64,000 nucleotides of DNA. Source: Bacteroidota bacterium. Lineage in GTDB: Bacteria > Bacteroidota > Bacteroidia > Bacteroidales > WCHB1-69. The stretch covers positions 4,242-68,241 of the forward strand of contig JBAXTE010000015.1 in the NCBI GenBank assembly GCA_037130365.1, in the 5' to 3' direction. The position numbers and the translations under genes are program-made. This document shows positions 1-64,000 of this stretch, one piece after another. The notes under the pieces are model-generated. The model searched no databases and was not told the origin of the DNA. It saw only the letters and a program-made list of their open reading frames with translations. Each line of letters opens with the position of its first letter. Positions within the stretch are counted from its first letter, which is position 1.

Positions 1-172
1 TTAAATCTGTTTTATTGAAATGAATAATTTTTTCATCCTGAACATTATTTTCAAATTCTTTTTTAAATACTGAGATAGCGTTTATCCAATCTTTTTTACT
101 TGTTTTTAATAATTCTGAAAATGCTGCATAAAATGCATCAACACTAAAAATGTTTTCATCAAAAAGTTTCAT
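1..172 (-). CDS. hypothetical protein, N-terminal part only (ORF continues past the left window edge)
   Basis: A reverse-strand ATG at 170-172 opens an uninterrupted frame (MKLFDENIFSVDAFYAAFSELLKTSKKDW...) that runs to position 1. No recognisable motif. Confidence 0.3.
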   Translation of the reverse strand, partial: MKLFDENIFSVDAFYAAFSELLKTSKKDWINAISVFKKEFENNVQDEKIIHFNKTDL

Positions 173-204
173 AACTGTAAAATATTAAATGATTAATTGT
201 TTTT

Positions 205-2070
205 TTAAAAAGCCCGAACTGCCCTCACAAATGTTGGGTAGAACTTAACGGTGCCGTCCTGGGAACCACTGCCAAAGTTCTGTACCCACGCATTGGCCGT
301 CTCTCCACCTGAGTACTCGCTCGAACTCCAATAGAGACCAGTATCAAAACTACCCAAACTTTGGATTTTTAAGTTTACATACATTAAGTTTAACTCGTCC
401 TTAGAAGGTAAATACCAATCGGAATAGGTGTTAAGCACTAAATCGTAACAAAGTTTTGCGGCAATTCCTATTGTACTACAACCTAAAACTATGGCATTTG
501 TATTGGTTGCGCCAGAGTTTATTGAGGTTGAAGTACCCCCAATTGCGGTGCCATTGCAACCCCAAGTGGCTCCTGTAGCTTGATCGGCATTGGCACAAAC
601 TAATCCATGTGAGTTTCCATCATTATAAAAGACTAAGCCACCGCCAAAAGTAGAACCTATAAGCTTACCTGAGTTAAAGCTGATTTGAGCACCATAACCT
701 GTGCCAGCTATATTAGTGGCATAAGCTCTAACGTAATAAACAGTATTAGGAGTTAAACCAGTCATAATATCAGTAAACGAAGTAGTTATACTATTTGAAA
801 TAGTTGGAGTAACACTTGTACTCCAGCATAAACCTTGTGCAGTTATTGTACTACCTCCATTATTAGTTACACTGCCTCCTGCCTTTGCTGAATTACCTTT
901 AATATCAGAAAAAGTAGCTGTGGTAACAGTCGGTAATGCTACGGTTGTAAAACTAAGTACGTTTCCGTAACTGGTTCCCACTACATTAGTTGCATAAGCA
1001 CAAACATAATAAGTGGTACCAAGTAAAAGTGAGGTAATATTTGAAATGTAATTACCATCACCTGTTCCGTTACTAGAAAAACTATTGGATAGAGTTGGCG
1101 CAGGGTTAGTACTCCAACATACTCCACGTGCAGTAACAGTTGAACCTCCATCATAAGTAACATTTCCACCACTTATTGCCGAAATACCTGTAATTGATGA
1201 AATACTAGTTGTTGTTAATTGTGGTGCAGTAAGTGGAAATATCAAACTCATGTCATTACTATATGTTATATTAATCGCATTTGTAGCTTTTATACGATAA
1301 TGATATGTTGTATTTCCTAGTAAACCTGTTAATGCAGAACTTGCGGGAACATCAACATTACCAGCTACAGGACTTTGTGTAGCAAAACTTGTATTTCCAT
1401 AAGAAGTAGTTAATCCCCATTCAAAAACAACGGTGGTAAGAAAACCATTTGCATTAACTATTCCATTTAAAATAGCAGAATTAGCTATAATGTTAGTTGC
1501 AGCCTGAATTGTTGCTGAAGGAGCTAACATACTTCCTCCATTGGTTGCATTAACTACATAAGGACTCGCCGTCGTACCTAAACCTGTTACTGTTACATTA
1601 GTGCCAGCATTAATTTTTGTTTCAGAGCCATTAGTAACTGGTTTATTCGTTAAGTCATTATAATTTCCACTAAACCCATTTTCTGCTGTTTTAGCATATA
1701 ATGCATACGGAACACTCAACAATTGACTTGTCCCAGTTATTGTGTATGTTGTTCCGCCAGTTGGGTCGGTTTCCGTTTTAATAAAATACGGACCATTTGC
1801 CCAATGAATGGTGTCAAAACCAGTTCCACCACCAATTTCTATATTTATTAAACCATTTGCATTTGTTGTTGGCGTTAACGTTTCAACATAAACGGCTGCT
1901 CCTGTAGCTGTACTTTGTAAAATGCTAATTTTCATACCCACAGCATGATTTACAACTAATTGATTGCTGCTATTTCTAATAACTGCCTGATAACTCATTT
2001 TTTGAGGACTTTGTGCCCAAACGGTTGCAGTTAAAAATATTACTGCTAAAATTGTAAATATTCTCTTCAT
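205..2070 (-). CDS. secreted repeat-rich surface protein with C-terminal DUF1566 (Lcl C-terminal-like) domain
   Basis: 621-aa ORF with an N-terminal signal peptide (MKRIFTILAVIFLTATVWAQ). It has three similar ~90-aa repeats (..GVCWSTNPAPTLSNS.. / ..GLCWSTSVTPTISNS..). The C-terminus (DWYLPSKDELNLMY...YWSSSE...AWVQNF...VRAVRAF) is typical of DUF1566. Confidence 0.7.
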   Translation of the reverse strand: MKRIFTILAVIFLTATVWAQSPQKMSYQAVIRNSSNQLVVNHAVGMKISILQSTATGAAVYVETLTPTTNANGLINIEIGGGTGFDTIHWANGPYFIKTETDPTGGTTYTITGTSQLLSVPYALYAKTAENGFSGNYNDLTNKPVTNGSETKINAGTNVTVTGLGTTASPYVVNATNGGSMLAPSATIQAATNIIANSAILNGIVNANGFLTTVVFEWGLTTSYGNTSFATQSPVAGNVDVPASSALTGLLGNTTYHYRIKATNAINITYSNDMSLIFPLTAPQLTTTSISSITGISAISGGNVTYDGGSTVTARGVCWSTNPAPTLSNSFSSNGTGDGNYISNITSLLLGTTYYVCAYATNVVGTSYGNVLSFTTVALPTVTTATFSDIKGNSAKAGGSVTNNGGSTITAQGLCWSTSVTPTISNSITTSFTDIMTGLTPNTVYYVRAYATNIAGTGYGAQISFNSGKLIGSTFGGGLVFYNDGNSHGLVCANADQATGATWGCNGTAIGGTSTSINSGATNTNAIVLGCSTIGIAAKLCYDLVLNTYSDWYLPSKDELNLMYVNLKIQSLGSFDTGLYWSSSEYSGGETANAWVQNFGSGSQDGTVKFYPTFVRAVRAF

Positions 2071-2075
2071 ATTGT

Positions 2076-2564
2076 TTAGTTTTTAATGATTTTGAATGTT
2101 TTAACTTCTTTTTTGCGTTGTACTACTTTCAGAAAATAGGTGGCTGGGACAAGATTAATTGTCTCAATGCCTATTTGATTACTTTCGATGTTTTTTGTTT
2201 CAATGAGTTTACCGTTTAGGTCATAAAGTTGGTACGATAAATTTGATATTTCAAAATCGCTTATCCTTAACGTTAAATGATCCGTAACAGGATTTGGCGA
2301 TACTGAGAGACTTAGGTTAATCCCTTTTGCTTCTTCAATTGCCGTAATTTCAGATATTTCGAAAGGTTGTTGCACTCCTTGTAATACAGAGCCATTTGAA
2401 CCAGAATTAGTTGAATATGTAATTTGACCAACAGAATAGCTCACTGAACCACCACCTCCAGAAGAGTTTCCTCCAGAAGCAGGAATTGTCTCCTGAGCTT
2501 GAACTCCTATCAATCCGAAACTTATGAAGATTAAGGCGGTTAATCTCAGCTTTTTTTGTCTCAT
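2076..2564 (-). CDS. small secreted protein with T9SS C-terminal sorting domain
   Basis: 162-aa ORF with a signal peptide. The C-terminal ~80 aa (SVSPNPVTDHLTLRI...YQLYDLNGKLI...ATYFLKVV) match the Por/T9SS CTD pattern. Confidence 0.65.
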   Translation of the reverse strand: MRQKKLRLTALIFISFGLIGVQAQETIPASGGNSSGGGGSVSYSVGQITYSTNSGSNGSVLQGVQQPFEISEITAIEEAKGINLSLSVSPNPVTDHLTLRISDFEISNLSYQLYDLNGKLIETKNIESNQIGIETINLVPATYFLKVVQRKKEVKTFKIIKN

Positions 2565-2574
2565 TTTCCCTCCT

Positions 2575-3207
2575 TTATTTTTTGCTTTTTAAAGCATTTA
2601 AAGCATTTTTTTGGTCTTCGACTTCTTGTTTAAATTGCTTTTGTTCTTCGATATTTGCTTCAATTTTTTTAAGAATATCTTCTTTTTCTTTAACTAAATC
2701 TTTTCCTTTTTCAATTGATTTGTTATGCTTCTTATTAGCCTCATTAAACACTTCTGTTTGTTTTTCTATTGCACGGTTAAGATGCTCGTCAATTGCAGCT
2801 ATATTAATTTCTTTGCATAAATTCTTGGCATTTTTGATTGTACTCCCATCAGTTGAGCTGGATAAAAAATTATTATATCCTTTTGAAATCAAAATAGTTA
2901 CAGTAGATTCAGTCTTTCCGCCATCAACTTTAATGTAAAAATCAATCACATCTTTTGATAAATCCTCAAAGAATACACCTTGATACAACTTGAACCCTTT
3001 TACAGTTTTAGTTTTTTTGATTTTTTTTGTTGAGAGAATTTTTTCAACCACAGTTTCTAAGACGTCTTCAGAATACTTATATTTAGCTACGATGGCATCT
3101 TGTTTACCATCCATAAAAGATAATTTTTCTTCAGAAATATCTTGTGCATTAATATTTGCGCAAAAACTTAGCAACGCAATCGAGCATATAAAACTAGTTA
3201 ATTTCAT
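2575..3207 (-). CDS. secreted hypothetical protein with K/E-rich coiled-coil C-terminus
   Basis: 210-aa ORF with signal peptide MKLTSFICSIALLSFCANINAQ and a heptad-like K/E-rich tail. No enzymatic motif. Confidence 0.55.
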   Translation of the reverse strand: MKLTSFICSIALLSFCANINAQDISEEKLSFMDGKQDAIVAKYKYSEDVLETVVEKILSTKKIKKTKTVKGFKLYQGVFFEDLSKDVIDFYIKVDGGKTESTVTILISKGYNNFLSSSTDGSTIKNAKNLCKEINIAAIDEHLNRAIEKQTEVFNEANKKHNKSIEKGKDLVKEKEDILKKIEANIEEQKQFKQEVEDQKNALNALKSKK

Positions 3208-3284
3208 TTTTTTTATTTTTAGTGAATTACAAAGTTATAAAAATCAATGAAATAGTGCTTAGTTTTTATTTGATTAAAGATTCT

Positions 3285-4406
3285 TTATTTTTTATGCTTC
3301 TTCCGAAATTTGAAGAGCAAGCCCCATTCAATGTAATCAGCTTTAGCAAAGTGTGATTTTACGGAGATATTTGCGTATAAGTTTTCAAAAACTCGATATC
3401 GCAAAGCTACTCGACTATATATTGGGTCAATTATTTTGTTCGTTTGATAGATATATTTGTAAATATAAACACCAGTCTGAAAGGTTGCAGAAAATCGATT
3501 CATACTCCATTCATGTCCACCATAAAGTCCAATTTTAAAAAGCTCTAAATTGTTAGGGTAAATTCCTTTGTGTGAGAATTCAATTTTGTCGGTATAATCC
3601 CAAAAAATGTCAGTTCCAATCATCCATTCTTTGCCATATTTATAGTTCCGTGCAATTCCAAATCCAGTACTTGTTGCATTGTACATTTTTGGATCGGTTT
3701 CAGAATTTTGCTTTGTTCCCCAAGCTCCCCAAACGTATGGAATCCATTGTTTGTTAAACTCATTAATTGGCGGATTAACAAGTTGCAACGGCGTTTGGTT
3801 GAATTTTACATGAAATCCTGCAGAAAAGGACCATACATTAATTCCCCAGTTTGGATACTTTGTGGCACCATTCGAAAAGTGACCGAAAGAGGTACCTAGT
3901 GCAAGTCCAAAGTTTGGTGTAAAACGATATAAAAAACTGTATTGAAACTTAACAGAAGCATTAAAATGGCTTCCAATGGCAATATTTTCTGGGTTGCTAT
4001 TAATGTCAAATGGTTTAGTGAGGTAACCTAACCCAAAGGCAATCATTAACCGTTGCTCATGCTTTTTATGTCTAAAAAAAGTAAATGATTGAAAAGGCAT
4101 AATCGCAAATGCTTGCCCAAATACATTTTTATTGCTCAACGAAGAATAATAGAATGAAACACCACTTTGAGGATAATTCCATCTTTTTTCCCACTCAGCT
4201 TTCCCAGTGGCTTGATTATAAAAATTAAGTTCAATATTTGGAAAATTATATAAGGATAATCCTTTTAACTCCTTATGATGTGCTACTAAAGTTGCATATT
4301 CTGGCTGAAATGTGAAAAATAAATTGTCGCTAAATGATTGACATTTAATAGGTTTGCTGAATAAACAAAAAAAAGTAATTAATAATATGAAACCTATTTT
4401 CTTCAT
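3285..4406 (-). CDS. acyloxyacyl hydrolase / PagL-like lipid A deacylase family outer-membrane protein
   Basis: 373-aa ORF with a signal peptide, an aromatic-rich beta-barrel-like sequence and a 'GHFSNG' His-Ser-Asn motif characteristic of the PagL/acyloxyacyl hydrolase family. It lies next to a lipid A acyltransferase gene. Confidence 0.55.
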   Translation of the reverse strand: MKKIGFILLITFFCLFSKPIKCQSFSDNLFFTFQPEYATLVAHHKELKGLSLYNFPNIELNFYNQATGKAEWEKRWNYPQSGVSFYYSSLSNKNVFGQAFAIMPFQSFTFFRHKKHEQRLMIAFGLGYLTKPFDINSNPENIAIGSHFNASVKFQYSFLYRFTPNFGLALGTSFGHFSNGATKYPNWGINVWSFSAGFHVKFNQTPLQLVNPPINEFNKQWIPYVWGAWGTKQNSETDPKMYNATSTGFGIARNYKYGKEWMIGTDIFWDYTDKIEFSHKGIYPNNLELFKIGLYGGHEWSMNRFSATFQTGVYIYKYIYQTNKIIDPIYSRVALRYRVFENLYANISVKSHFAKADYIEWGLLFKFRKKHKK

Positions 4407-4461
4407 TCTAAAACCCTAAATGTGTGATGTAATATGCAAATCAAAAATCTTAAGAGCCATT

Positions 4462-5337
4462 TTAAGGAATAATCCGTTTATGTTTCCATCTTCTGTGAGA
4501 CCATAACCAATATGCGGGTTCAAGCTGGATTACTTTTTCTAGTTTATTCATATATGCCTCCGTAATTTTCCCTGGCTCTTCTGAGGTTGGATCTTCGGAC
4601 AATACAGAAAATGTAAGCTCGTAATATCCTCGCTTCACCACTTGCATATCAAGATAAACGACAGGATAGTCATATTTTTTAGCATATTTTTCTGGACCGT
4701 GTAAGGTTGGTGTATCTTGATTCAAAAAATTAATCCAATAGCAGTCACGTAAGTTTGTTGGACTTTGATCTGCAAACATGAGGAATAGTGAAGGTTGATC
4801 TTTCAGTATTTTAAATGTGTCGTATGTTTCTGTAGTAGGAGCGAGGTAACAATTGTTTCTGCCTCTGCGGCGCTTCATATAAGCTTCAATATATGGGTTG
4901 TTGATGGCTTTATAAATTCCAACAACTAAGTGATTGATTTGGATATTCCCTGAAAAAACTAACCACTCCCAATTGCCATAATGACCACTCACGCAGATTA
5001 AACTTTTTCCTTTCTCGAAAAAATAATTTGGTACCTCTGGATTTATTATTTTATGTCGTTTTAAAATTTCTTCATCACTCATAGTCAGGCCTTTTAATCC
5101 TTCTAAGATTAAATCGGACATATAGTGATAGTATTTTTTTTCAATTAAAATAATATCATCAATGCTTTTTTCGGGAAATGAATTTTGTAGGTTTTCTCGT
5201 GTTACATTTTTACGATACTGCATAATGTAATAAATAATCCCATACATAAAATCGGAGAAAATATATAACCCTCGAAATGGCAAAATCGAAATAAATGAAA
5301 GAAATGCTCTAAAAAGTAAATATGAAATGTAATCCAT
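4462..5337 (-). CDS. lipid A biosynthesis lauroyl/myristoyl acyltransferase (LpxL/HtrB family)
   Basis: 'SGHYGNWEW' HX4-type acyltransferase motif and an N-terminal membrane anchor. The start is trimmed to the ATG at 5335-5337 (MDYISYLLFRAF...) because the longer ORF would overlap the frr terminator hairpin. Confidence 0.75.
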   Translation of the reverse strand: MDYISYLLFRAFLSFISILPFRGLYIFSDFMYGIIYYIMQYRKNVTRENLQNSFPEKSIDDIILIEKKYYHYMSDLILEGLKGLTMSDEEILKRHKIINPEVPNYFFEKGKSLICVSGHYGNWEWLVFSGNIQINHLVVGIYKAINNPYIEAYMKRRRGRNNCYLAPTTETYDTFKILKDQPSLFLMFADQSPTNLRDCYWINFLNQDTPTLHGPEKYAKKYDYPVVYLDMQVVKRGYYELTFSVLSEDPTSEEPGKITEAYMNKLEKVIQLEPAYWLWSHRRWKHKRIIP

Positions 5338-5372
5338 TTTGTTTTTAATCAATAATTCAAGTGTATATAATA

Positions 5373-5400
5373 GAAAAAGGCTGTACAAAACAGCCTTTTG
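5373..5400 (-). terminator. rho-independent terminator after frr
   Basis: Hairpin aaggctg/cagcctt (5377-5383 / 5391-5397), followed on the minus strand by a T-run. Confidence 0.55.
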
Positions 5401-5418
5401 TACATAGAAAATTGTCGT

Positions 5419-5982
5419 TTAAACTGTCATAATATCTTTTTCTTTTACTTCTAGAATTTTATCAATTTTTCCAATAAATTCTTCAGTAATTTTTTGAATA
5501 TCTATTTCTGATTTTTTAATTTCGTCTTCAGAGACATCTTTTTTCTCCAGTCCTTTTAGCTCTTCATTCGCTTTCCGACGAATGTTCCTTATATTAACAC
5601 GTGCTTGTTCGGCTTCTTGTTTTGCTTTTTTTACTAAATCTTTACGACGTTCTTCGGTGAGTGGAGGAACCATAATTCTTAGAAAATCAGCATTAGTTTG
5701 AGGGTTAAAACCTAAATTTGCTGCTTGTATAGCTTTATCAATAACAGAAAGCATGTTTTTATCCCATGGTTGTACAACAATTTGACGAGCATCTGGTGTT
5801 GAGACATTTGCTACCTGATCAATCGCAGTTGGAGTTCCATAATAATCAACTTTAATACTTTCTAACATCTGAGGATTTGCTTTGCCAACACGAACTTTAT
5901 GAAGTTCTTTCTCGAAAAATTGGAGCGTAGAATTCATGTGTTCTTTGGTCTCTTCAATACACAATATACAATTTTCGTTCAT
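5419..5982 (-). CDS. frr: ribosome recycling factor
   Basis: 187 aa. Typical RRF sequence (..VRVGKANPQMLESIKVDYYGTPTAIDQVANVSTPDARQIVVQPWDK..LTEERRKDLVKKAKQEAEQARVNIRNIRR..). Sits in the conserved pyrH-frr pairing. Confidence 0.95.
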   Translation of the reverse strand: MNENCILCIEETKEHMNSTLQFFEKELHKVRVGKANPQMLESIKVDYYGTPTAIDQVANVSTPDARQIVVQPWDKNMLSVIDKAIQAANLGFNPQTNADFLRIMVPPLTEERRKDLVKKAKQEAEQARVNIRNIRRKANEELKGLEKKDVSEDEIKKSEIDIQKITEEFIGKIDKILEVKEKDIMTV

Positions 5983-5992
5983 AAATATCCAA

Positions 5993-6274
5993 TTATTTGT
6001 TTAGGTTAATTTCTTTTTTTATCAACTTTTCGTATTCTTTATCTATTAAGTTACTACTCCATTTGAAGGCATATAAGTAATGAAATACAATCGCAACGCC
6101 CCAGCCTACAGTAGGAAGTACTGGCCATGGAAGGGGAAATTTATCAGTGTCGCCATAAGATATAAAAATCCATAGCAACCAAAAAAGAATATTCACTAAA
6201 ATGTAAATTGTAAAGTGAGATTTAAAACCCACACTCCTTTTAGCTTTTTTGTAAATGATTGGATCGTATTCCAT
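5993..6274 (-). CDS. 2TM domain-containing small membrane protein
   Basis: 93 aa with two hydrophobic helices. The pattern (YKKAKRSVGFKSHFTIYILVNILFWLLW...GWGVAIVFHYLYAF) is typical of the 2TM family. Confidence 0.65.
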   Translation of the reverse strand: MEYDPIIYKKAKRSVGFKSHFTIYILVNILFWLLWIFISYGDTDKFPLPWPVLPTVGWGVAIVFHYLYAFKWSSNLIDKEYEKLIKKEINLNK

Positions 6275-6290
6275 AATATTTATATTAAAT

Positions 6291-6998
6291 TTATAGTTTT
6301 ACTAAGGTTCCTATTTTTTCTCCTAAAATAATTTTCTCTAAGTTCCCAGAAGTATTCATATCAAACACTAAAATGGGAAGATTGTTCTCTTTGCACAATG
6401 TAAATGCAGTAAGATCCATGATACTTAAATTCCGTTTATAAGCTTCGTCAAAGGTGATTTCATCAAATTTAGTTGCATTTGGGTCTTTTTCAGGATCTGC
6501 AGAATAAATTCCATCCACTCGAGTCCCTTTTAAAATAACATCGGCTTGAATTTCAATACCACGTAAAGCTGCTCCACTGTCTGTAGTAAAATATGGGTTT
6601 CCTGTGCCTCCACTAATTATTACAATATATCCTTTTCCAAATGCTTCTAATGATCTTTTTCTGCTCATTTTTTTGCAAATCGGATCAATCGCAATTCCAG
6701 ATAGATGCTTTACTTTAACTCCCTTTGCTTCCAATGCTGATTGAAGAGCCATGCTGTTTATCGATGTAGCTAGCATTCCCATGTAATCGCCCTGAACTCG
6801 ATCAAATCCTTTTCCTACTCCTTGTAATCCTCTGAAAATATTTCCACCACCGATTACAATTCCAATTTGAACTCCTTTTTGATGAATTTTAAAAATTTCA
6901 TCAGCAAAATATGCAAGAGTTTTTGAATCAATTCCGTAGTTTTGATCACCCATTAGGGATTCACCACTGAGTTTAAGTAATATTCGATTATATTTCAT
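6291..6998 (-). CDS. pyrH: UMP kinase
   Basis: 235 aa. Motifs: MKYNRILLKLSGESL..., GGGNIFRG, and the amino-acid-kinase fold motif GTGNPYFTTD. Confidence 0.95.
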   Translation of the reverse strand: MKYNRILLKLSGESLMGDQNYGIDSKTLAYFADEIFKIHQKGVQIGIVIGGGNIFRGLQGVGKGFDRVQGDYMGMLATSINSMALQSALEAKGVKVKHLSGIAIDPICKKMSRKRSLEAFGKGYIVIISGGTGNPYFTTDSGAALRGIEIQADVILKGTRVDGIYSADPEKDPNATKFDEITFDEAYKRNLSIMDLTAFTLCKENNLPILVFDMNTSGNLEKIILGEKIGTLVKL

Positions 6999-7027
6999 TT
7001 ATTAGTCCATTTTGATGGGTAAAGATA

Positions 7028-7066
7028 AAAAAAAAAGGAATTCGTTGATTGAATTCCTTTTTTTTA
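7028..7066 (-). terminator. rho-independent terminator after tsf
   Basis: ggaattc/gaattcc hairpin (7037-7057) flanked by A-runs and T-runs on both sides. Confidence 0.55.
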
Positions 7067-7079
7067 TTGAAGAAAAAAA

Positions 7080-7910
7080 TTATACTCCTAATTGTAAGCG
7101 TTTAAATCCAACGCAAACTAATTCAGCATCAGTTTCTTTCATATACTGACCAACAGTCTTTTTGTTGTCGCGAATGAATTCTTGGCTAAATAGAGTATTT
7201 TCTTTTAAGAATTTAGCTAATTTGCCTTGAGCAATTTTTTCAATCATGTCTTCAGGTTTACCTTCTTCACGAGTTACTTCACGAGCGATTTCTAATTCGT
7301 GTGCTAGTACTTCTGGTTTAACACGATTTTGGTCAACAGCAACAGGTGCCATTGCAGCAATTTGCATTGCTATTTCGTGTCCAACAGTTTCTAAATTAGT
7401 TGCATTTTTGTTGAATCCAACAATTGTTGCTAAACGATTTCCATTATGGTTGTAAGAAGTAACAAATGCACTTTCAATTAACTCATAATGACTAATTTGA
7501 ATCTTTTCACCAGTTTTTCCAGTTAATTCAATTGCAGTTGCTTCTACAGTTACTCCATTAAGAGTTAAAGCAAGAAGTTCTTCAACATTCTTTGGTTTAT
7601 GCGCAATAGCTAATTCGGTAATTGCTTTTCCAAAGTTTACAAAATCATCAGTTTTTGCTACGAAATCTGTTTCGCAGTTTAACATGATAACAACACCAAA
7701 AGAATAATCTGGAGTATTCATTGAATACACAAATCCTTCATTAGCATCACGATCAGAGCGTTTTGCAGCAATTTTTTGTCCTTTTTTGCGAAGAATATCA
7801 ATTGCAGTTTCAATATTTCCTTCAGATTCTACTAGTGCATTTTTGCAGTCCATCATTCCTGCACCAGTCATTTGTCTTAGCTTGTTTACATCAGCAGCGG
7901 TAATTGCCAT
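7080..7910 (-). CDS. tsf: translation elongation factor Ts
   Basis: 276 aa. N-terminal UBA-like motif (ITAADVNKLRQMTGAGMMDCKNAL) and 'NCETDFVA'. Confidence 0.95.
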   Translation of the reverse strand: MAITAADVNKLRQMTGAGMMDCKNALVESEGNIETAIDILRKKGQKIAAKRSDRDANEGFVYSMNTPDYSFGVVIMLNCETDFVAKTDDFVNFGKAITELAIAHKPKNVEELLALTLNGVTVEATAIELTGKTGEKIQISHYELIESAFVTSYNHNGNRLATIVGFNKNATNLETVGHEIAMQIAAMAPVAVDQNRVKPEVLAHELEIAREVTREEGKPEDMIEKIAQGKLAKFLKENTLFSQEFIRDNKKTVGQYMKETDAELVCVGFKRLQLGV

Positions 7911-7937
7911 TGTGTTATATTTTTTAGTTCTTAAATA

Positions 7938-8837
7938 TTATTGTTTCTTTGAAATTGGTCTTTTAGAGATAGTTTTTCTTGGAGCAGCTTTTTTTGTATC
8001 TTCTCCAGTACTATCACTTGCTTTAGCACCTTTTATTTTTGTATCGATGTTTAAAGATAAAGTTTCAGCATCATCAATATCTGCTATTTCAGTAGCAACT
8101 GATTCAACTTCTTCTACTTCGTCATCGCCAAGTTTGCGGTCTTTATCTAATTTGCGTTCGTTGTTGCCTTCTTCAATTGCGTCAACTAATACTCTCAAAA
8201 TTACTTGAATAGATTTTGAAGCATCATCGTTTGCAGGAATAGGATAATCAACTAATAAAGGATTTGAATTTGTGTCGACAATAGCAAAAGTTGGAATTCC
8301 GAGTTTGCGAGATTCAGCAATTGCAATGTGTTCTTTTAAAATATCTACAACAAAAACTGCTGAAGGTAATCTGTTCAAATCACTAATAGATCCAAGATTC
8401 TTTTCAAGTTTTGCTCTTTCACGTTGAATTTGTAAACGCTCACGTTTAGAAATGCTTGTAAAAGCAACACCGGTCATCAGTTTATCTAAGGAAATCATTT
8501 TGCGAACAGCCTTGCGAATAGTTGCAAAGTTAGTTAACATTCCACCAGGCCAGCGTTCAACTACATAAGGCATGTTTACACGCTTTACTTCAGTTGCAAC
8601 AATTTCTTTAGCTTGTTTTTTTGTTGCAACAAAAAGAATTTTTTTACCTGATTTTGCAATTTGTTTCATAGCGGCAGCAGCTTCATCTAGTTTTGCAACT
8701 GTTTTGTGCAAATCAATGATGTGAATACCGTTTTTCTCCATAAAAATGTATGGAGCCATGTTTGGATTCCATTTTCTGCGAAGGTGACCAAAATGTGCAC
8801 CTGCTTCTAATAAATCGTTGAAATTGGTTTTTGCCAT
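7938..8837 (-). CDS. rpsB: 30S ribosomal protein S2 (with ~60-aa acidic/basic C-terminal extension)
   Basis: MAKTNFNDLLEAGAHFGHLRRKWNPNMAPYIF... The start is set at the internal ATG (8835-8837) that gives the canonical S2 N-terminus. Confidence 0.93.
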   Translation of the reverse strand: MAKTNFNDLLEAGAHFGHLRRKWNPNMAPYIFMEKNGIHIIDLHKTVAKLDEAAAAMKQIAKSGKKILFVATKKQAKEIVATEVKRVNMPYVVERWPGGMLTNFATIRKAVRKMISLDKLMTGVAFTSISKRERLQIQRERAKLEKNLGSISDLNRLPSAVFVVDILKEHIAIAESRKLGIPTFAIVDTNSNPLLVDYPIPANDDASKSIQVILRVLVDAIEEGNNERKLDKDRKLGDDEVEEVESVATEIADIDDAETLSLNIDTKIKGAKASDSTGEDTKKAAPRKTISKRPISKKQ

Positions 8838-8959
8838 TTCTGTAACTTTGTTTATTTGTTTACCTTCCATTAATTGCAATTAGCGAGTAGTGCTATGCAG
8901 CAGTCTCGCTAATTTGGATCCTAAACTCTGACTTCGGAAGTTTAAAGCAGAATTGAATA

Positions 8960-9346
8960 TTAACGTTTACTAAATTGAAATCTTTTACGTGCTTTTGGTC
9001 TACCTGGTTTCTTACGTTCTACCATACGTGGGTCACGACGTAATAGACCTAGTGGTTTTAACAATAAACGATATTCAGGATTGATTTCACATAACGCTTT
9101 AGAAATTCCTAATCGTAATGCTTCTGCTTGTCCTGTGATGCCACCGCCATCAATATTGGCTTTTACATCATATTTGTTTTCGTTTGCAGTTATAATAAAA
9201 GGTTGTATTACTTTGTATTGTAGAGGAGCAGTGCAAAAATATGCTTTGTAATCACGTCCATTAATTATTACAGAACCACTTCCTTCTTTCATATAAACAC
9301 GAGCAACAGCGGTTTTTCTTCTTCCTGAAGTATTTAATATTTCCAT
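8960..9346 (-). CDS. rpsI: 30S ribosomal protein S9
   Basis: 128 aa ending ...RRDPRMVERKKPGRPKARKRFQFSKR. Confidence 0.95.
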   Translation of the reverse strand: MEILNTSGRRKTAVARVYMKEGSGSVIINGRDYKAYFCTAPLQYKVIQPFIITANENKYDVKANIDGGGITGQAEALRLGISKALCEINPEYRLLLKPLGLLRRDPRMVERKKPGRPKARKRFQFSKR

Positions 9347-9348
9347 GA

Positions 9349-9804
9349 TTACAAAATTGTGTTAATGTCTAATAAAATAGGTTGTTGTGCTTGATGTGGA
9401 TGCTCTGGACCTACACATACGTGTAAATTCGTGTAAAGTTTGCTTCCCAATTTATTTTTTGGTAGCATTCCTTTAATTGCATGTTCTAATACAAAAAATG
9501 GTTTCCTTGCAAGCATTTCTTTTGGGGTTGCAAAACGTTGTCCACCAGGATATCCTGTGTGTCTTACGTATTTTTTCCCGGTTAATTTACTTCCCGTAAA
9601 ACGAATTTTCTCTGCATTTATGATAATTACATGGTCTCCACAATCTGCATGAGGTGTGAAATTTACCTTGTTTTTACCTCTTAATATGTTGGCTACGGCT
9701 ACTGAAAGGCGTCCAACAACTTGATTCTCAGCATCTATAACAACCCACTGCTTGGTTATTGTTGCAGCGTTTGCTGAGATGGTTTTGTAACTTAACGTGT
9801 CCAT
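9349..9804 (-). CDS. rplM: 50S ribosomal protein L13
   Basis: 151 aa. WVVIDAENQVVGRLSVAVANILRGKNK..FTPHADCGDHVIIINAEKI. Confidence 0.95.
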   Translation of the reverse strand: MDTLSYKTISANAATITKQWVVIDAENQVVGRLSVAVANILRGKNKVNFTPHADCGDHVIIINAEKIRFTGSKLTGKKYVRHTGYPGGQRFATPKEMLARKPFFVLEHAIKGMLPKNKLGSKLYTNLHVCVGPEHPHQAQQPILLDINTIL

Positions 9805-9845
9805 TTTTTTCTTTGCTTTTGTGCACTATTTGTTTAAAAGGAGTG

Positions 9846-9853
9846 CAAAGTTA
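9846..9853 (-). promoter_or_regulatory. candidate Bacteroidota sigma-A -7 box (TAACTTTG) for rplM-rpsI
   Basis: The minus strand reads TAACTTTG, which matches TAnnTTTG, about 42 nt upstream of the rplM ATG. Confidence 0.4.
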
Positions 9854-9999
9854 ATTTCTTTTTTCGTTCTTACCAAATTTCGTAACAAATTTGTGGATAA
9901 CAGTCTCATCTTTTATTTTAACGGGCAGGCAAAATTAATCATTTTATTTTGATTTATAATACTTTTTTTCGCTTCTAATCGATTTTAGTGCTAATTTTT

Positions 10000-10941
10000 T
10001 TAAAACAAAATTTTTGAAATCATTTTTTCTGAGCTTTTTTTGAATGTTTCAAGATCATTACATCGCAATAATTCGTGTTTTTCTCGTTCTTCTATTCCTC
10101 CATTTTGAGAAAAATAAGTCCAGTATTCTTTGAACTTATTTAATGCACTTTTTTCTTGACTAACCTCTTCTGTTAATTGTTGCAATAACTCATTGTGAAA
10201 TGCTTTAAATCGACTTCTTCTATTATCTAATGAATCCTGTTTGTTCAATTTTATCTCTTCTGGTAAGAATGGATTTATTATCAACTGTCTTCCAATCATC
10301 CAATCGTTTATTGTGGGAAATTTTACTTTTAATATTTCTATATCATGAGCTTTCTTAATATCTCCACTATATATTATCCGATGTTTTAATATCCTAACAC
10401 ATTCTTGCATCATCGGTAAATTTACCTCACCCTCATACATTTGAACCCCTAATCGTGGGTGTATGCATACAAAATCAAGCGGATATTTATTTAATATGTC
10501 CAATATTGGATAAATTTCCTTGGTGCTTTTTAATCCAATTCTGATCTTTATCGATAACCCTCGTTCAAAGTTTTTGAAAAATTCTGATAATAACAAATCA
10601 ATAATCTCTGGATAAATAATTAATCCTGCGCCTCGTTTATGCTTAACAACTTGACTAGCTGGACAACCTAGGTTTAAGTTTATATGAGAATATCCAAGAT
10701 TGAATATGGATTCAGCCATGGTTATAAACTGATCTGACTTATTTCCAATTACCTGAGGTATTATAGGGTATGGATTGTTCTCTGAAAAAAAATCAATTAA
10801 CCGATTGGGTTTGATTTTCCGTTGATCCATAAGTGATATGAATGGTGTAATTGTTTCGTCAATGCCTTCAAAATGACTCATCCATAAATTACGGAACGAA
10901 TAATTATTAAGCCCATGCAGTGGAGCCATCCAAAGTTTCAT
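10000..10941 (-). CDS. tRNA-dihydrouridine synthase family protein
   Basis: 313 aa. MAPLHGLNNYSFRN..., 'NLNLGCPASQVVKHKRGAGL' Dus active-site region, TIM-barrel-like spacing. A TATCTTTG box lies at 10953-10960 on the minus strand. Confidence 0.75.
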   Translation of the reverse strand: MKLWMAPLHGLNNYSFRNLWMSHFEGIDETITPFISLMDQRKIKPNRLIDFFSENNPYPIIPQVIGNKSDQFITMAESIFNLGYSHINLNLGCPASQVVKHKRGAGLIIYPEIIDLLLSEFFKNFERGLSIKIRIGLKSTKEIYPILDILNKYPLDFVCIHPRLGVQMYEGEVNLPMMQECVRILKHRIIYSGDIKKAHDIEILKVKFPTINDWMIGRQLIINPFLPEEIKLNKQDSLDNRRSRFKAFHNELLQQLTEEVSQEKSALNKFKEYWTYFSQNGGIEEREKHELLRCNDLETFKKSSEKMISKILF

Positions 10942-11065
10942 GCGTTTTTGTGCAAAGATAGGGATTTCAGTCTGTAAAGTGCCGAATTATAAAAATCTTC
11001 GATTTTTCAATAATTCGAGCATCCTCGTAAAACTATGAAATCAGAGATTTCTGGTTTTACGGGAT

Positions 11066-11155
11066 CCATAAAGTCCATAAAGTCCATAAAGTCCATAAAG
11101 TCCATAAAGTCCATAAAGTCCATAAAGTCTATAAAGTTGAAAGTTTGTAAAGTCG
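11066..11155. repeat. 9-bp tandem repeat (CCATAAAGT x7 perfect, then degenerate copies)
   Basis: Direct reading: ccataaagt is repeated head-to-tail over 11066-11128. It is followed by ctataaagt, tgaaagttt and gtaaagtcg. Confidence 0.9.
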
Positions 11156-11159
11156 AAAT

Positions 11160-11286
11160 AGAATACAGAATTAAGAAGCTAGAATTCTAAGTGTTCCTGA
11201 GTGGTCTTAGTGCCTTAGTGTTTAATTACGAAAAAGTAAATTAAAACCCCGCTTCGCGCATTCTTACTTCATTAATTCTGTATTCT
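11160..11286. repeat. 15-bp perfect inverted repeat (AGAATACAGAATTAA / TTAATTCTGTATTCT) enclosing 97 bp
   Basis: The left arm (11160-11174) is the exact reverse complement of the right arm (11272-11286). A run of reiterated TTCACG words follows at 11288-11350. Confidence 0.85.
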
Positions 11287-11431
11287 CTTTTTCACGAACT
11301 ATCTTTTCACGTCTTTTCACGTCTCACGATCAATCTTTTCACGTTTCACGGTAATAACTGGTAATAACTTTTTTAATCCAATTTTATGGATTCTTTTTAT
11401 TTTTGTCGGCTTAACAAATAAAAAATTAGAC

Positions 11432-12283
11432 ATGAATAAAAAAATTTCTGTTGCGCGATTATCGATTGCTTCTAATACTTTGTTGATAATATTAAAGTTA
11501 ATTGCTGGCATTATGAGTGGCTCGGTAAGTATTATTTCTGAAGCAATTCACTCGATGATGGATTTATTAGCGGCTATTATTGCGTATTTTGCCGTTCGTA
11601 TTTCCGATCATCCTGCAGACGAACGTCATCCATATGGACATGGCAAATATGAAAATGTCTCAGGAGTAATAGAAGCTTTATTGATTTTTATCGCTGCAAT
11701 TTGGATAATTTTTGAAGCAATTCAGAAGCTATTAACTAAAGAACCTTCTGAGTTTTTGGGTGTTGGTATTATTGTGATGTTTTTTTCGGCAATCGTCAAT
11801 ACAATTGTTTCACGTCGATTATATAAGGTTGCTAAAGAAACCGACTCAATGGCGCTTGAAGCAGATGCTTTGCATCTTAAAACAGATGTTCTTACTTCGC
11901 TAGGCGTGGCTGTGGGATTGTCATTAATATATCTTACTGGACTTCAAATTTTAGATCCTATTGTTGCAATTCTAGTTGCTCTTATGATAATTCGCGAATC
12001 TTATTTTCTATTATTACGTGCTTATCGACCACTTTTAGATTCTGCGCTTGATATTTCAGAAATTCAAGTAATTGACCAGATTTTAAAAGATAATCATGTT
12101 GAATATCATGGTTTAAAGACTCGGAAGTCGGGAAATTATAAGTTTGTTGAATTTCATCTCGAATTAGATCCGGAAGCAAAAATTATTGATGCTCATAACT
12201 TTTGTGATGAAATTGAAGATTTATTAAAAACCAAACTCGATTACTTGACTGTAACCATACATGTTGAGCCAATTAATCATTAA
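11432..12283 (+). CDS. cation diffusion facilitator (CDF) family metal efflux transporter
   Basis: 283 aa. SIASNTLLIILKLIAG.., 'SEAIHSMMDLLA', 'ADALHLKTDVLTS', six TM helices and a C-terminal cytoplasmic domain. Confidence 0.88.
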   Translation: MNKKISVARLSIASNTLLIILKLIAGIMSGSVSIISEAIHSMMDLLAAIIAYFAVRISDHPADERHPYGHGKYENVSGVIEALLIFIAAIWIIFEAIQKLLTKEPSEFLGVGIIVMFFSAIVNTIVSRRLYKVAKETDSMALEADALHLKTDVLTSLGVAVGLSLIYLTGLQILDPIVAILVALMIIRESYFLLLRAYRPLLDSALDISEIQVIDQILKDNHVEYHGLKTRKSGNYKFVEFHLELDPEAKIIDAHNFCDEIEDLLKTKLDYLTVTIHVEPINH

Positions 12284-12879
12284 ACTTCGCTATAATCTCC
12301 AGCTAGTTTTTCGTTTAACAAAGTTTGATAGAGTTCTCTCCCTAGCCAAGCATCAGTTGCAGCATATATTTGTTGTGCTTCAGATAGTTCCTCTGCTTCC
12401 CAATTACTTGTTTGTTGTGCTTTGCTAATTCTGTATCCTAACACTCTAGCGGTTAGGTTTCGTAATCCATTTTCGATATACCCACACTCATTACTTAATG
12501 TAGAAATGTCTAATAGTCCTTTTGTGGTGATGCCAAAATCATGATGAATTTTTTTTCCATCATCAGTAATTGCTAAACCAATTTTTAAAATTGATTCATC
12601 TGAAAGTAATTGAGCGAGAGTATCTGGAATACCACATTTTAGGACTCTAAAAAGCCAAGTTTTATTTCCATTACTAAGTTGAATTAATGCTAATCGTTGA
12701 ATTATTCCTTTCTTGAAGACTGGTTTAGACTCTGTATCAAAACCTAAAATTGAATCCCCTTTTAAAATTTCTTTTACGGCATTGTCTCCATCTTCTTTGG
12801 TCTCAATAAGAGCTATTTCTCCTTCAAAAGCGATTAAGGGTAAAGCATTTATCTCGTCTGGTCGAATTCTTTCGTACAT
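12280..12879 (-). CDS. 3'-5' exonuclease domain protein (RNase D / DEDDy family)
   Basis: 199 aa. 'LGFDTESKP' ExoI motif and 'YAATDAW' ExoIII (DEDDy) motif. Confidence 0.78.
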   Translation of the reverse strand: MYERIRPDEINALPLIAFEGEIALIETKEDGDNAVKEILKGDSILGFDTESKPVFKKGIIQRLALIQLSNGNKTWLFRVLKCGIPDTLAQLLSDESILKIGLAITDDGKKIHHDFGITTKGLLDISTLSNECGYIENGLRNLTARVLGYRISKAQQTSNWEAEELSEAQQIYAATDAWLGRELYQTLLNEKLAGDYSEV

Positions 12880-12893
12880 TTTTTATTGTTATA

Positions 12894-13529
12894 TTAATAT
12901 TCTAACAGACCTTTATGAACGGTCTTCTTAAACTTTCCAGAAGCAATAACTTTTTTTAAGTTTAACAATGTGAAGTAAGGTGTATCTGTTAATGTTTGAT
13001 TGACAATAGCCGTAGGCACACTTCCGGCGGGATCATTATGACTTTGATAAATAACTTTTATGCGCGATTTATCCAATGGGATAATTTCATAACTACTTAT
13101 CATATATGTCATTCTAACTCTGCCTCTATCGGGAACAATTCCTTTTTTTGCTATAAGTTTTAACGAAACAGCTTTTGTAGTTCTGTTTTGAGTCACAGTG
13201 TAGTCAAAAACAACATCTCTGTCTTTAACAGGCCAAGGAGCTTTTATTGCGGTGTAACGAGTCCCTCTAAAATCGCTTTCTCGTTTAATTTGTTCTGCCA
13301 CAATACAGTTGTGAACCCATTTAGTATATGTAGAAATATCATCAAATACCGAGATGATATTTTCTAGATTACTGTTGATAATGGTTTCGCCTTTAAACTC
13401 TTTGTAATCTGACCAGCTTACCGCTCTAGTCCAAACAGTGATACCATCTTTAGATAATACCTGATCCCAATTTTGCGCAAAAAGTGTTGGAACTGTCAAT
13501 AAAAACAAAATTATAAGTCGATATTTCAT
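12894..13529 (-). CDS. START/Bet v1-like lipid-binding domain protein, secreted
   Basis: Signal peptide MKYRLIILFLLTVPTLFAQ. START-like pattern (W..V..KDGITVWTR....YKEFKGE...W..N......YTAIKAPWPVKDRDVV). The start is trimmed to the ATG at 13527-13529. Confidence 0.55.
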   Translation of the reverse strand: MKYRLIILFLLTVPTLFAQNWDQVLSKDGITVWTRAVSWSDYKEFKGETIINSNLENIISVFDDISTYTKWVHNCIVAEQIKRESDFRGTRYTAIKAPWPVKDRDVVFDYTVTQNRTTKAVSLKLIAKKGIVPDRGRVRMTYMISSYEIIPLDKSRIKVIYQSHNDPAGSVPTAIVNQTLTDTPYFTLLNLKKVIASGKFKKTVHKGLLEY

Positions 13530-13795
13530 TGTCATTATTATTGTTTGAATATTCAAAGTTACAAATATTATAGGTTAAATCCTTCGGTTCATTAAAATTT
13601 TGACTATTTTTTTGCAATTAATTCTTCTTTTTTTGCTCGATAATTTATTGCAATTAACTTTAAACAAATGGATTGGACATTACTTTATTCATTATTTTTG
13701 CAAAACAAATTTCTTGTAAAAAGTCGGTTTTTTCTAGTAGTTCGTAATCTTAAGGCTCAAACCAGCAAATGAAAATCATTAATCAGTAATTTATT

Positions 13796-15658
13796 ATGAA
13801 GTATACAGATTTGCTGTTTATTACACCACCTCTTTTACAACTTAACTGTCCTTATCCAGCTTCGATGGTGCTTTCAGGTTATCTTCAAAGAAAGGGGTTT
13901 TCGGTTCGTCAATTCGATTTGAGCATTGAGTTAGTGAATTCGATATTTACACAAATGAATATTTCCGAAATCTTTGAACATTCAATGGAATTGCGATTGA
14001 GGAAGCAGTTCCGTCAAATGCAAGTTGTTCAAAAACTATATATTAGTAGGGTAGAAGAGGTGCTTGAATTTCTTAAAAGTCCGTCTGAAACAATTGCAAC
14101 CGAAATTTGTGCTACAGGCTTTTTACCTATCGGACATCGACGTATGCAGGTAGTAGATTTTGAAAATAGAGTTTCTTCAATTTCACTTATTAATAAAGCC
14201 ATTTGGTTTGCCACACTTTTCATCGAAGAACTTGCAGATTTGATTAAAGAGGTTGATAATCAGAATTTTGAGCTAATTCGCTATGGTGAAAAGTTGTCAG
14301 TGTCGTTACCTGATTTTCAACCACTCATTGATGAGATAAATAATGCTTCGGGTATGGTGGTTGACCAGATGTTGACGTTGTTAAACGAGCAGATTCTTGA
14401 CACAAACCCCAAAGTTATCGCTTTTACAGTTCCATTTCCCGGAAATTTATTAGCAACATTGACCAGTTGCAAATTTATCAAAAACAATTTTCCCAATATT
14501 AAAATCGCAATGGGTGGGGGATATGTAAACACCGAATTGCGCTATTTAAGCGATATTCGTCTGTTTGATTATATAGATTATCTGATTTTCGACGATGGGG
14601 AAATTCCGTTAACTAATTTGCTCTCAAATATTATAAATATTAAAGAAGAATTATTAATTAGAACATGGCAAAAGTTAGATAATGAAATAGTTAAATGGAA
14701 TTTTGATTCGAAAATAAATCACTCTTTTAGCGAAAGCACTACTCCAAGTTATGTGGATATCCATCCCGAAAAATACATCTCACTGATTGAGACTGCAAAT
14801 CCGATGCACAGCTTATGGAGTTGTGGATTTTGGAACAAACTCACACTGGCCCATGGATGTTATTGGGCTAAATGTGCATTTTGCGATACAAATTTAGATT
14901 ATATTACCCGATACGAGCCCAATTCTGCTGAAAACATTGTGGACCAAATAGAAGCAGTAATAACTCAAACAAAGCAAAATGGCTTTCACTTTACCGACGA
15001 AGCAATTGCTCCAGCACTAATCAGAAAATTATGTGAAGAGATTTTAAAACGAAAGCTAACCATTCGTTGGTGGGGAAATATTCGGTTTGAACAAAATTTC
15101 ACCGATGATTTGTGTGAATTGATGAAAAAAGCTGGTTGTATCGCTGTTTCTGGTGGTTTGGAGATGGTTTCTCCACGGTTGCTCAAATTGATAAATAAAG
15201 GAGTTTCTATGGAGTCGGCAACTATGGTCCTTTGCAACTTTCGAAATCATGGAATTATGGTACATTGTTATTTAATGTATGGTTTTCCTACTCAAACAAC
15301 TCAAGAAACCCTGGATGCCTTAGAGATAGTTCGTCAGCTTTTCAATGAAAATCTCATTCAATCGGGATTTTGGCATCGCTTTGCAATGACTTTGTACTCC
15401 GATTCAGGCTGTAATCCCACAAAGTATGGAGTGAAAAAAGTAAATACTTCTAAAAACTCATTTGCAAACAACGAATTGCATTTTGAAAATCCATTCGATT
15501 TGCAAAACGATAAATTAGGAGAAGGATTGAATAAAGCCCTTTATAACTTTCTCTACAAAAATGGACTTGATTTACCCATAAATCAATGGTTTAACTTTTC
15601 GGTGCCCAAGACTATCGTGGAAAAAAACTTTGTAAAAGATTTGCTGAAAGATATTTAA
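13796..15658 (+). CDS. B12-binding-domain radical SAM protein
   Basis: 620 aa. Rossmann-like N-terminal domain, then 'LAHGCYWAKCAFCD' (CX4CX2C variant of the radical-SAM cluster motif). Confidence 0.75.
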   Translation: MKYTDLLFITPPLLQLNCPYPASMVLSGYLQRKGFSVRQFDLSIELVNSIFTQMNISEIFEHSMELRLRKQFRQMQVVQKLYISRVEEVLEFLKSPSETIATEICATGFLPIGHRRMQVVDFENRVSSISLINKAIWFATLFIEELADLIKEVDNQNFELIRYGEKLSVSLPDFQPLIDEINNASGMVVDQMLTLLNEQILDTNPKVIAFTVPFPGNLLATLTSCKFIKNNFPNIKIAMGGGYVNTELRYLSDIRLFDYIDYLIFDDGEIPLTNLLSNIINIKEELLIRTWQKLDNEIVKWNFDSKINHSFSESTTPSYVDIHPEKYISLIETANPMHSLWSCGFWNKLTLAHGCYWAKCAFCDTNLDYITRYEPNSAENIVDQIEAVITQTKQNGFHFTDEAIAPALIRKLCEEILKRKLTIRWWGNIRFEQNFTDDLCELMKKAGCIAVSGGLEMVSPRLLKLINKGVSMESATMVLCNFRNHGIMVHCYLMYGFPTQTTQETLDALEIVRQLFNENLIQSGFWHRFAMTLYSDSGCNPTKYGVKKVNTSKNSFANNELHFENPFDLQNDKLGEGLNKALYNFLYKNGLDLPINQWFNFSVPKTIVEKNFVKDLLKDI

Positions 15659-15811
15659 ATATCAGAAAATCAATATTATATAAATAATGTCCATTAATAA
15701 TGAATATTAATATACGTTATTAATGGATAATAGTGTACATTCATTTGAAAAAGATGGGAAAATAATCACAGCAATACCTGATCAAAAATGGGTGATGTAA
15801 TTTTGTAGTTG

Positions 15812-16360
15812 CTATTCAATTTTTAATATTTTCATTTCAGACCTATTGCATAAACTACAAGCAGCTTCTTTTTCATCTTTTGATAGTAAGTTAATTATAT
15901 AATCTCTAGTAAGACAAGTCCCTTTTGGAAATAAGTATTTATTTCCATTATATACAGAAACATAGTCCTTTTCAAGACATCTGGTTTTCTTGGAACCATA
16001 GCCTTCTGCAATGAGTCTACGACTTTCAATACCTTTAGAAATCAAATATTTTACAATATTGTCTGCTCTATATTTTGATAATGTATCGTTTGTCATAGGT
16101 ATTTCTCTTAAATCGGTGTGAACTGATATTTCAACCACAATTTTGGGGTTTTTCTGAAGAAAAACAATAACTGAGTCTAATGGCTTAAATGGATTTTTCA
16201 CTCTAAAAGATTCATAAATAATTTCTGGGAAGAAATAAGTGTCTCCTACTGAAAATACCGTGTCGCATAAGTTAAAGTACTTTGTTGAATTGTTTTGAGC
16301 ATTCAAATTATTGCTTAATAAGAATACAATTAAGATGATTATTTGGCTAATTTTATTCAT
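15812..16360 (-). CDS. OmpA-family (peptidoglycan-associating) protein
   Basis: Signal peptide MNKISQIIILIVFLLSNNLNAQ. OmpA-like C-terminal region (ISVHTD...LSKYRADNIVKYLISKGIESRRLIAEGYGSKK). The start is trimmed to 16360. Confidence 0.75.
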   Translation of the reverse strand: MNKISQIIILIVFLLSNNLNAQNNSTKYFNLCDTVFSVGDTYFFPEIIYESFRVKNPFKPLDSVIVFLQKNPKIVVEISVHTDLREIPMTNDTLSKYRADNIVKYLISKGIESRRLIAEGYGSKKTRCLEKDYVSVYNGNKYLFPKGTCLTRDYIINLLSKDEKEAACSLCNRSEMKILKIE

Positions 16361-16519
16361 GAACTTTTTAAAATTATCACATTTGTTTATCAAGAACTAG
16401 TAAATTAAAAGCATCAAAATCAACCAATTTTAAGGAGAAATAACTTTGTTTAAGACTGATTTTTATTCAATTTTCAAAAAAGGTCAATACCTGCTAATTT
16501 TTTAGAGAAATAAGTGATA

Positions 16520-19090
16520 TTAAGAGCAAATACTTGTTTGTTTTTTTAGAATGGAATTTATTTTCTGAATCATTTCTGCAATTTTAATGGGTTTAGTTAT
16601 ATAGCCATCAAACGGTTTTCCAAATCTTTCTTTTTCCGTTTCCAAAGCAAAAGCAGTTTGTGCAATTATGGGTAAATTTGGTCGGAATTCTTTAATAATT
16701 ATTGCAGCTGTGTGGCCATCCATAATTGGCATTTTAATGTCCATTAGTACTATGTCAATATTAAAATTGCTTTTACATATTTCTACAGCTTCTTTTCCTG
16801 TTGTTGCTACAAATAATTTTAAACAACTCTTTTTTAGAATTTGAGTGTAATACAATAATGCAGTTTCGTCATCTTCTGCGATTAAAATTGTAGAGTTCAA
16901 AATCTCATTACCTAATTTAAATACAGCATCTGATTTATGTTGTTTAATTTCAGATTTTACATTAATAGGTATTGTGAAATTGAATTGTGATCCTACTCCT
17001 GGTTCGGATGTTAACATGATTTCACCTCCCAACATTTCAACATATGCTTTTGATATTGATAGTCCTAAACCAGCTCCCTCATAACCTCTAGATAAACTTA
17101 TGTCAGCTTGAATAAAACGTTCAAAAATTGTACTTTGCTTGTTGATAGGAATCCCAATTCCTGTATCTTTTACAAAGAATTCATACATGTTCTCCTTTAA
17201 TTGATACCCAAATTCAATACTTCCACTATTGGTGAATTTGATAGCATTTTTAATTAAATTGGTCAATATAGCATATACTTTTTCTCTGTCAGTTATAATA
17301 AATGCTTCATTAATTGGGAGCGAACAGCTTACGGACAAGTTTAAACCTTTTTGTTTTGCCTCTAATTTAAAGAAATTAAATAGAAAATCAATTTGGATAT
17401 TCACATTCGTTTCAGAAAAAGAAATTTCCATTTGGCCTGATTCCACCTTTGAAATATTAATTAAATCGTTGATGATGTTTAACATTCGCTCACCACTTTT
17501 CTTAATAATATCGATAAACATTTGTTGGTCTTCTCCACTCAGCTTAGGATCTTTCAGTAATTCTGCAAAGCCAAGAATGCCATTCATTGGAGTGCGAATT
17601 TCATGACTCATATTGGCTAAAAATGCTGATTTTAGACGGTCTGACTCTTCTGCTTTTTCTTTAGCAATAATTAATTCTTGATCTGCGCTTTTTCTGATAG
17701 TAATATCAATCCAATAGCCAATAGCTTCTTCAGGAACACCATTAGAATCGTAAATAATTTTAGTCTCATCTAGTAACCAGATATAGTTGCCATTTTTACA
17801 TAAAAAACGATATTCATGAATGTAATGACCATTTACTAATAATAATGGTGATTCTTTGAAGAATTTTTGCTGATCTTCTGGGTGGATATGCGATGCTCTA
17901 AAGTTTGGCGTATTAAGCATTTCTTTGGGAGAATATCCAGTCAATGCCTCAATGTTTTCACTTATAAATGTCCAATCAAAAGGCTCAGTTGCTTTAGAAG
18001 TGTATATTATTGCTGGATTAGAAGATAGTAAATATTTTAATCGTTGTTCGCTTTCTTTTAGAGCTTTTTCTGCAAGTTTTCGTTTTGTATTGCTTATTGC
18101 AACACATACAATTCCAGAAATATCTCCATTGGTATCTAGCATTACCGAGCTAGAAAACAAAACAGATATTTTTTCACCGTTTTTGGACTTATATGTTTTT
18201 TCAATGTTTGATGCGCAGATTATTTTAATTAAATCTTCGCTTTTAATCCCTTGTGAAAGCTTATCATCTTCTAAGATGATTCTGAGAGGTTTTCCAATCA
18301 ACTCCGCTTCTTCATATCCTAATAATAGTAATGTTGAGTTATTTACTTTTTGGATAATGGTGTCGGTATCAATTACAATTAAAGCATCTAACATAGATTT
18401 AATAATGTTATCAGTATAATCTTTAGCTGATGCTAATTCCTTACTCGCTTTATCGATATCCTTTAAAATATACAATAATGCACTTCGAGAATCATCTAGT
18501 TTTTTTGTCCTTTCCTTAACTTTATAATCTAGATTATTTCTTTCTTGTTCTAACTTATCAGTCTCTTCTTTTAATTTTTCAAACAGACTTTCGGATATTT
18601 GAAAGTTTTCAAAAAGAAGCATCACCTGATTCATGTATGCTTGCATAACTTTAAGATCATTCTTCGTAGGCATACATTCAAAGATGTAGGCAATTATTCC
18701 AATAATTTTGTCATTGATAAAAATCGGAAAAGTGGCAATATGTTGTAATCCAAGATTATTGATTGCAATATCTAAAATATATTTTGGTACTATTTTTTTA
18801 GTTGCTGGGGTTACATCACTTATCAAATAATTTTTTTCATCAACAATTTTTTTAATATATGGATTAATGTCATAACGAAAATTGTGACTTAAAGTGGTGA
18901 TTTCAGTTGTAAATTTTGTTGTTTCTTTGGCTAATTTTCGAATAATAGTTGAATTTTTATCCTCAATAGCTTTAAATTCAAACCGTTTATTTTCTTCATT
19001 AAGCATACATAAAACTGTTATTGATGCTCCTGAAATATCTCGAGCATTATTAATAACTATTTGGTATTGATTAAGTGACGTACCTTTCAT
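16520..19090 (-). CDS. hybrid sensor histidine kinase/response regulator with GAF-like, coiled-coil and two PAS domains
   Basis: 856 aa. H-box 'SHEIRTPMNGILGF', N/G boxes (..LIKNAIKFT.., DTGIGI, GGEIMLTSEPGVGSQF). C-terminal receiver (ILIAEDDE...VLMDIKMPIMDG...KP). Confidence 0.9.
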   Translation of the reverse strand: MKGTSLNQYQIVINNARDISGASITVLCMLNEENKRFEFKAIEDKNSTIIRKLAKETTKFTTEITTLSHNFRYDINPYIKKIVDEKNYLISDVTPATKKIVPKYILDIAINNLGLQHIATFPIFINDKIIGIIAYIFECMPTKNDLKVMQAYMNQVMLLFENFQISESLFEKLKEETDKLEQERNNLDYKVKERTKKLDDSRSALLYILKDIDKASKELASAKDYTDNIIKSMLDALIVIDTDTIIQKVNNSTLLLLGYEEAELIGKPLRIILEDDKLSQGIKSEDLIKIICASNIEKTYKSKNGEKISVLFSSSVMLDTNGDISGIVCVAISNTKRKLAEKALKESEQRLKYLLSSNPAIIYTSKATEPFDWTFISENIEALTGYSPKEMLNTPNFRASHIHPEDQQKFFKESPLLLVNGHYIHEYRFLCKNGNYIWLLDETKIIYDSNGVPEEAIGYWIDITIRKSADQELIIAKEKAEESDRLKSAFLANMSHEIRTPMNGILGFAELLKDPKLSGEDQQMFIDIIKKSGERMLNIINDLINISKVESGQMEISFSETNVNIQIDFLFNFFKLEAKQKGLNLSVSCSLPINEAFIITDREKVYAILTNLIKNAIKFTNSGSIEFGYQLKENMYEFFVKDTGIGIPINKQSTIFERFIQADISLSRGYEGAGLGLSISKAYVEMLGGEIMLTSEPGVGSQFNFTIPINVKSEIKQHKSDAVFKLGNEILNSTILIAEDDETALLYYTQILKKSCLKLFVATTGKEAVEICKSNFNIDIVLMDIKMPIMDGHTAAIIIKEFRPNLPIIAQTAFALETEKERFGKPFDGYITKPIKIAEMIQKINSILKKQTSICS

Positions 19091-19137
19091 TTATGATGTT
19101 GTTTGGAAATTATTAGAAATCTGAATTTTGATTGTAA

Positions 19138-20088
19138 TTATTGTGAAAACTTGCTTTTTAACTCTTTCATTTCGTCTTCCATTTTTTTCATTTTAAGCTC
19201 ACGTCCTATAGTTAAATCATGAAAATCTTCAAGTTCTCGAACTCTATTTTTAAGATCTTCTTCTGCATTTACTCTAATAGTAATGTCTTCATGCATAAGA
19301 ACAATGTTTTCAAGTTTACCATCTGATAAGAAAACTGGAAAAATAACAGAACCTATAAAGATTGGATTATCAGGATACTTAGGGTCGATTGAATGTGCAT
19401 TATACCAAATAGGAGGAGTTGCCACAACCTCACCTTTAACAACGAGCATTAGTAGTTCGTAAAATCCATTTTCTTTAATAATTGGATCTTTCAATATTGA
19501 CCAATCTTTGTCAGGTATTGTTTTAAATAGCTCAAGATATGCTTTGTTTTCTCGAATATGATGTCCTTCAGCATCTAAAATTTGAATACTATAAGGATTA
19601 TGTTCAATAATACTATTAAGCAGTTCAATTTTCATTTTATTTTCTTCTTCCGAAAGACGAATTTTTGTAATATCTTGAGTGACTCCAAATATTTCAATAA
19701 CAATTCCATTTTCGTTTTTATTCAAAGGGGTGAGAATTGTTGAAAAATAGCACTCTTCGTATAACATTCCTTCATAGGTTACAATTTCGCCTTCAAATGC
19801 TAGATCATAATATGGCTTAAGTTTAGAAAATTTATCAGCCCCAATAATGTCTTGCATTTTCATTCCATTTATTTGCTCAGTCCTAAAATCATATTTTTCT
19901 GCAATTTTGCCAGCACTAAATGTGATAATATATTCTCCATTCGAGTCTTTTTCACATCTAAATATTTGACTTTCAAAAGCCCGGATAATTTTCACTAAGT
20001 CAATGCTGTTTTTTTGGCTTACTTCAAATATTTTTTCGAGAATTGTCATTTTCTGTTGGGCTTCTTCAATTTTTTTTTGCATGCTCAT
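19138..20088 (-). CDS. PAS domain-containing protein (no output domain)
   Basis: 316 aa with two PAS-like modules separated by a linker and a C-terminal coiled coil. Lies directly upstream of the hybrid kinase on the same strand. Confidence 0.65.
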   Translation of the reverse strand: MSMQKKIEEAQQKMTILEKIFEVSQKNSIDLVKIIRAFESQIFRCEKDSNGEYIITFSAGKIAEKYDFRTEQINGMKMQDIIGADKFSKLKPYYDLAFEGEIVTYEGMLYEECYFSTILTPLNKNENGIVIEIFGVTQDITKIRLSEEENKMKIELLNSIIEHNPYSIQILDAEGHHIRENKAYLELFKTIPDKDWSILKDPIIKENGFYELLMLVVKGEVVATPPIWYNAHSIDPKYPDNPIFIGSVIFPVFLSDGKLENIVLMHEDITIRVNAEEDLKNRVRELEDFHDLTIGRELKMKKMEDEMKELKSKFSQ

Positions 20089-20100
20089 AGTTCATTTGTT

Positions 20101-20150
20101 TATTAAAGTTATTAAGTGATGAATTTATTAAAGTTATTAAGTGATGAATT
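20101..20150. repeat. perfect 25-bp tandem duplication (TATTAAAGTTATTAAGTGATGAATT x2)
   Basis: Read directly. Lies in the 75-bp spacer between the dehydratase-like gene and the PAS gene. Confidence 0.9.
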
Positions 20151-20163
20151 TATAAAAGTATAT

Positions 20164-21492
20164 TTAGAAATCTAAAAAATCGTTGATTTTTTTTAATATT
20201 ATATCTTCCTTTTCATATATTTCTAAATAATTTGTCTGCAAAGTCATGGATGGTGTTCCGCTTTCATTCAATAATTGGGCAATTTTATTTATTTTATATA
20301 TCATGTTTGGGCAATTATTAAACGAATAATTTATAACTGCATCAACATTGAAATCTTTTATTATTTGGATTATTTTCTCGAGGTCAAAATCTTTGAAACA
20401 GGAGCATTTTGTTTTATCAATATTGTCCATAATATATTTAACTGATATCTCAATTGGCAAATTAACGTCATCTACAGTTTCAATTAATTTATCAATATTA
20501 TAGTTAATATTTGAAATTCCCATGCAAGTTTCTTCATAAACAATTATTGCATTGTTGTTTTCTATTAACCGAAAAATTTCGGTAAAAGGAGGCATAATCC
20601 GAGGAGTAATTAATAAAATTCTCTTCTTTTTGTTTGTCGGATTAAATCCAATATTTTTACTTTTGTTTTGAAGAAGTTCCTCTTTTAGCGTTTTAAGTGC
20701 GGAGAGTAACTTGTATGGTTCTTCTACTAGGAAAAGTTGTTGAATCCATAAGCTATTTCTTCCATTAATTGGAGGGTTTAGCTCTTTTCTTAAATTAGAA
20801 ATTTCCATATAAATTGCTCTCATTTCTGAAAACAAAGAACTATACTCAATCAGTTTTGCTCTGTTAAACCCTTTATTTTGAGTTGTTTTGTTAATCCAAT
20901 CTCGAAAACTTAAATGATTTACATCTAAATTATTATGATCAGTTTGATTCGATTCTGTGCAAAATGTTTCGAAATCCGTGGTGCTTTTTTGAATAATTGT
21001 AGCTGACTTTTTAATGCAACTGCACAAATCCGAGCCTATTACATAATCTGAAACATTGAAAAATACACACATTCCAGAATTTTGAAATCCAAGCATTGAA
21101 CGAGATAGTGAACACATGTCTTTTGCGCTTTCATCAGCATATTGTTCCACTTCACCACCTCCCATACACACGGTAACTGGAATAAATCCATCAACTGCAT
21201 AAATAAGTTCTGGTGGTATTGAATTACAAAGCAATGATACAATGTGATTTCCTTCTCTTCTATATTTGAATAAGTCCTTAACTCTTTGACCATGCATTTC
21301 ATTCATCATAGAATCAAATTGACTCATTGATGCTGGCCTATTTTCTTCGATTACCATTTCACTTACAAAGCGAATAAGTTTGTTTTTTAACTCGCTGTTT
21401 AAACGCATTTGTTCCTGACGAGGAATAAATTTTGCTGTGTTTTTATTAAAGGCAACTTCCGTAATAATGTTTGAGTTTTCGAAATTATCCAT
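20164..21492 (-). CDS. 2-hydroxyacyl-CoA dehydratase / BcrC-BadD-HgdB family protein (tentative)
   Basis: 442 aa. Cys-containing segments (LLCNSIPPELIYA.., ..DLCSCIK.., ..MGISN..) and overall length resemble the HgdB/BadD family. Called by eye only. Confidence 0.5.
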   Translation of the reverse strand: MDNFENSNIITEVAFNKNTAKFIPRQEQMRLNSELKNKLIRFVSEMVIEENRPASMSQFDSMMNEMHGQRVKDLFKYRREGNHIVSLLCNSIPPELIYAVDGFIPVTVCMGGGEVEQYADESAKDMCSLSRSMLGFQNSGMCVFFNVSDYVIGSDLCSCIKKSATIIQKSTTDFETFCTESNQTDHNNLDVNHLSFRDWINKTTQNKGFNRAKLIEYSSLFSEMRAIYMEISNLRKELNPPINGRNSLWIQQLFLVEEPYKLLSALKTLKEELLQNKSKNIGFNPTNKKKRILLITPRIMPPFTEIFRLIENNNAIIVYEETCMGISNINYNIDKLIETVDDVNLPIEISVKYIMDNIDKTKCSCFKDFDLEKIIQIIKDFNVDAVINYSFNNCPNMIYKINKIAQLLNESGTPSMTLQTNYLEIYEKEDIILKKINDFLDF

Positions 21493-21535
21493 ATAAATTT
21501 TGATTTATTAAGATTAGACTATCATATTTACTTTA

Positions 21536-23218
21536 TCATAATTTTCTTTGACCAAAAGGTGCAACTTCTTCTGGATCTATCACGATATCAATTACTACTG
21601 GCTTGTTTAGGGTTAACGCTTCTGTAAATACCTTTTGTAATTCGTTTGGATTTTCTACACGGTATCCTTTTACATTATATGCTTCAGCTACTTTCAAAAA
21701 ATTAGTTTTACTCAGTGTAACCCCAATGGTCCTATTAAACATTTTCTTTAATGATTTTTCGGGCATGTTATATTTTGAATCATTTAGTATTACCCAAATC
21801 ACGGCGATGTTAAACTGTTCTGCTGTAACTATTTCATTTCCATTCATCAAAAATGAGCCATCACCACAAATGCAAATTACTGGATTATTTGGCTTTCCTA
21901 ACTTTACTCCAATCGAAGAACATATAGATGCTCCCATTGCGCCTAACCCAATTGCTGGATAAAAACCTCCGTTTTTGCAAATTGGCAGATAATGCATTGC
22001 CCAAGCCCAATGCGATCCAGAATCTGCGAGAAATATTGTATTATCAGGAGCAATATTTGCCAACTCATTCATTACTCGTTGTGGCTTAATTGGAATGCTA
22101 GAATTATCCAATAAATGAGAATTAAAATATTTTATGGTTGATTTTATCTGCTTTTCAATTTCTAATCCTGAATTTTTAATATTGATGTTTGATTTGTCAA
22201 TTATGTCTTTTAAATGATGAATAATTACTTTTGCATCTCCAACTAGACCTATCGCTACGGGGTAATTTTTTCCAATTTCTCGACTATCGATATCAATTTG
22301 AATTATATTTTTGTCTTTCAAAAAACGTTTGTCCCAATTAAAGGATGTAAACTCACCAAAACTGGTTCCCACTGCTATGATTAAATCGGACTCTTCAAAA
22401 ATATAATCTGCAGCAATTTGATGACCACAAACACCCATAATGCCAAGACATAATGGATGATTTGTTGGAATTGCGCCTTTTCCTTGAAGAGTGGTTGCAA
22501 TTGGGATTTTTAATTTCTCGGCTATGTGAATGATCTCAATATTTGCTCCAGAAAGTACTCCGCCCCATCCAATTAGAAAAACTGGTTTACTAGCAGACTT
22601 AATATAATTCAAAGTTTCATTAATACTTGAATTGTCAAAAAACAATGAACTTAACAGAGGCTTTTCAACATTGACTTTATGGTTATACTCAATTTCTTCA
22701 AGCTGTATGTTAAAGGGAATACTAACATGCACAGGACCCATTCTGCCAGAGGTCGCACTTTTGATAGCATATCTTAATGCATCTACCACCATTTCTGCAG
22801 TAATAATTGAAAAACTTTCTTTTGTAATTGGTTTGAAAAAATCAACAGTGTTAATTGATTGTCCAAATCCAGTAGACTCCTGAAACGCACCTTTAATGTA
22901 CTCAAACGTTGATATTTGCCCCGTTATAACTAATAAAGGAATTGAATTCATGTATGCCGTTGCAACGCCAGTTGCTAAGTTTGTTGAGCCACCTGCCGTG
23001 GTTCCACAACACACTCCAATATTGCTACTCCCTTGCGCATATCCATAAGCCATTAGTGCGGCTCCACTTTCATGTTTTGAGGAAATAAAATCAATACTTT
23101 CATAATCAAGAATAGCGTCAATTAGTGGAGAAATTGCTTTTCCTGTTATCCCAAATATATATTTAATATTTTCTTCTAATAATAGTTCAATGATAACATT
23201 TGAAACTCTTTTTTTCAT
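21536..23218 (-). CDS. thiamine pyrophosphate-dependent enzyme (acetolactate synthase-like family)
   Basis: 560 aa. N-terminal Pyr domain (..IFGITGKAISPLIDA...HESGAALMAYGYA). C-terminal TPP motif 'GDGSFLMNGNEIVTAEQFNIAVIWVILND'. Confidence 0.85.
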   Translation of the reverse strand: MKKRVSNVIIELLLEENIKYIFGITGKAISPLIDAILDYESIDFISSKHESGAALMAYGYAQGSSNIGVCCGTTAGGSTNLATGVATAYMNSIPLLVITGQISTFEYIKGAFQESTGFGQSINTVDFFKPITKESFSIITAEMVVDALRYAIKSATSGRMGPVHVSIPFNIQLEEIEYNHKVNVEKPLLSSLFFDNSSINETLNYIKSASKPVFLIGWGGVLSGANIEIIHIAEKLKIPIATTLQGKGAIPTNHPLCLGIMGVCGHQIAADYIFEESDLIIAVGTSFGEFTSFNWDKRFLKDKNIIQIDIDSREIGKNYPVAIGLVGDAKVIIHHLKDIIDKSNINIKNSGLEIEKQIKSTIKYFNSHLLDNSSIPIKPQRVMNELANIAPDNTIFLADSGSHWAWAMHYLPICKNGGFYPAIGLGAMGASICSSIGVKLGKPNNPVICICGDGSFLMNGNEIVTAEQFNIAVIWVILNDSKYNMPEKSLKKMFNRTIGVTLSKTNFLKVAEAYNVKGYRVENPNELQKVFTEALTLNKPVVIDIVIDPEEVAPFGQRKL

Positions 23219-24010
23219 TTATTATAGGTTAATTAGTATTATTCGAGTAATGATAGCTGTTGATTCTGAGAGACTAACGCGAAGCAAAGTTTTGAGATTT
23301 GTATATTATAGCGTGAGAAAATTTAATACATAGATATTTTTTTTCAAATTTAGATAAATTTTTTACATTTAAAAAGAAAAAAAAGATTTTTTTTTGCTAT
23401 TTTGGATTTTTGATGGATTTTGGTATAAAAAATTATTATAAGTACAAAATCTTTTTTTTGAAAACGGTCTTCAATTAGTCCATATATTATTGGTTGTAAT
23501 CGTGTATTATATTGATAAATAGTTGTTTAGTGATTTGATTTTCAAAATTTTAAAATGAATAATTTTTTCATTGTTTAAAAATGGGGAATTTTTAGAAATA
23601 TTTATTTTTAATTATCAGAATCGTAACTTTTTCAACTTATTAAAAATGCTACGGTACTTGGATATATTATCGATGATTAAAATGTAAAAATTTTCACTAG
23701 TCAACTTTTGAAAATCAAGTTTTAAAAGCATAATTATTTTTGCTTCAACTTGATTTATCATGATAGATTTGGGTGTTGAAAAATAATTGACGAATTGAAT
23801 ATTTGGTTTAATTGAAAGTGATACAATACCAATGAAGGGTTTAATTTTTCCAATGATAGATTACACTTTCATAGATATTGGACTATCATTGATTTATTTA
23901 GGTACAATATATTTGTATGGTCAAGGTGAGTAGTAATAATGAAAAAATCACACAATTTTATCCAAAATGAATTTCAGATATCATGTGTGATTTATATTTG
24001 AAAGAAAATA

Positions 24011-25228
24011 TTATTTCAATTTTTTAGCTAACAACAAGTTTGATTTTGCGGCATATCCAATTCTAAAATTTAGCTTTTTAATTTTTGCTGTTGAATCTTT
24101 ATAAGCTGATACAAGTTCATTTTCGAGACATTTTTCAAATAATTGAATTGGTTTGATATAGCTTCCGTATAGCTGTATGTCCCATTTTTTTGAATCGAAG
24201 AACTTATATGGAATTCCTGAATCATCTTGTAAGTGGTACAATGACTTGCTAAGCAACGTATTGCGAATTGTTGAAAATGCACTTTTATGCATTAAGTAAG
24301 ATGCTGATTTTACATAAGTAGCAATATTTCCATCCATTTTATCAAAAAATGCCAACATCTGCTTGTTTTCCGATAAAGTACCATCAGCTAAATTTGTAGA
24401 AAAATAAGTGATTTGACGCAACTCATTACTTCCTTTGTTGCAATAATAAAAGCGAACTCCACGGTTGTTGAATCGCTTGACATCCTTAAAACTATTTTTA
24501 ACTATGATATCACCATTATCATCGATAGTAACAGGTTCAATTTTTAAAATTTCCTTTCCTTCACGAACCAAAAACAACATGATAATGGGAGTAGTGCCAT
24601 CAATGTCTGTATTTGCTAATTCAACTTTCATCCTTTTTGTCATAAAAAAGCTGAACTTAATCACTTCGTTTATTGATCGTTTGTATTTTTCAAAAATTGT
24701 ATCTAGTTGAATTTCACTTAAGTCCTTATAAACTGGAATAGAACCAACTGGCTCTAAACCTATCATATATACCTCTTTTGTTTGAGGAAAGAATATTTCT
24801 GGAAATAATACATCGGGACCGCTAAATGGATATATTAGTTTAAAACACGACGACTGTAATTCTTTTAGTTCGCTAACGCCCCATTTTCTGGCAACTTCAT
24901 TTTTTGTAAAAAAACTACTCCAAGCTGAGTTGGCTTGATTTGCATAGCTTTGCCAAATTTTAGATTTCGTGTATTTTTTTAATTTACTACCATTACTAAC
25001 GGTCATTCCTGAGATAAAACGCGACAAGTCATTAATCTCCGTTACTTTAGCAGAGTCAATGCCTAGAGCGGTATAATCAACCAGTGTTCCGATAGCCTTA
25101 GTTGTATCAACACTTTTGGGTTTAACCACTGTGGAGTCTTTTGTTTGTGATGGTGCTTTTTTGTCATTACTTTGAGTGCATGACATAAAAAGAATTAAGC
25201 CCATGATAACTAGAAGTATGTTTCTCAT
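24011..25228 (-). CDS. hypothetical lipoprotein
   Basis: 405 aa with lipoprotein signal MRNILLVIMGLILFMSC. No recognised catalytic motif. Confidence 0.55.
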   Translation of the reverse strand: MRNILLVIMGLILFMSCTQSNDKKAPSQTKDSTVVKPKSVDTTKAIGTLVDYTALGIDSAKVTEINDLSRFISGMTVSNGSKLKKYTKSKIWQSYANQANSAWSSFFTKNEVARKWGVSELKELQSSCFKLIYPFSGPDVLFPEIFFPQTKEVYMIGLEPVGSIPVYKDLSEIQLDTIFEKYKRSINEVIKFSFFMTKRMKVELANTDIDGTTPIIMLFLVREGKEILKIEPVTIDDNGDIIVKNSFKDVKRFNNRGVRFYYCNKGSNELRQITYFSTNLADGTLSENKQMLAFFDKMDGNIATYVKSASYLMHKSAFSTIRNTLLSKSLYHLQDDSGIPYKFFDSKKWDIQLYGSYIKPIQLFEKCLENELVSAYKDSTAKIKKLNFRIGYAAKSNLLLAKKLK

Positions 25229-25238
25229 AAATGAATAT

Positions 25239-26579
25239 TTATTGTTTAGTTTTTAATTGATTTTTTTTATACAAAAGTTGATTGATTAAATAGAAAATAA
25301 GTCCTAAAGCCACTGTAACCAATCCCCATAACGATTCGGTGGTTTTGAAAATTAAGAGATACACTGAAATCCAAGTAACGATAATTCCAAATATTATTGG
25401 AACAATAGGATAGCCCCATGTTTTATATGGTCGCTCGATGTTTGGAAATTTATATCGATGCACAAAAATGCCTAAAACAGCAAGTAATGTAAATAGATTT
25501 AATGTGAACCCAGCATACGTAATAACTTCATCAAACTTGGATGTTAAAATAAGGATAAAGCTAATTAAAAATTGAAACCAAATGGCTACAATTGGTGTTT
25601 TAAGACGACCTTGAAAGGAGAGAAATTTTAATATTGAATAATCTTCACCCATCGTTTTGGATACTCTAGGTCCTACAAAAACCATTGCACTAATGGTAGA
25701 AATTAAAAGAATACTAATTACTCCACCCATTATTGTTCCACCAATATTTCCAAAAATATATTTTGCTGAGATTAACCCAACTTCAGGATTTCCCATCAAT
25801 TCAACTTTTGGAGCTGCATACAAAAAGACAAAGTTCAGTCCTAAGTATAAAACAGTTACAAATAAAGTACTTATGAAAAGTGATTTTGGAAGGTTCTTCT
25901 GAGGGTTTTTGATTTCACCAGCGATATACCCTGCAGCATTCCATCCCGAAAAGGCATAGGTTACAAAAACCAATGAAACAGCAAATGCAGGTGAAAATAT
26001 GGATGAAAAACTAAATGATTGAAAATCTGTAATAAGTGGTTGAGATTCAGGCGTTAAAAATATTCCACATATAATTAAGATTACGATAAAAAGTACTTTG
26101 AAAATAGTGAAAAAATTTTGAAAACCTTTTCCAACTGCTACACTAAAACTATGGATTAAGGTGATAACAGTGAGAATAATAATAGCAAAAAGTATTGCAT
26201 TTATTTCAGGAAAAATTGAACAAACATAAGCCGCCATAGCCATACATGCAGCTGCAACTGGAGCAGAAAAACCAACGGTAATCGAAACCCAACCAGATAA
26301 AAACCCAACTGAAGGATGATAAATTTTAGATAAATAATGATATTCTCCTCCCGATCGTGGCATTGCGGAGCCAAGTTCTCCATATACAAGTGCTCCAAAA
26401 AATGCAATTATGCCACCTACTAGCCAAAGAGCTAAAACTGAAAAAATATTTGAAACGCCACCACCCAATTGAAATCCTAGCGAAGTAAAAACCCCTGTAC
26501 CCACCATATTGGCAATTACAAAGGAAATTACGGAGAATAAACCCAATTTTGATTTTGCGTTTTCTAACTTCATTGTCAA
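25239..26579 (-). CDS. APC-superfamily amino acid permease
   Basis: 446 aa with ~12 TM helices. 'GTGVFTSLG' and 'GELGSAMPRSGGEYHYL' are typical of APC transporters. A TAAATTTG box lies at 26591-26598 on the minus strand. Confidence 0.85.
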   Translation of the reverse strand: MTMKLENAKSKLGLFSVISFVIANMVGTGVFTSLGFQLGGGVSNIFSVLALWLVGGIIAFFGALVYGELGSAMPRSGGEYHYLSKIYHPSVGFLSGWVSITVGFSAPVAAACMAMAAYVCSIFPEINAILFAIIILTVITLIHSFSVAVGKGFQNFFTIFKVLFIVILIICGIFLTPESQPLITDFQSFSFSSIFSPAFAVSLVFVTYAFSGWNAAGYIAGEIKNPQKNLPKSLFISTLFVTVLYLGLNFVFLYAAPKVELMGNPEVGLISAKYIFGNIGGTIMGGVISILLISTISAMVFVGPRVSKTMGEDYSILKFLSFQGRLKTPIVAIWFQFLISFILILTSKFDEVITYAGFTLNLFTLLAVLGIFVHRYKFPNIERPYKTWGYPIVPIIFGIIVTWISVYLLIFKTTESLWGLVTVALGLIFYLINQLLYKKNQLKTKQ

Positions 26580-26678
26580 ATTTTAAGGTGCAAATTTACA
26601 ACGTTTTATTTGAATTTTTAATCGATAGTGAAAATTATTTATCCATAAAATTACCTAATTTTTGCAAATTTAGGATGA

Positions 26679-28094
26679 TTATAATGAGTTTACAACATCA
26701 CTTACTTTATTAATTTCCACAAAGGATGGGCCCACTTGTCTGCCGAAATTTCCAGCTAATATCACAATCAAATCATCCATACAGAGCTCTTTTTGAGATA
26801 ATAGTTTGGATAAAGTGGCATGTCTAAAATCTGTTTTAGAAAGTTCAATATCCATGTAATCTGCCATAACACCATATACAATTCCTAATTCTCGCTTTGT
26901 TCGACGATCGTAGCACTGAGCAAAAATTGGTTTATTTCCTCTAAATGCAGAAAGGTATCGGGCTGTTTTACCTGTGTGTGTATCGCAAATAATGACTTTT
27001 ACATTTAATTTTTCAATAGCCTTTACCGCTGTTTGAGCTAAAAATCCTGATATTTCATTGTCGATTGGGAGGATGTTCTTATCACGAATAAATCCTTTGT
27101 TTTTTTCAACTTCTAATGCAGTTCGTGTCATATAACTTACCGCTTCAAGTGGATATTTCCCATATGCCGTTTCACCGCTCAACATTATTGCATCGGCACC
27201 CGAATATACTGCGTTAGCAATATCTGCAATTTCGGCTCGAGTAGGTCGGGGGTTTTCAATCATGGAATGCAACATTTGAGTTGCTACAATTACAACTTTT
27301 CGGCTATGAATGCACTTGTTAATAATCATTCGTTGAATAACTGGAATCTTTTCTGCAGCAATTTCAACAGCTAAATCGCCACGGGCAATCATAATCCCAT
27401 AGACTAATGGAAGAATTTCATCAATATTGTCCACTCCGTCTTGGTTTTCGATTTTGGCAATAATTTTAGTTCGAGCGCCGTATTTATCAATTTCTGCTTG
27501 AAGTGCCTGAATATCTTCCTTATTTCGAACAAAAGAGTGCGCAATAAATGCGATATCATGATCTGCTGCAAATTTAATATACTCTTTATCTTTTGGATTT
27601 AACGATGGAAGATTAAGCTCCACTCCGGGCACATTTACACTTTTTTTTGGCTTAATAGTGCCATTATTTTCAACTCTGCAGATTAAGTGAGAAGCATGAT
27701 GCTCAAGTACAGTTAGCTCCAATTCTCCATCGTCAATCAATATTTTATTGCCAAGAGACATGTGTTTACAGAAATCAACATAATTAACATACATGATGTT
27801 GGGCTGGTTTTCCAAATCAGATTCATTGCTAACATTAATCAGGTCTCCTGCACTTACGTCAAAGGGTACCATTGTTTTAGATGTTCGCACTTCAGGTCCT
27901 TTGGTGTCAATTATTATTGGAATCTCGTCAGAAACAGCTCTAATATTGTTTACAACATTAACCGCTTTAACAATGTCTTGATGCGCTGTATTAATTCGAA
28001 CGGCACTCATTCCAGCATCTTTAAGTGCTTTAATAAATTCGGGATCACATCTAAAGTCGGCAATAGTTGTAATAATTTTTGTAAGTTTTTCCAT
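26679..28094 (-). CDS. pyk: pyruvate kinase
   Basis: 471 aa. TKIITTIADF..., 'VRINTAH', 'IIAKIENQDGVDNIDEI', 'IMIARGDLAVEI', 'MLSGETA'. Confidence 0.95.
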   Translation of the reverse strand: MEKLTKIITTIADFRCDPEFIKALKDAGMSAVRINTAHQDIVKAVNVVNNIRAVSDEIPIIIDTKGPEVRTSKTMVPFDVSAGDLINVSNESDLENQPNIMYVNYVDFCKHMSLGNKILIDDGELELTVLEHHASHLICRVENNGTIKPKKSVNVPGVELNLPSLNPKDKEYIKFAADHDIAFIAHSFVRNKEDIQALQAEIDKYGARTKIIAKIENQDGVDNIDEILPLVYGIMIARGDLAVEIAAEKIPVIQRMIINKCIHSRKVVIVATQMLHSMIENPRPTRAEIADIANAVYSGADAIMLSGETAYGKYPLEAVSYMTRTALEVEKNKGFIRDKNILPIDNEISGFLAQTAVKAIEKLNVKVIICDTHTGKTARYLSAFRGNKPIFAQCYDRRTKRELGIVYGVMADYMDIELSKTDFRHATLSKLLSQKELCMDDLIVILAGNFGRQVGPSFVEINKVSDVVNSL

Positions 28095-28105
28095 GTTATT
28101 ATTAT

Positions 28106-29107
28106 TTATACAAGAATATCACAAAGTTTTTTTAGTTCAAGTGCTTGTGGTTTTCCTTGGTATAAGATGTTGTAAATTGTTTCAATTATAGGGATTGAGG
28201 CACCATAATTTTTATTAATTTCATGAATACAACGAGTTGCATAATAGCCTTCAGCAACCATATTCATCTCAAGTTGAACCGTTGCCACTGAATACCCTTG
28301 ACCAATCATATTTCCAAAAGTTCGATTGCGACTAAATTGAGAATATGCAGTTACTAATAAATCTCCCAAATAAACTGAATCATATAATGTACGGTCGATA
28401 GGGTGAATGGTGCCAATAAAATGTTTCATCTCTTTTGCACAATTGGCAATAAAAGCGGCCATAAAGTTGTCGCCATATCCCAACCCTTTATATATTCCAC
28501 ATCCTAGCGCATAGATGTTTTTTAAAACTGCAGCATATTCGGTTCCGAAAATATCATCAGATGTAGAGGCTTTTACATAATTACAACGGAAAATATTTGC
28601 AACTGATTCCGCCAGATCTTTATTTTGCGAAGCACTTGTTAGATAAGTGAGTTTTTCTAAAGCAATTTCTTCTGCATGAGATGGACCACTGATTATCCCT
28701 ATATTATTGATACTAATTTTAAACTCAGACATTAGATAATCGGCAACAATTTCCATTTTCTCTGGAACTATTCCTTTTACAGCAGAAATTATTTTTTTAT
28801 TTGCAAGCATTGCGGGCTGAATATTTTGCAAAGAGTGATGGATGAAAGCTGCTGGAATTACCAAAATTATGTAATCCGATTTTTCGATTACCTTTTTAAT
28901 ATCAGTATAAACCTTGATTTTTTTGGTGTCAATTTTAGTAGAACTTAGATATTGAGTGTTAACTCCTGTTTGAGTGACTGATTCTGCAATTTCATCTTCT
29001 CTGATCCACCAATAAATAGGTTGTGTATTTGTAGTGAGGATTTTAACAATGGCTGTAGCCCAACTTCCACTGCCTAAAACTCCAATTTTCAATTCGCTTC
29101 GTGCCAT
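28106..29107 (-). CDS. gpsA: NAD(P)H-dependent glycerol-3-phosphate dehydrogenase
   Basis: 333 aa. 'IGVLGSGSWATA' dinucleotide fold and 'GPSHAEE'. A TACCTTTG box lies at 29122-29129 on the minus strand. Confidence 0.9.
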   Translation of the reverse strand: MARSELKIGVLGSGSWATAIVKILTTNTQPIYWWIREDEIAESVTQTGVNTQYLSSTKIDTKKIKVYTDIKKVIEKSDYIILVIPAAFIHHSLQNIQPAMLANKKIISAVKGIVPEKMEIVADYLMSEFKISINNIGIISGPSHAEEIALEKLTYLTSASQNKDLAESVANIFRCNYVKASTSDDIFGTEYAAVLKNIYALGCGIYKGLGYGDNFMAAFIANCAKEMKHFIGTIHPIDRTLYDSVYLGDLLVTAYSQFSRNRTFGNMIGQGYSVATVQLEMNMVAEGYYATRCIHEINKNYGASIPIIETIYNILYQGKPQALELKKLCDILV

Positions 29108-29298
29108 GAACTATTTTTTTGCAAAGGTACGATTTTTTATAGTTCCTTGCTTTCTGAAACCCTATTAAAGTCCCTGGCAAAAATTGTTTTTTTGTTTTTT
29201 TTAACTATTTATCAATATATTCAATTATATCTCTAGGCTAGCAATCCAAATGCTACCTTCCTTTAGCCACTTTTGTCGATAAATCCAAGATTTTTAGC

Positions 29299-29306
29299 TA
29301 CTTTTG
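29299..29306 (+). promoter_or_regulatory. candidate -7 box (TACTTTTG) for the DEAD-box helicase gene
   Basis: Matches TAnnTTTG 19 nt upstream of the ATG at 29325. This argues against the TTG start at 29304 in the ORF track. Confidence 0.4.
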
Positions 29307-29324
29307 CAGAAAAAATATAACTAC

Positions 29325-30665
29325 ATGACAGGTTTTAACGAACTCAACCTCAATAAAGCATTACTCAATGCGATTAATGATTTGGAAATAGATGCCCCAA
29401 CTCCAATTCAGGAACAATCTTTCTCGGTAATTATGTCTGGCAAAGATGTTTTGGGAATTGCTCAGACTGGTACTGGAAAAACTTATGCTTATTTATTGCC
29501 ATGTCTTCGCCAATGGGTATTTACAGGAACTGGAAGTCCTCAAATATTAATTATTGTTCCTACCAGAGAATTGGTTGTTCAAGTAGTTCAAGAGGTTGAA
29601 AAACTCGCTAAGTATATGTCTTTGAAAGTTTTAGGTGTTTATGGTGGCGTAAATATTAATACCCAATCAGATGAAGTTTATAAAGGCATGGATGTTTTGG
29701 TGGCAACACCTGGACGCCTTTTTGATTTAATCATGAGAGGTGTAGTTCGACTTAAATCCATTAAAAAACTGGTTATTGATGAAGTAGATGAAATGCTAGA
29801 TTTAGGATTCCGTCATCAGTTGATTTCCATTTTTGATTTATTGCCTCCAAAACGTCAAAATATTATGTTTTCGGCCACTATGACCAAGGATATTGATATT
29901 ATGATAAAAAAATATTTTACCAGTCCTCAAAAAATTCAAATTACGGATGTTGGCTTGCCCCTCGAAAATATTAATCAAAAAGGGTATCATGTACCCAACT
30001 TTAATACAAAAACAAACCTGCTAGAATTGTTACTTCAAGATGAGGAAATAACCAAAGTTTTAGTTTTTGTTTCTACCAAAAAAACGGCCGATGCTCTATT
30101 TTTGAAGTTGTCATTAAAATTTCCAAATCAATTAGCAGTAATACATTCAAATAAGGCTCAAAATAAGCGTTTTAAAGCTGTTGTTGACTTTAACGAAGGC
30201 GATAACCGAATATTAATTGCAACTGATATTCTTGCTCGTGGTCTCGATTTTTCTGATGTCTCACATGTTATTAATTTTGATATGCCCGATATTCAGGAGG
30301 ATTACATACATAGAATTGGTAGAACAGGTAGAGCGGAGAAAAAAGGCGAATCTATTTCACTTATTGTACCTTCAGAATTGCCTATGCAAGAGGAGATTGA
30401 GAAGTTAATGGCAACAAAAATACCCATGGTTTCCTTGCCAGAAAATTTGGTGATTTCTAATGTGCTTACCGCTGACGAAAAGCCCAAAATTAATATGAAA
30501 AATATCGTGATTAAGCAACCCAAAGTTGAAGAAGTAGGAGCGGCCTTTCACGAAAAATCAGAAAAAAATAAAAAAGTCAACAATAAAATTCGTCGAAAAG
30601 ATCAAATGAGACTAAAATATGGGAAACCAAAATCGCGTGGTGAGAAAAGAGCAAAGAAAGATTAG
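29325..30665 (+). CDS. DEAD-box ATP-dependent RNA helicase
   Basis: Q-motif region (FNELNLNKALLNAI...PTPIQ), 'AQTGTGKT', 'DEVD', 'SAT', 'HRIGRTGRA', and a basic C-terminal tail. Confidence 0.9.
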   Translation: MTGFNELNLNKALLNAINDLEIDAPTPIQEQSFSVIMSGKDVLGIAQTGTGKTYAYLLPCLRQWVFTGTGSPQILIIVPTRELVVQVVQEVEKLAKYMSLKVLGVYGGVNINTQSDEVYKGMDVLVATPGRLFDLIMRGVVRLKSIKKLVIDEVDEMLDLGFRHQLISIFDLLPPKRQNIMFSATMTKDIDIMIKKYFTSPQKIQITDVGLPLENINQKGYHVPNFNTKTNLLELLLQDEEITKVLVFVSTKKTADALFLKLSLKFPNQLAVIHSNKAQNKRFKAVVDFNEGDNRILIATDILARGLDFSDVSHVINFDMPDIQEDYIHRIGRTGRAEKKGESISLIVPSELPMQEEIEKLMATKIPMVSLPENLVISNVLTADEKPKINMKNIVIKQPKVEEVGAAFHEKSEKNKKVNNKIRRKDQMRLKYGKPKSRGEKRAKKD

Positions 30666-30679
30666 TATTATTTGTGAAA

Positions 30680-30851
30680 GTTGATAGGTTTATGTGTTGA
30701 TAAGTTGATGGGTTTAAAAATTGAAATGTTGGGTTTCCCTATCAACCAATAAACCTTCAACCTATAAACAAAAAAGTTGATAAGTTGATGGGTTTATAAG
30801 TTGAATTGATGGGTTTCCCTATCAACCAATAAACCTCAAACCTATAAACAA
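30680..30851. repeat. two tandem ~90-bp units of a 'GTTGATAAGTTGATGGGTTT...CCCTATCAACCAATAAACC...CCTATAAACAA' intergenic repeat
   Basis: Read directly. The same family occurs in reverse orientation at 60072-60488. Confidence 0.85.
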
Positions 30852-30920
30852 TCAAAGATCATTAGTATTGCTTCTTTCATAAAAAATCGCATTCAGCCCA
30901 TATCAGATTTAGAATACAAA

Positions 30921-30960
30921 CGAAGAAGCCGAAAAATGAATTCATTTTTCGGCTTCTTCG
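30921..30960. terminator. bidirectional terminator (40-nt perfect palindrome)
   Basis: cgaagaagccgaaaaatgaattcatttttcggcttcttcg lies between the convergent helicase and alpha-2-macroglobulin genes. Confidence 0.7.
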
Positions 30961-30975
30961 TTGAATAATATATAA

Positions 30976-33900
30976 CTATTTTACACTTACACTTCTCGAA
31001 CCATAATACGAATAATAATTTCCATCGTACATTGCATCGGCGCTTACTGGTCCCATTTTGTATGTTCCTTTCGAAACAACTCTAACAAGGTAATAGAAGT
31101 TTTTCACGTACCCCGTAACGGTGGTAAACATCGTAATTCGATCGTCACGCATATCGAGAAACTCTGGAATTGCTCTATCCTTAGTCCATGAATATTCGCG
31201 GTCGGCAGTTAAACGTGGATTCTCAATTTCGAAACATGCTGGCAACATATCGGTTACAGCCACATTTGGGATAGTGCTCTTGTCGGTAGAAATTACCGAT
31301 AACTTCACCACAATCAATGCATTTTGTTCAAAATCATCCCCAGTAATTGGTTTTCCAAAACGGTCGAAAAAGCTTTTCCTGACCATCAAATATTTATCCT
31401 GATCAGCAACATTTCCAGTACGACTTATGCCTTCGGTTTGGTAGAAATAATAAAGTTTCCCAGTACCTGTTTTAGTGATGGTAATAGGTTTATTATTGAG
31501 ATTTTTTGAAGTAATAAAATCTTGATTCTTGAATACTCCAACTTGCTCTCCGCCAGCGGAAATAGTGCCATTAATCACGTTGTTCATATTTTGTTTAGAC
31601 ATCTTTCCAAGTGCCAAAAGTGCAAACGATCGATCTTGTGTAGAAAGCCATCTTGAGTTTTTAACATCAACCGAAAGCTTCCGAGCAATTTGTGTAATTT
31701 GTGGATTAGATGGTTCAGTTTCATTTAGAACATAAAGCACTAACGCCATATTACGAATCATCGAATTAAAACTGCCATCAAAATCACGTTTATAGAGCGG
31801 ATAATCATACTGTTTAGGGAGAATAAAACGATAATTTGCTTTGTCGCCAGATAATCCAAAAGCTGCAGCAAGCAAATATTTGCTCTCTTCGGTGAGTGAA
31901 ATCAGTTTTCCTTTGTAGTGGTTCATTAACGAAATACTAGGCTTGCCCGCCAACGACATCACAAATAATGAGTAACAAACCTCTTGTTTAACCATCTTTT
32001 CTTTGTTGAGTCTGCCGTAAACATCGTAAATGAAATACTCCTCGATTCGGCTCTCTTTGCTCTCTTGGCCGATATATTTGATTCCATTATCAATTACAAG
32101 TTGGTTGACTTCAAATCCTGCTTTTTTAGCTTCAATTAGAAAGTGAATTGCATATGTTGTAGCCCACCAATTCACCTGACCTCCCGACGACCAATAGAGC
32201 ATTCCGCCGTTGTATTGTTGTAATCCTTGCACTTTGTAAATGGCTTCTTGTACCAAATAATCTGGATTCCATTCCATATTTTTGTTCTCTTGATGAATGG
32301 CTTTTGCAATATCACGATAGTAAAGCAATGGGAAAGCTGTGGAAACAGTTTGTTCTAAACAACCGTAGGGATAATGGAGTAATTCGCTCAAATCGCGAGA
32401 AAATTCTACCATTGGAGATTTGCTGACCAATAATTTACTGGTGGCAGAACCTGCAATAAAATCTGCATTTACGGTGAAATTCAACGAATTGCCTTCTACA
32501 ACACCTGCTTCGAATACTTTAATTAATCCGGCAGCCGGACGAATGGTTAAATCGACCTCTTCGCTATAGGTTTTTCCTTCATGAACGGCAGAAACTACCA
32601 CTTGAGATTCTCCAATAATATAATCTGCAGATAAGTTGAATTCCACTCTGCGCTCCGAATTTGCAGGAATAGTAATTGTTTGACTTGTTTCGCCATTAAC
32701 TTTAACTGGTCCTTTATTGCTGATTTTTACCACCACCGAAGCCGATTTTGAAGTGGTATTACTCAATGTTACAGGACATTCAACCTGATCTCCAGGACTT
32801 AAGAAACGAGGTAAAGCAGTGCTGATTACAATAGGATCGGCTACTTTTATGTTGGCTTCTGCAGAACCAAATTTCTTGTCTTTCCAAGCAACAGCCATTA
32901 CTCTCAAACTGCCTGAGAAATGAGGAATATCAAAGGAATACCGTACTTTTCCTGATGTGTTATTCAAAATACCACTCCAAAGTGCGATTAATTTGACCCG
33001 TTTGTTGGTCATCGGATTTACTCGTTTGCTCATATCTAAGGCTAAGTCGCCTCCAAAGCTCGAAGCATAACGTTTTAACTCAGGGAATATTCGTGCATAT
33101 AAATCAAAACTATTGACTTCAAGCGCCCTTTTCTGATAGAAATAATCATACGGATCTGGGGTTTTGTAGTTGGTCATTTGTAAAATTCCTTCATCTACTA
33201 CTGCAATTGTTACCTGTGAGCCAGCTTCAGCAGTAACTTCTACCGTTTGCTTGGTTCTAGAGAACGATTGACCTGGGGCAGTTATAGTTACAGGAAGTTT
33301 ATTTTCTTTCTTTTCAACGGTAATCGGCAATATGCCATGAGCAACAGTCAATGGAATTTCGCTGCTCGTGAGCGACCTAATAGCAGTGGCAGTTACATAC
33401 ATATTTGGAACATAACCATCTTTTATGGGGAGTTTTAGCACCGCCGATTTATCTTTGGCATCCAAAATAAAATAATCCATCACTTCGTTCCGCTCAACAG
33501 TTACAATAATTTTTCCCGAAAATGGACATTTGAATAGTAAATCTGCAGATTCTCCTACATTATAAGATTCTTTGTCTTTTTCTATCAAAATTTCACCATC
33601 TTTATCCACATTGAAGGAAGAAAATTCAGTGTCGGAAGCGCCGTAAGAATAAAATCTTCTGGATACATAACCATCACCTTTATTACTATAGATTCGAATT
33701 TCGTATTCTCCAGATTTAGTAGGAGTATAATTAATCTGAGATTTTCCTCCAGTAAAAGAAACGGTTTGGTTTAATACGACCACTTCTCGCCTATTGGAGT
33801 TGTAGCTGTAATTTGAACCCGACCGCTGAATTACACTTTCGTATTCATTTCGTATGATTTGAACTTTCGTTGAGGTGTTCATTGCAGCTCCTTTTTTGTT

Positions 33901-36477
33901 TACAGCTGCCATATTAAAAGTAAAAGGACGATGAGTAGAAATGTAAGTATCGAAATATTTCACACCAAAGAAAACGTCTTGAGTGGAAAATTCAAACAAA
34001 GAAACTCGGTTTACTGGTCTTCCAGTTTCATCAAATACAGTGGAGTAAATTTTTCCTTGTAGCATTCCCACACCTTCAAAAATGGGCATAGTGAATACTT
34101 CGGAAGCGCGTCCATTGTCATCGGTTTTGGTTGTACGGACAATATTTTCAATTGCGATGTCATTTTTTACATTTACATTGAAATCATAATCAGAAAAACC
34201 CTTTGGATGAATAATGGTGCGGTTAAGGCTCATTTCATTTTCAACTTTTCTACCAGTGGCAGGAGTGCCAAAAAGATTGTTCGCATCTACATTCACCATC
34301 AACCGGTCGCCAGAATTAAGCTGAGTGCCCGATAATTCGACTTTTACAGCAATCCGATCGGGCATAAATTCTTCGGTAGAAAAGCGGTAAGAATTGAGCA
34401 TAATGTCGTTACCTGAATAAACTTCGAGAGTATAAACTCCAGTTAATGAAGAGTTTGGAAGTTTAAAAGCAATCTCGGCAGCTCCTTGTTTATTGGTCTC
34501 TTTGCGGAAAGAAATCAACTGCTTGCCATTTGGAGCAATAATTTTGTATTTAAGCGGAATTCCACTTGCATTTTGCCAATCTAAAGTTCGGGCAATAGCA
34601 TTGATATACACAGAATCGCCAGGACGATAGAGCTTTCGATCACCATAAATAAATACATCATAATCGATGTTGTTGGTGTATTTTCCACCTACTTCATACC
34701 GGGATGTTTCGATGCGATTGTCGTTAAAATTCAGAAAGTTAAAATCTTCTCCTGAGCGAGCAGTAATCATGCTGATATCAAATCCTGGAAAGAGTTTATT
34801 CATATCTTTCAACATAATTATTCCCTCAGCATTGGTAGTGGCAGTGTACACTTTTTGATTGTTAGTGCTGATAAAATCAAGGCGAATTCCTGCTAATGGT
34901 TTGGATTCTAAAATAGAATTTGCGACAATAAACATATCGTTTTTACCCTTTTTTACTATCAACCCAATGTCCGAAACAGAAACCATCACAGCATCACGTA
35001 AATATCTTCGAGAATCATCTTCAACTTTTACAATGTAAAATCCTTTAAAACTGTTGTTGTAATCAATATCTTGAAGATTTAAATTTAGCAAATAAGTGTT
35101 TAAATTTTTAGGCAAACTCTGAACATTCACCTGTTTTTCGTAAACCATTTTGCCATAATTCTCGTCCATTGGCCATTCATTTGAATCATAATATTCATCA
35201 TCCATGCTGGTTTCATCATACATATACGAATATTGTTTGCCATTTCGGAGATAGTGCATAATATTGTTTTCGAAGACTTTAAATACACTGATTTTTACTT
35301 TGGAGACGTTACCCATACGAATTCCTAAATTCTTTTCTCCTTTCGACGACATGTACAAACTTCCTGGATCGGTGAATGAGATAAAAGGTTTAGATTTAGT
35401 GAAAGTTACCGCTTGCTCATAATCTTTGTCCATAGGTTTTCCGAAAATTCCAGTCAGTTTTGCAGATATGCGGATGTTATAAGTTTTGTCTTCTAAAAAT
35501 GCGCCTTTTAAATTAATGGTATTGTCTTGACCATCGATTTCGAAATCCACACTTGGCTTAATGGAAATAATTTCCTTTAGATTATTGGTGAGAATCGGTT
35601 GGCTAGTGAACACATGAATCACACCTTGACCTTCAACAAATTCTGGAGTCATTCCGATTACCATTAAATTTCCGCGAGCAGGAATATTGGCAGTTTTTTC
35701 CATCAGATAATCCGTGCTTTTTTCTGAGTTTACACACGAAAGTCCTTTATCTACAAATATTTTTACAGGCACTTCTTGATCGCCGGCGTTGGTAGGAGCT
35801 GGAAATTCAACAATAATATTATCAGATTCACCAGCAGTAACCATGCGATGAATCACTTGATAATCGTTGGTGATGATTCGAAGTTTTTTGTCTAATTCAG
35901 ACGCTTTTACGGGATAATTAAACGTTAAATTAGCTTGAACAACTAAGGTATTAGCCATTGCTTCGCTGAGCGACCAGAAAAGACGTGCATTCATAAGCTC
36001 CAAATATGGAGTGTGAAAAACAATCGGATCCGTTTTTACAGCCTTTTTTTCTTTCGAAAGCTTAGAAAGAATAGGAGAGAGGGTTGCTTTATAATCGGTA
36101 TTTGCTTGAAATCCAGCCTCAGGAGAAAATACTAATTCTCGAGCCGATTTCCACTGAAAACGACCTCTCACCGATGGCGAAAACGTCATATATTGGGTGG
36201 TGTCCCATTTGTTAAACAGCGTGTCATTTACGATGTCGTAATTAAAAGTGAACACGAGGTTCTGTTGTCGATCGATTTGCTCGTTGAAATTCATTTCTGA
36301 AACAGAAATTTTACTGGTCTTACACGAAAGTAAAACCACCGTAAACAACGCTAACAGTAGGACTGAAAGCAAAGTGATCTTTTTAAAACGTGATTTTAAT
36401 ACACTTAGGTTTGAAAATAAACCTAACAAGCTGTTCTTTAGAGAGAAAAGAACGCTCATGATGTTTGTCTGTTTCAT
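30976..36477 (-). CDS. bacterial alpha-2-macroglobulin family lipoprotein with thioester
   Basis: 1833 aa. Lipobox-like 'VVLLSC' and the thioester motif 'YPYGCLEQTVS'. Length and MG-domain-like beta-rich repeats fit the family. The exact start is uncertain (alternative Met at 36459). Confidence 0.88.
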   Translation of the reverse strand: MKQTNIMSVLFSLKNSLLGLFSNLSVLKSRFKKITLLSVLLLALFTVVLLSCKTSKISVSEMNFNEQIDRQQNLVFTFNYDIVNDTLFNKWDTTQYMTFSPSVRGRFQWKSARELVFSPEAGFQANTDYKATLSPILSKLSKEKKAVKTDPIVFHTPYLELMNARLFWSLSEAMANTLVVQANLTFNYPVKASELDKKLRIITNDYQVIHRMVTAGESDNIIVEFPAPTNAGDQEVPVKIFVDKGLSCVNSEKSTDYLMEKTANIPARGNLMVIGMTPEFVEGQGVIHVFTSQPILTNNLKEIISIKPSVDFEIDGQDNTINLKGAFLEDKTYNIRISAKLTGIFGKPMDKDYEQAVTFTKSKPFISFTDPGSLYMSSKGEKNLGIRMGNVSKVKISVFKVFENNIMHYLRNGKQYSYMYDETSMDDEYYDSNEWPMDENYGKMVYEKQVNVQSLPKNLNTYLLNLNLQDIDYNNSFKGFYIVKVEDDSRRYLRDAVMVSVSDIGLIVKKGKNDMFIVANSILESKPLAGIRLDFISTNNQKVYTATTNAEGIIMLKDMNKLFPGFDISMITARSGEDFNFLNFNDNRIETSRYEVGGKYTNNIDYDVFIYGDRKLYRPGDSVYINAIARTLDWQNASGIPLKYKIIAPNGKQLISFRKETNKQGAAEIAFKLPNSSLTGVYTLEVYSGNDIMLNSYRFSTEEFMPDRIAVKVELSGTQLNSGDRLMVNVDANNLFGTPATGRKVENEMSLNRTIIHPKGFSDYDFNVNVKNDIAIENIVRTTKTDDNGRASEVFTMPIFEGVGMLQGKIYSTVFDETGRPVNRVSLFEFSTQDVFFGVKYFDTYISTHRPFTFNMAAVNKKGAAMNTSTKVQIIRNEYESVIQRSGSNYSYNSNRREVVVLNQTVSFTGGKSQINYTPTKSGEYEIRIYSNKGDGYVSRRFYSYGASDTEFSSFNVDKDGEILIEKDKESYNVGESADLLFKCPFSGKIIVTVERNEVMDYFILDAKDKSAVLKLPIKDGYVPNMYVTATAIRSLTSSEIPLTVAHGILPITVEKKENKLPVTITAPGQSFSRTKQTVEVTAEAGSQVTIAVVDEGILQMTNYKTPDPYDYFYQKRALEVNSFDLYARIFPELKRYASSFGGDLALDMSKRVNPMTNKRVKLIALWSGILNNTSGKVRYSFDIPHFSGSLRVMAVAWKDKKFGSAEANIKVADPIVISTALPRFLSPGDQVECPVTLSNTTSKSASVVVKISNKGPVKVNGETSQTITIPANSERRVEFNLSADYIIGESQVVVSAVHEGKTYSEEVDLTIRPAAGLIKVFEAGVVEGNSLNFTVNADFIAGSATSKLLVSKSPMVEFSRDLSELLHYPYGCLEQTVSTAFPLLYYRDIAKAIHQENKNMEWNPDYLVQEAIYKVQGLQQYNGGMLYWSSGGQVNWWATTYAIHFLIEAKKAGFEVNQLVIDNGIKYIGQESKESRIEEYFIYDVYGRLNKEKMVKQEVCYSLFVMSLAGKPSISLMNHYKGKLISLTEESKYLLAAAFGLSGDKANYRFILPKQYDYPLYKRDFDGSFNSMIRNMALVLYVLNETEPSNPQITQIARKLSVDVKNSRWLSTQDRSFALLALGKMSKQNMNNVINGTISAGGEQVGVFKNQDFITSKNLNNKPITITKTGTGKLYYFYQTEGISRTGNVADQDKYLMVRKSFFDRFGKPITGDDFEQNALIVVKLSVISTDKSTIPNVAVTDMLPACFEIENPRLTADREYSWTKDRAIPEFLDMRDDRITMFTTVTGYVKNFYYLVRVVSKGTYKMGPVSADAMYDGNYYSYYGSRSVSVK

Positions 36478-36540
36478 AATTTGAAAATTTGAACAAAATT
36501 AATGGAGTTTACAATAATATTGTAAATTGTTCATAACTTT

Positions 36541-36945
36541 TTTTTGATTATCCTCGAAAAATCACAATCAGCTAGTTTGCGGATATTTTTCGGGAATGAT
36601 TTGAAAATGAAGATAGCTATTTGTAAATTACATCCAATCCGCCTAATTTGCATTATCTGCGTACTGTTATCCGCTTAATCCGTGTTATATTTTTTTGGAA
36701 CGCCGATGAATGCCGATGGTGGCGCTGAAAGTGCCAAATAATAATAACCCCGTGCAAAGCACGGGGTAAAAACGAAAAAACGAATAATTTTTGCGAAAAA
36801 ATTGTTGCGAAGCAAAACTATTTTTATACCAAAATTCTACTTATGGCTCAAAATAAAATTCCAATAAAACCTAAATTTTTCTTGCAATATAGTCATCTGA
36901 TCATCCGCGAAAACCCGCTCAATCTGCTTTATCCGTGTTCTATCG
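36541..36945. repeat. composite 'ATCCGC-word' intergenic repeat element, copy A
   Basis: 36550-36623 aligns by eye with 48523-48599 in the same orientation with few mismatches. It is followed by reiterated ATCCGC(G/C/T) words, a GGAACG..GATGA module, and the end motif ATCCGTGTTCTAT. Confidence 0.85.
36740..36768 (-). terminator. candidate terminator for the metalloprotease gene
   Basis: ccccgtgc-aaa-gcacgggg hairpin (36748-36766), followed on the minus strand by a T-rich tract. Confidence 0.4.
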
Positions 36946-36952
36946 AATTTGC

Positions 36953-39421
36953 TCAATAAACTACAATTTTCTTCACGTCAGACAAGTTATCTCCACTATA
37001 AAGTCGCATAAAATAGATTCCATTACTTAGAGCGGTTCTGTTGATGTTTATTTTATTAGAGTTAATATGATCAAATCGAACTATTTCTTTTCCAAAAATA
37101 TCTACTATCGAAATGGAAGCTTGATTAGAAGCGTTGGAAACAGTAATTATGGCATTTTCAGTAAATGGATTTGGAGAGATAGAAAATGTAGGTTTTAGAT
37201 TTCTTTTTTCAATATTAATGGTTGATTCGCAAGAGACAGTCGCATTCCATCCAGTACCTGTAACGCCTTCATCAGCATGAAATTGAAATGTTAACGCACC
37301 CGAAGGATCTGTGGAGACAATAGTTCCCGGATTATTTGTGCCGCAATACATGCCAATTAATGGACTGCTTGTGGTTGATCCATTGTATATTTTTAGGTAA
37401 TCATAAATACAATCTTGAGAATCTTCAACTTGAAATTCTGCGAAATTTACTTTCACAAATGTATTGGCTGTAGGTGCAACTAATGTAGTGGTATAATCCG
37501 TCATATTCGAGTAATTTGCTACATTTCCACCATTATCGAGAAAAATTGCTGCACAAGTTGCTGATGGCGTTTCACCAATAATTATCTGCTGTCCCACCAT
37601 GATTGATTTTGTTATATAATTGGAAAATGTACCATCAGACACTAGGAATTTAAAATCTATTACGGTTCCAATTGGAGTATTCGCTGCAATCAATATATGA
37701 TAAACGGCTGGAATCATTTGGTTTACAGCTATCACACCTAAAGAAATTGAAGGATTTGAAATTGTGATATATTGCGCATTTGTTCCTATAACCGAACATG
37801 TTGCAGTTGCACTAGAAGAACTTAGTTGTCCTAAATTTTTAATTTGAACATTGAGGTCGGCAGATTCTCCCTGTTCTATAAATCCATTTGAGTTGTTGTC
37901 GTTAGTGATTTGTGTATAATGTACTAAAAATGAAGGCGCTGGTTGACCAAATCCTAATTTGTAGGTCATCACTGGACCGGTATTTCCAATTTGCCAAACT
38001 CTAAGGCTGCTAAGATTTGCGTTATAATAATCAGAATTTGGCGACGTGCTGTTCCCGAATTCAGTGTTAAATCCCAAGTGAAAGCATGCATTTGCATGAT
38101 CGTTCATATCGTTTCCTGCGTGTTCGAGATATACTTCGTGATGTGTGGTTTGGTTGTCGCCGCCCCGATCTATGTGCCAAATGGTTAAACCTTCATCAGG
38201 AATAGATGCACTTCGTCCAACTTGAGTTCTATTTTGGAGTAAGAAAAATTCGTTCGTGTCGTTTGGATTAACGTATTTATAGGCAGTAAGTGTATTTGCG
38301 GTATCTGAATTTAATCCGTTAAAATTGGTGACATCTACTAATTTTCCCCAGCCAGCATTTGATATAAAATGAGGATTTGGCGGAACAGGATTTGTGGCAC
38401 TTGCATAACTACACATTAAATCGAAACTGCCAATTCCATCGGTTCCGTTATCGGAGGTATATTTGTAAGTATCAGGCCACTGACCAATCATGTGTCCATT
38501 TTCGTGAGCTACCACAGCAATTTCTAAAGGCTCTTTGGCTGGGGAACAGTTATAGGCACCCGAATGAACCCCATTTGCAGTAAAATTTGGATAATATCCT
38601 TGATGAAACCACATTCCTTGCGACCAAGTTGGTGGATTCCCTGTGTACATTAGATTTATTGCGGTAATTGAGCCATCGGGATTAGTGGTGAGTGTAGAGA
38701 AATTAAATCCTAAATCTGCAATCCAATTTAATGCTAATCCTAATATTTGTTGTGCGCCCTGAGCCATAGGCATTTGGTCGTATTCGGCAAATGTACTTGG
38801 TGCACGAAAGTAACCATAAACCACATTTTCATAATCTACCAAACCTCCGGAAATATCTGAATAATATTTACGTAAAGATCCATTGTTTCCGAAATTTGAA
38901 TAGGATAAATTATTGCAGAAATTTTCAAATTCACTCATAGGCAAAGTACCTGGTTCATCAGAAAAATCTACAACAATGCATAAACCCTTTATATAGCCAT
39001 TAACAGGATGAGGTGGAGTTTTTGAAATCGAAGTATTCTCATTTTCCAATCCTGCTAATCGACGATTTTTGAGAATCACTTTTTCTCGGTTTTTTGATGA
39101 TATGTCGAGATGTTGAGAAATTCCATTAATATTCCGAATTGAGTTTTGATTGCCGGTATATCGAATTCCTGTGGATATTAATTCAGATTTATCCGCAGAT
39201 AACGTTGCATAACATATCCATTTTGATGTATTTTCTCGAATAAGAGTGTATCCGTCAAGACTTTCTCCTCGCATGTAAAATTCAGTACCATAGAGTTTTA
39301 CATTTACGCTACTACCATCTGGTTGTTTAAATTGCATCACTTTGCCATGGTATGGAACTGCAAAAAGTGTAGCTTGAATTGTGACAAAAAATAGGATAAT
39401 TAAAAAGCGATTTTTCAGCAT
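36953..39421 (-). CDS. secreted zinc metalloprotease (M6/immune-inhibitor-A-like domain) with CUB-like domain and T9SS C-terminal sorting domain
   Basis: Signal peptide MLKNRFLIILFFVTIQATLFA (start trimmed to 39421). 'VVAHENGHMIG' HExxH motif, a CUB-like segment (DCIYDYLKIYNGS...IGMYCG), and a CTD (FSISPNPFTENAIITV...NGIYFMRLY). Confidence 0.72.
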   Translation of the reverse strand: MLKNRFLIILFFVTIQATLFAVPYHGKVMQFKQPDGSSVNVKLYGTEFYMRGESLDGYTLIRENTSKWICYATLSADKSELISTGIRYTGNQNSIRNINGISQHLDISSKNREKVILKNRRLAGLENENTSISKTPPHPVNGYIKGLCIVVDFSDEPGTLPMSEFENFCNNLSYSNFGNNGSLRKYYSDISGGLVDYENVVYGYFRAPSTFAEYDQMPMAQGAQQILGLALNWIADLGFNFSTLTTNPDGSITAINLMYTGNPPTWSQGMWFHQGYYPNFTANGVHSGAYNCSPAKEPLEIAVVAHENGHMIGQWPDTYKYTSDNGTDGIGSFDLMCSYASATNPVPPNPHFISNAGWGKLVDVTNFNGLNSDTANTLTAYKYVNPNDTNEFFLLQNRTQVGRSASIPDEGLTIWHIDRGGDNQTTHHEVYLEHAGNDMNDHANACFHLGFNTEFGNSTSPNSDYYNANLSSLRVWQIGNTGPVMTYKLGFGQPAPSFLVHYTQITNDNNSNGFIEQGESADLNVQIKNLGQLSSSSATATCSVIGTNAQYITISNPSISLGVIAVNQMIPAVYHILIAANTPIGTVIDFKFLVSDGTFSNYITKSIMVGQQIIIGETPSATCAAIFLDNGGNVANYSNMTDYTTTLVAPTANTFVKVNFAEFQVEDSQDCIYDYLKIYNGSTTSSPLIGMYCGTNNPGTIVSTDPSGALTFQFHADEGVTGTGWNATVSCESTINIEKRNLKPTFSISPNPFTENAIITVSNASNQASISIVDIFGKEIVRFDHINSNKININRTALSNGIYFMRLYSGDNLSDVKKIVVY

Positions 39422-39771
39422 GGTTTCTCGAATTAATATTTTGGAAGCAAAGATAGAAAAAAGAAATATACTAATAGCGCAATGGAGCAACGTAAATGGT
39501 GAAAGGTACATGTTTCGAAAAATATCAAATCTTCGATGTTTGTTATTTTAGTGGATAATTGAAAAAATAAAAATTGCTTTAGAAAGTTTCTGCTTTTAGG
39601 GATTACAGGGCCAATGGTTCTTGCTTCTACATACTTACAGTTTATGCATTTACACACATAAACAACATACATTATTCATTTCCGCATTTCCGCTACCACA
39701 AGCATTTAGGAACACTTAACTAGAATTATTCTAAATTTTGTTTTCATTCTAATATGTATATAAATTAAATG

Positions 39772-39779
39772 TATATTTG
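39772..39779 (+). promoter_or_regulatory. candidate -7 box (TATATTTG) for the giant surface-protein gene
   Basis: Matches TAnnTTTG about 107 nt upstream of the ATG at 39886. Confidence 0.3.
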
Positions 39780-39885
39780 TACAAATTTTTAAAATGGTGA
39801 ATTATCTCACCATGTATTGTACTGTATTTACGCTAAATATCTGTTTATCTGTTAATTTTTGAAGACGCATTTAATAATAAAAAAT

Positions 39886-42800
39886 ATGAAAAAACAAATT
39901 TCCTCATTAAAATCCATTTTTGGTACAGTTGCACTTCTAGTTGCAATGCTCACCCCGAATATGAGCTGGGGACAATATTCAGGTACTGGTACGTTTACAA
40001 AAATTACATCTCTTACTGATTTAACAGATGGCTATTATGTGGTTGCGTATGGGACAACTTTTGCGATGAGCAATACAAATGCAGGAACTTTTTTTGCAAG
40101 TACTTCAATAACACCTGTATCAAGTGTAATTACTAATCCAACAGCGGCAATAGTTTGGAAAATTCAAACACATGCAGATGGTGGTAGAACAATATATAAT
40201 GAGGCCACTTCAAAATATGTATCTTTTACCGGTACATCTAATGCAGCAATGGCTGTTGCAAGTGTAACAGGTGGTTCAGAACGTTGGACTTTTGCTTGGT
40301 CATCCACCGTTTTTACTGTTACAAATGTAACTACCACAACAAGACTTTTGAAGTATAATACAGCATCACCACGTTTTGCTTGCTATACTACTGGTCAACA
40401 AGATATTACTCTTTATAAAATGCCTAGTTCTCTCACTACACCAACTTTATCGCCAGATATCATTGCAAATACTGTAGATAATCCTATAGATATCACATTT
40501 ACAGATGACGCTGCTTGGAGAACTGCCATAACAGCAGTAAAAATTGGTGGAACAGCGTTAACCGCTACTACAGATTATGTAATTACTGCCGGCAATATTC
40601 AATTAAAACCATCGGGTGGAAATGTATTATTAACAGCATCTGGTTCAAAATCAGTTACTGTAGAAGCCAATGGCTATAGCGCAGCACCTGCTACTCAAAT
40701 AATTAATGCTGGTGTGCCAACTGCCAACTCTACAACTTCTATAAATTTGGCATTAGCGCCAAATACCTCCCGAACGGTTACTTGTACTGCAAAAGATCAA
40801 TATAATAATTTGGTTTCTGGTTATACGTTTAAATATGATGCATCTATAACAAATAACAATGCCACTACCTCAGAGTCATATACCATTGATGGAACAGCTC
40901 GTACATCTACAACAAATGATGTTAATGTTGCAACTGCTACAAATGTAAGTGGTGTAGCAACTTTTACTGTTGCTGTTCCTGCAACATTAGATGGTAGCGA
41001 CGGAATTAGCGTTCAAGTGCAATTATCAAATGGGTCTACAAATATTGGATCAGCATTCTCGTATGCACAATTAGCATCTCAAACAATTACTTTTGGAACG
41101 CTTTCACCTGTCACGTATGGTGATGGAACTTTTGCTATTTCTGCAACTGGTGGTGGCTCTGGTAACGCAGTAATTTTTACCAGTTCAAATACTGCTATGG
41201 CCACTTGTACGGGCACTAATGGAACTACAATCACTATTATTGCTCCAGGAACCTGCACCATTTATGCTGACCAAGCAGGTAATGGAAGTTATAACGCAGC
41301 AATTCAGGTTGGGCAATCACTACTTATTAATAAAAAAGAACTAACTGTTACTGGCGCTACTGGAAATAATAAAGTATATAGTGGAACCAATGCTGCTACA
41401 ATTTCAGGGACTTTATCTGGGGTTATTGGAGCTGATGTGGTTACATTAAATAAAACTGGAACATTTGCTACTGTTGATGTTGCAACTGATATTGTTGTTA
41501 CATCAACTTCTACTCTTTCGGGTACTGATGCTGCAAAATATTCTCTCACTCAACCAACCGGATTAACTGCTGATATTACAAAAGCAGCTCAAACGATTAC
41601 CTTTGGCGCATTAACAAACAAAACCGTTAACGATGCAGATTACGCTCCGGGTGCAATTTCCGCTACATCTGCAACTAATCCAATTTCGTATACCAGCTCA
41701 AATCTTGCAGTTGCCACTATAGTTGCAAATCAAATACATATTATGGGAGTTGGAACAACGACCATAACCGCTTCACAAGCAGCAAGTGCTAATTATAATG
41801 CTGCTACAGATATACCTCAATCATTAACAGTTACTACTGGACCAATATTGGCATGGCAGTTTGGATCTCCAGCTTCTACAGGAAGTGAAGCTACTTTTAC
41901 AGCAACAACAATTAATTCCAATATAAATACATCTTCACTTTCTAGAGGAGTTGGTATAATGGCTACTGGTTTGGCTAGAGGATTTTCTGCTAATGATTGG
42001 ACTCCTGCTGCTACAAAAGCAACAGCCGTTACTAATAATGACTATTACCAGTTCACTGTTAAAGCAAAAGTAAATTATAAAGCTTCACTATCATCATTGG
42101 ATGCGACTTTGCGCCGAACTTCAACTGGACCTAATGCTTATATTTGGAAATACAGTCTAGATGGAACAAATTTTACTGAAATTGGTTCTGATGTTAGTTT
42201 TACAGGTACTGCTGATGGAGCTGCTCAAACTCAAATAAATTTATCTGGAATTTCAGAACTTCAAAATGTTACAAATGCTACCACAATTACTTTCAGATTA
42301 TATGCTTGGGGAGCAACTGATGTTTCAGGCACATTTGCAGTTGCTAGATATGCAGCTGGTATCACAACAAATTGTTTAGCAATTGGTGGTACTGTTGAAT
42401 GTGCTACACCAGCCACTCCTACAACAACGTTAACTCAACCTACTTGTGCAGTTCAATCGGGAACAATTACCATTACTGCTCCCACGGGTGTGACATATAG
42501 CATTGATGGGTCCGATTACTCAAATAATACTGGTATCTTTAGTGGTCTAGCACCAAACACATACAGCGTGACAGCAAAGAATGTTTGTGGCGCTATTTCA
42601 GCTGTTGCAAGTGTAACCATCGATCCAATTCCTGCAACACAATGGACTGGTGCTACCAACAACGAGTGGAGCATAGGAACCAATTGGTGTGGGGGAGTTG
42701 CTCCATCTTCATCAACAGACGTAATTATTCCTTCAGGAAAATCACCACAAATTAATTCAGCAGTTGGAAGTCCAGCTGAGTGTAATAACTTAACTATTCA

Positions 42801-44532
42801 ATCGGGTGGTACTTTGACAATTAACGCAGGAAAAGCGCTTACAGCTTATGGAAATACAGTTATTGAAGGAACTTTTACCGTTAAAGCAGATGTATCTAGT
42901 GCTGGTAGTTTTATTAGCAAAGGTACCGTAACAGGAACTGCAAATGTTGAACGTTGGGTAAGTATTGTAAATAGTAATAATGGCAATACCCAACGTTGGG
43001 AATATATTTCATCTCCAATCGCATCTGCTTCATCAGCACTATTTACAACAAGTATTCATGGATTAAGATATGTGAATGAACCTACAAACACTTGGGTGAG
43101 AATTGATAATGCAGCTCCTCAAACGATGGCAATTTTTAAAGGGTATACCAGAAGTTATCAATCGGCTACAAACGATGGTGGTAATCAGGCAATTACTTAT
43201 AATGGTGCATTAAATACAGGTTCACAATCTATTGGACTAACATATACCGCTGCAGCACCAGGAACTAACCATGGTTGGAATTTAGTGGGTAATCCATACC
43301 CAAGTGCTATTGATTGGGATGCAGCTTCGGGTTGGACTAAATCAAACATCGATGGTGCCATTTATTTTCGCAAAAACGGTACAGCATGTACATATTTAAA
43401 AGATGCTGCTACTGGTGGAGCATCAAACATAATTCCTCCAATGCAAGCATTCTGGGTTAGAGTATCTGCTAATTCTACACTTACTTGTACCGATGCTGTT
43501 AGAGTTCACGTTGCTATACCAGCATACAAAACCACACCAGAAAACACACTCCATCTTACGGTTTCTACGAATGGAAAAAGTGGCTTATCCGATGATACTT
43601 ACATTCGTTTTAAAGATTATGCTACCGATGTTTTTGATAATTCTTGTGATGCGTTTAAAATGTTTGCAGAAGATGCAGCATTTCCTCAAATATACACCAT
43701 AACTGGCACTGATTCTTTGGCAATCAATAGCTTAAGTGCATTAACTAGCGATCGTGTTATTCCACTCATGTTCAAATCAACTGCTGTTGGAACATTTACA
43801 CTTACTGCCGAATTGGTTTCGAGTTTTGCAAATAGTGGCTATTATGTTTTCTTGAAAGATAAAGAAACCGGAATCATTCAAAACTTATCGGAAAATCCTC
43901 ATTATCAATTTTCTACATCCACAATAAAAGGAAACGATCGTTTTGAAGTTCAGTTTAAATCAAATACAACTCCATTGCCAATTGACCTAATCAGTTTCGA
44001 TGCAAAATGTGTGAACAACCAAGTCGCATTAAACTGGTCAACTGCTTCAGAAGTAAACAATGACTTTTTCTCAATTGAACGTAGCAAAGATGTTTTAAAT
44101 TGGGATTTAGTAGAAAAAATTCATGGTGCTGGCAATAGTAATCATTTGATAAATTATTCGTCAAAAGATGTTGAAACAACTGGTGGCACTTCATATTACC
44201 GCTTAAAACAAACCGACTTTGATGGCAAAACCGTTACCTATAGTCCTGTAACCGTTACTTGTGCTGATAATTCTACACAAACATCAGTATCATATTTTCC
44301 AAATCCATTTACATCGGAAGTAAAAGTAGAAGTTAAAAACTCAACATCAGAAACCGCTACTGTTACAATTTACGACATCTTTGGAACAAAAGTTTATACA
44401 AGGGTTCTAAATATCGATGAACTTGGGGACAAATCAATTATCTTGAATCTATCTGATTTAGCAGCTGGTGTTTATGGCGTAGAATTTCGTTCCGCAACAT
44501 ATTCTAATATTTCAAAAATCGTGAAAAAATAA
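39886..44532 (+). CDS. giant cell-surface adhesin-like protein with Ig-like/MBG-type repeats and T9SS C-terminal sorting domain
   Basis: The ATG at 39886 gives signal peptide MKKQISSLKSIFGTVALLVAML. T/S/A-rich Ig-like repeats include ..KVYSGTNAATISGTLSGVIGADVVTLN..AAKYSLTQPTGLTADITK... CTD (SYFPNPFTSEVKVEV...AGVYGVEFR). Confidence 0.8.
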   Translation: MKKQISSLKSIFGTVALLVAMLTPNMSWGQYSGTGTFTKITSLTDLTDGYYVVAYGTTFAMSNTNAGTFFASTSITPVSSVITNPTAAIVWKIQTHADGGRTIYNEATSKYVSFTGTSNAAMAVASVTGGSERWTFAWSSTVFTVTNVTTTTRLLKYNTASPRFACYTTGQQDITLYKMPSSLTTPTLSPDIIANTVDNPIDITFTDDAAWRTAITAVKIGGTALTATTDYVITAGNIQLKPSGGNVLLTASGSKSVTVEANGYSAAPATQIINAGVPTANSTTSINLALAPNTSRTVTCTAKDQYNNLVSGYTFKYDASITNNNATTSESYTIDGTARTSTTNDVNVATATNVSGVATFTVAVPATLDGSDGISVQVQLSNGSTNIGSAFSYAQLASQTITFGTLSPVTYGDGTFAISATGGGSGNAVIFTSSNTAMATCTGTNGTTITIIAPGTCTIYADQAGNGSYNAAIQVGQSLLINKKELTVTGATGNNKVYSGTNAATISGTLSGVIGADVVTLNKTGTFATVDVATDIVVTSTSTLSGTDAAKYSLTQPTGLTADITKAAQTITFGALTNKTVNDADYAPGAISATSATNPISYTSSNLAVATIVANQIHIMGVGTTTITASQAASANYNAATDIPQSLTVTTGPILAWQFGSPASTGSEATFTATTINSNINTSSLSRGVGIMATGLARGFSANDWTPAATKATAVTNNDYYQFTVKAKVNYKASLSSLDATLRRTSTGPNAYIWKYSLDGTNFTEIGSDVSFTGTADGAAQTQINLSGISELQNVTNATTITFRLYAWGATDVSGTFAVARYAAGITTNCLAIGGTVECATPATPTTTLTQPTCAVQSGTITITAPTGVTYSIDGSDYSNNTGIFSGLAPNTYSVTAKNVCGAISAVASVTIDPIPATQWTGATNNEWSIGTNWCGGVAPSSSTDVIIPSGKSPQINSAVGSPAECNNLTIQSGGTLTINAGKALTAYGNTVIEGTFTVKADVSSAGSFISKGTVTGTANVERWVSIVNSNNGNTQRWEYISSPIASASSALFTTSIHGLRYVNEPTNTWVRIDNAAPQTMAIFKGYTRSYQSATNDGGNQAITYNGALNTGSQSIGLTYTAAAPGTNHGWNLVGNPYPSAIDWDAASGWTKSNIDGAIYFRKNGTACTYLKDAATGGASNIIPPMQAFWVRVSANSTLTCTDAVRVHVAIPAYKTTPENTLHLTVSTNGKSGLSDDTYIRFKDYATDVFDNSCDAFKMFAEDAAFPQIYTITGTDSLAINSLSALTSDRVIPLMFKSTAVGTFTLTAELVSSFANSGYYVFLKDKETGIIQNLSENPHYQFSTSTIKGNDRFEVQFKSNTTPLPIDLISFDAKCVNNQVALNWSTASEVNNDFFSIERSKDVLNWDLVEKIHGAGNSNHLINYSSKDVETTGGTSYYRLKQTDFDGKTVTYSPVTVTCADNSTQTSVSYFPNPFTSEVKVEVKNSTSETATVTIYDIFGTKVYTRVLNIDELGDKSIILNLSDLAAGVYGVEFRSATYSNISKIVKK

Positions 44533-44550
44533 ATAGAAAATATATTCAAA

Positions 44551-44739
44551 ATGAAAATCAAAGAAACAGAAAAGAATAGGTATTGTAGCCCCGAAATTCG
44601 AGTGATAAAAATTGATCATGAGATTTCGTTAGTGATGGCATCAGCAACAGGCGGTGGCGACCCTCCTCCAGGAGATGAAAATTCATCAATACAACCAGAA
44701 CGCTTTGGTGGCAATCCATTTAAACTGCCTACAGCGTAA
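44551..44739 (+). CDS. candidate RiPP precursor peptide (62 aa) with lasso-type leader motif
   Basis: MKIKETEKNRYCSPEIRVIKIDHEISLVMASATGGGDPPPGDENSSIQPERFGGNPFKLPTA. It has a YxxPxI motif, an ASA|T AXA site, T-G|G followed by D/E at core positions 8/9, and a locally GC-rich Gly/Pro core. It lies 18 nt after the adhesin stop and just upstream of the PqqD gene. Confidence 0.45.
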   Translation: MKIKETEKNRYCSPEIRVIKIDHEISLVMASATGGGDPPPGDENSSIQPERFGGNPFKLPTA

Positions 44740-44768
44740 TCTATAAAAGTTCTAATCGTATATAGCAT

Positions 44769-44813
44769 CATAGCTCTTTCAAACAATTTGAGAGGAGTTA
44801 TGGTGTTTTTTTT
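44769..44813 (+). terminator. candidate (attenuating) terminator after the small ORF
   Basis: Long imperfect hairpin catagctctttcaaa-caa-tttgagaggagttatg, followed by gtgtttttttt. Confidence 0.4.
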
Positions 44814-44908
44814 GAACGCAGATGTCTCAGCTGAATGCAGATTGCGCAGATTATTTTTGTTTTTATCCGCGAAGATCCGCCTGATCTGCCTAATTCGTGT
44901 TCTATTTA
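44812..44908. repeat. 'ATCCGC-word' repeat element, short copy B
   Basis: ttgaacgcagatg..gaatgcagat...tatccgcgaagatccgcctgatctgcctaattcgtgttctatttat parallels 48633-48720 and 36696-36945. Confidence 0.8.
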
Positions 44909-44984
44909 TTTAGTGATATATTCATCAGATGACTATTTACATCCTCTACTTAAAGATTTTTTGTATTTTTACATAAAAAATCAG

Positions 44985-45266
44985 ATGGACTTATCAGAAT
45001 TATACCATAAGAAATCAAGTTTTGCAGCAAGAAATGTCGGTACAGAGATTATCTTAGTGCCAGTTAAAAATAGTGTTGCTGATATGAACGAGTTATTTAC
45101 TTTAAACGAAGTTGGTAGTTTTATCTGGAATCATATTGATGGAGAAAAGTCTGAAAATGATATTGTTAAAGCACTAATTGTTGATTTTAACGTAGATGAA
45201 GAAAGAGCAATTAAAGATGTGAAGGAATTTATAGAAAGTTTAAAAGCTCTGATTGAAAAATCTTAA
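44985..45266 (+). CDS. PqqD-family protein (RiPP recognition element, lasso B1-like)
   Basis: 93 aa from the ATG at 44985. '..GTEIILVPVKN...LFTLNEVGSFIWNHIDGEKSENDIVKALIVDFNVDEERAIKDVKEFIESL' fits the PqqD pattern. The 50 codons upstream in the ORF track merely translate repeat copy B. Confidence 0.78.
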   Translation: MDLSELYHKKSSFAARNVGTEIILVPVKNSVADMNELFTLNEVGSFIWNHIDGEKSENDIVKALIVDFNVDEERAIKDVKEFIESLKALIEKS

Positions 45267-45269
45267 ATT

Positions 45270-46154
45270 GTGTCAATTTTGAATTCGAAAACTATTTGTA
45301 TTGCTGGCTTTATTATAAAATTATGTTCTGAAAATCAGGAGGGATTTCTTTTAGAGGAAGGATTTATTCCATTTCTGATCAATCATAATTCAAATGATTT
45401 TGATGTGTCGATAACTAGTGTAATTGGAATTCCAGAGGCTTTATTGATGACAGATAATTTGCTTTTTGAAGCTAAAAATGAACAACAAAAATTCTTTTCA
45501 ATTTATCAGCAGGGTGAATCGTATAAATTTATTGTTTATAATCAACAGCTAGATAACAATGAAATTCAGCAGGTAGCAATCCTGAATCAAGACTTAAATA
45601 ATTGGATTGTATATTCAGCAAAATCTGAAAATAATGAATTAGTATATCCCATTTTATATCCGTTGGGTCCATTAGTGATGTATTATTTAACCGTAAAATA
45701 TGATGCGATTATGATTCATGCTTCTGGTGTTTTTGATGGACAGTATGGTAGGATTTTTTCTGGAGTATCAGGAACTGGAAAATCAACGATTTCCTTTTTG
45801 TGGCAAAAAAATGGAAGTTTAATTATTAACGACGATCGTTTAATCATTCGCAAAGAGCACGATGATTATTACATATACAACACACCCATGTTTTACGCTG
45901 ATATTCCTAAAAGAACTCAATTGCATTCGGTAAACTTAATTCATCATGCTTCAAGAAATAATGCAATTCGACTAAATGGAGCCATGGCTGTTTCGCAATT
46001 AATGGCTTTCTGTATACAACATAGCTATAATAATGCTTTCTTAGAACATCACCTCGAGTTTCTTTCTGGACTTTGCGCCCAATTGCCCGTGTACGATTTA
46101 GGGTTTTTACCTGACGATAATATTGTTAATTATATAAAAGCAAATGCAGTCTGA
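45270..46154 (+). CDS. HPr kinase (HprK)-like serine kinase family protein
   Basis: 294 aa with a GTG start 3 nt after the PqqD stop. 'IHASGVFDGQYGRIFSGVSGTGKSTISFLWQKNGSLIINDDRLII' parallels the HprK/P C-terminal domain (H.G.....G.G.L..G.SG.GKS....L...G..L..DD). Confidence 0.72.
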   Translation: MSILNSKTICIAGFIIKLCSENQEGFLLEEGFIPFLINHNSNDFDVSITSVIGIPEALLMTDNLLFEAKNEQQKFFSIYQQGESYKFIVYNQQLDNNEIQQVAILNQDLNNWIVYSAKSENNELVYPILYPLGPLVMYYLTVKYDAIMIHASGVFDGQYGRIFSGVSGTGKSTISFLWQKNGSLIINDDRLIIRKEHDDYYIYNTPMFYADIPKRTQLHSVNLIHHASRNNAIRLNGAMAVSQLMAFCIQHSYNNAFLEHHLEFLSGLCAQLPVYDLGFLPDDNIVNYIKANAV

Positions 46155-48387
46155 TCAATTATTTAATGAATTACATGAGCTGATTGACGAATTGCTTACC
46201 GATAATAAATGGGTAAAGCTCAAGGTTGGCGGGTATAGTATGTTCCCCTTTTTTAAGAATGGTGAGATTATTACCATTAAAAAATGTCCTGCTTCTGAAC
46301 TTGTAATAGGAGATGTGGTTGTTTTTAAAATTAGGGATAAATGGATTGCGCATCGGTTAATCAAAATCCAACTTATTGACAACAAAAAGATTCTAATTAC
46401 CAAAGGAGATTCATGCAAAAAAATAGATTCAAAGTTTGCTGAAGAATGCATTATTGGTAAAGTTGTATCTTTTTCTAAGAATCATCAACCGAAAAGCCTT
46501 GAAACGAAATATTATAAAATTATTGGAAGGATTATGGCTCAGTTTTCGACCATTGTTACCCCGTTTATTGTCGCTTTATTATGGCTAGTTTTGCGAGTAA
46601 TGAGAGTTTATAAAAGCATTAAGAATGTCTTTAAAAGTATGTTCTTTATTTGCCGAGATTCAAGGCGCATCGCATTCGTGAACATACTTATTTCTGTTTT
46701 TCAAGGAGTTCTACCTTTCGTAATTATTTATTTGATTAAACGATTAGTTGATGCAATTTCGGTAGTCAATTCATACACTGATAAGATTGATGCATATAAA
46801 GTAATCGGGGTTATTATTGTGGTCACAGGCATTGCTTTTCTAGCGCAATCTATCTTATCGATTATAGGTAATGAAATTCGGGTAAGGCTTACTCAGTCGA
46901 TTACGATGTATATTTATAGGTTGCTTCATAAAAAATATTCTTCATTAGAAATGGCTTATATTGAAGATGCAAATCAACAGGATGTTATTCATCGTGCAGT
47001 TCAAGAAGCTGGTTTTAGACCAATTAAAATGGTAAACGAAAGTCTTTCGGTAGTTCAATCTTTAGCCTCTTGGTTATTTATTGCAGTGATCTTGTTTACA
47101 ATACATTGGGCTGTTTTTTTTCTGATAATAATTGCTGTTTTACCAGGTTTTTTAATCCGGATTAAATATTCAAAGAAATTTTATAATCTAAATAAAGAGA
47201 ATAGCCCAAAAGAGCGTGAAGCACATTATTACAATAGAATTTTAACAGGACTGCCCTTTGCTAAGGAACTTCGGCTCTTCGGTCTTGAGAATTTCTTCAC
47301 TGGCAGATTTAATAATATTCAAAAAGATTTATACCATAAAAAAAACAAATTATCTCGGAAGCAGGCAATTGCAGATATTTATGCACAGACTTTTGCTATC
47401 GTGGTTATCTTTTTGTCCTTTGGATTTGTTGCTTATCTTGGCGTTAATGGTTCAATATCAATCGGCACAGTGGTGCTTTTCTTTTTGATTTTTCAGAGAG
47501 GATTTTCTGTAATGAAAGACCTTTTTCAGTCAATTGCAGGGTTATTTGGTGACAATGTTTTTATAAATGATTTCTTTTATTTTTTGAAATTTTCGCCACT
47601 GCAAGAATTGTCCGAAGTTAAAGAAACGATAGCTCCATTACAAAAAGGAATTGTGGTCGAAAATGTGAGCTTTCATTATCCTTCTAGCCAACGGCAAGCA
47701 CTTCAATCAATTTCATTACAAATTCCTGCGGGCAAAACGGTGGCGCTTGTGGGAGCAAATGGATCGGGAAAAACAACCCTCGTCAAATTACTTTGTGGGT
47801 TTTATACTCCACAGCAAGGTAGAATCTTATTCGATAATATAGATATTTCATCGATAAATCCTGACGAAATTCGTGAGCAAATTTCTGCCGTTTTTCAAGA
47901 TTTTGCATTATATAATTTAACAGCAAAAGAGAATATTGCTCTTGGGATGAATTCAAAACCGATAAATGATAGCGAAATTGAACAATCAGCATCTAATTCT
48001 GGTATTGCAGAAGTCCTTGCTAAACTCCCAAACGGATACGATAGTTTGCTTGGGAATTTGTTCGAAAAAGGGGAGGAGCTTAGCATTGGTCAGTGGCAAA
48101 AAATTGCAATTGCTAAAGCTTTTTATCGGAATACGCCAATACTTTTTATGGACGAACCATCGAGTGCACTAGATGCAGAAACAGAATTACATATTTTGAA
48201 CAACTTAAAATTATTGGCAAAAGATAAAACAACCCTCATAATAAGTCATCGTTTTTCGACAATTAAGTGGGTGGATGTGATATATGTTTTAGACGAAGGT
48301 GTTGTTGTCGAAAGTGGCGATCATGAAAAATTAATGGCATTAGAAGGCAAGTATTTTAATATGTATCAGCACAGTGTGAATAAATAG
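46144..48387 (+). CDS. ABC exporter (6-TM + NBD) fused to an N-terminal S26B (SipW/Sec11-type) signal-peptidase-like domain
   Basis: 747 aa; the start overlaps the kinase stop by 11 nt. N-terminal ~120 aa carry 'GGYSMFP', 'IAHRLI' and 'ITKGDS'. Then comes an extra hydrophobic helix, six TM helices, Walker A 'GANGSGKTT', signature 'LSIGQWQ', Walker B 'ILFMDEPSSALD' and 'ISHR'. Confidence 0.82.
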   Translation: MQSDQLFNELHELIDELLTDNKWVKLKVGGYSMFPFFKNGEIITIKKCPASELVIGDVVVFKIRDKWIAHRLIKIQLIDNKKILITKGDSCKKIDSKFAEECIIGKVVSFSKNHQPKSLETKYYKIIGRIMAQFSTIVTPFIVALLWLVLRVMRVYKSIKNVFKSMFFICRDSRRIAFVNILISVFQGVLPFVIIYLIKRLVDAISVVNSYTDKIDAYKVIGVIIVVTGIAFLAQSILSIIGNEIRVRLTQSITMYIYRLLHKKYSSLEMAYIEDANQQDVIHRAVQEAGFRPIKMVNESLSVVQSLASWLFIAVILFTIHWAVFFLIIIAVLPGFLIRIKYSKKFYNLNKENSPKEREAHYYNRILTGLPFAKELRLFGLENFFTGRFNNIQKDLYHKKNKLSRKQAIADIYAQTFAIVVIFLSFGFVAYLGVNGSISIGTVVLFFLIFQRGFSVMKDLFQSIAGLFGDNVFINDFFYFLKFSPLQELSEVKETIAPLQKGIVVENVSFHYPSSQRQALQSISLQIPAGKTVALVGANGSGKTTLVKLLCGFYTPQQGRILFDNIDISSINPDEIREQISAVFQDFALYNLTAKENIALGMNSKPINDSEIEQSASNSGIAEVLAKLPNGYDSLLGNLFEKGEELSIGQWQKIAIAKAFYRNTPILFMDEPSSALDAETELHILNNLKLLAKDKTTLIISHRFSTIKWVDVIYVLDEGVVVESGDHEKLMALEGKYFNMYQHSVNK

Positions 48388-48513
48388 AGTCTGCCGAAAT
48401 AAAACTGAAACGACATTAATACATTTGGATCGCTGATGACGCAGATAATTTTGATAGCATATTTGAAGATGAGACAATTTGTTCCGAAAAACTTTAAATC
48501 TTTGATTTAACTG

Positions 48514-48720
48514 TTTTTCGAGAATCCTCTAAAAATCACAATCCGCTAGTTCGCGGATCTATTTTTAGGGAATGATTTGAAAATGGAGATAGCAATTTGC
48601 TTATCCTGCTCAATCCGCGTTCTATTTATATTTGGAACGTGATGACCCAGATGAATGCTGATTTTTGTTTTTTTAATCCGCGAATATCCGCTCAATCCGC
48701 GTAATCCGTGTTCTATTTAT
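48514..48720. repeat. composite 'ATCCGC-word' intergenic repeat element, copy C
   Basis: 48523-48599 matches 36550-36623. It is followed by ..atcctgctcaatccgcgttctattta.. ggaacgtgatgacccagatgaatgctgat ...aatccgcgaatatccgctcaatccgcgtaatccgtgttctatttat. Confidence 0.85.
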
Positions 48721-48721
48721 A

Positions 48722-49912
48722 TTATTTTTTGATAATTGTTTTTTTTATTAGAAATAAGAGTTCGAAAAGGCCAGCTTTTAATCGAACCAAATAATACAAA
48801 AAAATCAGCCATTTACTTTTAATCTGATATCGCTTTCGCATATAATTTGAAGAAGGAAATATGTCATTCAAAAGATATTTAAATTTATTTCCAAATCCCG
48901 AAACTCGCTTTATTGCTTCTACGCTTGTATTTGATATTGTTTTTTTTATTTCTATAGTATCCCCTTTGAAATAGGATATAAATAATTGTTCAAAATCTTG
49001 TTCAAATGACTGATAAACATTTGATTGTATTTCTTCTGGTAATAAAGCTCCAAAATATTTATTAATAATATAAAGATGCCGATTCACATTTTTTGTGCAA
49101 TTATACTTTATACATGTCTGATTAAAAGTATCCCAATTAAATTCGTCTTTATAAAACTTCAGCACTGCCGCAATGTCGCAATACGAATAAAGTTGAATTT
49201 TTCCATACATAAAATGGTAGTCTAAATGTAGGCAAAGATGTTGTAATAAGTCGTTCGGCGATAATGCTAAACACTTCGAGTTATTGATTGTAACAGGTTG
49301 AGCATTTTGCCAATAATCATCGATATCAACATAATATTCACAATTGCTGGGATGAATTTTTAAATGTAATTCAACCGGAATATTTTCTTTTAAAAGTTGA
49401 GGTAAGTGCTTTATATCAGTATTCCTTTTTATAAAATCTGATTTGTAACGATCTTCGCATACAAAGCCAATATTGATTAAGGAGTTTTTGCAATTTTCTG
49501 CATCATCAACTTTCACAAGTAAGTCAATATCGCTCATTTGGCGGATTCCCAAATCTTTATAAATGCAGTTGACCAGAAAGATTCCCTTTAAAGCAATCAC
49601 CGGAGTTCCTAGCTCTGAAATTGCATTAATGACATCGTTAAAATTTTTATAGATGATTTCATTTCGAAAAAAAGACTGGTAATAGGTCTGTTTTAATTTT
49701 GATATTGTAGAATCAGGAATTGAAGAATAATTAATGGCATATGAAAGGTTCTTATAAATTAATGGACCTACGCTATTGCGAATTACATTGTTGGTAAAGT
49801 TATCCCAATCGTTTACGTTACTAATCAATTGCTCCATTGATAAAATCTCATCATCTGAAGGATGAAGTCTAGCTGCTGCAAATATTAGTTTATCTTCAAC
49901 GGAAATTGTCAT
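48722..49912 (-). CDS. uncharacterised nucleotidyltransferase family protein (NTP_transf_5 / PF14907-like)
   Basis: 396 aa. 'IALKGIFLVNCIYKDLGIRQMSDIDLLVKVDDAENCKNSLINIGF' matches the family core (LKG....Y.D.G.R...DIDLLV). Confidence 0.7.
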   Translation of the reverse strand: MTISVEDKLIFAAARLHPSDDEILSMEQLISNVNDWDNFTNNVIRNSVGPLIYKNLSYAINYSSIPDSTISKLKQTYYQSFFRNEIIYKNFNDVINAISELGTPVIALKGIFLVNCIYKDLGIRQMSDIDLLVKVDDAENCKNSLINIGFVCEDRYKSDFIKRNTDIKHLPQLLKENIPVELHLKIHPSNCEYYVDIDDYWQNAQPVTINNSKCLALSPNDLLQHLCLHLDYHFMYGKIQLYSYCDIAAVLKFYKDEFNWDTFNQTCIKYNCTKNVNRHLYIINKYFGALLPEEIQSNVYQSFEQDFEQLFISYFKGDTIEIKKTISNTSVEAIKRVSGFGNKFKYLLNDIFPSSNYMRKRYQIKSKWLIFLYYLVRLKAGLFELLFLIKKTIIKK

Positions 49913-50096
49913 TTCAAAAGAGGTAGTTTAATTATAAGTATACATGAAATTTATCGTACCAATATTCAAAGATAAAACATTTTTGAGCTTGGGCTCAAAT
50001 TTTTATCAACTACAATTAATGTTTTAATCAATGGAGCTTAAATTCAAAAGAATAATTATTAAGTGAACACAATTTATTTATGAAAATATTTTGTAT

Positions 50097-50123
50097 AAAA
50101 AAAACCCACCGATATAGTGGGTT
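50097..50123 (-). terminator. rho-independent terminator after tRNA-Ser
   Basis: The minus strand reads cccac-tatatcg-gtggg followed by T8. Confidence 0.6.
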
Positions 50124-50138
50124 GTTTAAAATTGATTG

Positions 50139-50225
50139 CGGAGAGATAGGGATTCGAACCCTAGGACCCCTCGCGAGGTCAACAGTTTTCGAGACTGCCC
50201 CAATCGACCACTCTGGCATCTCTCC
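50139..50225 (-). tRNA. tRNA-Ser (anticodon CGA), class II with long variable arm; CCA not encoded
   Basis: GGAGAGATGCCAGAGTGGTCGATTGGGGCAGTCTCGAAAACTGTTGACCTCGCGAGGGGTCCTAGGGTTCGAATCCCTATCTCTCCG folds by hand into a cloverleaf. The acceptor is GGAGAGA/TCTCTCC, the anticodon loop is CTCGAAA, and the T-arm is TAGGG-TTCGAAT-CCCTA. Confidence 0.88.
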
Positions 50226-50229
50226 ATTT

Positions 50230-50291
50230 TTGGGAGTTCTTCCTGACTGCCCCTCCCGATAACTATCGGGACGACCACTCTGGCATCTCTC
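50230..50291 (-). pseudogene. truncated 5' fragment of tRNA-Ser with an 18-nt hairpin insertion, located in the tRNA-Ser leader
   Basis: GGAGAGATGCCAGAGTGGTCG[TCCCGATAGTTATCGGGA]GGGGCAGTC... repeats tRNA positions 1-21 and 25-33. It then diverges and has no 3' half. A 29-bp perfect direct repeat lies at 50205-50233 and 50272-50300. Confidence 0.55.
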
Positions 50292-50304
50292 CATTTTTGG
50301 TTTG

Positions 50305-50312
50305 CAAAGTTA
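50305..50312 (-). promoter_or_regulatory. candidate -7 box (TAACTTTG) driving the tRNA-Ser transcript
   Basis: The minus strand reads TAACTTTG about 14 nt upstream of the truncated tRNA copy. No comparable box lies between the two copies. Confidence 0.4.
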
Positions 50313-50467
50313 GTAAAAATTGTTTCAAAACCTATTTATTAATTGTGATGTTCAAAATAATTTTCACCTGTTTTAATATGAAAAATGTTCGTTTCTTTTA
50401 TTATTAACAATAAATTTTATATTTTTGAGTTTACAAAAGGGTGTTTTGAAAATTTAAAAATTTTATT

Positions 50468-52018
50468 ATGAAAAAAACTATTTTTCTCTTGTGTTTATTG
50501 CCTTTTTTGGCTCAGTCGCAGATTACGTTACCAGTTAAAAAAATTACCATTTATAAAAATTCTACAGGAATGGTAATGAAACAAGGATTGGTGAAAAAAT
50601 CGAATGGAAAATTCGTAATAACTTCTCCAACTAATGCTCTTTTAGGAACTTATTGGATAGCCACTGGTAAAGATTTTCCGATTAAAAATGTATATTTCAA
50701 TAATGACACTGTAAAGTTATCAACTTCAGCATCCACAAATGCATTGGTTTTGCAAAATAGCATTGGCAGAGATGTCACATTTACAATTACTTACAGCGAT
50801 AAATCTGAGAAAATAATAAGTGGTAAGCTATTAAGCTATTTTCCTGAAACCAATATGGTTAAAGTTAAGCAAGATAATGGAAAGACAAATTTTTTTAACG
50901 CTTCAGGAATTGTATTTATGGAATTTGCGGGTGACACAAATCCAATTTATCTTCGAGATAGTCTTGTGAAATCGGCTATTATTGAAATTGATAAAGGAGG
51001 GGAGAGTCAGAATGTCGTTGAGTATTATATGCAAGAAGGGTTCAACTGGATTCCCTCATATTTTTTAAGAATAATAAACGACAAAGAGGCTCGATTAGAG
51101 ATGAAAGCGACTATCGAAAACTATTCAGAACCTCTTAATGATGTTGATTGCGAATTGGTTGTTGGCTCACCTCAATTGTATTTTGGTAAACAAAATGATC
51201 CAATGACATATGGTTGGATTACTTCGATAAATCAAAAAGGAGTTACTTACAATAATGATAACGCAATGAGCAATATGCAAGTTCAAACTGCTTATCGACA
51301 AGAAGTAGATGGTAGTAATGGACTTGGATATGCTGCGGATGTTACAGCTTTTGAAACCGAAGGTGAGAAAAATAATGATCTCTTTTACTATCAAATTGGC
51401 AAAATATCATTACCAAAAGGAACCAAAGGATTTTTCCCAATCTTTGCTACAAATTTAGCATTTAGCGATCGATATAAAGCTGATATTCCAGATAAAAATA
51501 ATATGTCATACACTGGATATTGTGATAATTCAGAAAATTTTTATGATGTTTTTCACTCATTAGATTTAAAAAACACAACTTCATATCCATTCACTACAGC
51601 CTCTGTTATGGTTATTTCTGATAAAGGTCAGTTTATGGCTCAAGATTTATTTAAATATACTCCCGTTGGTGGAATGGCTTCAATTCGGTTATCTAAAGCT
51701 ATCGACATTCAGTTAAAAAATGTGGAGGAAGAATTAGTTCGTACAGATAATGCAAAACGAATTGGCAAAACAATGTATTCAAAAGCAACAGTTAAAGGAA
51801 CAGTTTCAATTTCTAATATGCAACAAAAACCTGTGATTGTAGATGTTAAGAAAAATACTGCTGGAACTGTACTTAACAACGGTGGAGCTACTGTTCATAA
51901 AAAAAGAGTTAATGGATTAGTAAATCCACAATCTGAACTTGAATGGAGCGTATCGTTAGCAGCCGGTGAAAAGAAAACCCTAACTTATGAATTTGAAGTC
52001 TATTTTATTAGCTATTAA
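50468..52018 (+). CDS. secreted hypothetical protein (possibly DUF4139/MuiA-like)
   Basis: 516 aa with signal peptide MKKTIFLLCLLPFLAQS and a beta-rich sequence. The family assignment is a guess from general architecture. Confidence 0.5.
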   Translation: MKKTIFLLCLLPFLAQSQITLPVKKITIYKNSTGMVMKQGLVKKSNGKFVITSPTNALLGTYWIATGKDFPIKNVYFNNDTVKLSTSASTNALVLQNSIGRDVTFTITYSDKSEKIISGKLLSYFPETNMVKVKQDNGKTNFFNASGIVFMEFAGDTNPIYLRDSLVKSAIIEIDKGGESQNVVEYYMQEGFNWIPSYFLRIINDKEARLEMKATIENYSEPLNDVDCELVVGSPQLYFGKQNDPMTYGWITSINQKGVTYNNDNAMSNMQVQTAYRQEVDGSNGLGYAADVTAFETEGEKNNDLFYYQIGKISLPKGTKGFFPIFATNLAFSDRYKADIPDKNNMSYTGYCDNSENFYDVFHSLDLKNTTSYPFTTASVMVISDKGQFMAQDLFKYTPVGGMASIRLSKAIDIQLKNVEEELVRTDNAKRIGKTMYSKATVKGTVSISNMQQKPVIVDVKKNTAGTVLNNGGATVHKKRVNGLVNPQSELEWSVSLAAGEKKTLTYEFEVYFISY

Positions 52019-52037
52019 TTCTCATTTTTTTATAAAA

Positions 52038-52068
52038 CAAAAAGCTCCGAATTTCGGAGCTTTTTGTT
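52038..52068. terminator. bidirectional terminator between convergent genes
   Basis: aaaaagctccgaatttcggagcttttt: a GC-containing hairpin flanked by A-runs and T-runs. Confidence 0.7.
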
Positions 52069-52106
52069 TTATATCACAATCGGATTTTTTGAAAACCCCA
52101 TATCAT

Positions 52107-54041
52107 TTATCGTTTCTTTTGATTGTTTGCCTGTTTAACTTGCTGTTGTTGTTTAGCAAGATTCTCAAGTTTTTGTGACCAACCAGATTTCTTTACAGGT
52201 TTTAGTTTATTTAGTTGAATTTTTTCGTGGATTTTTTTCTCGTCAATAAAAACTCTAAACAACCACATTTGTAAGAAAGTAATAACGTTTACTAAAAAGT
52301 AATAGTAGCTAAGTCCCGCAGCATAATTATTGAAAATTCCTAAGAACATAATTGGCATCATGTACATCATAATCTTCATTGTTTTGGCTTGCTGAGCGTT
52401 TGTAGAAGCCATCATGTCGTTGTTTATTTTGGTGTAAACCAACGTAGCAATAGTCATTAAGATGGTAAACAAACTGACATGGTCGCCATAAAAAGGAACC
52501 TTAAACCCAAAATCGTATATTGAATCATACGTCGATAAATCTGTTGCCCAAAGGAATGACTGTTGACGTAGTTCAATTGATGAGGGGAAAAATCGGAATA
52601 ATGCAAGCAGAATTGGCAATTGAAGCAACATAGGCAAACAACCCGACATTGGATTTGCCCCCGCTGATTTGTATAACGCCATGGTTGCAGATTGCTTTTT
52701 CATAGCATCTTCGCTCTTTGGATAACGCTTAGCAATCTCCTCAACTTCTGGTTTTAATACTCTCATTTTTGCCGATGACATATATGTTTTATATGCAATT
52801 GGGAATAATACGATTTTTAATAATATAGTTAGAATAAGTATGATAATTCCATAATTCCAACCGTAATTTTCAAGCCAGTTAAAGACGGGTAGAACTGCAA
52901 AACGGTTTATCCAAGCCATAGGAGCAAAACTCCATCCAAGAGGAATCTGACGCTCTAAATCAAGGTTGTATTTTGCTAAGGTTTTATACTTAGTTGGTCC
53001 AAAATACATTGCCATATCAAAGTTGAAATTCTTTAATGAATTTGCAATAGGTACTTTAAATTCAGCAGTTAGTGTTTTAATCTTATCAGGATTGTCAAGG
53101 ATTGCTTTTGTGTTTATTTTTGCACTTTCAAAATTGCTTTTTGCAATTAATGTGGTTGCAAAGAATTGTTGTTTAAACGAAATCCATTTTACTTGGGTGG
53201 TAATTTCTTTGCTATCGTCTTTTGTTTCAGTTAGATAATCAACTTCTTCGGTATCGCGGAAATAAACCGTGGTTGCATTTTTTTCGTTGTCATGACTTTT
53301 TTCTAGCTTGTTAATAGTGGTTTGCCAGAAAAATCCAAGAGTGCTAGTATTGCGATCTACATAGCTATCCATATTCACCATATTGAGGTTCATCCCAACC
53401 ATATAGTCGTTTCCTTTAATGGTATATAGATATTCGATGTAACTATTTGTTGATGCAACGCTGTCGGATGTTGGGTAAAGACGAAGAGCAAACTGCAATG
53501 AATCTGTGCCTTTTACCACCATTTTTTTATTACCATCAAATTTGGGGTTTTTCCAAACTGGAGTGAAATACAGTTTTTGAGTTTCCACCAACTGACGATT
53601 TGAGAAAAACGAAAATCCCATGGTATTGGTGTCGCCAGTAAATAAAACCAACGGCTTTCCATCAAATGTTTTAGTGTTTTTAAGCTCCGCAGAATAAACA
53701 CGGCCTCCTAAAGTGCTAAAAGTTAATTTAAGTAAGTCATTTTCAATAGTAAAAAATTCTTTGGTTCCAGTAGTTGATTTGCTGAAAAATCCCATTCCTA
53801 AAGTATCTCCATTCACTGCTAATCCTGATGAATCTTTTCTTGTGCTGTCTGCTTTTCCTGCAACAGCTGTTGATTTTGCTAACGAATCGCTGAGTAATTT
53901 CTTTTGGTTTTCTACTTTAACAATAGAGTCTTGTTTGAGCTTTTGTTGAGCTAATTCTTCCTTGGATGGTTGTTGCCATATACTAAAACCAATGAAAAGC
54001 CCAAAAATGAGTACTAAGCCGAAAATTGTATTCTTATCCAT
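52107..54041 (-). CDS. yidC: membrane protein insertase YidC (long Bacteroidota form)
   Basis: 644 aa. An N-terminal TM, a large periplasmic domain, and a conserved C-terminal core (..NYGIIILILTILLKIVLFPI...GCLPMLLQLPILLALF...). A TATCTTTG box lies at 54061-54068 on the minus strand. Confidence 0.9.
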   Translation of the reverse strand: MDKNTIFGLVLIFGLFIGFSIWQQPSKEELAQQKLKQDSIVKVENQKKLLSDSLAKSTAVAGKADSTRKDSSGLAVNGDTLGMGFFSKSTTGTKEFFTIENDLLKLTFSTLGGRVYSAELKNTKTFDGKPLVLFTGDTNTMGFSFFSNRQLVETQKLYFTPVWKNPKFDGNKKMVVKGTDSLQFALRLYPTSDSVASTNSYIEYLYTIKGNDYMVGMNLNMVNMDSYVDRNTSTLGFFWQTTINKLEKSHDNEKNATTVYFRDTEEVDYLTETKDDSKEITTQVKWISFKQQFFATTLIAKSNFESAKINTKAILDNPDKIKTLTAEFKVPIANSLKNFNFDMAMYFGPTKYKTLAKYNLDLERQIPLGWSFAPMAWINRFAVLPVFNWLENYGWNYGIIILILTILLKIVLFPIAYKTYMSSAKMRVLKPEVEEIAKRYPKSEDAMKKQSATMALYKSAGANPMSGCLPMLLQLPILLALFRFFPSSIELRQQSFLWATDLSTYDSIYDFGFKVPFYGDHVSLFTILMTIATLVYTKINNDMMASTNAQQAKTMKIMMYMMPIMFLGIFNNYAAGLSYYYFLVNVITFLQMWLFRVFIDEKKIHEKIQLNKLKPVKKSGWSQKLENLAKQQQQVKQANNQKKR

Positions 54042-54168
54042 TTTGTAATTTGTTTTTGCGCAAAGATATGCGTTTTTGATGAAATTTAAAATTATGAATG
54101 ATCAATTGTAATTATTAATGACCTATCGATTTGCCATTGAATAGCTATTTTGGATGTAAAATTCGGTT

Positions 54169-55320
54169 TTACTTTATTCTAACATCCGAAATAATTCCAC
54201 AATTGTTGTTTGAAATAAATGATTTAATCCCTTTTGGAAAATATCTTAGAATCCCATATTGATGAACTGGCAATAAGAAAAACTGTGGTAAGTTTAGTCC
54301 GTTATTCTGAATGTAAATCGTTGTCATCTCTGGATTCCTGTATGGGATTAATTCCTTAGGCTTCGCAATAATACTATCCTTTTTGATAATATTATTCGTT
54401 TTTAATAATAAGGAATATTGCTCAATATTCTTTTCCGATATTTCTGTAATTCCTTTGTCTTCCGAAAATCCAAATAAAGGAATTGATTTGTTTTGTGAAG
54501 TATTACTTGGGCAAACCATCATATCAATTTGTTGTGATTCGGATTGGGTAATTCCTGTAAAAAGCTCCAAATAATCGTTTTCCATTTTAATCAACTGAGT
54601 ATTCATAAACTCAAATGCATCTTTTGAATATGGAATTTCTTGAGTAGCAGAGATTAGCTCATACCGTTTTAAACGAAATTTTAAGATGTAATCTGCAGCT
54701 TCCTCTGCTCTTTGCTGAACAGTTTTTGTGACTAATGTCCGCTTAATGATTGGTCTAGACATCACAATGGTGTCCATTTTTACCGTTTCATAAACTGTGT
54801 CAATCTTTTCTATTTGTGATGCATCTGCATAAAGTTTAAAAAAGTTTGGATAGCTTGCTGTTGGCGGTGTAATTGAAAGCCTTGCACTTGATAATGTAGA
54901 ATCTAACTTTCTTCGACTTCGGCTATTTATTTGGTCAATAGTTCCTAATCCATTTAAATGAAATCGCGATGATCTTCTAAAGAGGGAACATCCTTTTTGA
55001 GAAATCAAATACTGATGCGCAGTATCTGGAATATCAATGGCTGAAATCTTAATATTTGAGATTTTATATGAAGTTTGATTAAATGCAATTACGTTCTTTA
55101 ACCCCAAAAGTTTTTCGGCATATTCTGCAAATGGTCCTTTTATCTTGGTCTCTTTTTCAACAGTAATGTTTGCAATCAAAGCTGTTTGTGGTAAAGTATA
55201 AACCAAACCAGTATTAACTAAATTTTGATTTGAGCTATTCAGATGTATAGCTTTATATGAAGTACATTGCCAAAGACTCATGGATAAAATCGAAAGAAAT
55301 AGTGCGTTTTTGATTTTCAT
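54169..55320 (-). CDS. hypothetical lipoprotein
   Basis: The start is trimmed to the ATG at 55318-55320, giving MKIKNALFLSILSMSLWQCTS (lipobox-like). No catalytic motif recognised. Confidence 0.55.
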   Translation of the reverse strand: MKIKNALFLSILSMSLWQCTSYKAIHLNSSNQNLVNTGLVYTLPQTALIANITVEKETKIKGPFAEYAEKLLGLKNVIAFNQTSYKISNIKISAIDIPDTAHQYLISQKGCSLFRRSSRFHLNGLGTIDQINSRSRRKLDSTLSSARLSITPPTASYPNFFKLYADASQIEKIDTVYETVKMDTIVMSRPIIKRTLVTKTVQQRAEEAADYILKFRLKRYELISATQEIPYSKDAFEFMNTQLIKMENDYLELFTGITQSESQQIDMMVCPSNTSQNKSIPLFGFSEDKGITEISEKNIEQYSLLLKTNNIIKKDSIIAKPKELIPYRNPEMTTIYIQNNGLNLPQFFLLPVHQYGILRYFPKGIKSFISNNNCGIISDVRIK

Positions 55321-55637
55321 TTTTTTTCGAATAATTGTTTGTAATATTAAATGCAAAAGTAATTAAAATTTTCAGGAAATTACATGGAATTCATAATTAG
55401 TCAATCTGCCAAATCGAACTCTTTTTATTGTTTAGTTAGAAAATGAGAAAAGATAGTTGTTTTTTATTGTATCTCAAAACCAAGTTCTTGATAATTATAG
55501 GGATTACCTTGATAATTTGTCGTTTTTTGCAAAACAAGAATCTGACCGATGTTTGCCTTAAAAATGGACATTTTTTTTTCCGCTTTTTTGATAAGTTTGG
55601 CTTTAACAATCAGGCGAAGTTTTATGGTGCAAACCTT

Positions 55638-56008
55638 ACAAAACAGTATCTTCATTTTTATAGAATTAAGCTCCCATTGTGGGCATAAACCGCCTTGAGT
55701 AAAAGAGCGTAAAGAACCGAGACCCGCCTTCGCGGGACGAGCTCTATACGACATTTAAATAAAATAAATATTCCCGTATAAAAAAGAAACAGTTTTGAGT
55801 TAAGAAATCGATGGTGTTTGACGACGTTAGACAAAATGACGGTTAGAATTGTTTTTTTACTTTCAAAATATCATTTTGACTATAAGGAGGAGTTCATCGG
55901 TTTTAGCAAAACTGTTTATTTTTTAGCACTTTTGCTACAGCGGCGGCATTTTTTGCTGACTTTTTTTTGCTGTAGAAAAAAAGCCAGTGCCTGTCCGGCA
56001 TTAGGACA
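55638..56008. repeat. composite hairpin-rich intergenic element, copy 1 (conserved ~150-bp left module, variable middle, GCATTAGGACA right end)
   Basis: 55681-55786 differs from 59084-59190 at only about six positions by eye. Both elements end in gcattaggaca. Confidence 0.8.
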
Positions 56009-56149
56009 TTTAGAAAACAAATTTAAGCATTTTCTTTTCTAAATTTTGAGTAGATACTTTATCCCATTTAATTGTACTATGAGATAAAAACTCAATCAGG
56101 AGAAATTAAAATTTATCACAGTTTATTGCGTTTTTTTCAAAATTGCATC

Positions 56150-57319
56150 TCAAGGCAAATCTATTGGCCTCGCAAACCTAGGGTTCGTAATAAAATCATG
56201 ATCTGTGAGAGCGAGTAAAAATGCTTTAAGTTGTGTCTTCTCAATCGGAGTCAGCAGTGCACCTCCTTGGTTTATTTTATGCATCAAAGGATGAACGTAG
56301 GGAGAGGAAACTAATTGTGAACTATAGAATTCAATTACTTCATCGAGTGTTTTGTATCTGCCATCGTGCATATATGGCCCTGTTAATGCAATGTTTCGCA
56401 ATGTTGGTGCTCTGTATGCTCCGTGGTCTGAAGGATTTTGTGTAACAGCAAATCGATCTCGGGGATCGTTAAAAACAGTGTCTTTGCCGTTGTTGTAAAA
56501 TAAATTGGTCGTCATTAATGCATTTCCACCACCTCCATGACAGTGAAAACAATCCCCACCTTCTTCTGTAGTAAACAAAATATAACCCGCCATTTCATCT
56601 TCCGACAGATTTTCTTCACCTTGTAACCATCGGTCAAATTTTGAATTACTGCTCACTAAGGTGCGCACAAATTGAGCAATCGCTTTTTTAATTCGGTCAA
56701 AAGTTACTTCTTTAGTGCCAAATGCCGCTTCAAACATCGGTGGATATATTGCAATGGACGAAATAGCTGCAACTGCTCTTTCGGGCGTACTATACATCTC
56801 GTGTGGCGCTGTTAGTCCCATTTCTACAACATCTTCTATCGATCTTCGTTTTGAATTTGGATTTGTTTTATAAATTAACCCATTCCAAAAATACCCTTCG
56901 TTATTAAAAACTAAATTTTGCATAGGCAACATCACGTGAGGCGTTGGTATTCCTGTGACTCCAAATGGTTGACCGTCGGTATATTTTGGATGATTAATAC
57001 CACATTCAAATGCATTTTCTTGCAAATGGCAAGTGCCACAGCTCATTAACGAATCGGGATTAGTGCCCAAATAACCCCGTAATCTGCCATCATAGAAAAG
57101 GTAACGACCCAATTGAATTCCTTCAACAGTCATCGGATTGTCAGAGGGATTATTAATGATAGTTGGAAAAAATCGAGGAATGGTTAACGTATAAGGTGTT
57201 GGCACATTTAGATGCTCTTGGATAAGCGCTTCTTTCTTGCACGAAAAAATTAATAGATTAATTCCGATTAATAACATTATAAAGATGATTGATAATGCCT
57301 TAATTTTGATTTTTGCCAT
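56150..57319 (-). CDS. di-haem cytochrome c peroxidase (CCP/MauG family)
   Basis: 389 aa with a signal/anchor sequence and two haem-binding motifs, 'CGTCH' and 'CFHCH'. Confidence 0.88.
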   Translation of the reverse strand: MAKIKIKALSIIFIMLLIGINLLIFSCKKEALIQEHLNVPTPYTLTIPRFFPTIINNPSDNPMTVEGIQLGRYLFYDGRLRGYLGTNPDSLMSCGTCHLQENAFECGINHPKYTDGQPFGVTGIPTPHVMLPMQNLVFNNEGYFWNGLIYKTNPNSKRRSIEDVVEMGLTAPHEMYSTPERAVAAISSIAIYPPMFEAAFGTKEVTFDRIKKAIAQFVRTLVSSNSKFDRWLQGEENLSEDEMAGYILFTTEEGGDCFHCHGGGGNALMTTNLFYNNGKDTVFNDPRDRFAVTQNPSDHGAYRAPTLRNIALTGPYMHDGRYKTLDEVIEFYSSQLVSSPYVHPLMHKINQGGALLTPIEKTQLKAFLLALTDHDFITNPRFARPIDLP

Positions 57320-57478
57320 TTGAGTTCCAAGATTAAAGAACTACAAAAATAGGCAATTTTTAAATTATTAACCGTAGTTATTTCGTTGTTATTACTATAA
57401 TTCGTAATTTCGAAGAATAATTGGTTTTCCACACCATGAATAGGAATGTTTTTTTAGTTATTAAAATTCAAGAGAATT

Positions 57479-58567
57479 ATGAAATTCACGATAGGTCAAA
57501 AAGTAAAATTTTTAAACGAAGTAGGAGGAGGGGTAATTACCAAAATAATTAGCCCAACAATGGTATCTGTAACCACCGAAGATGGTTTTGATATGCCATA
57601 TATCACCTCCGATTTAATACCCGCATTCTCGTCAGATTCTGCCGGAAAAATGTTTGATCCGAAAGAAACCGATTTTTCAACAGCAATTCAGCCATCAGAT
57701 TCAAATAGGGATGTGGATGAAAATGATTACGAACGAGAAACTCCATTAGATCGGTTCTCATCAGCAAAAAAAGATCCCGCCGGAATCTATCTCTGTTTTG
57801 TCCCTCACGATCAAGTATGGTTGCTTAAAGACGATTTAGATGTGTATGTTGTGAATAATACAAACTATGTCGTATTATATAATTTGATGATTAATAACCA
57901 AGAAAATCTGTGGGAAGGCATAGACTATGGCTCTATTAATCCAAATTCTAAGATGTTAATCAACACAATTCAGCGCGATGATATCAATAAATGGATTAAA
58001 GGAGCATTGCAAGTTATCTTTCATTCAGAATTAGATCAACGAGTTCATTTGCCAATTAATGATATGTTTTCGATAAAATCATCGAAATTTTTCAATAAAG
58101 ATAGTTATCATTCGTGTTCTTTTTTAGCTAGTAAATCAGTGGTTATCAATGTTGGGTCAATTCCTGAATTTGTACAAACGAACCGCGAGGAACTTCAAAA
58201 ATACGATGAGCTCACTGTTGCTGAAACCACTAGTAGAAATATTGTTACTAGCGTGTCGATGTTGAAAAACTTCATGACAGATTCAGGAGTCGCTGAAGTC
58301 GATTTGCACATTGAAGCCTTGGTCGATAATCCTTCGGAAATCGATACAGTTCAAATGCTTACCATCCAAACTTCTACGTTTAATAAATATCTCGAAGAAG
58401 CAATTCGCCTGAAATTGCAAAAAATTATATTTATACACGGAGTTGGTATTGGGCGACTAAAATCAGAAATTTTAAAAATTCTTCAGCAATATCCAAACTT
58501 ACATCACTTTGATGCGCCAATTTCTAAGTATGGCTCAGGTGCTACCGAAGTCTGGATTAAGGACTAA
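57479..58567 (+). CDS. DUF2027-like N-terminal domain + C-terminal Smr (MutS2-type small nuclease) domain protein
   Basis: 362 aa. The C-terminal 'EVDLHIEAL...IFIHGVGIGRLKSEILKIL' matches the Smr domain pattern. Confidence 0.72.
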   Translation: MKFTIGQKVKFLNEVGGGVITKIISPTMVSVTTEDGFDMPYITSDLIPAFSSDSAGKMFDPKETDFSTAIQPSDSNRDVDENDYERETPLDRFSSAKKDPAGIYLCFVPHDQVWLLKDDLDVYVVNNTNYVVLYNLMINNQENLWEGIDYGSINPNSKMLINTIQRDDINKWIKGALQVIFHSELDQRVHLPINDMFSIKSSKFFNKDSYHSCSFLASKSVVINVGSIPEFVQTNREELQKYDELTVAETTSRNIVTSVSMLKNFMTDSGVAEVDLHIEALVDNPSEIDTVQMLTIQTSTFNKYLEEAIRLKLQKIIFIHGVGIGRLKSEILKILQQYPNLHHFDAPISKYGSGATEVWIKD

Positions 58568-58680
58568 TTAATGAATGATTTTTACTTTTTGATTCGCAAA
58601 TCTAGTAAAATGAGATTTTGTAAAACTTGAAGTAAGATTTCTTTTTGGGCGTGTCCTCGTCTAATGTTGTTAATATTAAA

Positions 58681-58717
58681 ATAGAGCAGAAAAAACTAAA
58701 TTTTCTGCTCTATTTTG
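58681..58717 (+). terminator. candidate terminator after the Smr gene
   Basis: atagagcag-(15 nt)-ctgctctat hairpin followed by tttgt. Confidence 0.45.
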
Positions 58718-59040
58718 TATAAATTACCGATACGAGGTCGGGCTTTTTGCTACAATCTTTTTTACCCTCGATTATGCTGTTTTAATCATTCCCCGATTTT
58801 CAAAAAAATAAATTCATAAACGGGGTTTTACTTTTTTTAATGATAGGAAGAAAAAAGGATTTTCGCGTCAATCCCTCACGCAAACAAAACCATATAGTAA
58901 AAAGGAATTTCATAAAAAAGAGGGATGAAATAACAGTTAGAACAATCCAGTAGAGAAAGACTTCACCAAAAAAGTTAAAAACCACTCTGTTTTGGATAAG
59001 ATTGGTCTTAACGCAAACGCGGTCCTATGATGCAACTCTC

Positions 59041-59520
59041 ACAAAACAAAAGTTTCATATTCAAAGAACTAAGCTTTCTTTGGGGGCATAAACCGCCTTG
59101 AGTAAAAGAGCGTTGAGAACCGAGACCCGCCTTCGCGGGACGAGCTCTAAACGACCTTTAAATAAAATAAATATTTACGTATAAAAAAAAACAAGTTCAA
59201 CCACTTCGTGGCTGTAGAGACTTTCTTATATTTTTACCGTGAGTTGCACTCACGGTTATTCACATTCAACCACCTCGTGGCTGTTTTGGAGTTCCGATTT
59301 AGCGCTGAAGGCGCGTAATATCAATAACCGCCAGTAGAACTGGCGCCTGCCAAAATATCTGTGAAACTCAGCCCCGAATGGGGTTGAACAATGCTCAAGC
59401 AAAACAGGAGGTTCAATCACTTCGTGGCTGATTTCTGGTTTCCTTTTAGCGCTTTTGCGGCGACCTTTTTTTGCCACGCTTTTAGCGTGGTGACTCCCGC
59501 AAGGCGGGAGCATTAGGACA
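59041..59520. repeat. composite hairpin-rich intergenic element, copy 2
   Basis: Same left module and right end as 55638-56008. The middle contains three copies of CAA(C/T)CAC(T/C)TCGTGGCTG and at least six short GC hairpins. Confidence 0.8.
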
Positions 59521-59680
59521 AGTAAAGGGAAATTTTTTATTCTTCTTCCACTCAAATTTGAAATTATGTTTTCTTTCTAATGAAAGAAAATATAATTTCA
59601 TTTTACATACTTCTATCCCTACTTTTATTATTGACACGAAATTCTCGCAATTTTATACATAAAAAACGTACCTTTGCAAT

Positions 59681-60057
59681 TGTAACAACGGATGGGTCTG
59701 TCGCTGTTTTCGGTAACGAAGAGAGAGGAAAGTCCGGGCAATACAGAGTACCATGCTTCTTAACGGGAAGGGGTTGTAAACGGGAGGTTACGACTACAGA
59801 AAGTGCCACAGAAAATAACCGCCACGCCTCGGCGTGGTAAGGGTGAAAACGTGAGGTAAGAGCTCACGATTAGTCTAGGTGACTAGATTAATGGGTAAAC
59901 CTCATGGATTGAAAGGCCAAATAAACCGGGGCTTGAGGGCTACTCGCCTGATCCCGGAGGGTAGGTCGTTTGAGGTGTATGGCAACATACATCCTAGATA
60001 AATGACAGATGTTGTGCTTGCACAATACAGAACCCGGCTTACAAATCCGTTGTTACA
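59681..60057 (+). ncRNA. rnpB: RNase P RNA, bacterial type A
   Basis: P1 pairing tgtaacaacggat / atccgttgttaca. Universal P4 strands 'GAGGAAAGTCCGGGC' and 'ACAGAACCCGGCTTA'. Also 'ACAGAAAGTGCCACAGAAA' and 'GGTAAGAGCTCAC'. Confidence 0.92.
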
Positions 60058-60071
60058 AAACCTCCTTTTTT

Positions 60072-60488
60072 TTGTTTATAAGTTTATGGGGTTAAAGGTC
60101 TAATGGTTTATATCTTTATTGGGAGACCCAACATATCAATCCCGAAAAACAGTTCGCCAAAAGCGAAACGTTGTTTTTCGTGCCCCGTAAACGAGGGTTA
60201 AAAGATCCTCGAAAAATAACAAAATCAAAGATTTTTATTTTTCGGGACCTATCAACTCATCAACCTATCAACTAATAAACTCATCAACCCATCAACTATT
60301 TTGTTTATAGGTTCAAGGTTTATAAGTTTATAGGGAGACCCAATATTTCAACCTTCAACCTATCAACTTATCAACCCATCAACCCATCAACCTATCATTT
60401 TTTTTTGTTTATAAGTTCAAAGTTTATAAGTTTATAGGGAGACCCAACATTCCAACCTATCAACCCATCAACCCATCAACTCATTATC
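60072..60488. repeat. three units (one partial) of the 'TTGTTTATAGG...GGGAGACCCAA...CAACCCATCAAC' repeat, reverse orientation relative to 30680-30851
   Basis: 60299-60395 and 60405-60488 are reverse-complement homologues of the 30.7-kb units. A separate palindromic segment at about 60140-60250 interrupts the array. Confidence 0.85.
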
Positions 60489-60500
60489 AAATTACGCTCT

Positions 60501-62069
60501 CTATTTTCTAAATAAATCACTCCAAGAAATTGGTCTTAATGCTATTTGCCAATTAAAATTTCTTAGTTTAATATCGTTCACGCTTATTTTATCTTCGGGA
60601 GACATAGCCGCCTTTGGTTTTCCTGAAATTAAAATTGAGCTCACTTGGTTATCTTGAAGCAATAATGTCATATAACTTGATTCCGTTTTATTAATTCCAA
60701 TCAACTTATTAAAGTCATCCAACACATAATAAAGACTTTCTGCATTCCCATTTACATCCACATTATTGAGTTTGTTTTTAATAAAATCGCCAATCATGTA
60801 TCTACCTTTTATTTGGTTAAATCTACTTGTATCAACAGCTGATATGATATACGCCGCAGAATTTAAAAACATCTTATGCAATTGTCTATTTCTTATCTGA
60901 AAAATAATTGTATCGGAGACTAATTGATTTTCTCCAGACCAAACTACTGGTTTTCGATGCATAAAAATCATAGAATCTGCCACTAAATAAACTAAAGAAT
61001 CGCAAGCTCCTTGAATATCCGTACGAAAAAATTTACATTTTTTATAAGCATAAATCTGTTGAGGATTTTGAAGTGTGTCAAAAAACACTTTTAATGTGTC
61101 TGCATGCAAATAAAAGGTATCGATATCTTCAACAAGTATAGCCATTGCACTATCCGTAATATATGAAAGCCCACCTTGTTGGCGATACTCCGCAAAGTTC
61201 CCTTTAAATTGAACATTTTTGAGTGAATCAGAAATAGTTACATTTTTATACCCCAAACCGTAGTTTAACTTTTGATCAAAATAAAGACTATCGCCCGTTA
61301 TTGTTTGTTTGCCATTTGTTATGGATGCATTTTTTCTAAAAACAGATTGATCGGTTTTGGTGTTATACCAACCTAATTCACAATACATATGGTTGTTTTT
61401 TGAAATAAAATTTGTTGGACTAAAAAAGTTTGCTGTTTGCGTTTTCGTATTAAACATAAGTGTATCAGTAACAATACGATAAGTTGGATTATGAAGCACA
61501 ACACTATCTGTAAAAAAAACTTCTTTAGTAACAGAATTATATGTTCCGATTTTGCTTGTAAGTGTATCTTTTGCATTTCGAAGCATGCCACCAGTATTGT
61601 AAAAAGCAGTATTTAACGTTCTGTCGTAAATAAGCATTTCTGAGGTTAATCGTGATTTATTGTCTTTGAGGAGAACATTTCCTGTTACAGTTGCAATTTT
61701 TGTATTTCCATCATAATTAAGGTGATTTCCATACAACGAAACAGTGTCATTTAATTGAATTTTAATCCTACCAAATGCCTCCACTGAGTTAGTCTTATCG
61801 AAGAGCCAAGCACTATCACAAAACAATAGTGCTCCTTCATGTTCAAATATCACATTTCCCAAAATACGTTGCATCTCGCCCATATTTTTATCGTGACTAA
61901 GAGTAGCTGCTTGCTTAAGTTCAATTTTTGTAACATCTTGAGCTTGAATGATATTGGCATTAAACGTATAAATTACCATGATCAAAAAGGCAATTTTTGC
62001 GAAATAAAAAAATGCCTTTACTGAAGAGTAAAAATTGGTTATGTAAATATTATTAAGCGAAAAAATCAT
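60501..62069 (-). CDS. OstA-like (LptD N-terminal / LptA-fold) repeat protein
   Basis: 522 aa with an N-terminal hydrophobic anchor. Repeated beta-jellyroll-like segments such as 'GNVIFEHEGALLFCDSAWLFDKTNSVEAFGRIKI'. The start codon is uncertain. Confidence 0.6.
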   Translation of the reverse strand: MIFSLNNIYITNFYSSVKAFFYFAKIAFLIMVIYTFNANIIQAQDVTKIELKQAATLSHDKNMGEMQRILGNVIFEHEGALLFCDSAWLFDKTNSVEAFGRIKIQLNDTVSLYGNHLNYDGNTKIATVTGNVLLKDNKSRLTSEMLIYDRTLNTAFYNTGGMLRNAKDTLTSKIGTYNSVTKEVFFTDSVVLHNPTYRIVTDTLMFNTKTQTANFFSPTNFISKNNHMYCELGWYNTKTDQSVFRKNASITNGKQTITGDSLYFDQKLNYGLGYKNVTISDSLKNVQFKGNFAEYRQQGGLSYITDSAMAILVEDIDTFYLHADTLKVFFDTLQNPQQIYAYKKCKFFRTDIQGACDSLVYLVADSMIFMHRKPVVWSGENQLVSDTIIFQIRNRQLHKMFLNSAAYIISAVDTSRFNQIKGRYMIGDFIKNKLNNVDVNGNAESLYYVLDDFNKLIGINKTESSYMTLLLQDNQVSSILISGKPKAAMSPEDKISVNDIKLRNFNWQIALRPISWSDLFRK

Positions 62070-62148
62070 AATTAAAGAGTAAAAGAAGCGACAACATGCG
62101 CTATATCAGAGAACAAAGATATACATTTTTAAAAAATTGCGTTTCAAA

Positions 62149-63486
62149 TTATTTATGTTTAAGAGTAATTAACGTAATTTCGGGCAAAACTCCCACTCTC
62201 GAGAGATAACCAACGGTTCCTAATCCAGTGTTGACATATAAATATTGTAACCGATTATTAACAAACATTTTGTGAAGTCCTTGCCAATAACGGTGAGCTA
62301 ACGAAATTGGACTAATTTGATGTTTTTCACCAATGTACCCAAATTGCATTCCATGCGTATGACCAGATAAGGTTAAATCCATTGAAATATTTTGGCTGTG
62401 TAGCGATTGCCAATGAGATGGATCATGTGTAAGCAAGATTCTAAAATCATCATCAGAAATCCCTTTCATCGCTGTGCCCAAATCACCTTTAGAAGGAAAT
62501 CGTTTATTCTCACTCCAATTTTCTACACCAATAAGTGTTATCGAATCTTGAATTGAATTCACAATTTGCAAATGTTCGTTACGTAATAACTTCCATCCAG
62601 CTTTATCATAAATGGAATATAACTTATCCATATTTTTCACTTTATCCTCAGGTGTTTCCCAATTTACATAATCCCCATAATCATGATTTCCTAAAATGGC
62701 ATAGACTCCATAACGAGCCTTAATTTTCTTCATTTGTGGAATAAATTCTTCCGCTTCCGACGACTTAAAAGTTACTAAATCACCTGTGAATACTACAATA
62801 TCAGGGTTTTGTTCATTAATAATATTCACAGCCTTTTCAAACCGTTTAGTACCAATCCAACTAACAAAATGAATATCCGAAATCTGAACAATCTTAAACC
62901 CATCAAAGGATTTTGGCAATCTAGAACTTTCAATAGTAACTTCTACAACTTTAAAACGATAAGCATCAACCAAAGATCCCCAAGCAAACAGCATTATAAA
63001 AATTGCTGAAACTAATATTCCTACACCAATAATAATTTTATTCCTTTTGGGTAATTTATGAGGGTTTTTACTAATAAATAAATGATGCAACAAATAAGAA
63101 GTAACTCTAGTGGTGTCTGATAAAAGAATAAAAATAAAGAGAATGAATTTTATTGAAAAAGCAATCATCACAGCGCCCGAAATAGCATAAGAAAGTGTAT
63201 TTACGAATGCTTGATACCCATAAAAAGCGACACAAACCATTAGTCCAATAAGAACATATGAAGGTAACCAGTAGAGCGTAACCAGTAGATATTTAATTTT
63301 TCTTTGAAAAGAAAAAAACCAACTTCTGAATACTCTCCAAATATAGTAATCTCCAATAAAAAGTATTGCAAATACAATAATTCTGGTGATGTTTTTTGGG
63401 AAATAAGTTACCACCATTGATATTAAAAAGATTATGCAAATGAATAGGATAATTTTAAACCAATTTGCGCTAATGAATTTTCCCAT
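62149..63486 (-). CDS. membrane-anchored metallophosphoesterase
   Basis: 445 aa. Five or six N-terminal TM helices, then 'QISDIHF', 'TGDLV', 'GNHDY' and 'SGHTHG'. Confidence 0.85.
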   Translation of the reverse strand: MGKFISANWFKIILFICIIFLISMVVTYFPKNITRIIVFAILFIGDYYIWRVFRSWFFSFQRKIKYLLVTLYWLPSYVLIGLMVCVAFYGYQAFVNTLSYAISGAVMIAFSIKFILFIFILLSDTTRVTSYLLHHLFISKNPHKLPKRNKIIIGVGILVSAIFIMLFAWGSLVDAYRFKVVEVTIESSRLPKSFDGFKIVQISDIHFVSWIGTKRFEKAVNIINEQNPDIVVFTGDLVTFKSSEAEEFIPQMKKIKARYGVYAILGNHDYGDYVNWETPEDKVKNMDKLYSIYDKAGWKLLRNEHLQIVNSIQDSITLIGVENWSENKRFPSKGDLGTAMKGISDDDFRILLTHDPSHWQSLHSQNISMDLTLSGHTHGMQFGYIGEKHQISPISLAHRYWQGLHKMFVNNRLQYLYVNTGLGTVGYLSRVGVLPEITLITLKHK

Positions 63487-63704
63487 AGTCTGAATGTCTA
63501 AAGTAGATTGATATTTTCAAGAATATTAACATTAAACGAAGTAGAATATTCTATAAATTTGCACAAAAATATACAAAGTACTTCAATTGCAATCAAGAAA
63601 AAATAAATTAAATAATATACACAACTATTTTACGTTGAATAACGTCTAGTAGATGTTAAAAAAATAACTAGTTCAGCCATTTTAAAACTCAATCTAATTT
63701 AGCA

Positions 63705-64000
63705 ATGAAAAAAAGAATAATTGTTTTTACATTAATGCTTATTGCAACTCAAGTAGTTGGTTTTGCTCAAAAAAAGAAAAGCTCAACTGAAACAGGATAT
63801 AATATCTCTGTAACGATTAAAGGTCACGCCGATTCGTTATTATATTTGGCAAATTATTATGGTGGAAATCAATATTTAAAGGATTCAGCTTATTCGAATA
63901 AAAACAAACCAGGAGTCTTTGTTTTTAAAGGCAAAGAGCCTCTTCTAGGTGGAATTTATATTTTAGCTACTCAAAAAAAAGTGAAGCTTATTGAGTTAGT
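63705..64000 (+). CDS. secreted protein, N-terminal part only (DUF4369/TlpA-like thiol-disulfide oxidoreductase N-terminus suspected)
   Basis: The ATG at 63705 gives MKKRIIVFTLMLIATQVVGFAQ... and YNISVTIKGHADSLLYLANYYGGNQYL. The frame stays open to the window end. Confidence 0.4.
   Translation, partial: MKKRIIVFTLMLIATQVVGFAQKKKSSTETGYNISVTIKGHADSLLYLANYYGGNQYLKDSAYSNKNKPGVFVFKGKEPLLGGIYILATQKKVKLIEL

Follow-up and report, generated by a model that had tools for sequence, protein, structure and literature searches.

A Bacteroidota locus resembling the linear polyphosphorylated peptide pathways of Bacillota

Genes and features of the locus

A sequence-only reading of the window (the whole 64-kb stretch of DNA that was analysed) had proposed a five-gene locus made up of a small ORF, a PqqD-family protein, an HprK-like kinase, a peptidase-exporter fusion and a convergent nucleotidyltransferase. 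An ORF check of the window recovered all five ORFs at the positions proposed, and the family assignments of the four larger proteins held. The features are listed below together with the neighbouring type IX secretion (T9SS) cargo gene.

39859-44532, + strand: T9SS cargo protein, 1557 aa (Pfam)
44551-44739, + strand: precursor peptide, 62 aa (peptide HMM family)
44581-44592, + strand: predicted motif for binding the RiPP recognition element (RRE), Y11-x-x-P14 (conserved family motif)
44626-44628, + strand: predicted leader cleavage after Ser26 (analogy with LppA, PMC13381572)
44641-44643, + strand: predicted phospho-acceptor Ser31 (analogy with LppA, PMC13381572)
44985-45266, + strand: discrete PqqD-family RRE, 93 aa (PF05402, 2.7e-17)
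45270-46154, + strand: HprK-like (ScmC-family) P-loop kinase, 294 aa, GTG start (motifs, AF2 fold); Walker A at G165-S172
46144-48387, + strand: MsbA-like ABC exporter with an N-terminal SipW/archaeal-type signal peptidase I domain, 747 aa (profiles); S26 peptidase domain at aa ~1-125 with catalytic Ser32, His70 and Asp89 (TIGR02228, SipW); 6-TM exporter part with TMD at aa ~175-450 and NBD at aa ~520-745 (ABC_membrane, ABC_tran)
48541-48558, both strands: terminator-like hairpin between the convergent exporter and nucleotidyltransferase genes (pattern match only)
48722-49912, - strand: PF14907 (NTP_transf_5) nucleotidyltransferase, 396 aa, convergent (PF14907, 1.8e-53)

The PqqD ORF, nested in a longer ORF starting at 44835, scored 63.3 bits against PF05402 (cutoff 23.4) and weakly matched TbiB1 (5v1u) and PbaB1 (9x90), both lasso RREs; its homologues are 90-105 aa long. 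The kinase start codon lies 3 nt past the PqqD stop, and the fusion gene overlaps the kinase stop by 11 nt. The full fusion protein scored 111.6 bits with ABC_tran, 49.4 with ABC_membrane and 26.2 with Peptidase_S24 (cutoff 23.3), and peptidase residues 1-159 alone matched the archaeal-type signal peptidase I model TIGR02228 at 69 bits (cutoff 51.85) and the SipW model at 1.9e-7. The nucleotidyltransferase scored 182 bits with PF14907. For the kinase, all profile scores fell under the curated cutoffs (PEPCK_ATP 2.7e-5, Hpr_kinase_C 0.04, HprK_rel_B 3.3e-7), but the assignment is supported by an invariant GxSGxGKS Walker A, by retained HprK-like H-A-S and NDDR motifs, and by an AlphaFold2 model (pLDDT 92.6) for which Foldseek returned only PEPCK and HprK/P structures.

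Conservation of the enzymes and the precursor

A genome scan gave 169 relatives, a large Bacteroidota sister family to which the window belongs. Carriers with complete genomes include Paludibacter propionicigenes, OY781920.1, OY782858.1 and OW818699.1. We read 87 loci, of which 83 were non-redundant. Among the latter, PqqD was found in 78 of 80 loci and the S26 domain in 71 of 71, fused to the ABC exporter in 61 and standalone in 10; S32, H70 and D89 are invariant in all 61 fusions. The absence of a lasso cyclase C and B2 protease, claimed earlier for the 64 kb, was borne out: no SGGxDS PP-loop motif occurred in any frame of the window, and no Asn_synthase or Transglut_core3 match was obtained with Pfam in 41 of its 44 ORFs of at least 120 aa, the three unscanned ORFs being short and antisense to larger annotated genes that they overlap. 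Nor did an Asn-synthase PP-loop motif lie within 10 kb of any of the 83 non-redundant loci, or of any of the 86 loci read besides the window, so that the PqqD-kinase-S26 core, the constant part of the family, recurs without a cyclase. Of 59 related loci whose sequence reached far enough downstream, 20 had the PF14907 gene (12 of 49 fused-type and 8 of 10 standalone-type loci). The nucleotidyltransferase, to which the sequence-only reading had given a possible part in the chemistry, is thus a gene of this locus but only an optional accessory in the family, and its counterpart in a published system had no detectable activity (PMC13381572).

The 62-aa ORF reads, as predicted leader and then core, MKIKETEKNRYCSPEIRVIKIDHEIS followed by LVMASATGGGDPPPGDENSSIQPERFGGNPFKLPTA. 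Since it is a member of a conserved peptide family beside the same enzymes, it is not a chance ORF; the family adjoins them in 39 of the 87 loci read. With the peptide HMM, 35 loci yielded 48 ORFs, besides short versions, and the Bacteroidota motif is YxxPxhxxhxhDxEIS/LxMxS (the slash marks the predicted junction). Across 51 unique peptides, counting from the motif tyrosine, Y1, P4 and D12 are each kept in 51/51, position 16 is Ser in 46, Ala in 4 and Val in 1, and position 21 is Ser in 50 and Thr in 1. The shortest precursors end at Ser21, and cores of only 5-7 residues occur in the family (ILMAS, LVMTSVG). A small residue, Ser or Ala, at position 16 fits a signal-peptidase P1 site, and the 16-residue distance of this position to the YxxP tyrosine equals that of the LppA cleavage site. 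By this analogy, the leader is predicted to be cut after Ser26 and Ser31 to be phosphorylated.

Relation to known peptide pathways

Linear polyphosphorylated peptide (LPP) clusters, lppA-K-B-S-D-N, were described from Paenibacillus alginolyticus (Popov et al., Nat Commun 2026;17:6633, PMC13381572). There, LppK polyphosphorylates core Ser3, the SipW-like peptidase LppS removes the leader only together with the RRE LppB, and the product is linear and serine-polyphosphorylated (PMC13381572). LPPs were described as restricted to Bacillota; Supplementary Data 1 of that work lists two Bacteroidota fusions, each next to an RRE and unanalysed there, one of them on the contig of our locus L075, and the published similarity network places fused proteins in a separate cluster 8, not cluster 1 (PMC13381572).

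The window shares with these clusters a YxxP-leader precursor, an HprK-like kinase, a discrete PqqD RRE, a SipW/archaeal-type Ser-His-Asp leader peptidase, an MsbA-like exporter and a PF14907 NTP transferase, and macrolactam cyclase is absent from both. In the RRE, which is 20-30% identical to its Bacillota counterparts, the two YxxP-binding residues of LppB, N33 and D70 (PMC13381572), have their matches in Asn41 (79/80) and Asp78 (80/80). Judged by sequence, the window PqqD would be the equivalent of LppB/B1 and the fusion that of LppS::LppD, its S26 domain being a full-length homologue of LppS-type peptidases (22-32% identity across the whole domain). The kinase would correspond to LppK by motifs and predicted fold, and the accessory nucleotidyltransferase gene to LppN. 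Both precursor families place a small hydroxyl residue 16 positions past the motif Tyr, followed by a conserved early-core Ser, although hhalign aligned their profiles over K-Y-x-x-P-x-h only, with a probability of 50%. The junction differs, DxEIS/LxMxS in Bacteroidota versus HQxIxFET/xxS in LPP, and the conserved Ser therefore lies at +5, not +3. The Bacteroidota loci, from a different phylum and at only 20-32% sequence identity, depart further from published LPPs in carrying the NTP transferase in only about a third of cases. New relative to those systems are the fusion of peptidase to exporter (61/71 loci), cores as short as 5 residues, and the pairing of precursor genes with T9SS cargo genes, where LPP genes are partnered with a capsule locus.

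Other systems share parts of this design. Paeninodin-type lasso clusters (padeA-C-B1-B2-D-K) likewise combine an RRE-guided [Y/W]xxP leader, an HprK-like Ser kinase, PF14907 and an ABC exporter, and the paeninodin kinase phosphorylates a C-terminal Ser. In contrast to them, the window has neither an Asn-synthetase-like cyclase nor a transglutaminase-like B2 protease, its leader peptidase is a serine S26 enzyme, and a linear product is expected. Peptidase-containing exporters (PCATs) are likewise 6-TM ABC exporters that begin with a cytoplasmic leader peptidase domain and couple leader removal to export, but theirs is a Cys C39 domain that acts on double-glycine leaders, whereas the Ser/His/Asp S26 (SipW-like) domain of the window should depend on a separate RRE protein for recognition, and its family has no conserved double-glycine cleavage motif. 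The SynChlorMet (SCM) cassette comprises ScmC, the PqqD-like ScmD and two radical SAM/SPASM enzymes (TIGR04248-04251). Homologues of the window kinase bear Pfam PF27840 'ScmC', and the window PqqD weakly matches ScmD (1.2e-8, below cutoff), but the locus has an S26 peptidase and ABC exporter in place of radical SAM/SPASM maturases, the enzymes with which ScmC is otherwise found (TIGRFAM description).

Proposed pathway and alternatives

We consider the locus to be a Bacteroidota version of the LPP pathway, with a probability of about 0.78, and its product to be, most likely by analogy, a small linear phosphorylated peptide. Gene content, conservation and catalytic residues were observed directly here, as was the kinase fold in its AF2 model; from chemistry demonstrated in distant Bacillota homologues we infer, by analogy, that of the Bacteroidota locus, with its cleavage site, phosphorylation site, order of steps and product. 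The earlier proposal, in which an RRE recognises a linear peptide that undergoes phosphorylation, export and S26 cleavage, gains support from the cyclase-free core in 83 loci and from the Bacillota biochemistry. Its distinct class stands as a cyclase-free linear class, though not as an undescribed one: the pathway type was published in May 2026 as LPP, from Bacillus relatives (PMC13381572).

In the pathway we propose, the small PqqD protein would bind the 62-aa precursor through Y11-x-x-P14, and the HprK-like kinase would phosphorylate Ser31, the invariant serine at core position 5, once or several times. The PqqD-leader complex would then offer ...D-H-E-I-S26/L27... to the Ser32/His70/Asp89 signal-peptidase-like domain, which would cut off the leader, and the ABC exporter would move the 36-residue linear phosphopeptide over the inner membrane, with the logic of peptidase-containing bacteriocin exporters but another protease class. 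The nucleotidyltransferase may further decorate the phosphoserine, and no macrolactam ring would be made. Only 8% of the 61 fusions have a TM-like linker (segment 136-150), and since there is no conserved extra TM helix, the S26 domain is predicted to face the cytoplasm. Because this domain lies on the side of the ABC N-terminus and requires the cytoplasmic RRE, the leader is probably cleaved on the cytoplasmic side, either ahead of export or in the course of it; S26 cleavage as proposed earlier is retained, its placement after export is not.

If the precursor were instead cyclized by a C and B2 pair encoded elsewhere, with S26::ABC only exporting or trimming, then the YxxP leader, discrete RRE, HprK-like kinase and PF14907 known from paeninodin-type clusters would be accounted for, and LPP genes do adjoin lasso genes in about one third of Bacillota cases (PMC13381572). 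Such a split lasso pathway, the other option of the sequence-only reading, is nevertheless highly improbable: PP-loop motifs are missing from the window and from the 10 kb around the other loci, neither lasso enzyme family was matched among the scanned ORFs of the window, the S26 peptidase occurs throughout the family in the place of B2, cores of 5-7 residues, as found in family members, are unable to form a threaded lasso, and the predicted window core begins with Leu and has no Asp/Glu at positions 7-9.

We judge it unlikely that the HprK-like protein serves another nucleotide-dependent step or a scaffold, leaving an unphosphorylated or differently modified linear peptide. That possibility draws on the sub-cutoff HprK and PEPCK scores and on ScmC, the nearest named family, for which we know of no function or activity, but it is opposed by the motifs and fold search and by the near-invariant hydroxyl at position 21, where the shortest precursors end. 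HprK-like enzymes of the LPP and paeninodin systems are, moreover, proven peptide Ser kinases (PMC13381572). Finally, the enzymes might act on another peptide or on the T9SS protein, the small ORF being a co-transcribed accessory: no recognisable precursor was found nearby in 32 of the 64 loci having upstream sequence, and the small ORF is linked to the large T9SS genes no less closely than to the enzymes, with an orphan pair in L087. We regard this as quite improbable, since the peptide keeps the invariant YxxP bound by such RREs and the corresponding Asn and Asp are conserved in the RRE, tandem mini-precursors adjoin the enzymes in four loci that all lack a T9SS protein (L053, L070, L071, L074), and the peptide HMM matched no large protein.

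The cluster holds no outer-membrane export component. By Pfam, the T9SS cargo protein carries Shr-like HID and YDG domains, and aa 1480-1555 form its Por_Secre_tail sorting domain; a conserved all-beta module of ~400 aa (aa ~950-1400, nt ~42706-44059) has no Pfam match. Its AF2 model (pLDDT 82) gave only generic Ig/FnIII/S-layer-like fold matches. We treat this gene as a linked partner and a candidate component only. The all-beta module is common to 46 large neighbours in related loci, and the precursor ORF directly follows 37 of 52 proteins of this kind.

Genes and domain assignments of the locus

ORF re-reading of the window returned the five genes at the positions given in the sequence-only reading, and the domain calls made there held in profile searches, with the kinase sequence models falling under cutoff.

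Genes of the locus (coordinates, strand, assignment and its basis)
44551-44739 (+): precursor ORF, 62 aa; ORF reading
44985-45266 (+): PqqD-family RiPP recognition element (RRE), 93 aa, from an internal ATG within a longer ORF
45270-46154 (+): HprK-like kinase, GTG start 3 nt past the preceding stop; fold and motifs
46144-48387 (+): S26 peptidase::ABC exporter fusion, 747 aa, overlapping the kinase stop; Pfam and TIGR02228
48722-49912 (-): PF14907 NTP_transf_5 nucleotidyltransferase, convergent; Pfam

The PqqD start at 44985 is supported by the length of its homologues (90-105 aa). In the Pfam scan, PqqD scored 63 bits against PF05402 (cutoff 23.4), the nucleotidyltransferase scored 182 bits against NTP_transf_5, and the exporter fusion scored 112 bits for ABC_tran and 49 bits for ABC_membrane, with its residues 16-108 matching Peptidase_S24 at 26.2 bits (cutoff 23.3). 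Searched alone, the N-terminal 159 residues of the fusion matched TIGR02228, the archaeal/ER-type signal peptidase I model, at 69 versus 51.85 bits, and also touched the SipW model. A sigma-70 promoter scan gave 49 sites versus 47.2 in shuffled sequence, that is, no excess. Just past the nucleotidyltransferase gene lies a tRNA-Ser (anticodon CGA) at 50138-50225 (-), because of which the overlapping ‘ORFs’ at 50028-50294 are regarded as artefacts.

Judged by sequence, the kinase was the weak point of the locus. Its matches to PEPCK_ATP (2.7e-5), Hpr_kinase_C (0.04) and HprK_rel_B (3.3e-7) were all under cutoff, and a sequence search against PDB chains returned nothing useful. In an alignment of 27 homologues the GxSGxGKS P-loop was invariant and was flanked by HprK-like H-A-S and N-D-D-R motifs. 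The AlphaFold2 model had a mean pLDDT of 92.6, and its only fold matches in the PDB were PEP carboxykinases and HPr kinase/phosphorylases. Homologues of the kinase are tagged with a newer Pfam family, PF27840 ‘ScmC’; a literature search for this name and for ‘SynChlorMet’ found only unrelated acronyms. The SynChlorMet cassette carries two radical SAM/SPASM maturases (ScmE, ScmF) beside ScmC and ScmD, whereas no radical SAM gene was present in our locus or among the conserved neighbours of related loci. The sole radical SAM ORF in the window was of the B12-binding type and lay 30 kb away.

Within the exporter fusion, Ser32, His70 and Asp89 were invariant in all 61 fusions compared. A hydrophobicity profile of the same 61 proteins showed the six transmembrane helices of an MsbA-type exporter, while the linker at aa 136-150 was TM-like in 8% of them. 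The peptidase domain is therefore predicted to be cytoplasmic as a family feature, on the same side as PqqD and the kinase, and a seventh helix in the linker that would put the peptidase in the periplasm was rejected at the family level since it was TM-like in so few proteins. The linker of the window protein itself (nt 46549-46593) was strongly hydrophobic and TM-like, with a Kyte-Doolittle value of about 2.0 over 19 residues, and a seventh helix in this one copy may place its peptidase domain in the periplasm. The arrangement is that of the C39 peptidase-containing ABC transporters (PCATs), with a serine S26 protease instead of the C39 cysteine protease, and so parallels them with another catalytic class. 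PCATs are defined by a C39 domain and a double-glycine leader, whereas the N-terminal domain here is S24/S26, the NHLM and bacteriocin ABC models matched only the TMD and NBD regions, and no conserved GG junction was found among the precursor peptides. Since no periplasmic adaptor or outer-membrane channel is encoded in the cluster, the peptide would go to the periplasm or the outer face of the inner membrane.

A Bacteroidota family and its precursor peptides

Relatives of the kinase numbered 480 in the protein database (E <= 0.001), almost all from Bacteroidota metagenome bins, and 169 in a genome scan with one genome per species. The bins included Paludibacter, other Bacteroidales, Lentimicrobiaceae, Tenuifilaceae, Flavobacteriales, Pedobacter, Parapedobacter and Chryseobacterium. 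We read 80 of the 169 with 10-kb flanks, together with six metagenomic contexts, and census figures refer to the 83 non-redundant loci among these. PqqD lay upstream of the kinase in 78 of 80 loci, and an S26 domain lay downstream in all 71 with enough sequence, fused to the ABC exporter in 61. Clustering of all neighbours in the related loci yielded no other conserved enzyme. Since PqqD and S26 were the constant companions of the kinase and no further enzyme was conserved, the core of the system consists of PqqD, the HprK-like kinase and the S26 peptidase. Most members fuse the peptidase to the exporter, and the nucleotidyltransferase is an optional gene in this family, PF14907 being present in 20 of 59 loci (12/49 of the fused type, 8/10 of the standalone type). 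The remaining ten S26 domains were standalone proteins of 150-170 aa, and those that could be placed to order all belonged to Flavobacteriales or Sphingobacteriales, a variant in which the nucleotidyltransferase is almost always there. One locus labelled Alphaproteobacteria (L024, SACF01000018.1) had the same gene order as the Bacteroidales locus L021 and nearly identical precursors. Its label is probably a binning error, so that, among the loci read, the family seems limited to Bacteroidota.

The sequence-only reading depended on conservation of a small ORF upstream of PqqD, and this was borne out. An HMM built from five copies of the precursor found 48 ORFs in 35 loci, at most three per locus, as well as very short forms (25-33 aa), tandemly arrayed, at four loci.

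Mini-precursor tandem arrays (locus, coordinates, strand)
L053: 12971-13431 (-)
L070: 9236-9607 (+)
L071: 8084-8576 (+)
L074: 14152-14259 (+)

Residues were counted over 51 unique peptides anchored on the motif tyrosine (position 1, Tyr11 in the window). Y1, P4 and D12 were present in 51/51, hydrophobic residues occupied positions 6, 9, 11, 17 and 19, position 14 was E or D, and I15 occurred in 49/51. Position 16 was Ser in 46, Ala in 4 and Val in 1, while position 21 was Ser in 50 and Thr in 1. The shortest precursors stopped exactly at Ser21 (...DSEIS-ILMAS, ...DSDIS-LVMTS). Because mini-precursors end at Ser21 or 1-3 residues past it, mature cores of about 5-7 residues are implied, and such natural minimal substrates, ending at a conserved serine, should simplify working out the modification chemistry. 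Residues past position 21 were variable, and in the Bacteroidales clade they were Pro-rich and usually ended (N/D)PFK-xxx. For the 48 loci lacking an HMM match, a relaxed regular expression and a listing of small ORFs upstream of PqqD found no precursor, so many precursors must lie elsewhere or be too divergent. A precursor-like segment fused to the large upstream proteins was also considered and was rejected, since no long ORF matched the peptide HMM.

Beside these genes we noted two further features. In L070 and L074, where no ABC exporter is fused to the S26 peptidase, the nucleotidyltransferase adjoins a multi-pass membrane protein (L070:11252-12886 (+), L074:12546-14141 (-)) that by eye looks MOP/Wzx-like, possibly a hint of export linked to a lipid or glycan. 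Directly 3' of the exporter, L001 (13578-20861) and about 9-11 Paludibacter-type loci (L026, L035, L062, L064 and others) share a conserved run of genes for Glu-tRNA synthetase, a methyltransferase, a GT4 glycosyltransferase and two UDP-GlcNAc 2-epimerase-like proteins. This run recalls the capsule-locus setting reported for LPP clusters of Bacillota (LPP, linear polyphosphorylated peptide), though plain lineage synteny may also account for it.

Relation to the linear polyphosphorylated peptides of Bacillota

This type of pathway was published in May 2026 under the name LPP (PMC13381572). That work began from a SipW-like signal peptidase in Bacilli (Popov et al., Nat Commun 2026;17:6633, PMC13381572) and described clusters in which LppS is the peptidase, LppB a discrete RRE, LppK an HprK-like kinase, LppN an NTP transferase, so far uncharacterised, and LppD an MsbA-like transporter, with precursors (LppA) carrying YxxPxVLxHQxIxFETxxS (PMC13381572). 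Expressed in B. subtilis, the genes yielded a linear peptide that carried between one and four phosphates, every one of them on core Ser3; deletion of lppK abolished phosphorylation, deletion of lppS left the leader on, and deletion of lppN had no visible effect (PMC13381572). LppS cut after Thr-1 only with LppB present, and its S29A, H68A and D93A variants were inactive (PMC13381572).

The window locus resembles this system part by part. The Ser32, His70 and Asp89 of the fusion correspond to LppS S29, H68 and D93, which points to a Ser-His-Asp peptidase of the archaeal/SipW signal peptidase I type with a predicted role as leader peptidase. The kinase is HprK-like at the level of fold and motif, and an MsbA-like exporter and PF14907 are both encoded in the window. 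In PqqD, Asn41 (79/80 in the family) and Asp78 (80/80) align with N33 and D70 of LppB, which bind the Pro and Tyr of its YxxP motif (PMC13381572). A paeninodin-type lasso RRE, which reads WxxP, has Gly and Gln at these places instead, and PqqD is predicted to be a discrete YxxP-binding RRE. It shares 20-30% identity with LppB-type RREs and 42% with an acidobacterial RRE found beside an S26 peptidase. The S26 domain aligned over its full length with the peptidases of LppS sequence cluster 1 at 22-32% identity, and the alignment takes in the N-terminal helix, which touches the RRE in LppS.

The differences lie in sequence and motif. Two fused Bacteroidota proteins listed by Popov et al. fall in SSN cluster 8, outside the LppS cluster (SSN cluster 1) (PMC13381572). 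Of the LPP precursor consensus only K-Y-x-x-P-x-h aligns (hhalign probability 50%), and the rest of the motif here reads xhxhDxEIS-LxMxS. The geometry is kept: counting 16 positions on from the Tyr, both families have a small hydroxyl residue (Thr-1 for LppA, Ser/Ala for Bacteroidota), and a conserved early-core Ser comes soon after, at +3 in LppA and at +5 in the Bacteroidota family. Since the two systems share parts and geometry and are distant in sequence and motif, we filed the locus as an LPP-like sister variant outside the published LPP cluster. LPPs were called ‘restricted to the Bacillota’ in the Discussion of that paper (PMC13381572). With this large, compact sister family in Bacteroidota, an RRE, an HprK-like kinase and a signal-peptidase-like leader protease would together form an old cross-phylum RiPP chassis. 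Supplementary Data 1 of that work does list two Bacteroidota peptidase-ABC fusions (747 and 743 aa) in SSN cluster 8, namely WP_013444635.1 from Paludibacter propionicigenes and OIP81682.1 from the contig of our census locus L075, each with an adjacent RRE and ‘ND’ in all other columns (PMC13381572). From these entries we take it that the fusion was seen by the authors and left unanalysed. RiPPs of Bacteroidales have been mined in another paper, which leaves this system out. What is new here is a variant that spans the phylum, fuses protease and exporter, has a precursor motif of its own and minimal cores, and is linked to type IX secretion (T9SS) cargo. SSN clusters 4, 6, 7 and 8 of the same table hold RRE-adjacent S26 peptidases from Planctomycetota (Brocadia, Kuenenia), Acidobacteriota and Clostridia as well, all unanalysed (PMC13381572). 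Kuenenia CAJ74029.1 and Porphyromonadaceae OIP81680.1 have one and the same RRE sequence in this table, apparently through a spreadsheet error (PMC13381572).

By this comparison PqqD would bind the leader at Y11-C-S-P14, the kinase would phosphorylate Ser31, the S26 domain would cut after Ser26, and the exporter would release LVMA-pS-ATGGGDPPPGDENSSIQPERFGGNPFKLPTA. Ser31 is the candidate acceptor because no other position combines a near-invariant hydroxyl residue with the exclusion of Ala, and because the shortest precursors have this Ser as their C-terminus. The latter recalls paeninodin, in which the phosphorylated residue is the C-terminal Ser.

The sequence-only reading had weighed a linear, phosphorylated and S26-cleaved peptide against a split lasso pathway with the cyclase (C) and B2 protease encoded elsewhere in the genome. 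The absence of both enzymes noted there was confirmed for the 64 kb: no SGGxDS PP-loop occurred in any frame, and no match to PF00733 Asn_synthase or PF13471 Transglut_core3 was found in 41 of the 44 window ORFs of at least 120 aa, which encode housekeeping and surface proteins instead (the other three, outside the Pfam scan, are short and overlap larger opposite-strand genes). The motif was likewise missing from real ORFs of 86 other loci, that is, within 10 kb of any locus read, and PqqD, kinase and S26 co-travel without a cyclase motif in the 83 non-redundant loci, a pattern that the sequence-only reading had proposed to look for. B2 is universally replaced by S26, and cores of 5-7 residues cannot form a lasso. 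Lasso cores begin with Gly, Ala, Ser or Cys, have Asp or Glu at 7-9 to close a macrolactam of 7-9 residues, and thread their tail through it, whereas the window core, read from the putative cleavage site, begins LVMASATGGGD. On the 64 kb of the window and the 10-kb flanks of the other loci, we therefore regard a split lasso pathway as unlikely and the linear reading as supported, with all chemistry of the Bacteroidota variant inferred.

Two further doubts concern the parts rather than the class. The HprK/PEPCK fold of the P-loop protein, its motifs and the invariant Ser in the precursors make it less likely that this protein is something other than a kinase. That the small ORF is not the substrate is also unlikely, since its YxxP motif matches the RRE residues and since mini-precursor arrays adjoin the enzymes in loci that have no T9SS gene.

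Association of precursors with T9SS cargo

The LPP-like locus has one functional lead without counterpart in the Bacillota systems, a tight pairing of precursors with T9SS cargo. The window precursor starts 18 nt past the stop of a gene for a 1557-aa T9SS cargo protein (39859-44532) with Shr-like HID, YDG and Por_Secre_tail domains (Pfam). After PqqD, kinase and exporter, such large proteins were the commonest neighbours, ahead of the nucleotidyltransferase, with 52 in 35 loci. All they share is a module of ~400 aa (aa ~950-1400 of the window protein) just before the T9SS sorting domain, which matched no Pfam family. A precursor ORF lay directly 3' of 37 of the 52, with 31-176 nt between the stop and the precursor Tyr codon, and some loci (L002, L063) held two or three cargo-precursor pairs in a row. 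Pairs were also seen in L001 and L069, among others. In L087 the pair is an orphan, the next 10 kb being free of maturation genes. A C-terminal (N/D)P(F/Y/L/M) tail was found in 27 of 32 module-linked peptides versus 5 of 18 unlinked ones (odds ratio 14, Fisher p = 1.3e-4, not corrected for relatedness).

The module was predicted by AlphaFold to be an all-beta stalk (pLDDT 82). Its fold search gave generic beta-sandwich matches (Ig/FnIII/S-layer-like) with TM-scores of only 0.1-0.2, and it is for this reason left without an assigned function. It is widespread on T9SS cargo with many different N-terminal domains, and more distant homologues (about 35% identity) had no precursor downstream. Our literature search found no paper linking T9SS with RiPP precursors. 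One reading, which we put forward as a long shot, is that in Bacteroidales/Paludibacter the phosphopeptide is a functional partner of the cargo: it would be delivered to the periplasm by the ABC exporter, bind or attach to the beta module through its (N/D)PF(K) tail and reach the surface via T9SS. As part of this reading, precursor genes may be translationally or transcriptionally coupled to the module-bearing genes. If true, the peptide would be a ligand, anchor or modifier of surface proteins and not a free antibiotic-like product.

A 72-79-aa ORF tagged PF28310 PID_CTERM follows the distant module homologue P0155 (Cohesin-like) in L089 (11929-12168) and L090 (11950-12168); here another small partner, not an LPP-like precursor, takes that place. 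Immediately upstream of the window locus lie a bacterial alpha-2-macroglobulin of 1833 aa (30976-36477 (-)) and a CUB-domain T9SS cargo protein of 852 aa (36953-39511 (-)), whose C-terminal region (T9SS sorting domain included, aa ~690-862 of the frame) shows ~26% identity to the C-terminal end of the 1557-aa protein.

Follow-up and report, generated by a model that had tools for sequence, protein, structure and literature searches.

A conserved small gene between an adhesin gene and a PqqD operon

At this locus a short open reading frame lies in the spacer between an adhesin gene and a PqqD operon, which raises the question of whether the ORF is a gene and, if so, how its product is processed. 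The ORF occupies 44551..44739 on the + strand of the window (the whole 64,000-nucleotide stretch of Bacteroidota DNA analysed here), encodes 62 aa and translates as MKIKETEKNRYCSPEIRVIKIDHEISLVMASATGGGDPPPGDENSSIQPERFGGNPFKLPTA. The original prediction took it for a genuine RiPP-type precursor, set a lasso-type and an S26-type cleavage against each other as mutually exclusive hypotheses, and considered co-transcription with the upstream adhesin gene possible. The last point was upheld as probable, with a gap of 18 nt between the stop codon of the upstream gene (which ends at 44532) and the ORF.

When the peptide was used as a single query, one relative only was found, 92% identical, and no model in Pfam or NCBIfam matched it. 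The peptide family surfaced only via loci anchored on the neighbouring kinase gene and then through a profile search, in which the family profile retrieved at least 648 clusters (E <= 0.01) from a collection of 5.8 billion proteins. Residue conservation was counted over 162 unique members sharing 30-50% identity. Y11, P14 (+3) and D22 (+11) are invariant (Y and P both 162/162), I25 (Y+14) is kept in 160/162, and position Y+5 (I16) is I, V or L in 157/162. Two serines are nearly as constant: S26 (Y+15) is Ser in 158 members, Ala in 3 and Thr in 1, and S31 (Y+20) is Ser in 161 and Thr in 1. The family consensus reads K-x-Y-x-x-P-x-I-E-x-I-x-L-D-x-E-I-S-L-x-L-x-S-x-P-P. The short length, the lack of a Pfam or NCBIfam match and the single close relative would suit a chance ORF in the spacer. 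However, this explanation is refuted by the protein-level conservation, with its divergent sequences and invariant positions, and also disagrees with the gene calls made by independent pipelines in many assemblies, so that its probability is negligible. The ORF of 62 codons is thus a true gene with wide conservation, whose family members are unnamed small proteins.

Across about 40 of the 80 kinase-anchored loci we found 47 copies of the peptide gene. The copies stand in tandem in loci L037, L054 and L055, an arrangement typical of precursors, which supports a precursor role for the family. Short family members stop at S31 or one to two residues beyond it, the catalytic residues of the signal peptidase I (SpI) domain encoded beside them are intact, and at these loci the peptide genes lie directly upstream of PqqD, in tandem and without a T9SS gene. 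These short peptides of 25-32 aa form a natural substrate series for biochemistry. The C-terminal part had been expected to be a hypervariable core beside PqqD. The tail is indeed variable, but xPPxGPxE and [ND]P[FY]K motifs persist in it, and the peptide gene shows closer linkage with the T9SS gene than with PqqD. The high GC content noted for the core is also real (63.6% at 44647-44679 vs 33.6% for the window), but it reflects only the codon composition of Gly, Pro and Asp (GGN, CCN, GAY), and the idea that it signals foreign origin was dropped for that reason.

An intrinsic-terminator-like hairpin followed by U8 lies 3′ of the peptide gene (44764..44813, + strand), confirming the hairpin and T-run described in the original prediction. 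The stem of about 20 bp spans 44764-44807 and the U8 run 44806-44813; the predicted dG is -22.2 kcal/mol (z = -4.2), and 0 of 200 shuffles folded as well. A hairpin with a T-run also follows about 30 of the 47 family peptide genes. A simple terminator scan did not pick up the hairpin of the peptide gene, and an Rfam scan of 39-51 kb gave no match.

Putative modification and export genes downstream of the peptide gene

The first gene of the operon encodes a discrete PqqD-family RRE of 94 aa (44982..45266, + strand; PF05402, 8e-17), the median length of its homologs; a longer ORF starting at 44835 was rejected as an artefact. Its best curated match is lasso_PqqD_Bac, below cutoff. It shows weak but specific similarity to TbiB1 (1e-4), PbaB1 (5e-3) and LppB (E 5e-5), the last with 22% identity over 59 aa and a similarity no better than that to lasso B1 proteins.

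The next gene (45270..46154, + strand) encodes an LppK-like, HprK-like P-loop kinase of 294 aa with a Walker A motif and weak HprK-related sequence matches. Its AlphaFold model (pLDDT 94.8) matches the PEPCK and HprK/P fold with a probability of 1.00. Likened by this modelled fold and by the weak HprK-related matches, the HprK/PEPCK-fold kinase appears to be the counterpart of the LPP kinase LppK. The kinase is present in 81/81 loci, which were anchored on it, and is the most conserved gene of the set; a search with it returned 480 clusters.

The third gene encodes a 747-aa protein in which a peptidase and an exporter are fused. Its residues 1-135 (46144..46548, + strand) form an archaeal/ER-type, LppS-like SpI domain, which scores 68.6 bits against TIGR02228 (curated cutoff 51.85), also matches SEC11A/C, and aligns end to end with LppS (26% identity over 134 aa, E 2e-16), whose role as a leader peptidase has been proven by experiment. 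An S26-family leader peptidase had been proposed for this peptide, and this domain of the adjacent ABC protein bears the proposal out. The catalytic residues S32, H70 and D89, together with D95, are invariant in 29 loci, and the position that lines up with LppS F42 holds a hydrophobic residue. The remainder (46549..48387, + strand) is an LppD-like, MsbA-like ABC exporter with transmembrane and ATPase domains, recognized by ABC_membrane, ABC_tran, MsbA (9e-89) and hydropathy. The SpI-ABC protein occurs in 76/81 loci, and the PqqD-kinase-SpI/ABC set in 75-81 of 81. Convergent to the operon, a gene at 48722..49912 on the - strand encodes an LppN/PsmN-like NTP_transf_5 nucleotidyltransferase of 396 aa (PF14907, 1.8e-53), which is found in about 23/81 loci, window included.

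No Asn-synthetase-like cyclase was found among the window ORFs or the gene families shared by the 80 syntenic loci. A transglutaminase-like B2 protease was likewise absent from the window and the 80 syntenic loci, where the S26B domain is the only peptidase. No outer-membrane export component was evident. A defence system or mobile element was considered and dropped, as the neighbourhood gave it no support.

Leader motif, predicted cleavage site and predicted acceptor serine

Codons Y11-I16 (44581..44598, + strand) carry a YxxPx[IV] RRE-binding motif, with conserved K/R at Y-3 and Y-2. Y11-C-S-P14-E-I16 had been described as spaced like the YxxPxL leader motif, and the invariance of Y and P in the 162 homologs bears this out. 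The pattern Y..P.[ILV] is uncommon by chance, since only 2/214 window ORFs of 40-120 aa contain it. In the same ORFs A.A occurs in 25/214 and T.G-x5-7-[DE] in 4/214, frequencies which show that the AXA site and "lasso-compatible core" of the original prediction are features of a sort that chance supplies. In linear polyphosphorylated peptides (LPPs), binding by the RRE requires the leader Y and P, as demonstrated by crystal structure and mutagenesis (PMC13381572). By analogy, YxxPxI of the peptide is the conserved recognition element for the RRE (PqqD). The claim of a genuine RiPP-type precursor holds.

The leader is probably cut after S26 (codons S26-L27, 44626..44631, + strand), giving a predicted leader of residues 1-26 and a predicted core of residues 27-62 (L27-A62). 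This placement is favoured because S26 stands at the same distance from the Tyr (Y+15) as T(-1) does from Y(-16) in LppA, and because only the small residues S, A and T occur there. The short members ending at or just after S31 also imply that the cut must fall upstream of S31. Against it, L27-V-M29-A-S31, with its pattern hydrophobic-x-hydrophobic-x-Ser, resembles I-R-F-E-T(-1) of LppA more than D22-H-E24-I-S26 does. The distance from Tyr to Thr had been given as 22 residues rather than the canonical 15; this spacing is as stated, but it is S26 that stands exactly at Y+15 as a near-invariant small residue.

The A30-S-A32 site following ISLVM, another proposed cleavage point, is present in the window peptide but not conserved, as Y+21 may be S, A, D, T, P, E or N; Y+19 and Y+21 across the family include E, Q, D and P, and no small -3/-1 pair is kept. 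Nor does the peptide look like a Sec substrate, the stretch before A30-S-A32 being broken by K20, D22, H23 and E24. S31 (44641..44643, + strand; core position 5) is the predicted phospho-acceptor, by analogy with S3 of the LppA core and with the Ser at the C-terminus of paeninodin-type peptides.

A T9SS cargo gene paired with the peptide gene

The upstream gene (39886..44532, + strand) encodes a T9SS cargo protein (P0241), a surface protein secreted by the type IX route and 1548 aa long from M10, with a variable N-terminal half, a conserved module of about 450 aa and a C-terminal sorting domain. The module is all-beta (aa ~920-1390; 42616..44028, + strand) and recurs upstream of peptide genes; P0241 is 100% identical to the 471-aa module query, the search with which gave 12,914 representatives. 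The model of the module has pLDDT 90 and pTM 0.88, and a Foldseek comparison with the PDB gave no meaningful match.

A module-bearing T9SS gene precedes the peptide gene in about 28/29 informative kinase-anchored loci, and in 3/3 contexts located through the peptide first, where no modification genes lie within 9 kb. The median gap between the T9SS gene and the peptide gene is 27 nt, and the peptide stands beside PqqD in about half of the kinase-anchored loci. Peptide genes are thus often far from any modification cluster, which suggests processing in trans.

A proposed linear phosphorylated peptide pathway and its alternatives

Given that the genes found here make up the LPP core set (SpI, RRE, kinase, MsbA-like exporter and NTP_transf_5), with no cyclase or B2 protease among them, we consider it likely that the ORF is the precursor of an LPP-type RiPP processed by the adjacent genes. 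Absence of the cyclase, the B2 protease and conserved ring residues means that the product should be linear. In the Bacillota LPP system the peptidase requires the RRE, and the Ser is polyphosphorylated, which favours cleavage (PMC13381572). In the pathway we propose, the peptide gene would be co-transcribed with the T9SS cargo gene, with transcription mostly ending at the hairpin, and the cytoplasmic PqqD-type RRE would bind the leader via Y11-x-x-P14-x-I16. The HprK-like kinase would then phosphorylate the near-invariant S31, possibly several times, and the nucleotidyltransferase, whose gene is not universal, may extend the phosphate. With the substrate presented by the RRE, the SpI domain of the ABC exporter would remove the leader, most likely after S26, and the same SpI-ABC polypeptide would carry the core through the inner membrane. 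The sequences themselves show the gene family with its conserved positions, which domain each enzyme has, the lack of lasso enzymes and the synteny. What we infer is which serine accepts the phosphate, where exactly the leader is cut, in what order the steps run and what becomes of the product.

Several observations stand against this LPP reading or limit it. NTP_transf_5 is missing from most loci, and many peptide genes are remote from modification clusters. The family and LppA align over the 14 columns KK.Y..P.[VI] only (hhalign P 8e-4, probability 24%); whether set against LppA by itself or against an alignment of LppA, the family profile matched the RRE motif only, so precursor homology is not claimed for this LppA-like gene. 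An identity of just 22% between the RRE and LppB leaves a shared ancestry of the pathway as a whole unproven.

The same pathway could cut the peptide later, after S31 or at A32/T33, making the Pro/Gly-rich tail the product, with the two conserved serines staying on the leader. In favour of a cut after S31, M29-A30-S31 offers a hydrophobic residue at -3 and a small one at -1, like F-E-T of LppA, and the SpI has a hydrophobic residue where LppS has F42; the A32/T33 variant can appeal to A30-S-A32 in the window peptide itself. However, the AXA is unconserved. Pro at +1 blocks cleavage by type I signal peptidases, and Pro directly follows S31 in 20/162 members. The short members end at S31 or one to two residues later while their SpI is still intact, and the product would carry no conserved Ser/Thr acceptor even though no other gene is as conserved as the kinase. 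A later cut is therefore possible but rather unlikely. Alternatively, the peptide might be a small partner of the T9SS cargo, serving as its chaperone, its regulator or a subunit secreted with it, and no substrate of the PqqD, kinase or peptidase, its adjacency to PqqD being incidental. The near-constant position behind module-bearing T9SS genes, the short gaps and the peptide-first contexts devoid of modification genes all speak for this. But the invariant residues include the RRE-binding Y and P, accompanied by the two serines, the peptide is next to PqqD in about half of the kinase-anchored loci, tandem short-peptide genes lie immediately upstream of PqqD at loci that lack a T9SS gene, and the peptide has no Sec signal, which together make this very unlikely.

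The lasso precursor of the original prediction would be cut after G34, with G35 cyclised to Asp42 or Glu43 by enzymes encoded elsewhere. It draws on the YxxPxI leader, on a PqqD neighbour that finds its top matches, among curated models and in the PDB alike, in lasso B1 proteins, on kinase and NTP_transf_5 genes known as lasso tailoring genes, and on the window peptide itself, in which T33-G34/G35 does place Thr at -2 and Asp and Glu at positions 8 and 9. The homologs do not follow: T33-G34 is Pro-Pro in most of them, and neither Thr(-2) nor a ring-forming acidic residue is conserved. A search for the family in relatives, named beforehand as a test, gave the same division, with the ORF and YxxPx[IV] conserved and the AXA and TG/G sites not. 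With no cyclase or B2 protease in the window or any of the 80 loci, with T.G-x5-7-[DE] arising by chance, and with an identical gene set without cyclase yielding linear peptides in Bacillota, the lasso claim fails and we regard such a product as highly improbable.

Comparison with known systems

LPPs (lppA-K-B-S-D-N, Paenibacillus alginolyticus) were first defined in May 2026 by Popov et al. (Nat Commun 2026, PMC13381572), who describe them as confined to Bacillota; no other paper on LPPs was found in the literature collection searched. The dataset of that paper holds two Bacteroidota SpI-ABC fusions, flagged as RRE-linked, without analysis, and also has SpI+RRE pairs from Planctomycetota and Acidobacteriota (PMC13381572). 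The present system shares with LPPs an archaeal-type SpI with a Ser/His/Asp triad, a stand-alone RRE, a kinase of the HprK type, an MsbA-like exporter, NTP_transf_5 and the absence of a cyclase, as well as a small hydroxyl residue at Y+15, a conserved Ser a few residues later and a Gly/Pro/Asn-rich tail. It differs in that the host belongs to the Bacteroidota instead of the Bacillota, peptidase and exporter are joined in a single protein and NTP_transf_5 is often missing. The precursor consensus also departs from the LPP YxxPxVLxHQxIxFETxxS, sharing only YxxPx[VI], the small residue at Y+15 and the later Ser, which is +5 from the predicted cut here and +3 in LPPs. Whereas LPP genes lie in capsule loci, the precursor genes here are paired with T9SS cargo and often remote from the enzymes.

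With phosphorylated lasso peptides (paeninodin, pseudomycoidin) the system has in common a [Y/W]xxPx[L/V/I] leader motif to which a discrete B1/PqqD RRE binds, an HprK-like kinase acting on a Ser at or near the C-terminus, and NTP_transf_5 (PsmN), linked to glycosylation; unlike them, it lacks a B2 cysteine protease and a macrolactam cyclase, and neither Thr(-2) nor a ring Asp/Glu is conserved. As in the PCATs of double-glycine bacteriocins and lanthipeptides, the leader peptidase is fused N-terminally to a dedicated ABC exporter, which would couple leader removal to export, but the peptidase has a Ser/His/Asp S26B signal-peptidase fold instead of that of a C39 cysteine protease, there is no GG leader motif, and an RRE is presumably needed. 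The SpI domain resembles SipW/Sec11 in fold and in the catalytic motifs SM-x-P, H-R and G-D. In contrast to these enzymes it has an N-terminal amphipathic helix, as in LppS, instead of a membrane anchor, it has a substrate other than a Sec signal peptide, and by homology to LppS it would act with cytoplasmic partners. What is new here is the fusion of peptidase and exporter, a separate family of precursors, and the tight pairing of peptide and T9SS cargo even without nearby modification genes.

Implications

The kinase search (480 clusters) and the peptide search (648) indicate that LPP enzymology is widespread in Bacteroidota. For annotators, the family provides a naming rule covering hundreds of overlooked genes of 50-65 aa.

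The T9SS pairing gives a testable lead to function which points to the cell surface and parallels the capsule-locus context in Bacilli. We tentatively suggest, as a reading that is on balance doubtful, that the peptides are cargo-specific companions of T9SS proteins, matured in trans by one PqqD-kinase-SpI/ABC cluster, exported to the periplasm and acting on or with the ~450-aa module. The phosphorylated, possibly glycosylated, peptide might then leave the cell as a ligand together with the folded cargo, or alternatively serve as an acceptor or anchor when the sorting domain is removed. If true, this would be a RiPP pathway for building the cell surface, not for antibiosis, and the first proposed function for an LPP.

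A short peptide gene conserved at the protein level

The 62-codon ORF at 44551-44739 (+), translated as MKIKETEKNRYCSPEIRVIKIDHEISLVMASATGGGDPPPGDENSSIQPERFGGNPFKLPTA, was identified in the original prediction as a lasso-type precursor with an RRE-binding leader and an AXA signal-peptidase site. The underlying observation was confirmed. All residues and spacings named are correct in the translation, and the ORF starts 18 nt past the stop of a preceding ORF of 1557 codons, whose C-terminus is a type IX secretion (T9SS) sorting domain. The hairpin described 3' of the ORF has about 20 bp in its stem (44764-44807), and U8 comes next (dG -22.2 kcal/mol, z = -4.2); 0 of 200 shuffles folded equally well, and a simple terminator scan did not detect it. 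The stretch at 44647-44679 is GC-rich (63.6% vs 33.6% for the window), which simply reflects its Gly/Pro/Asp codons. Among the 214 short ORFs of the window, Y..P.[ILV] occurs in 2, A.A in 25 and T.G-x5-7-[DE] in 4, and by these background rates the leader motif alone is unusual by itself.

Since a single-sequence search with the peptide found only one relative (92% identical), the neighboring kinase was used as the anchor instead. The kinase search gave 480 clusters, from which 80 loci were fetched from species-representative genomes. All but one carry a Bacteroidota label (Paludibacter, other Bacteroidales, Flavobacteriales and Sphingobacteriales). Only L016 (SACF01000018.1) is labelled as an alphaproteobacterial MAG, probably through a binning error; its genes and those of the Bacteroidales locus L013 are 98-99% alike. 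An iterative profile search of all short ORFs in the fetched loci recovered 47 peptide relatives in about 40 loci, with three to five tandem copies in three loci. A profile of 41 members yielded 648 clusters from a collection of 5.8 billion proteins; no Pfam domain was found in any of these, and only one of them bears a name other than "hypothetical".

Conservation was counted over 162 unique family sequences, with positions numbered from the Tyr (Y11). Y, P(+3) and D(+11) are invariant, and Y+10 is always L/I/M and Y+18 always L/M (both 162/162). Nearly as constant are Y-3 (K/R, 152/162), Y+5 (I/V/L, 157/162), Y+8 (I/V, 156/162), Y+13 (E/D, 157/162), Y+14 (I, 160/162), Y+15 (S 158, A 3, T 1), Y+16 (L/M 157, I 3, T 2) and Y+20 (S 161, T 1). 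The motif xPPxGPxE follows Y+20, and then [NDS]P[FY] in 136 tails. Judged from this conservation, the ORF is a real gene under selection at the protein level.

The original interpretation is partly supported: its RRE leader stands, as does a peptidase of the S26 type, but neither the lasso core nor the AXA site does. A30 (Y+19) is replaced by E, Q, M, D and others across the family, and A32 (Y+21) varies among S, A, D, T, P, E and N, so AXA is no family feature. The proposed T33-G34 lasso site (Y+22/Y+23) is Pro-Pro in about 70% of members, and no equivalent of the ring-forming Asp/Glu is conserved. Lacking both a cyclase and a B2 protease, the lasso reading failed three defining tests and was rejected; neither an Asn-synthetase-like cyclase nor a transglutaminase-like protease was found among the window's larger ORFs. 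A Sec signal peptide before A32 was also rejected, the stretch being broken by K20, D22, H23 and E24.

Enzyme genes beside the peptide

Downstream of the peptide lies a gene for a PqqD-family protein (44982-45266, +), which the 143-codon ORF at 44835-45266 overstates by a spurious extension. As homologs are about 94 aa long and begin with MD(L/I)..L, its start was placed at the ATG at 44982. The spacer before this start is 242 nt long. It contains the hairpin described above and, at 44852, a single -7 box of the Bacteroidetes type (TATTTTTG); no -33 TTTG accompanies this box. The next gene (45270-46154, +) encodes a P-loop protein of 294 aa with weak HprK-related and PEPCK matches. In structure comparison, the predicted model of this kinase (pLDDT 94.8) hits both HprK/P and PEP carboxykinase at a probability of 1.00, and the best PDB sequence matches of its family profile are HprK/P.

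The third protein (46144-48387, +; 747 aa) joins an S24/S26-like domain at its N-terminus to an ABC exporter. Searched alone, its first 169 aa scored 68.6 bits against TIGR02228 (archaeal-type signal peptidase I; curated cutoff 51.85) and matched human SEC11A/C among solved structures. S32, H70 and D89/D95 of this signal peptidase I-like (SpI) domain are invariant in 29 loci. A convergent gene (48722-49912, -) encodes an NTP_transf_5 protein. Just beyond this nucleotidyltransferase gene lies a tRNA-Ser(CGA) (50138-50225, -), not reported by Rfam at the gathering threshold; the overlapping 88-codon ORF (50028-50294, -) is almost certainly spurious. PqqD, kinase and peptidase-ABC genes are present in 75-81 of 81 loci and NTP_transf_5 in about 23, and the other flanking genes are unrelated housekeeping genes.

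A second architecture occurs in Sphingobacteriales and Flavobacteriales. In the Parapedobacter locus L054 (6254-12764), three tandem peptides of 30-32 aa are followed by PqqD and kinase, and then by a stand-alone SpI, a MatE/MOP-like transporter rather than an ABC exporter, NTP_transf_5 and a LicD-family phosphotransferase; no T9SS gene was found in this cluster. The tandem peptides of this architecture, seen also in L037, L055 and L058, come in sets of three to five, are 25-42 aa long and stop on the conserved Ser or shortly past it.

Pairing with a T9SS cargo gene

In about 28 of the 29 loci with a long-type peptide and sufficient upstream sequence, the C-terminal half of the T9SS protein (aa ~920-1390) recurs 5' of the peptide gene. 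The median gap between cargo stop and peptide start is 27 nt. The pair stays intact when it lies apart from PqqD or on the other strand (L007, L071, L072, L074 and L078), and L045 and L053 contain two pairs each. In all three peptide-first contexts on long contigs, a family peptide directly follows a Por_Secre_tail gene bearing this module, and no PqqD, kinase or SpI was found within 9 kb. Thus, precursor-cargo cassettes lie dispersed, and in many cases the enzymes would have to act in trans.

The module (42616-44028) has no Pfam or NCBIfam model, and its family comprises 12,914 representatives at E <= 0.001. Its structure was predicted with confidence as all-beta (pLDDT 90, pTM 0.88), with no significant PDB match. 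Sampled module-bearing genes often have no peptide, so the pairing holds in one direction only. The T9SS protein is listed as a TTG ORF from 39859, and its database representative has 1548 aa; its start is probably M10 of this ORF, an ATG at 39886, from which the protein begins with a signal peptide of typical form, MKKQISSLKSIFGTVALLVAML. On the other strand, immediately upstream (30976-39511, -), two more large secreted proteins are encoded, an M6-type metalloprotease of 852 aa with CUB and T9SS sorting domains and an unannotated protein of 1833 aa; neither the module nor a companion peptide was found for either.

Comparison with linear polyphosphorylated peptides

The window has the same gene set as the linear polyphosphorylated peptides (LPPs), Bacillota peptides stated to be restricted to that group (Popov et al., Nat Commun 2026; PMC13381572). 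LPP clusters encode a discrete RRE (LppB), an HprK-like kinase (LppK), an MsbA-like exporter (LppD) and an NTP transferase (LppN), for which no role was detected experimentally (PMC13381572). The precursor LppA has the consensus YxxPxVLxHQxIxFETxxS; RRE binding requires Y(-16) and P(-13), LppK puts one to four phosphates on core Ser3, and the peptidase LppS (S29/H68/D93) cuts after T(-1) only if LppB presents the precursor (PMC13381572).

LppS and the window's peptidase domain align over 134 aa (26% identity, E 2e-16). The aligned region takes in the N-terminal helix, which touches the RRE in the published model (PMC13381572). LppB matches the PqqD protein at E 5e-5, and the latter also resembles PbaB1 and TbiB1. 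Between the LppA profile (14 sequences from the paper's supplement) and the Bacteroidota peptide profile, only KK.Y..P.[VI] aligns (14 columns, P 8e-4, probability 24%), which makes the precursor a distinct family with the same layout.

In Supplementary Data 1 of that paper, a small network cluster includes two SpI-ABC fusions of Bacteroidota, from Paludibacter propionicigenes and Porphyromonadaceae CG2_30_38_12, both marked as RRE-associated, with no precursor and no analysis given (PMC13381572). The latter is our locus L059, which contains a family peptide. Rows CAJ74028.1 and OIP81682.1 of the same file share one RRE sequence, assigned both to Kuenenia stuttgartiensis CAJ74029.1 and to Porphyromonadaceae OIP81680.1; as L059's own PqqD gene matches this sequence, the entry for Kuenenia seems to be a copying error. 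SpI and RRE pairs listed there for Planctomycetota, Acidobacteriota and Dehalobacter hint at a wider superfamily.

Proposed mechanism and cut site

The chemistry, cut site and function of the locus are inferred. By analogy, the RRE would bind Y11xxP14xI16, the kinase would phosphorylate a conserved Ser, the SpI domain would take off the leader, and the core would be exported by the fused exporter.

Two sites fit the -1 residue of a signal peptidase, after S26 and after S31, and we favor S26 as clearly the more probable. S26 (Y+15) stands at the same distance from the Tyr as T(-1) in LppA, and only S, A or T occurs there; the way in which RRE and peptidase are arranged in their complex is likely conserved. 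Cleavage after S31 (Y+20) would let L-V-M-A-S mimic I-R-F-E-T of LppA, and the peptidase residue equivalent to LppS F42 is hydrophobic, but we consider this site unlikely. Several members end exactly at S31 (e.g. ...ISLVMTS, ...ISILMAS) or one to two residues later, beside an SpI with an intact triad, so that the cut would have to lie upstream of S31. In addition, Pro directly follows S31 in 20 of the 162 members, and Pro at +1 blocks cleavage by type I signal peptidases. Cleavage after S26 would leave S31, core position 5, as the predicted acceptor; the short forms would carry it on or close to their C-terminal end, a parallel to the C-terminal Ser phosphorylation of the paeninodin type.

We class this locus as a Bacteroidota variant of the LPP pathway, without claiming membership of the same clade as proven. 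New relative to LPPs are the peptidase-exporter fusion, the precursor family and the pairing with T9SS cargo genes.

Follow-up and report, generated by a model that had tools for sequence, protein, structure and literature searches.

In the PCAT/AMS transporters (PCAT1, ComA, LagD), an N-terminal peptidase, a six-helix ABC core and a nucleotide-binding domain (NBD) are carried on one chain. Classical S26 peptidases cleave at the trans face of the membrane. Lasso clusters with a kinase and a nucleotidyltransferase are exemplified by paeninodin pade, pseudomycoidin psm and Bradymonas bsf (genes A, B1, B2, C, D, K and N), and lasso leaders bound by B1, the PqqD-type protein of these systems, have the spacing Y(-17), P(-14), I/L(-12) (PMC10368454). 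The window, i.e. the whole stretch of 64,000 nucleotides analysed here, contains a gene that a first-pass annotation had read as an ABC exporter fused to a Ser-His peptidase of the S26B type, possibly a serine-protease counterpart of the PCATs. The features of this gene and of its surroundings are collected in Table 1.

Table 1. Features at and around the fusion gene (positions in the window; residues are those of the fusion protein unless stated otherwise)
Feature	Position	Strand	Remarks
Large T9SS cargo protein	39859..44532	+	1557 aa; Shr-like_HID and YDG domains, type A C-terminal sorting domain (CTD)
Precursor peptide	44551..44739	+	62 aa; lasso-type YxxPxI leader motif (Y11, P14, I16 of the peptide)
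Hairpin followed by T8	44766..44813	+	directly 3' of precursor gene; terminator- or attenuator-like, ahead of the enzyme genes
PqqD-family leader-binding (RRE) protein	44985..45266	+	Pfam PqqD, E 8.2e-17
HprK/PEPCK-type P-loop protein (ScmC-like)	45270..46154	+	putative peptide kinase; HprK_rel_B E 3.3e-7, PEPCK_ATP 2.7e-5
Fusion gene (S26B-like peptidase, helix, ABC exporter)	46144..48387	+	747 aa
S26B-like peptidase domain	46201..46497	+	residues ~20-118
Codons of the predicted catalytic set		+	Ser32 46237-46239; His70 46351-46353; Asp89 46408-46410; Asp95 46426-46428
Hydrophobic helix	46537..46593	+	residues 132-150
Basic segment	46618..46668	+	residues 159-175; aligned with N-terminal elbow region of MsbA-type exporters
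Six-helix transmembrane domain, type-I ABC exporter	46669..47586	+	residues 176-481
Nucleotide-binding domain	47647..48384	+	residues 502-747
NBD motifs		+	Walker A 47752-47775; LSIGQ 48079-48093; Walker B 48139-48156; H-loop His702 48247-48249
Two-way terminator-like hairpin	48541..48558	.	between convergent fusion and nucleotidyltransferase genes
NTP_transf_5 nucleotidyltransferase	48722..49912	-	Pfam E 1.8e-53; frequent cluster accessory

Pfam divides the fusion protein into Peptidase_S24 (residues 16-108; 26.2 bits against a gathering cut-off of 23.3), ABC_membrane (178-450) and ABC_tran (520-673; E 5.7e-32). Every motif string quoted in the first-pass annotation was found in the product: GGYSMFP at residues 29-35, IAHRLI at 68-73, ITKGDS at 85-90 and the hydrophobic stretch AQFSTIVTPFIVALLWLVL at 132-150, followed in the NBD by Walker A (GANGSGKT, 537-544), Walker B (ILFMDE, 666-671) and the H-loop histidine. 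The ABC signature, which had been called intact, is present at residues 646-650, but it reads LSIGQ, with Ile replacing the Gly of canonical LSGGQ. The signature LSIGQWQK is a family-wide feature of the fusion homologues; together with Walker A and B, the Q-loop and the H-loop, it is invariant among 115 full-length homologues (44-62% identity), the set on which the conservation counts for the fusion protein are based. The NCBIfam MsbA model PRK11176 aligned from residue 159 to model position 9, and the matches of ABC-only homologues to the fusion protein begin at residues ~145-200. The exporter core helices are present in the AlphaFold2 model, whose top Foldseek matches were PCAT1, MsbA and Sav1866; for the full-length model the best structural match was PCAT1.

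Judged by its profile matches, the N-terminal domain is S26B (Sec11/SipW/archaeal-type) signal-peptidase-like, with human SEC11A/C as its best solved relatives. The N-terminal 156 residues alone scored 69.2 bits (E 3.5e-19) with TIGR02228, the archaeal-type signal peptidase I model, whose curated cut-off is 51.85. When a profile of this region was searched against solved structures, SEC11C (E 7.9e-11) and SEC11A (E 3.9e-10) came out ahead of bacterial SPase I (7e-5) and LexA (0.05-0.1); in the alignment, Ser, His and the GD box line up with GSMEP, HRV and TKGDNN. The model of the domain (pLDDT 84.6) matched only clan SF peptidases in Foldseek (SEC11, LexA, UmuD, SpsB). G30, S32, M33, P35, G56, H70, R71 and G88 are invariant in the 115 homologues, while D89 and D95 are conserved in 114. 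Such constraint on the Ser, the His and both Asp argues for catalysis. The first-pass call of a Ser-His S26B-type domain was supported by HMM, Foldseek and conservation alike. The statement that no anchor or signal precedes the domain also held, as no hydrophobic segment was found in the N-terminal region of the fusion protein.

It may be argued that the domain processes no substrate and is a degenerate docking domain or a LexA-type self-cleaving regulator of the pump. ABC exporters with inactive peptidase-like domains exist, HlyB with its C39-like domain being an example, and Pfam places the domain in Peptidase_S24, the LexA family. However, the predicted catalytic residues are (nearly) invariant, the general base is His and not the Lys of LexA/UmuD, LexA matched ~10^9-fold worse than SEC11, and only ~20 residues precede the domain, with no upstream segment for self-cleavage. 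We regard such a role as very improbable.

At least 285 proteins (E<=1e-30), drawn from independent assemblies, have the same fused architecture, and the best 120 of these are nearly all 707-761 aa long with 95-100% coverage. One homologue comes from the complete genome of the isolate Paludibacter propionicigenes WB4 (CP002345.1). The reading of the fusion as an assembly or frameshift artefact merging two genes was considered because unfused peptidase/ABC gene pairs are known (L091, L028) and because a stop codon interrupts L001, the closest relative recovered with the N-terminal query. The L001 junction is in frame as in the window, and a lone TAG inside TM1 stands at a TAT codon of the window without any shift of frame; the split therefore supports the fused frame. 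With continuous frames in so many independent assemblies and in a finished isolate genome, and with the conservation seen in the 115 sequences, the artefact is refuted, its remaining probability being negligible. An S26B-type domain, as identified by TIGR02228, Pfam and the conserved residues, is truly joined to a complete ABC exporter, and this Sec11-type peptidase/exporter fusion is widespread yet undescribed in Bacteroidota. In L091, PqqD, ScmC, an S24 protein (150 aa), an ABC protein (596 aa) and NTP_transf_5 are separate genes in the same order. Such gene order indicates that the fusion arose by the joining of two neighbouring genes. Of the best 150 library representatives, about 120 are stand-alone (108-211 aa) and match the peptidase together with its tail helix.

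As indicated by the domain content of its neighbours, the fusion gene is part of a conserved cluster for peptide maturation (precursor, PqqD, kinase-like protein, nucleotidyltransferase). The order PqqD, HprK/ScmC-like P-loop protein, fusion was seen in 18 of the 18 related loci with enough upstream flank, and the nucleotidyltransferase gene occupies the same position in eight (L001, L005, L006, L009, L085, L087, L093, L094). The mechanical ORF of the PqqD gene opens at 44835, but the start of its homologues (91-94 aa) corresponds to the Met at 44985; the best NCBIfam match is lasso_PqqD_Bac, with a further match to ScmD (E 2.9e-8). Orthologues of the P-loop protein carry a precomputed Pfam ScmC match, and the last 11 nt of its gene, stop codon included, are also the first of the fusion gene. 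The RNA fold of 44740-44984, ahead of the enzyme genes, has z = -3.5, none of 200 shuffles folding as well. In three clusters with a stand-alone peptidase (L089, L090, L002) no ABC gene lies nearby; coupling of the peptidase to a pump is therefore not obligatory. Genes for the lasso B2 leader protease and the cyclase C were both absent within 15 kb. The product therefore cannot be a lasso peptide, and another protease must remove the leader.

The small peptide with an ASA|T site that had been placed beside the fusion does exist, although it is not directly adjacent: its gene lies 1.4 kb upstream, with the PqqD and kinase-like genes in between. It belongs to a precursor family of at least 160 clusters, with the leader spacing Y(-17), P(-14), I/L(-12). 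In 121 family sequences, conservation is 100% for Y, P and D and 98% for S31. In the window the YxxPxI motif is followed by D22-x-E-I-S-L-V-M-A-S31, and the putative core ends in NPFK. ASAT occupies residues 30-33. The proposal that cleavage occurs at ASA|T was not supported, since the site is not conserved; the conserved junction of the family, L-x-L/M-x-Ser (98%) followed by T-P-P, lies one residue upstream, and the window peptide carries a unique insertion, ATGGGD. Position -3 of the proposed junction would be Leu or Met, not a small residue, and in some precursors (L001, L092) Pro directly follows the conserved Ser, which would block a classical signal peptidase. The Paludibacter-type clusters have no adjoining precursor gene. 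From the leader motif and the neighbourhood, the 62-aa peptide is likely to be the substrate of the fusion protein.

An unexpected finding was that a large T9SS cargo gene lies directly upstream of the precursor gene in 16 of 16 evaluable cases. In the window the peptide gene starts 18 nt downstream of the cargo gene, and the two form a unit. Residues 1480-1557 of the cargo are a Por_Secre_tail (Pfam, NCBIfam); just N-terminal of this CTD is a conserved module of ~330 aa, with no assigned function, that recurs in the cargo genes preceding 15 further precursor genes. In Bacillus, SipW is the signal peptidase for TasA and TapA. By analogy, the SipW/Sec11-like domain could be a dedicated signal peptidase for the neighbouring cargo, the small peptide not being its substrate, and in the window's clade one to three large secreted cargo genes do adjoin the cluster. 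This would need a periplasmic active site, and it is PqqD and the kinase-like protein that constantly neighbour the peptidase, rather than the cargo. Some cargo-peptide pairs lie over 10 kb away from any peptidase cluster of this kind, while the Paludibacter-type clusters have no such pair directly upstream; the PqqD leader-binding protein points instead to the small peptide with its YxxP leader. Processing of the cargo is therefore quite improbable.

The first-pass annotation had raised the possibility, from an extra helix before TM1, that the peptidase faces the periplasm. In the window this helix is indeed hydrophobic: its Kyte-Doolittle (KD) hydropathy over 19 residues peaks at 2.08, the family median being 1.18, and by its summed Hessa insertion energy (+1.8) it is as hydrophobic as TM1 of the same protein (+2.6). 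Few relatives follow, however. A KD of 1.6 or more is reached in only 24 of the 115 family members, and the median Hessa sum is +8.0, compared with +2.4 for TM1. The lowest KD values for TM1 and TM2 were 1.68 and 1.79, both being membrane-spanning-like in 115/115. By these measures the extra helix is membrane-spanning-like in the window's clade only. Its counterpart in the stand-alone peptidases is their C-terminal tail helix. The 124 stand-alone relatives end in a basic amphipathic tail (median 9 K+R vs 1 D+E), and none of these 124 has a signal peptide or an N-terminal hydrophobic anchor. Both flanks of the helix are basic (median 5 K+R each in the 115 members), and the peptidase domain has a median net charge of +3 across the family. 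In the AlphaFold2 model, residues 135-169 form a single unbroken helix running into the elbow region. Taken together, the clade-restricted hydrophobicity, the basic flanks and the lack of an anchor in the relatives suggest that the peptidase domain probably lies on the cytoplasmic side, like that of PCATs. Both PqqD and the ATP-dependent partner reside in the cytoplasm. That the S26 fold can act on the cis side has a precedent in SodX, the nickel superoxide dismutase maturation protease (TIGR02754), an S26-type enzyme that removes an N-terminal pro-peptide in the cytoplasm; one stand-alone relative (P0004) has a weak TIGR02754 match (E 1.1e-5), scoring far below the cut-off.

Were residues 132-150 a seventh membrane helix in the window's clade, the S26B domain would be periplasmic, the precursor being exported whole and its leader cut outside. 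The near-TM1 hydrophobicity of this helix, the K/R-rich loop after it, as expected of a cytoplasmic loop, and the textbook AXA site of the window peptide fit such an arrangement, and to our knowledge all characterised S26B enzymes act on the trans side. We nevertheless consider it unlikely. The helix is mostly not hydrophobic in the family, the catalytic set and partner genes are the same family-wide, and members of one family are unlikely to differ in the side they face. Basic residues are as abundant in the N-terminal flank as in the C-terminal one, and with about 18 K+R in the 117-aa peptidase domain and no signal peptide, translocation of the N-terminal part is improbable. The stand-alone relatives have no anchor that would place the peptidase outside, and the AXA site is not conserved among the precursors.

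Because the fusion is real, its catalytic set conserved and its cluster one for peptide maturation, the best reading is a PCAT-like protein that cleaves and exports. We put the probability at roughly 0.6 that it is a bifunctional leader peptidase and exporter in which a Sec11/SipW-type (S26B) Ser-His-Asp domain replaces the cytoplasmic C39 domain. Of the original proposal, the domain, the fusion and the PCAT-like role are kept, while cleavage at ASA|T and the periplasmic side, raised there as a possibility, are not supported. In the proposed sequence of events, the ~60-aa precursor would be bound by the PqqD protein via its lasso-type YxxPxI leader, with the HprK-like P-loop protein and the NTP_transf_5 enzyme as its possible modifiers. 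The S26B-like domain, held at the cytoplasmic membrane face by the helix before TM1, would then remove the leader, most likely at or next to L-x-L/M-x-Ser | (Thr)-Pro-Pro (in the window VMAS|A or, one residue later, ASA|T), and the ABC moiety would pump the Pro-rich C-terminal part, ending in (N/D)PFK, across the inner membrane.

Several known systems share parts of this arrangement. The SynChlorMet (Scm) cassette of TIGRFAMs/NCBIfam (ScmC, ScmD, radical SAM ScmE/F) has counterparts here in the PqqD protein, which matches ScmD, and in the P-loop orthologues, which match ScmC, whereas the window has no radical SAM enzymes. In two Desulfobacterota loci (L062, L074), PqqD occurs together with an S26B-like protein, an ABC protein of the same LSIGQWQK type and a leader peptide whose pattern is similar, but there the peptidase-like protein is separate, has an extra C-terminal domain and carries Cys at the nucleophile position. 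SodX differs in its substrate and has no tie to an ABC exporter or PqqD. With the pade, psm and bsf lasso clusters the locus shares the leader spacing Y(-17), P(-14), L/I(-12), a PqqD-type B1, an HprK-like kinase K, an NTP_transf_5-type N and an ABC exporter D; unlike them, it lacks the B2 transglutaminase-like protease and the Asn-synthetase-like cyclase C (within 15 kb), an S26B-like protease fused to D would take the role of B2, and the conserved C-terminal Ser phosphorylated by the lasso kinases is absent. The S26B signal peptidases (SEC11A/C, Bacillus SipW, archaeal signal peptidase I) share with the fusion the SM.P nucleophile box, the HR general-base box, and the GD box with a second Asp six residues on, in keeping with its passing the TIGR02228 cut-off and with SEC11A/C as best solved relatives. 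In contrast to these enzymes, the fusion has an acidic soluble helix (residues 3-19) in place of an N-terminal anchor, probably acts on the cytoplasmic side, and is joined to an ABC pump and tied to peptide maturation genes, not to Sec secretion. Like the PCAT/AMS transporters, it carries an N-terminal peptidase, a six-helix ABC core and an NBD on one chain, its gene is clustered with small precursor peptides, and its peptidase probably faces the cytoplasm. Unlike them, its peptidase is of clan SF (S26B, Ser-His-Asp) and not of clan CA (C39, Cys-His), its putative substrates have no conserved double-glycine motif, its leader recognition probably proceeds via a separate PqqD protein, and its two parts are connected by a helix inherited from the stand-alone peptidase.

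The sequence strings from which the first-pass annotation had proposed a Ser/His peptidase joined to an ABC exporter were all found at their places in the 747-aa ORF, hereafter called the fusion. In this single ORF, Pfam placed Peptidase_S24 (PF00717; residues 16–108, 26.2 bits against a gathering cut-off of 23.3), ABC_membrane (residues 178–450) and ABC_tran (residues 520–673). When the N-terminal 156 aa were analyzed alone, TIGR02228 (archaeal-type signal peptidase I) gave 69.2 bits against a curated cut-off of 51.85 (E 3.5e-19), and weaker matches were obtained for SipW (1.8e-7) and bacterial signal peptidase I (8.5e-6). P0004, a stand-alone relative of the peptidase, scored 66.7 bits with TIGR02228.

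A profile built from 22 family members over their first 215 residues was searched against solved structures. The best relatives were human SEC11C (E 7.9e-11) and SEC11A (E 3.9e-10), with bacterial SPase I at 7e-5, and the SMYP, AHR, and KGD boxes of the family aligned onto GSMEP, HRV, and TKGDNN of SEC11A/C. For an AlphaFold2 model covering residues 1–215 (pLDDT 84.6), the top 40 Foldseek matches were clan SF peptidases only (SEC11C/A, LexA, UmuD, SipA, SpsB). The S26B-type fold claimed for this domain was thus borne out by Pfam, TIGR02228, the profile search, and AlphaFold2/Foldseek.

Conservation was assessed in an alignment of 115 full-length fusion homologues. Residues G30, S32, M33, P35, G56, H70, R71, and G88 were invariant, and D89 and D95 were each retained in 114 of the 115. 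The six-residue spacing of these two Asp residues is that of D103 and D109 of Sec11. The ABC motifs (Walker A, Q-loop, an unusual signature LSIGQWQK, Walker B, and H-loop) were also conserved. Judged by its sequence, the N-terminal domain is of the S26B-type fold with Ser32, His70, and Asp89, plus Asp95. Self-cleavage of the LexA/UmuD type, for which a Ser-Lys dyad and an Ala-Gly or Cys-Gly site N-terminal to the domain are characteristic, was considered and rejected: the general base was His, never Lys, in all 115 homologues, LexA was reached by the same profile at E 0.05–0.1 against 8e-11 for SEC11, and just ~20 residues lie upstream of the domain, with no self-cleavage segment among them.

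A survey of how common such fusions are returned at least 285 proteins of the same architecture in a full-length search (E ≤ 1e-30). Among the best 120 of the 285, nearly all were 707–761 aa long, with 44–62% identity and 95–100% query coverage; the homologues were annotated at source as 'signal peptidase I' or 'ABC subfamily B'. In species-representative genomes, about 17 loci with the fused form carried the labels Bacteroidales, Paludibacter, or Tenuifilaceae, and one fused locus came from a bin labelled Alphaproteobacteria, where a binning error is possible. That the fusion is an assembly or frameshift artefact was rejected on the basis of the 285 homologues, of a fused homologue in Paludibacter propionicigenes WB4, whose genome is finished (CP002345.1), and of L001, the closest locus by N-terminal query, in which the junction lies in the same frame as in the window. 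It may be noted that L001 has an in-frame TAG inside TM1 where the window has TAT (Tyr196), and its gene calls are split accordingly into a 'peptidase' of 191 aa and an ABC protein of 547 aa. The TAG reflects either an error in sequencing or a pseudogene of recent origin, and it supports the fused frame.

When the N-terminal 175 aa served as the query, 35 stand-alone proteins and no fusions were returned, a result that, given the word-index limit of that search, is no measure of rarity. A further profile search, exhaustive over 1.84 billion representatives, gave 64 matches at E ≤ 1e-30. About 20 of the best 150 profile matches were fused (722–765 aa) and ~120 were stand-alone (108–211 aa), the latter spanning the peptidase and the helix that follows it (to position ~150–160). 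The stand-alone genes share a context of PqqD, ScmC-like protein, and S24; because they keep that context, PqqD, the P-loop protein, and the S26B-like peptidase form the conserved core. A separate ABC gene and NTP_transf_5 come after this trio in L091, NTP_transf_5 alone in L090, and neither in L089 and L002. By these comparisons, the window gene joins the peptidase to a neighbouring exporter gene, and the extra helix before TM1 (residues 132–150) is the tail helix that the stand-alone peptidases carry and lies outside the ABC core.

This extra helix had earlier been taken to raise the possibility that the peptidase faces the periplasm. In the window it is indeed hydrophobic (best 19-residue KD 2.08 vs. 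a family median of 1.18), and its summed Hessa insertion energy is +1.8, compared with +2.6 for its own TM1. It is not conserved as a membrane helix, however. A KD of at least 1.6 was reached in 24 of 115 members, the minima for TM1 and TM2 being 1.68 and 1.79, and the family medians of the summed Hessa energy were +8.0 for the extra helix, +2.4 for TM1, −2.0 for TM2, and +5.0 for TM6. Each flank of the helix carries a median of 5 K+R, and for the 117-aa peptidase domain the net charge is +3 at the median, its K+R numbering about 18; with so many K+R and no signal peptide, translocation of the N terminus would therefore be unfavourable. The observation that no N-terminal anchor precedes the domain held, as no hydrophobic segment was found and residues 3–19 form an acidic helix. 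In the 124 stand-alone relatives also, there was no N-terminal hydrophobic segment (best 15-residue KD in the first 35 residues never above 1.51). Their tails (last 45 residues) were basic and amphipathic, with a median of 9 K+R vs. 1 D+E and a hydrophobic moment of ~0.5, and reached a KD of 2.0 in 2 of 124. In the AlphaFold2 model of the fusion (pLDDT 87.5, pTM 0.75), residues 135–169 formed a single continuous helix running into the segment aligned with the MsbA elbow, and TM1 comprised residues 171–206. PqqD and the ATP-using partner enzyme are cytoplasmic. The statistics favour the cytoplasm, and we put the probability that the peptidase, like that of PCATs, is held on the cytoplasmic side of the membrane at about three in four. 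In the window's own clade, the extra helix may be a seventh membrane helix.

The order PqqD, kinase-like protein, fusion was found in all 18 related loci that had sufficient upstream flank, and in the window the stop of the kinase-like gene and the start of the fusion overlap by 11 nt. PqqD matched Pfam at E 8.2e-17, and its closest NCBIfam models were lasso-type and Scm-type, with lasso_PqqD_Bac at the top. The P-loop (kinase-like) protein matched HprK-related kinase B and PEPCK, while its orthologues matched Pfam ScmC. A convergent NTP_transf_5 gene lies 3′ of the fusion in many loci. A sequence search of solved structures with the kinase-like protein and NTP_transf_5 gave nothing meaningful. 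The mechanical PqqD ORF (from 44835) has 143 aa vs. 91–94 aa in homologues; the true start is probably a Met 150 nt further on, the intervening stretch being a non-coding spacer.

Between the precursor gene and PqqD lies an A+T-rich hairpin with an 18-bp stem, followed by T8, and the 245-nt spacer after the precursor gene folds with z = −3.5. A hairpin with T8 is the arrangement expected of a terminator or attenuator that would give excess precursor transcript. A candidate repeat at 44865–44889 was rejected, the element being single-copy within the window. Just past the cluster is a tRNA-Ser(CGA) gene, which several spurious ORFs overlap. The region upstream of the cluster encodes a bacterial alpha-2-macroglobulin (1833 aa) and, also on the strand opposite to the cluster, a second T9SS cargo of 852 aa with CUB and Por_Secre_tail; no peptide gene of the precursor family was found after the latter.

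The 62-aa precursor of the window belongs to a family for which fifteen neighbouring peptides were aligned first; a profile search then gave at least 160 clusters of 49–82 aa, all annotated as hypothetical. In 121 precursors, Y11, P14, and D22 were present in 100%, I25 in 98%, and S31 in 98% (the remainder having Thr), and the later positions P39 (97%), P40 (91%), P43 (95%), P56 (99%), F57 (98%), and K58 (88%) were also strongly conserved. The consensus of these sequences is KRxYxxPxIERIxLDNEISLxLES-TPPxGPGE...APEYFNNDPFKTNxA, and position +5 after the Tyr is I, V, L, or M. [quoted passage not shown]

The proposal that the fused domain cuts its neighbour at ASA|T gained no support from this alignment, since that site is not conserved across the family. 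The window peptide alone carries an insertion, ATGGGD, immediately after the conserved Ser. No conserved GG leader motif was found among the 121 precursors, and the GGG of the window sits in that unique insertion. The best candidate junction is L-x-L/M-x-Ser followed by (Thr)-Pro-Pro, with Ser at −1 (98%) and Leu or Met at −3; in the window it would be VMAS|A, one residue ahead of ASA|T. S26B enzymes cut Sec-type signal peptides after small residues at −3 and −1. A signal-peptidase-like specificity would fit Ser at −1 with an aliphatic residue at −3, but not the Pro found right after the Ser in a few precursors (L001, L092). Alternatively, the leader may be cut where lasso leaders are, after L27.

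All 14 evaluable precursor genes in the first loci surveyed lie 4–147 nt (typically ~20) 3′ of a large cargo gene, and the cargo genes upstream of precursors end in a T9SS type A sorting domain. The same pairing was seen for two dispersed precursor genes located >10 kb away from any processing cluster, giving 16/16 in total, and up to three consecutive pairs occur per locus (L087, L092). The N termini of the cargo proteins vary; what they share is a module of ~330 aa that precedes the sorting domain, contains the motifs NLVGNPYPS, PxMQAFWV, and RFxLHFG, and matched no Pfam family. No precursor gene was found beside the Paludibacter-type clusters (L085, L094, and others), because precursor copies are dispersed. 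The pairing suggests that the peptide acts in connection with its cargo protein.

A more specific reading, which we consider unlikely, is that the peptides are dedicated partners of T9SS cargo, matured and exported by one trans-acting machine, and not free antibiotic-like products. The machine, made up of PqqD, the kinase-like protein, the cytoplasm-facing peptidase-ABC fusion, and the nucleotidyltransferase, would process the peptides and send them to the periplasm, where they would bind, modify, or attach to the cargo while it undergoes type IX secretion. Such a partnership, if true, would connect the chemistry of peptide maturation with protein secretion in a new way, and the peptidase would be the first of the S26B family shown to act on the cis side of the membrane.

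Coordinates of features in the window and in related loci of other genomes
Locus	Position (nt)	Strand	Feature
Window	30976–39511	−	Region upstream of cluster, with alpha-2-macroglobulin
Window	39859–44739		Cargo-peptide pair
Window	44766–44813		A+T-rich hairpin followed by T8
Window	44835–44984		Spacer, probably non-coding
Window	44985–45266		PqqD, from its probable start
Window	45270–46154		Kinase-like protein
Window	46144–48387	+	Fusion
Window	46729–46731		TAT codon of Tyr196
Window	48722–49912	−	NTP_transf_5
Window	50138–50225	−	tRNA-Ser(CGA)
L001	3576–3578		In-frame TAG
L029	6001–8668		Peptidase-less ABC exporter
L062	3908–4819		S26B-like homologue with Cys nucleophile
L074	~3898–4755		S26B-like homologue with Cys nucleophile
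L075	6001–8563		Peptidase-less ABC exporter
L087	1–7473		Cargo-peptide pairs
L087	13116–17111		Cargo-peptide pairs
L092	1–8630		Cargo-peptide pairs
L093	1–8762		Cargo-peptide pairs
L095	6195–10183		Cargo-peptide pairs
L097	6019–10177		Cargo-peptide pairs

In the literature searched, the only peptidase-ABC fusions found to cut and export peptides were of the C39 type. An S24/S26-ABC fusion, this cluster, or a PqqD-T9SS link was not found described in full text, subscription-only papers lying outside the coverage. If our reading is true, a second, unrelated clan does the same job, and the 'cleave while exporting' design has more than one origin. The specificity of leader removal would depart from the double-glycine rule, offering a tool for peptide engineering, and an anchorless Sec11-type enzyme, probably intracellular, would broaden the known roles of the fold. 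The cluster also flags a large family of peptides in Bacteroidota, from which few ribosomal peptide products are known, and the strict peptide-cargo gene pairing suggests a new connection to protein secretion.

Related arrangements were seen elsewhere. In L062 and L074 (Desulfobacterota), an S26B-like homologue occurs in radical-SAM, SynChlorMet-like cassettes; it has Cys at the nucleophile position (GTCMYP), which may represent a natural Ser-to-Cys nucleophile switch, retains the His, and is extended by a further C-terminal domain of ~170 aa. A 74-aa Cys-rich peptide with a similar leader pattern (KPELIAL...ETVLMG) adjoins this homologue. Peptidase-less ABC exporters with LSIGQWQK (L029–L084, 35–40% identity) are common in cyanobacteria, Anaerolineae, and Desulfobacterota, often with an NTP_transf_5 gene directly after, which suggests an older ABC-nucleotidyltransferase pair behind these exporters.

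Lasso clusters of the kinase/nucleotidyltransferase kind contain genes A, B1, B2, C, D, K, and N (PMC10368454). Both the YxxPxL leader and the PqqD-type B1 of lasso clusters are present here, and A, B1, K, D, and N are kept, whereas B2 and C are missing and an S26B-like protease is fused to D. The B2 protease and cyclase C were absent within 15 kb (window ORFs, 26.7–62 kb) and likewise from related loci with gene calls. A lasso peptide cluster was rejected for want of both the transglutaminase-like B2 and the Asn-synthetase-like C; by its predicted gene content, the cluster is lasso-like but unable to make a lasso.

Compared with S26B signal peptidases, the fusion has the clan SF fold, the SM.P Ser, the His base, the KGD Asp, and the TIGR02228 score, but an acidic helix replaces the N-terminal membrane anchor by which those enzymes place their catalytic domain on the trans (extracytoplasmic) side. 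On sequence grounds, the domain belongs to the S26B signal peptidases but departs from that family in topology. With PCAT/AMS transporters, the fusion shares a type-I exporter core (six membrane helices and an NBD) in one chain with a peptidase. Foldseek with the full model gave PCAT1, MsbA, and Sav1866 as best matches; the PCAT1 alignment spanned ~745 columns but at 12 Å rmsd, and is uninformative on domain placement. The PCAT/AMS peptidase is a C39 papain-like cysteine peptidase, whereas the fusion has no Pfam C39 match and an S26B-like N terminus, and the NCBIfam PCAT-type models cover only residues ~156–745. PCAT/AMS substrates have a double-glycine (GG/GA/GS) leader, unlike the precursors here. 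The fusion would thus represent the PCAT design with a peptidase from another clan, together with a genomic link to T9SS cargo, and the functionally closest known kind is the PCAT transporter.
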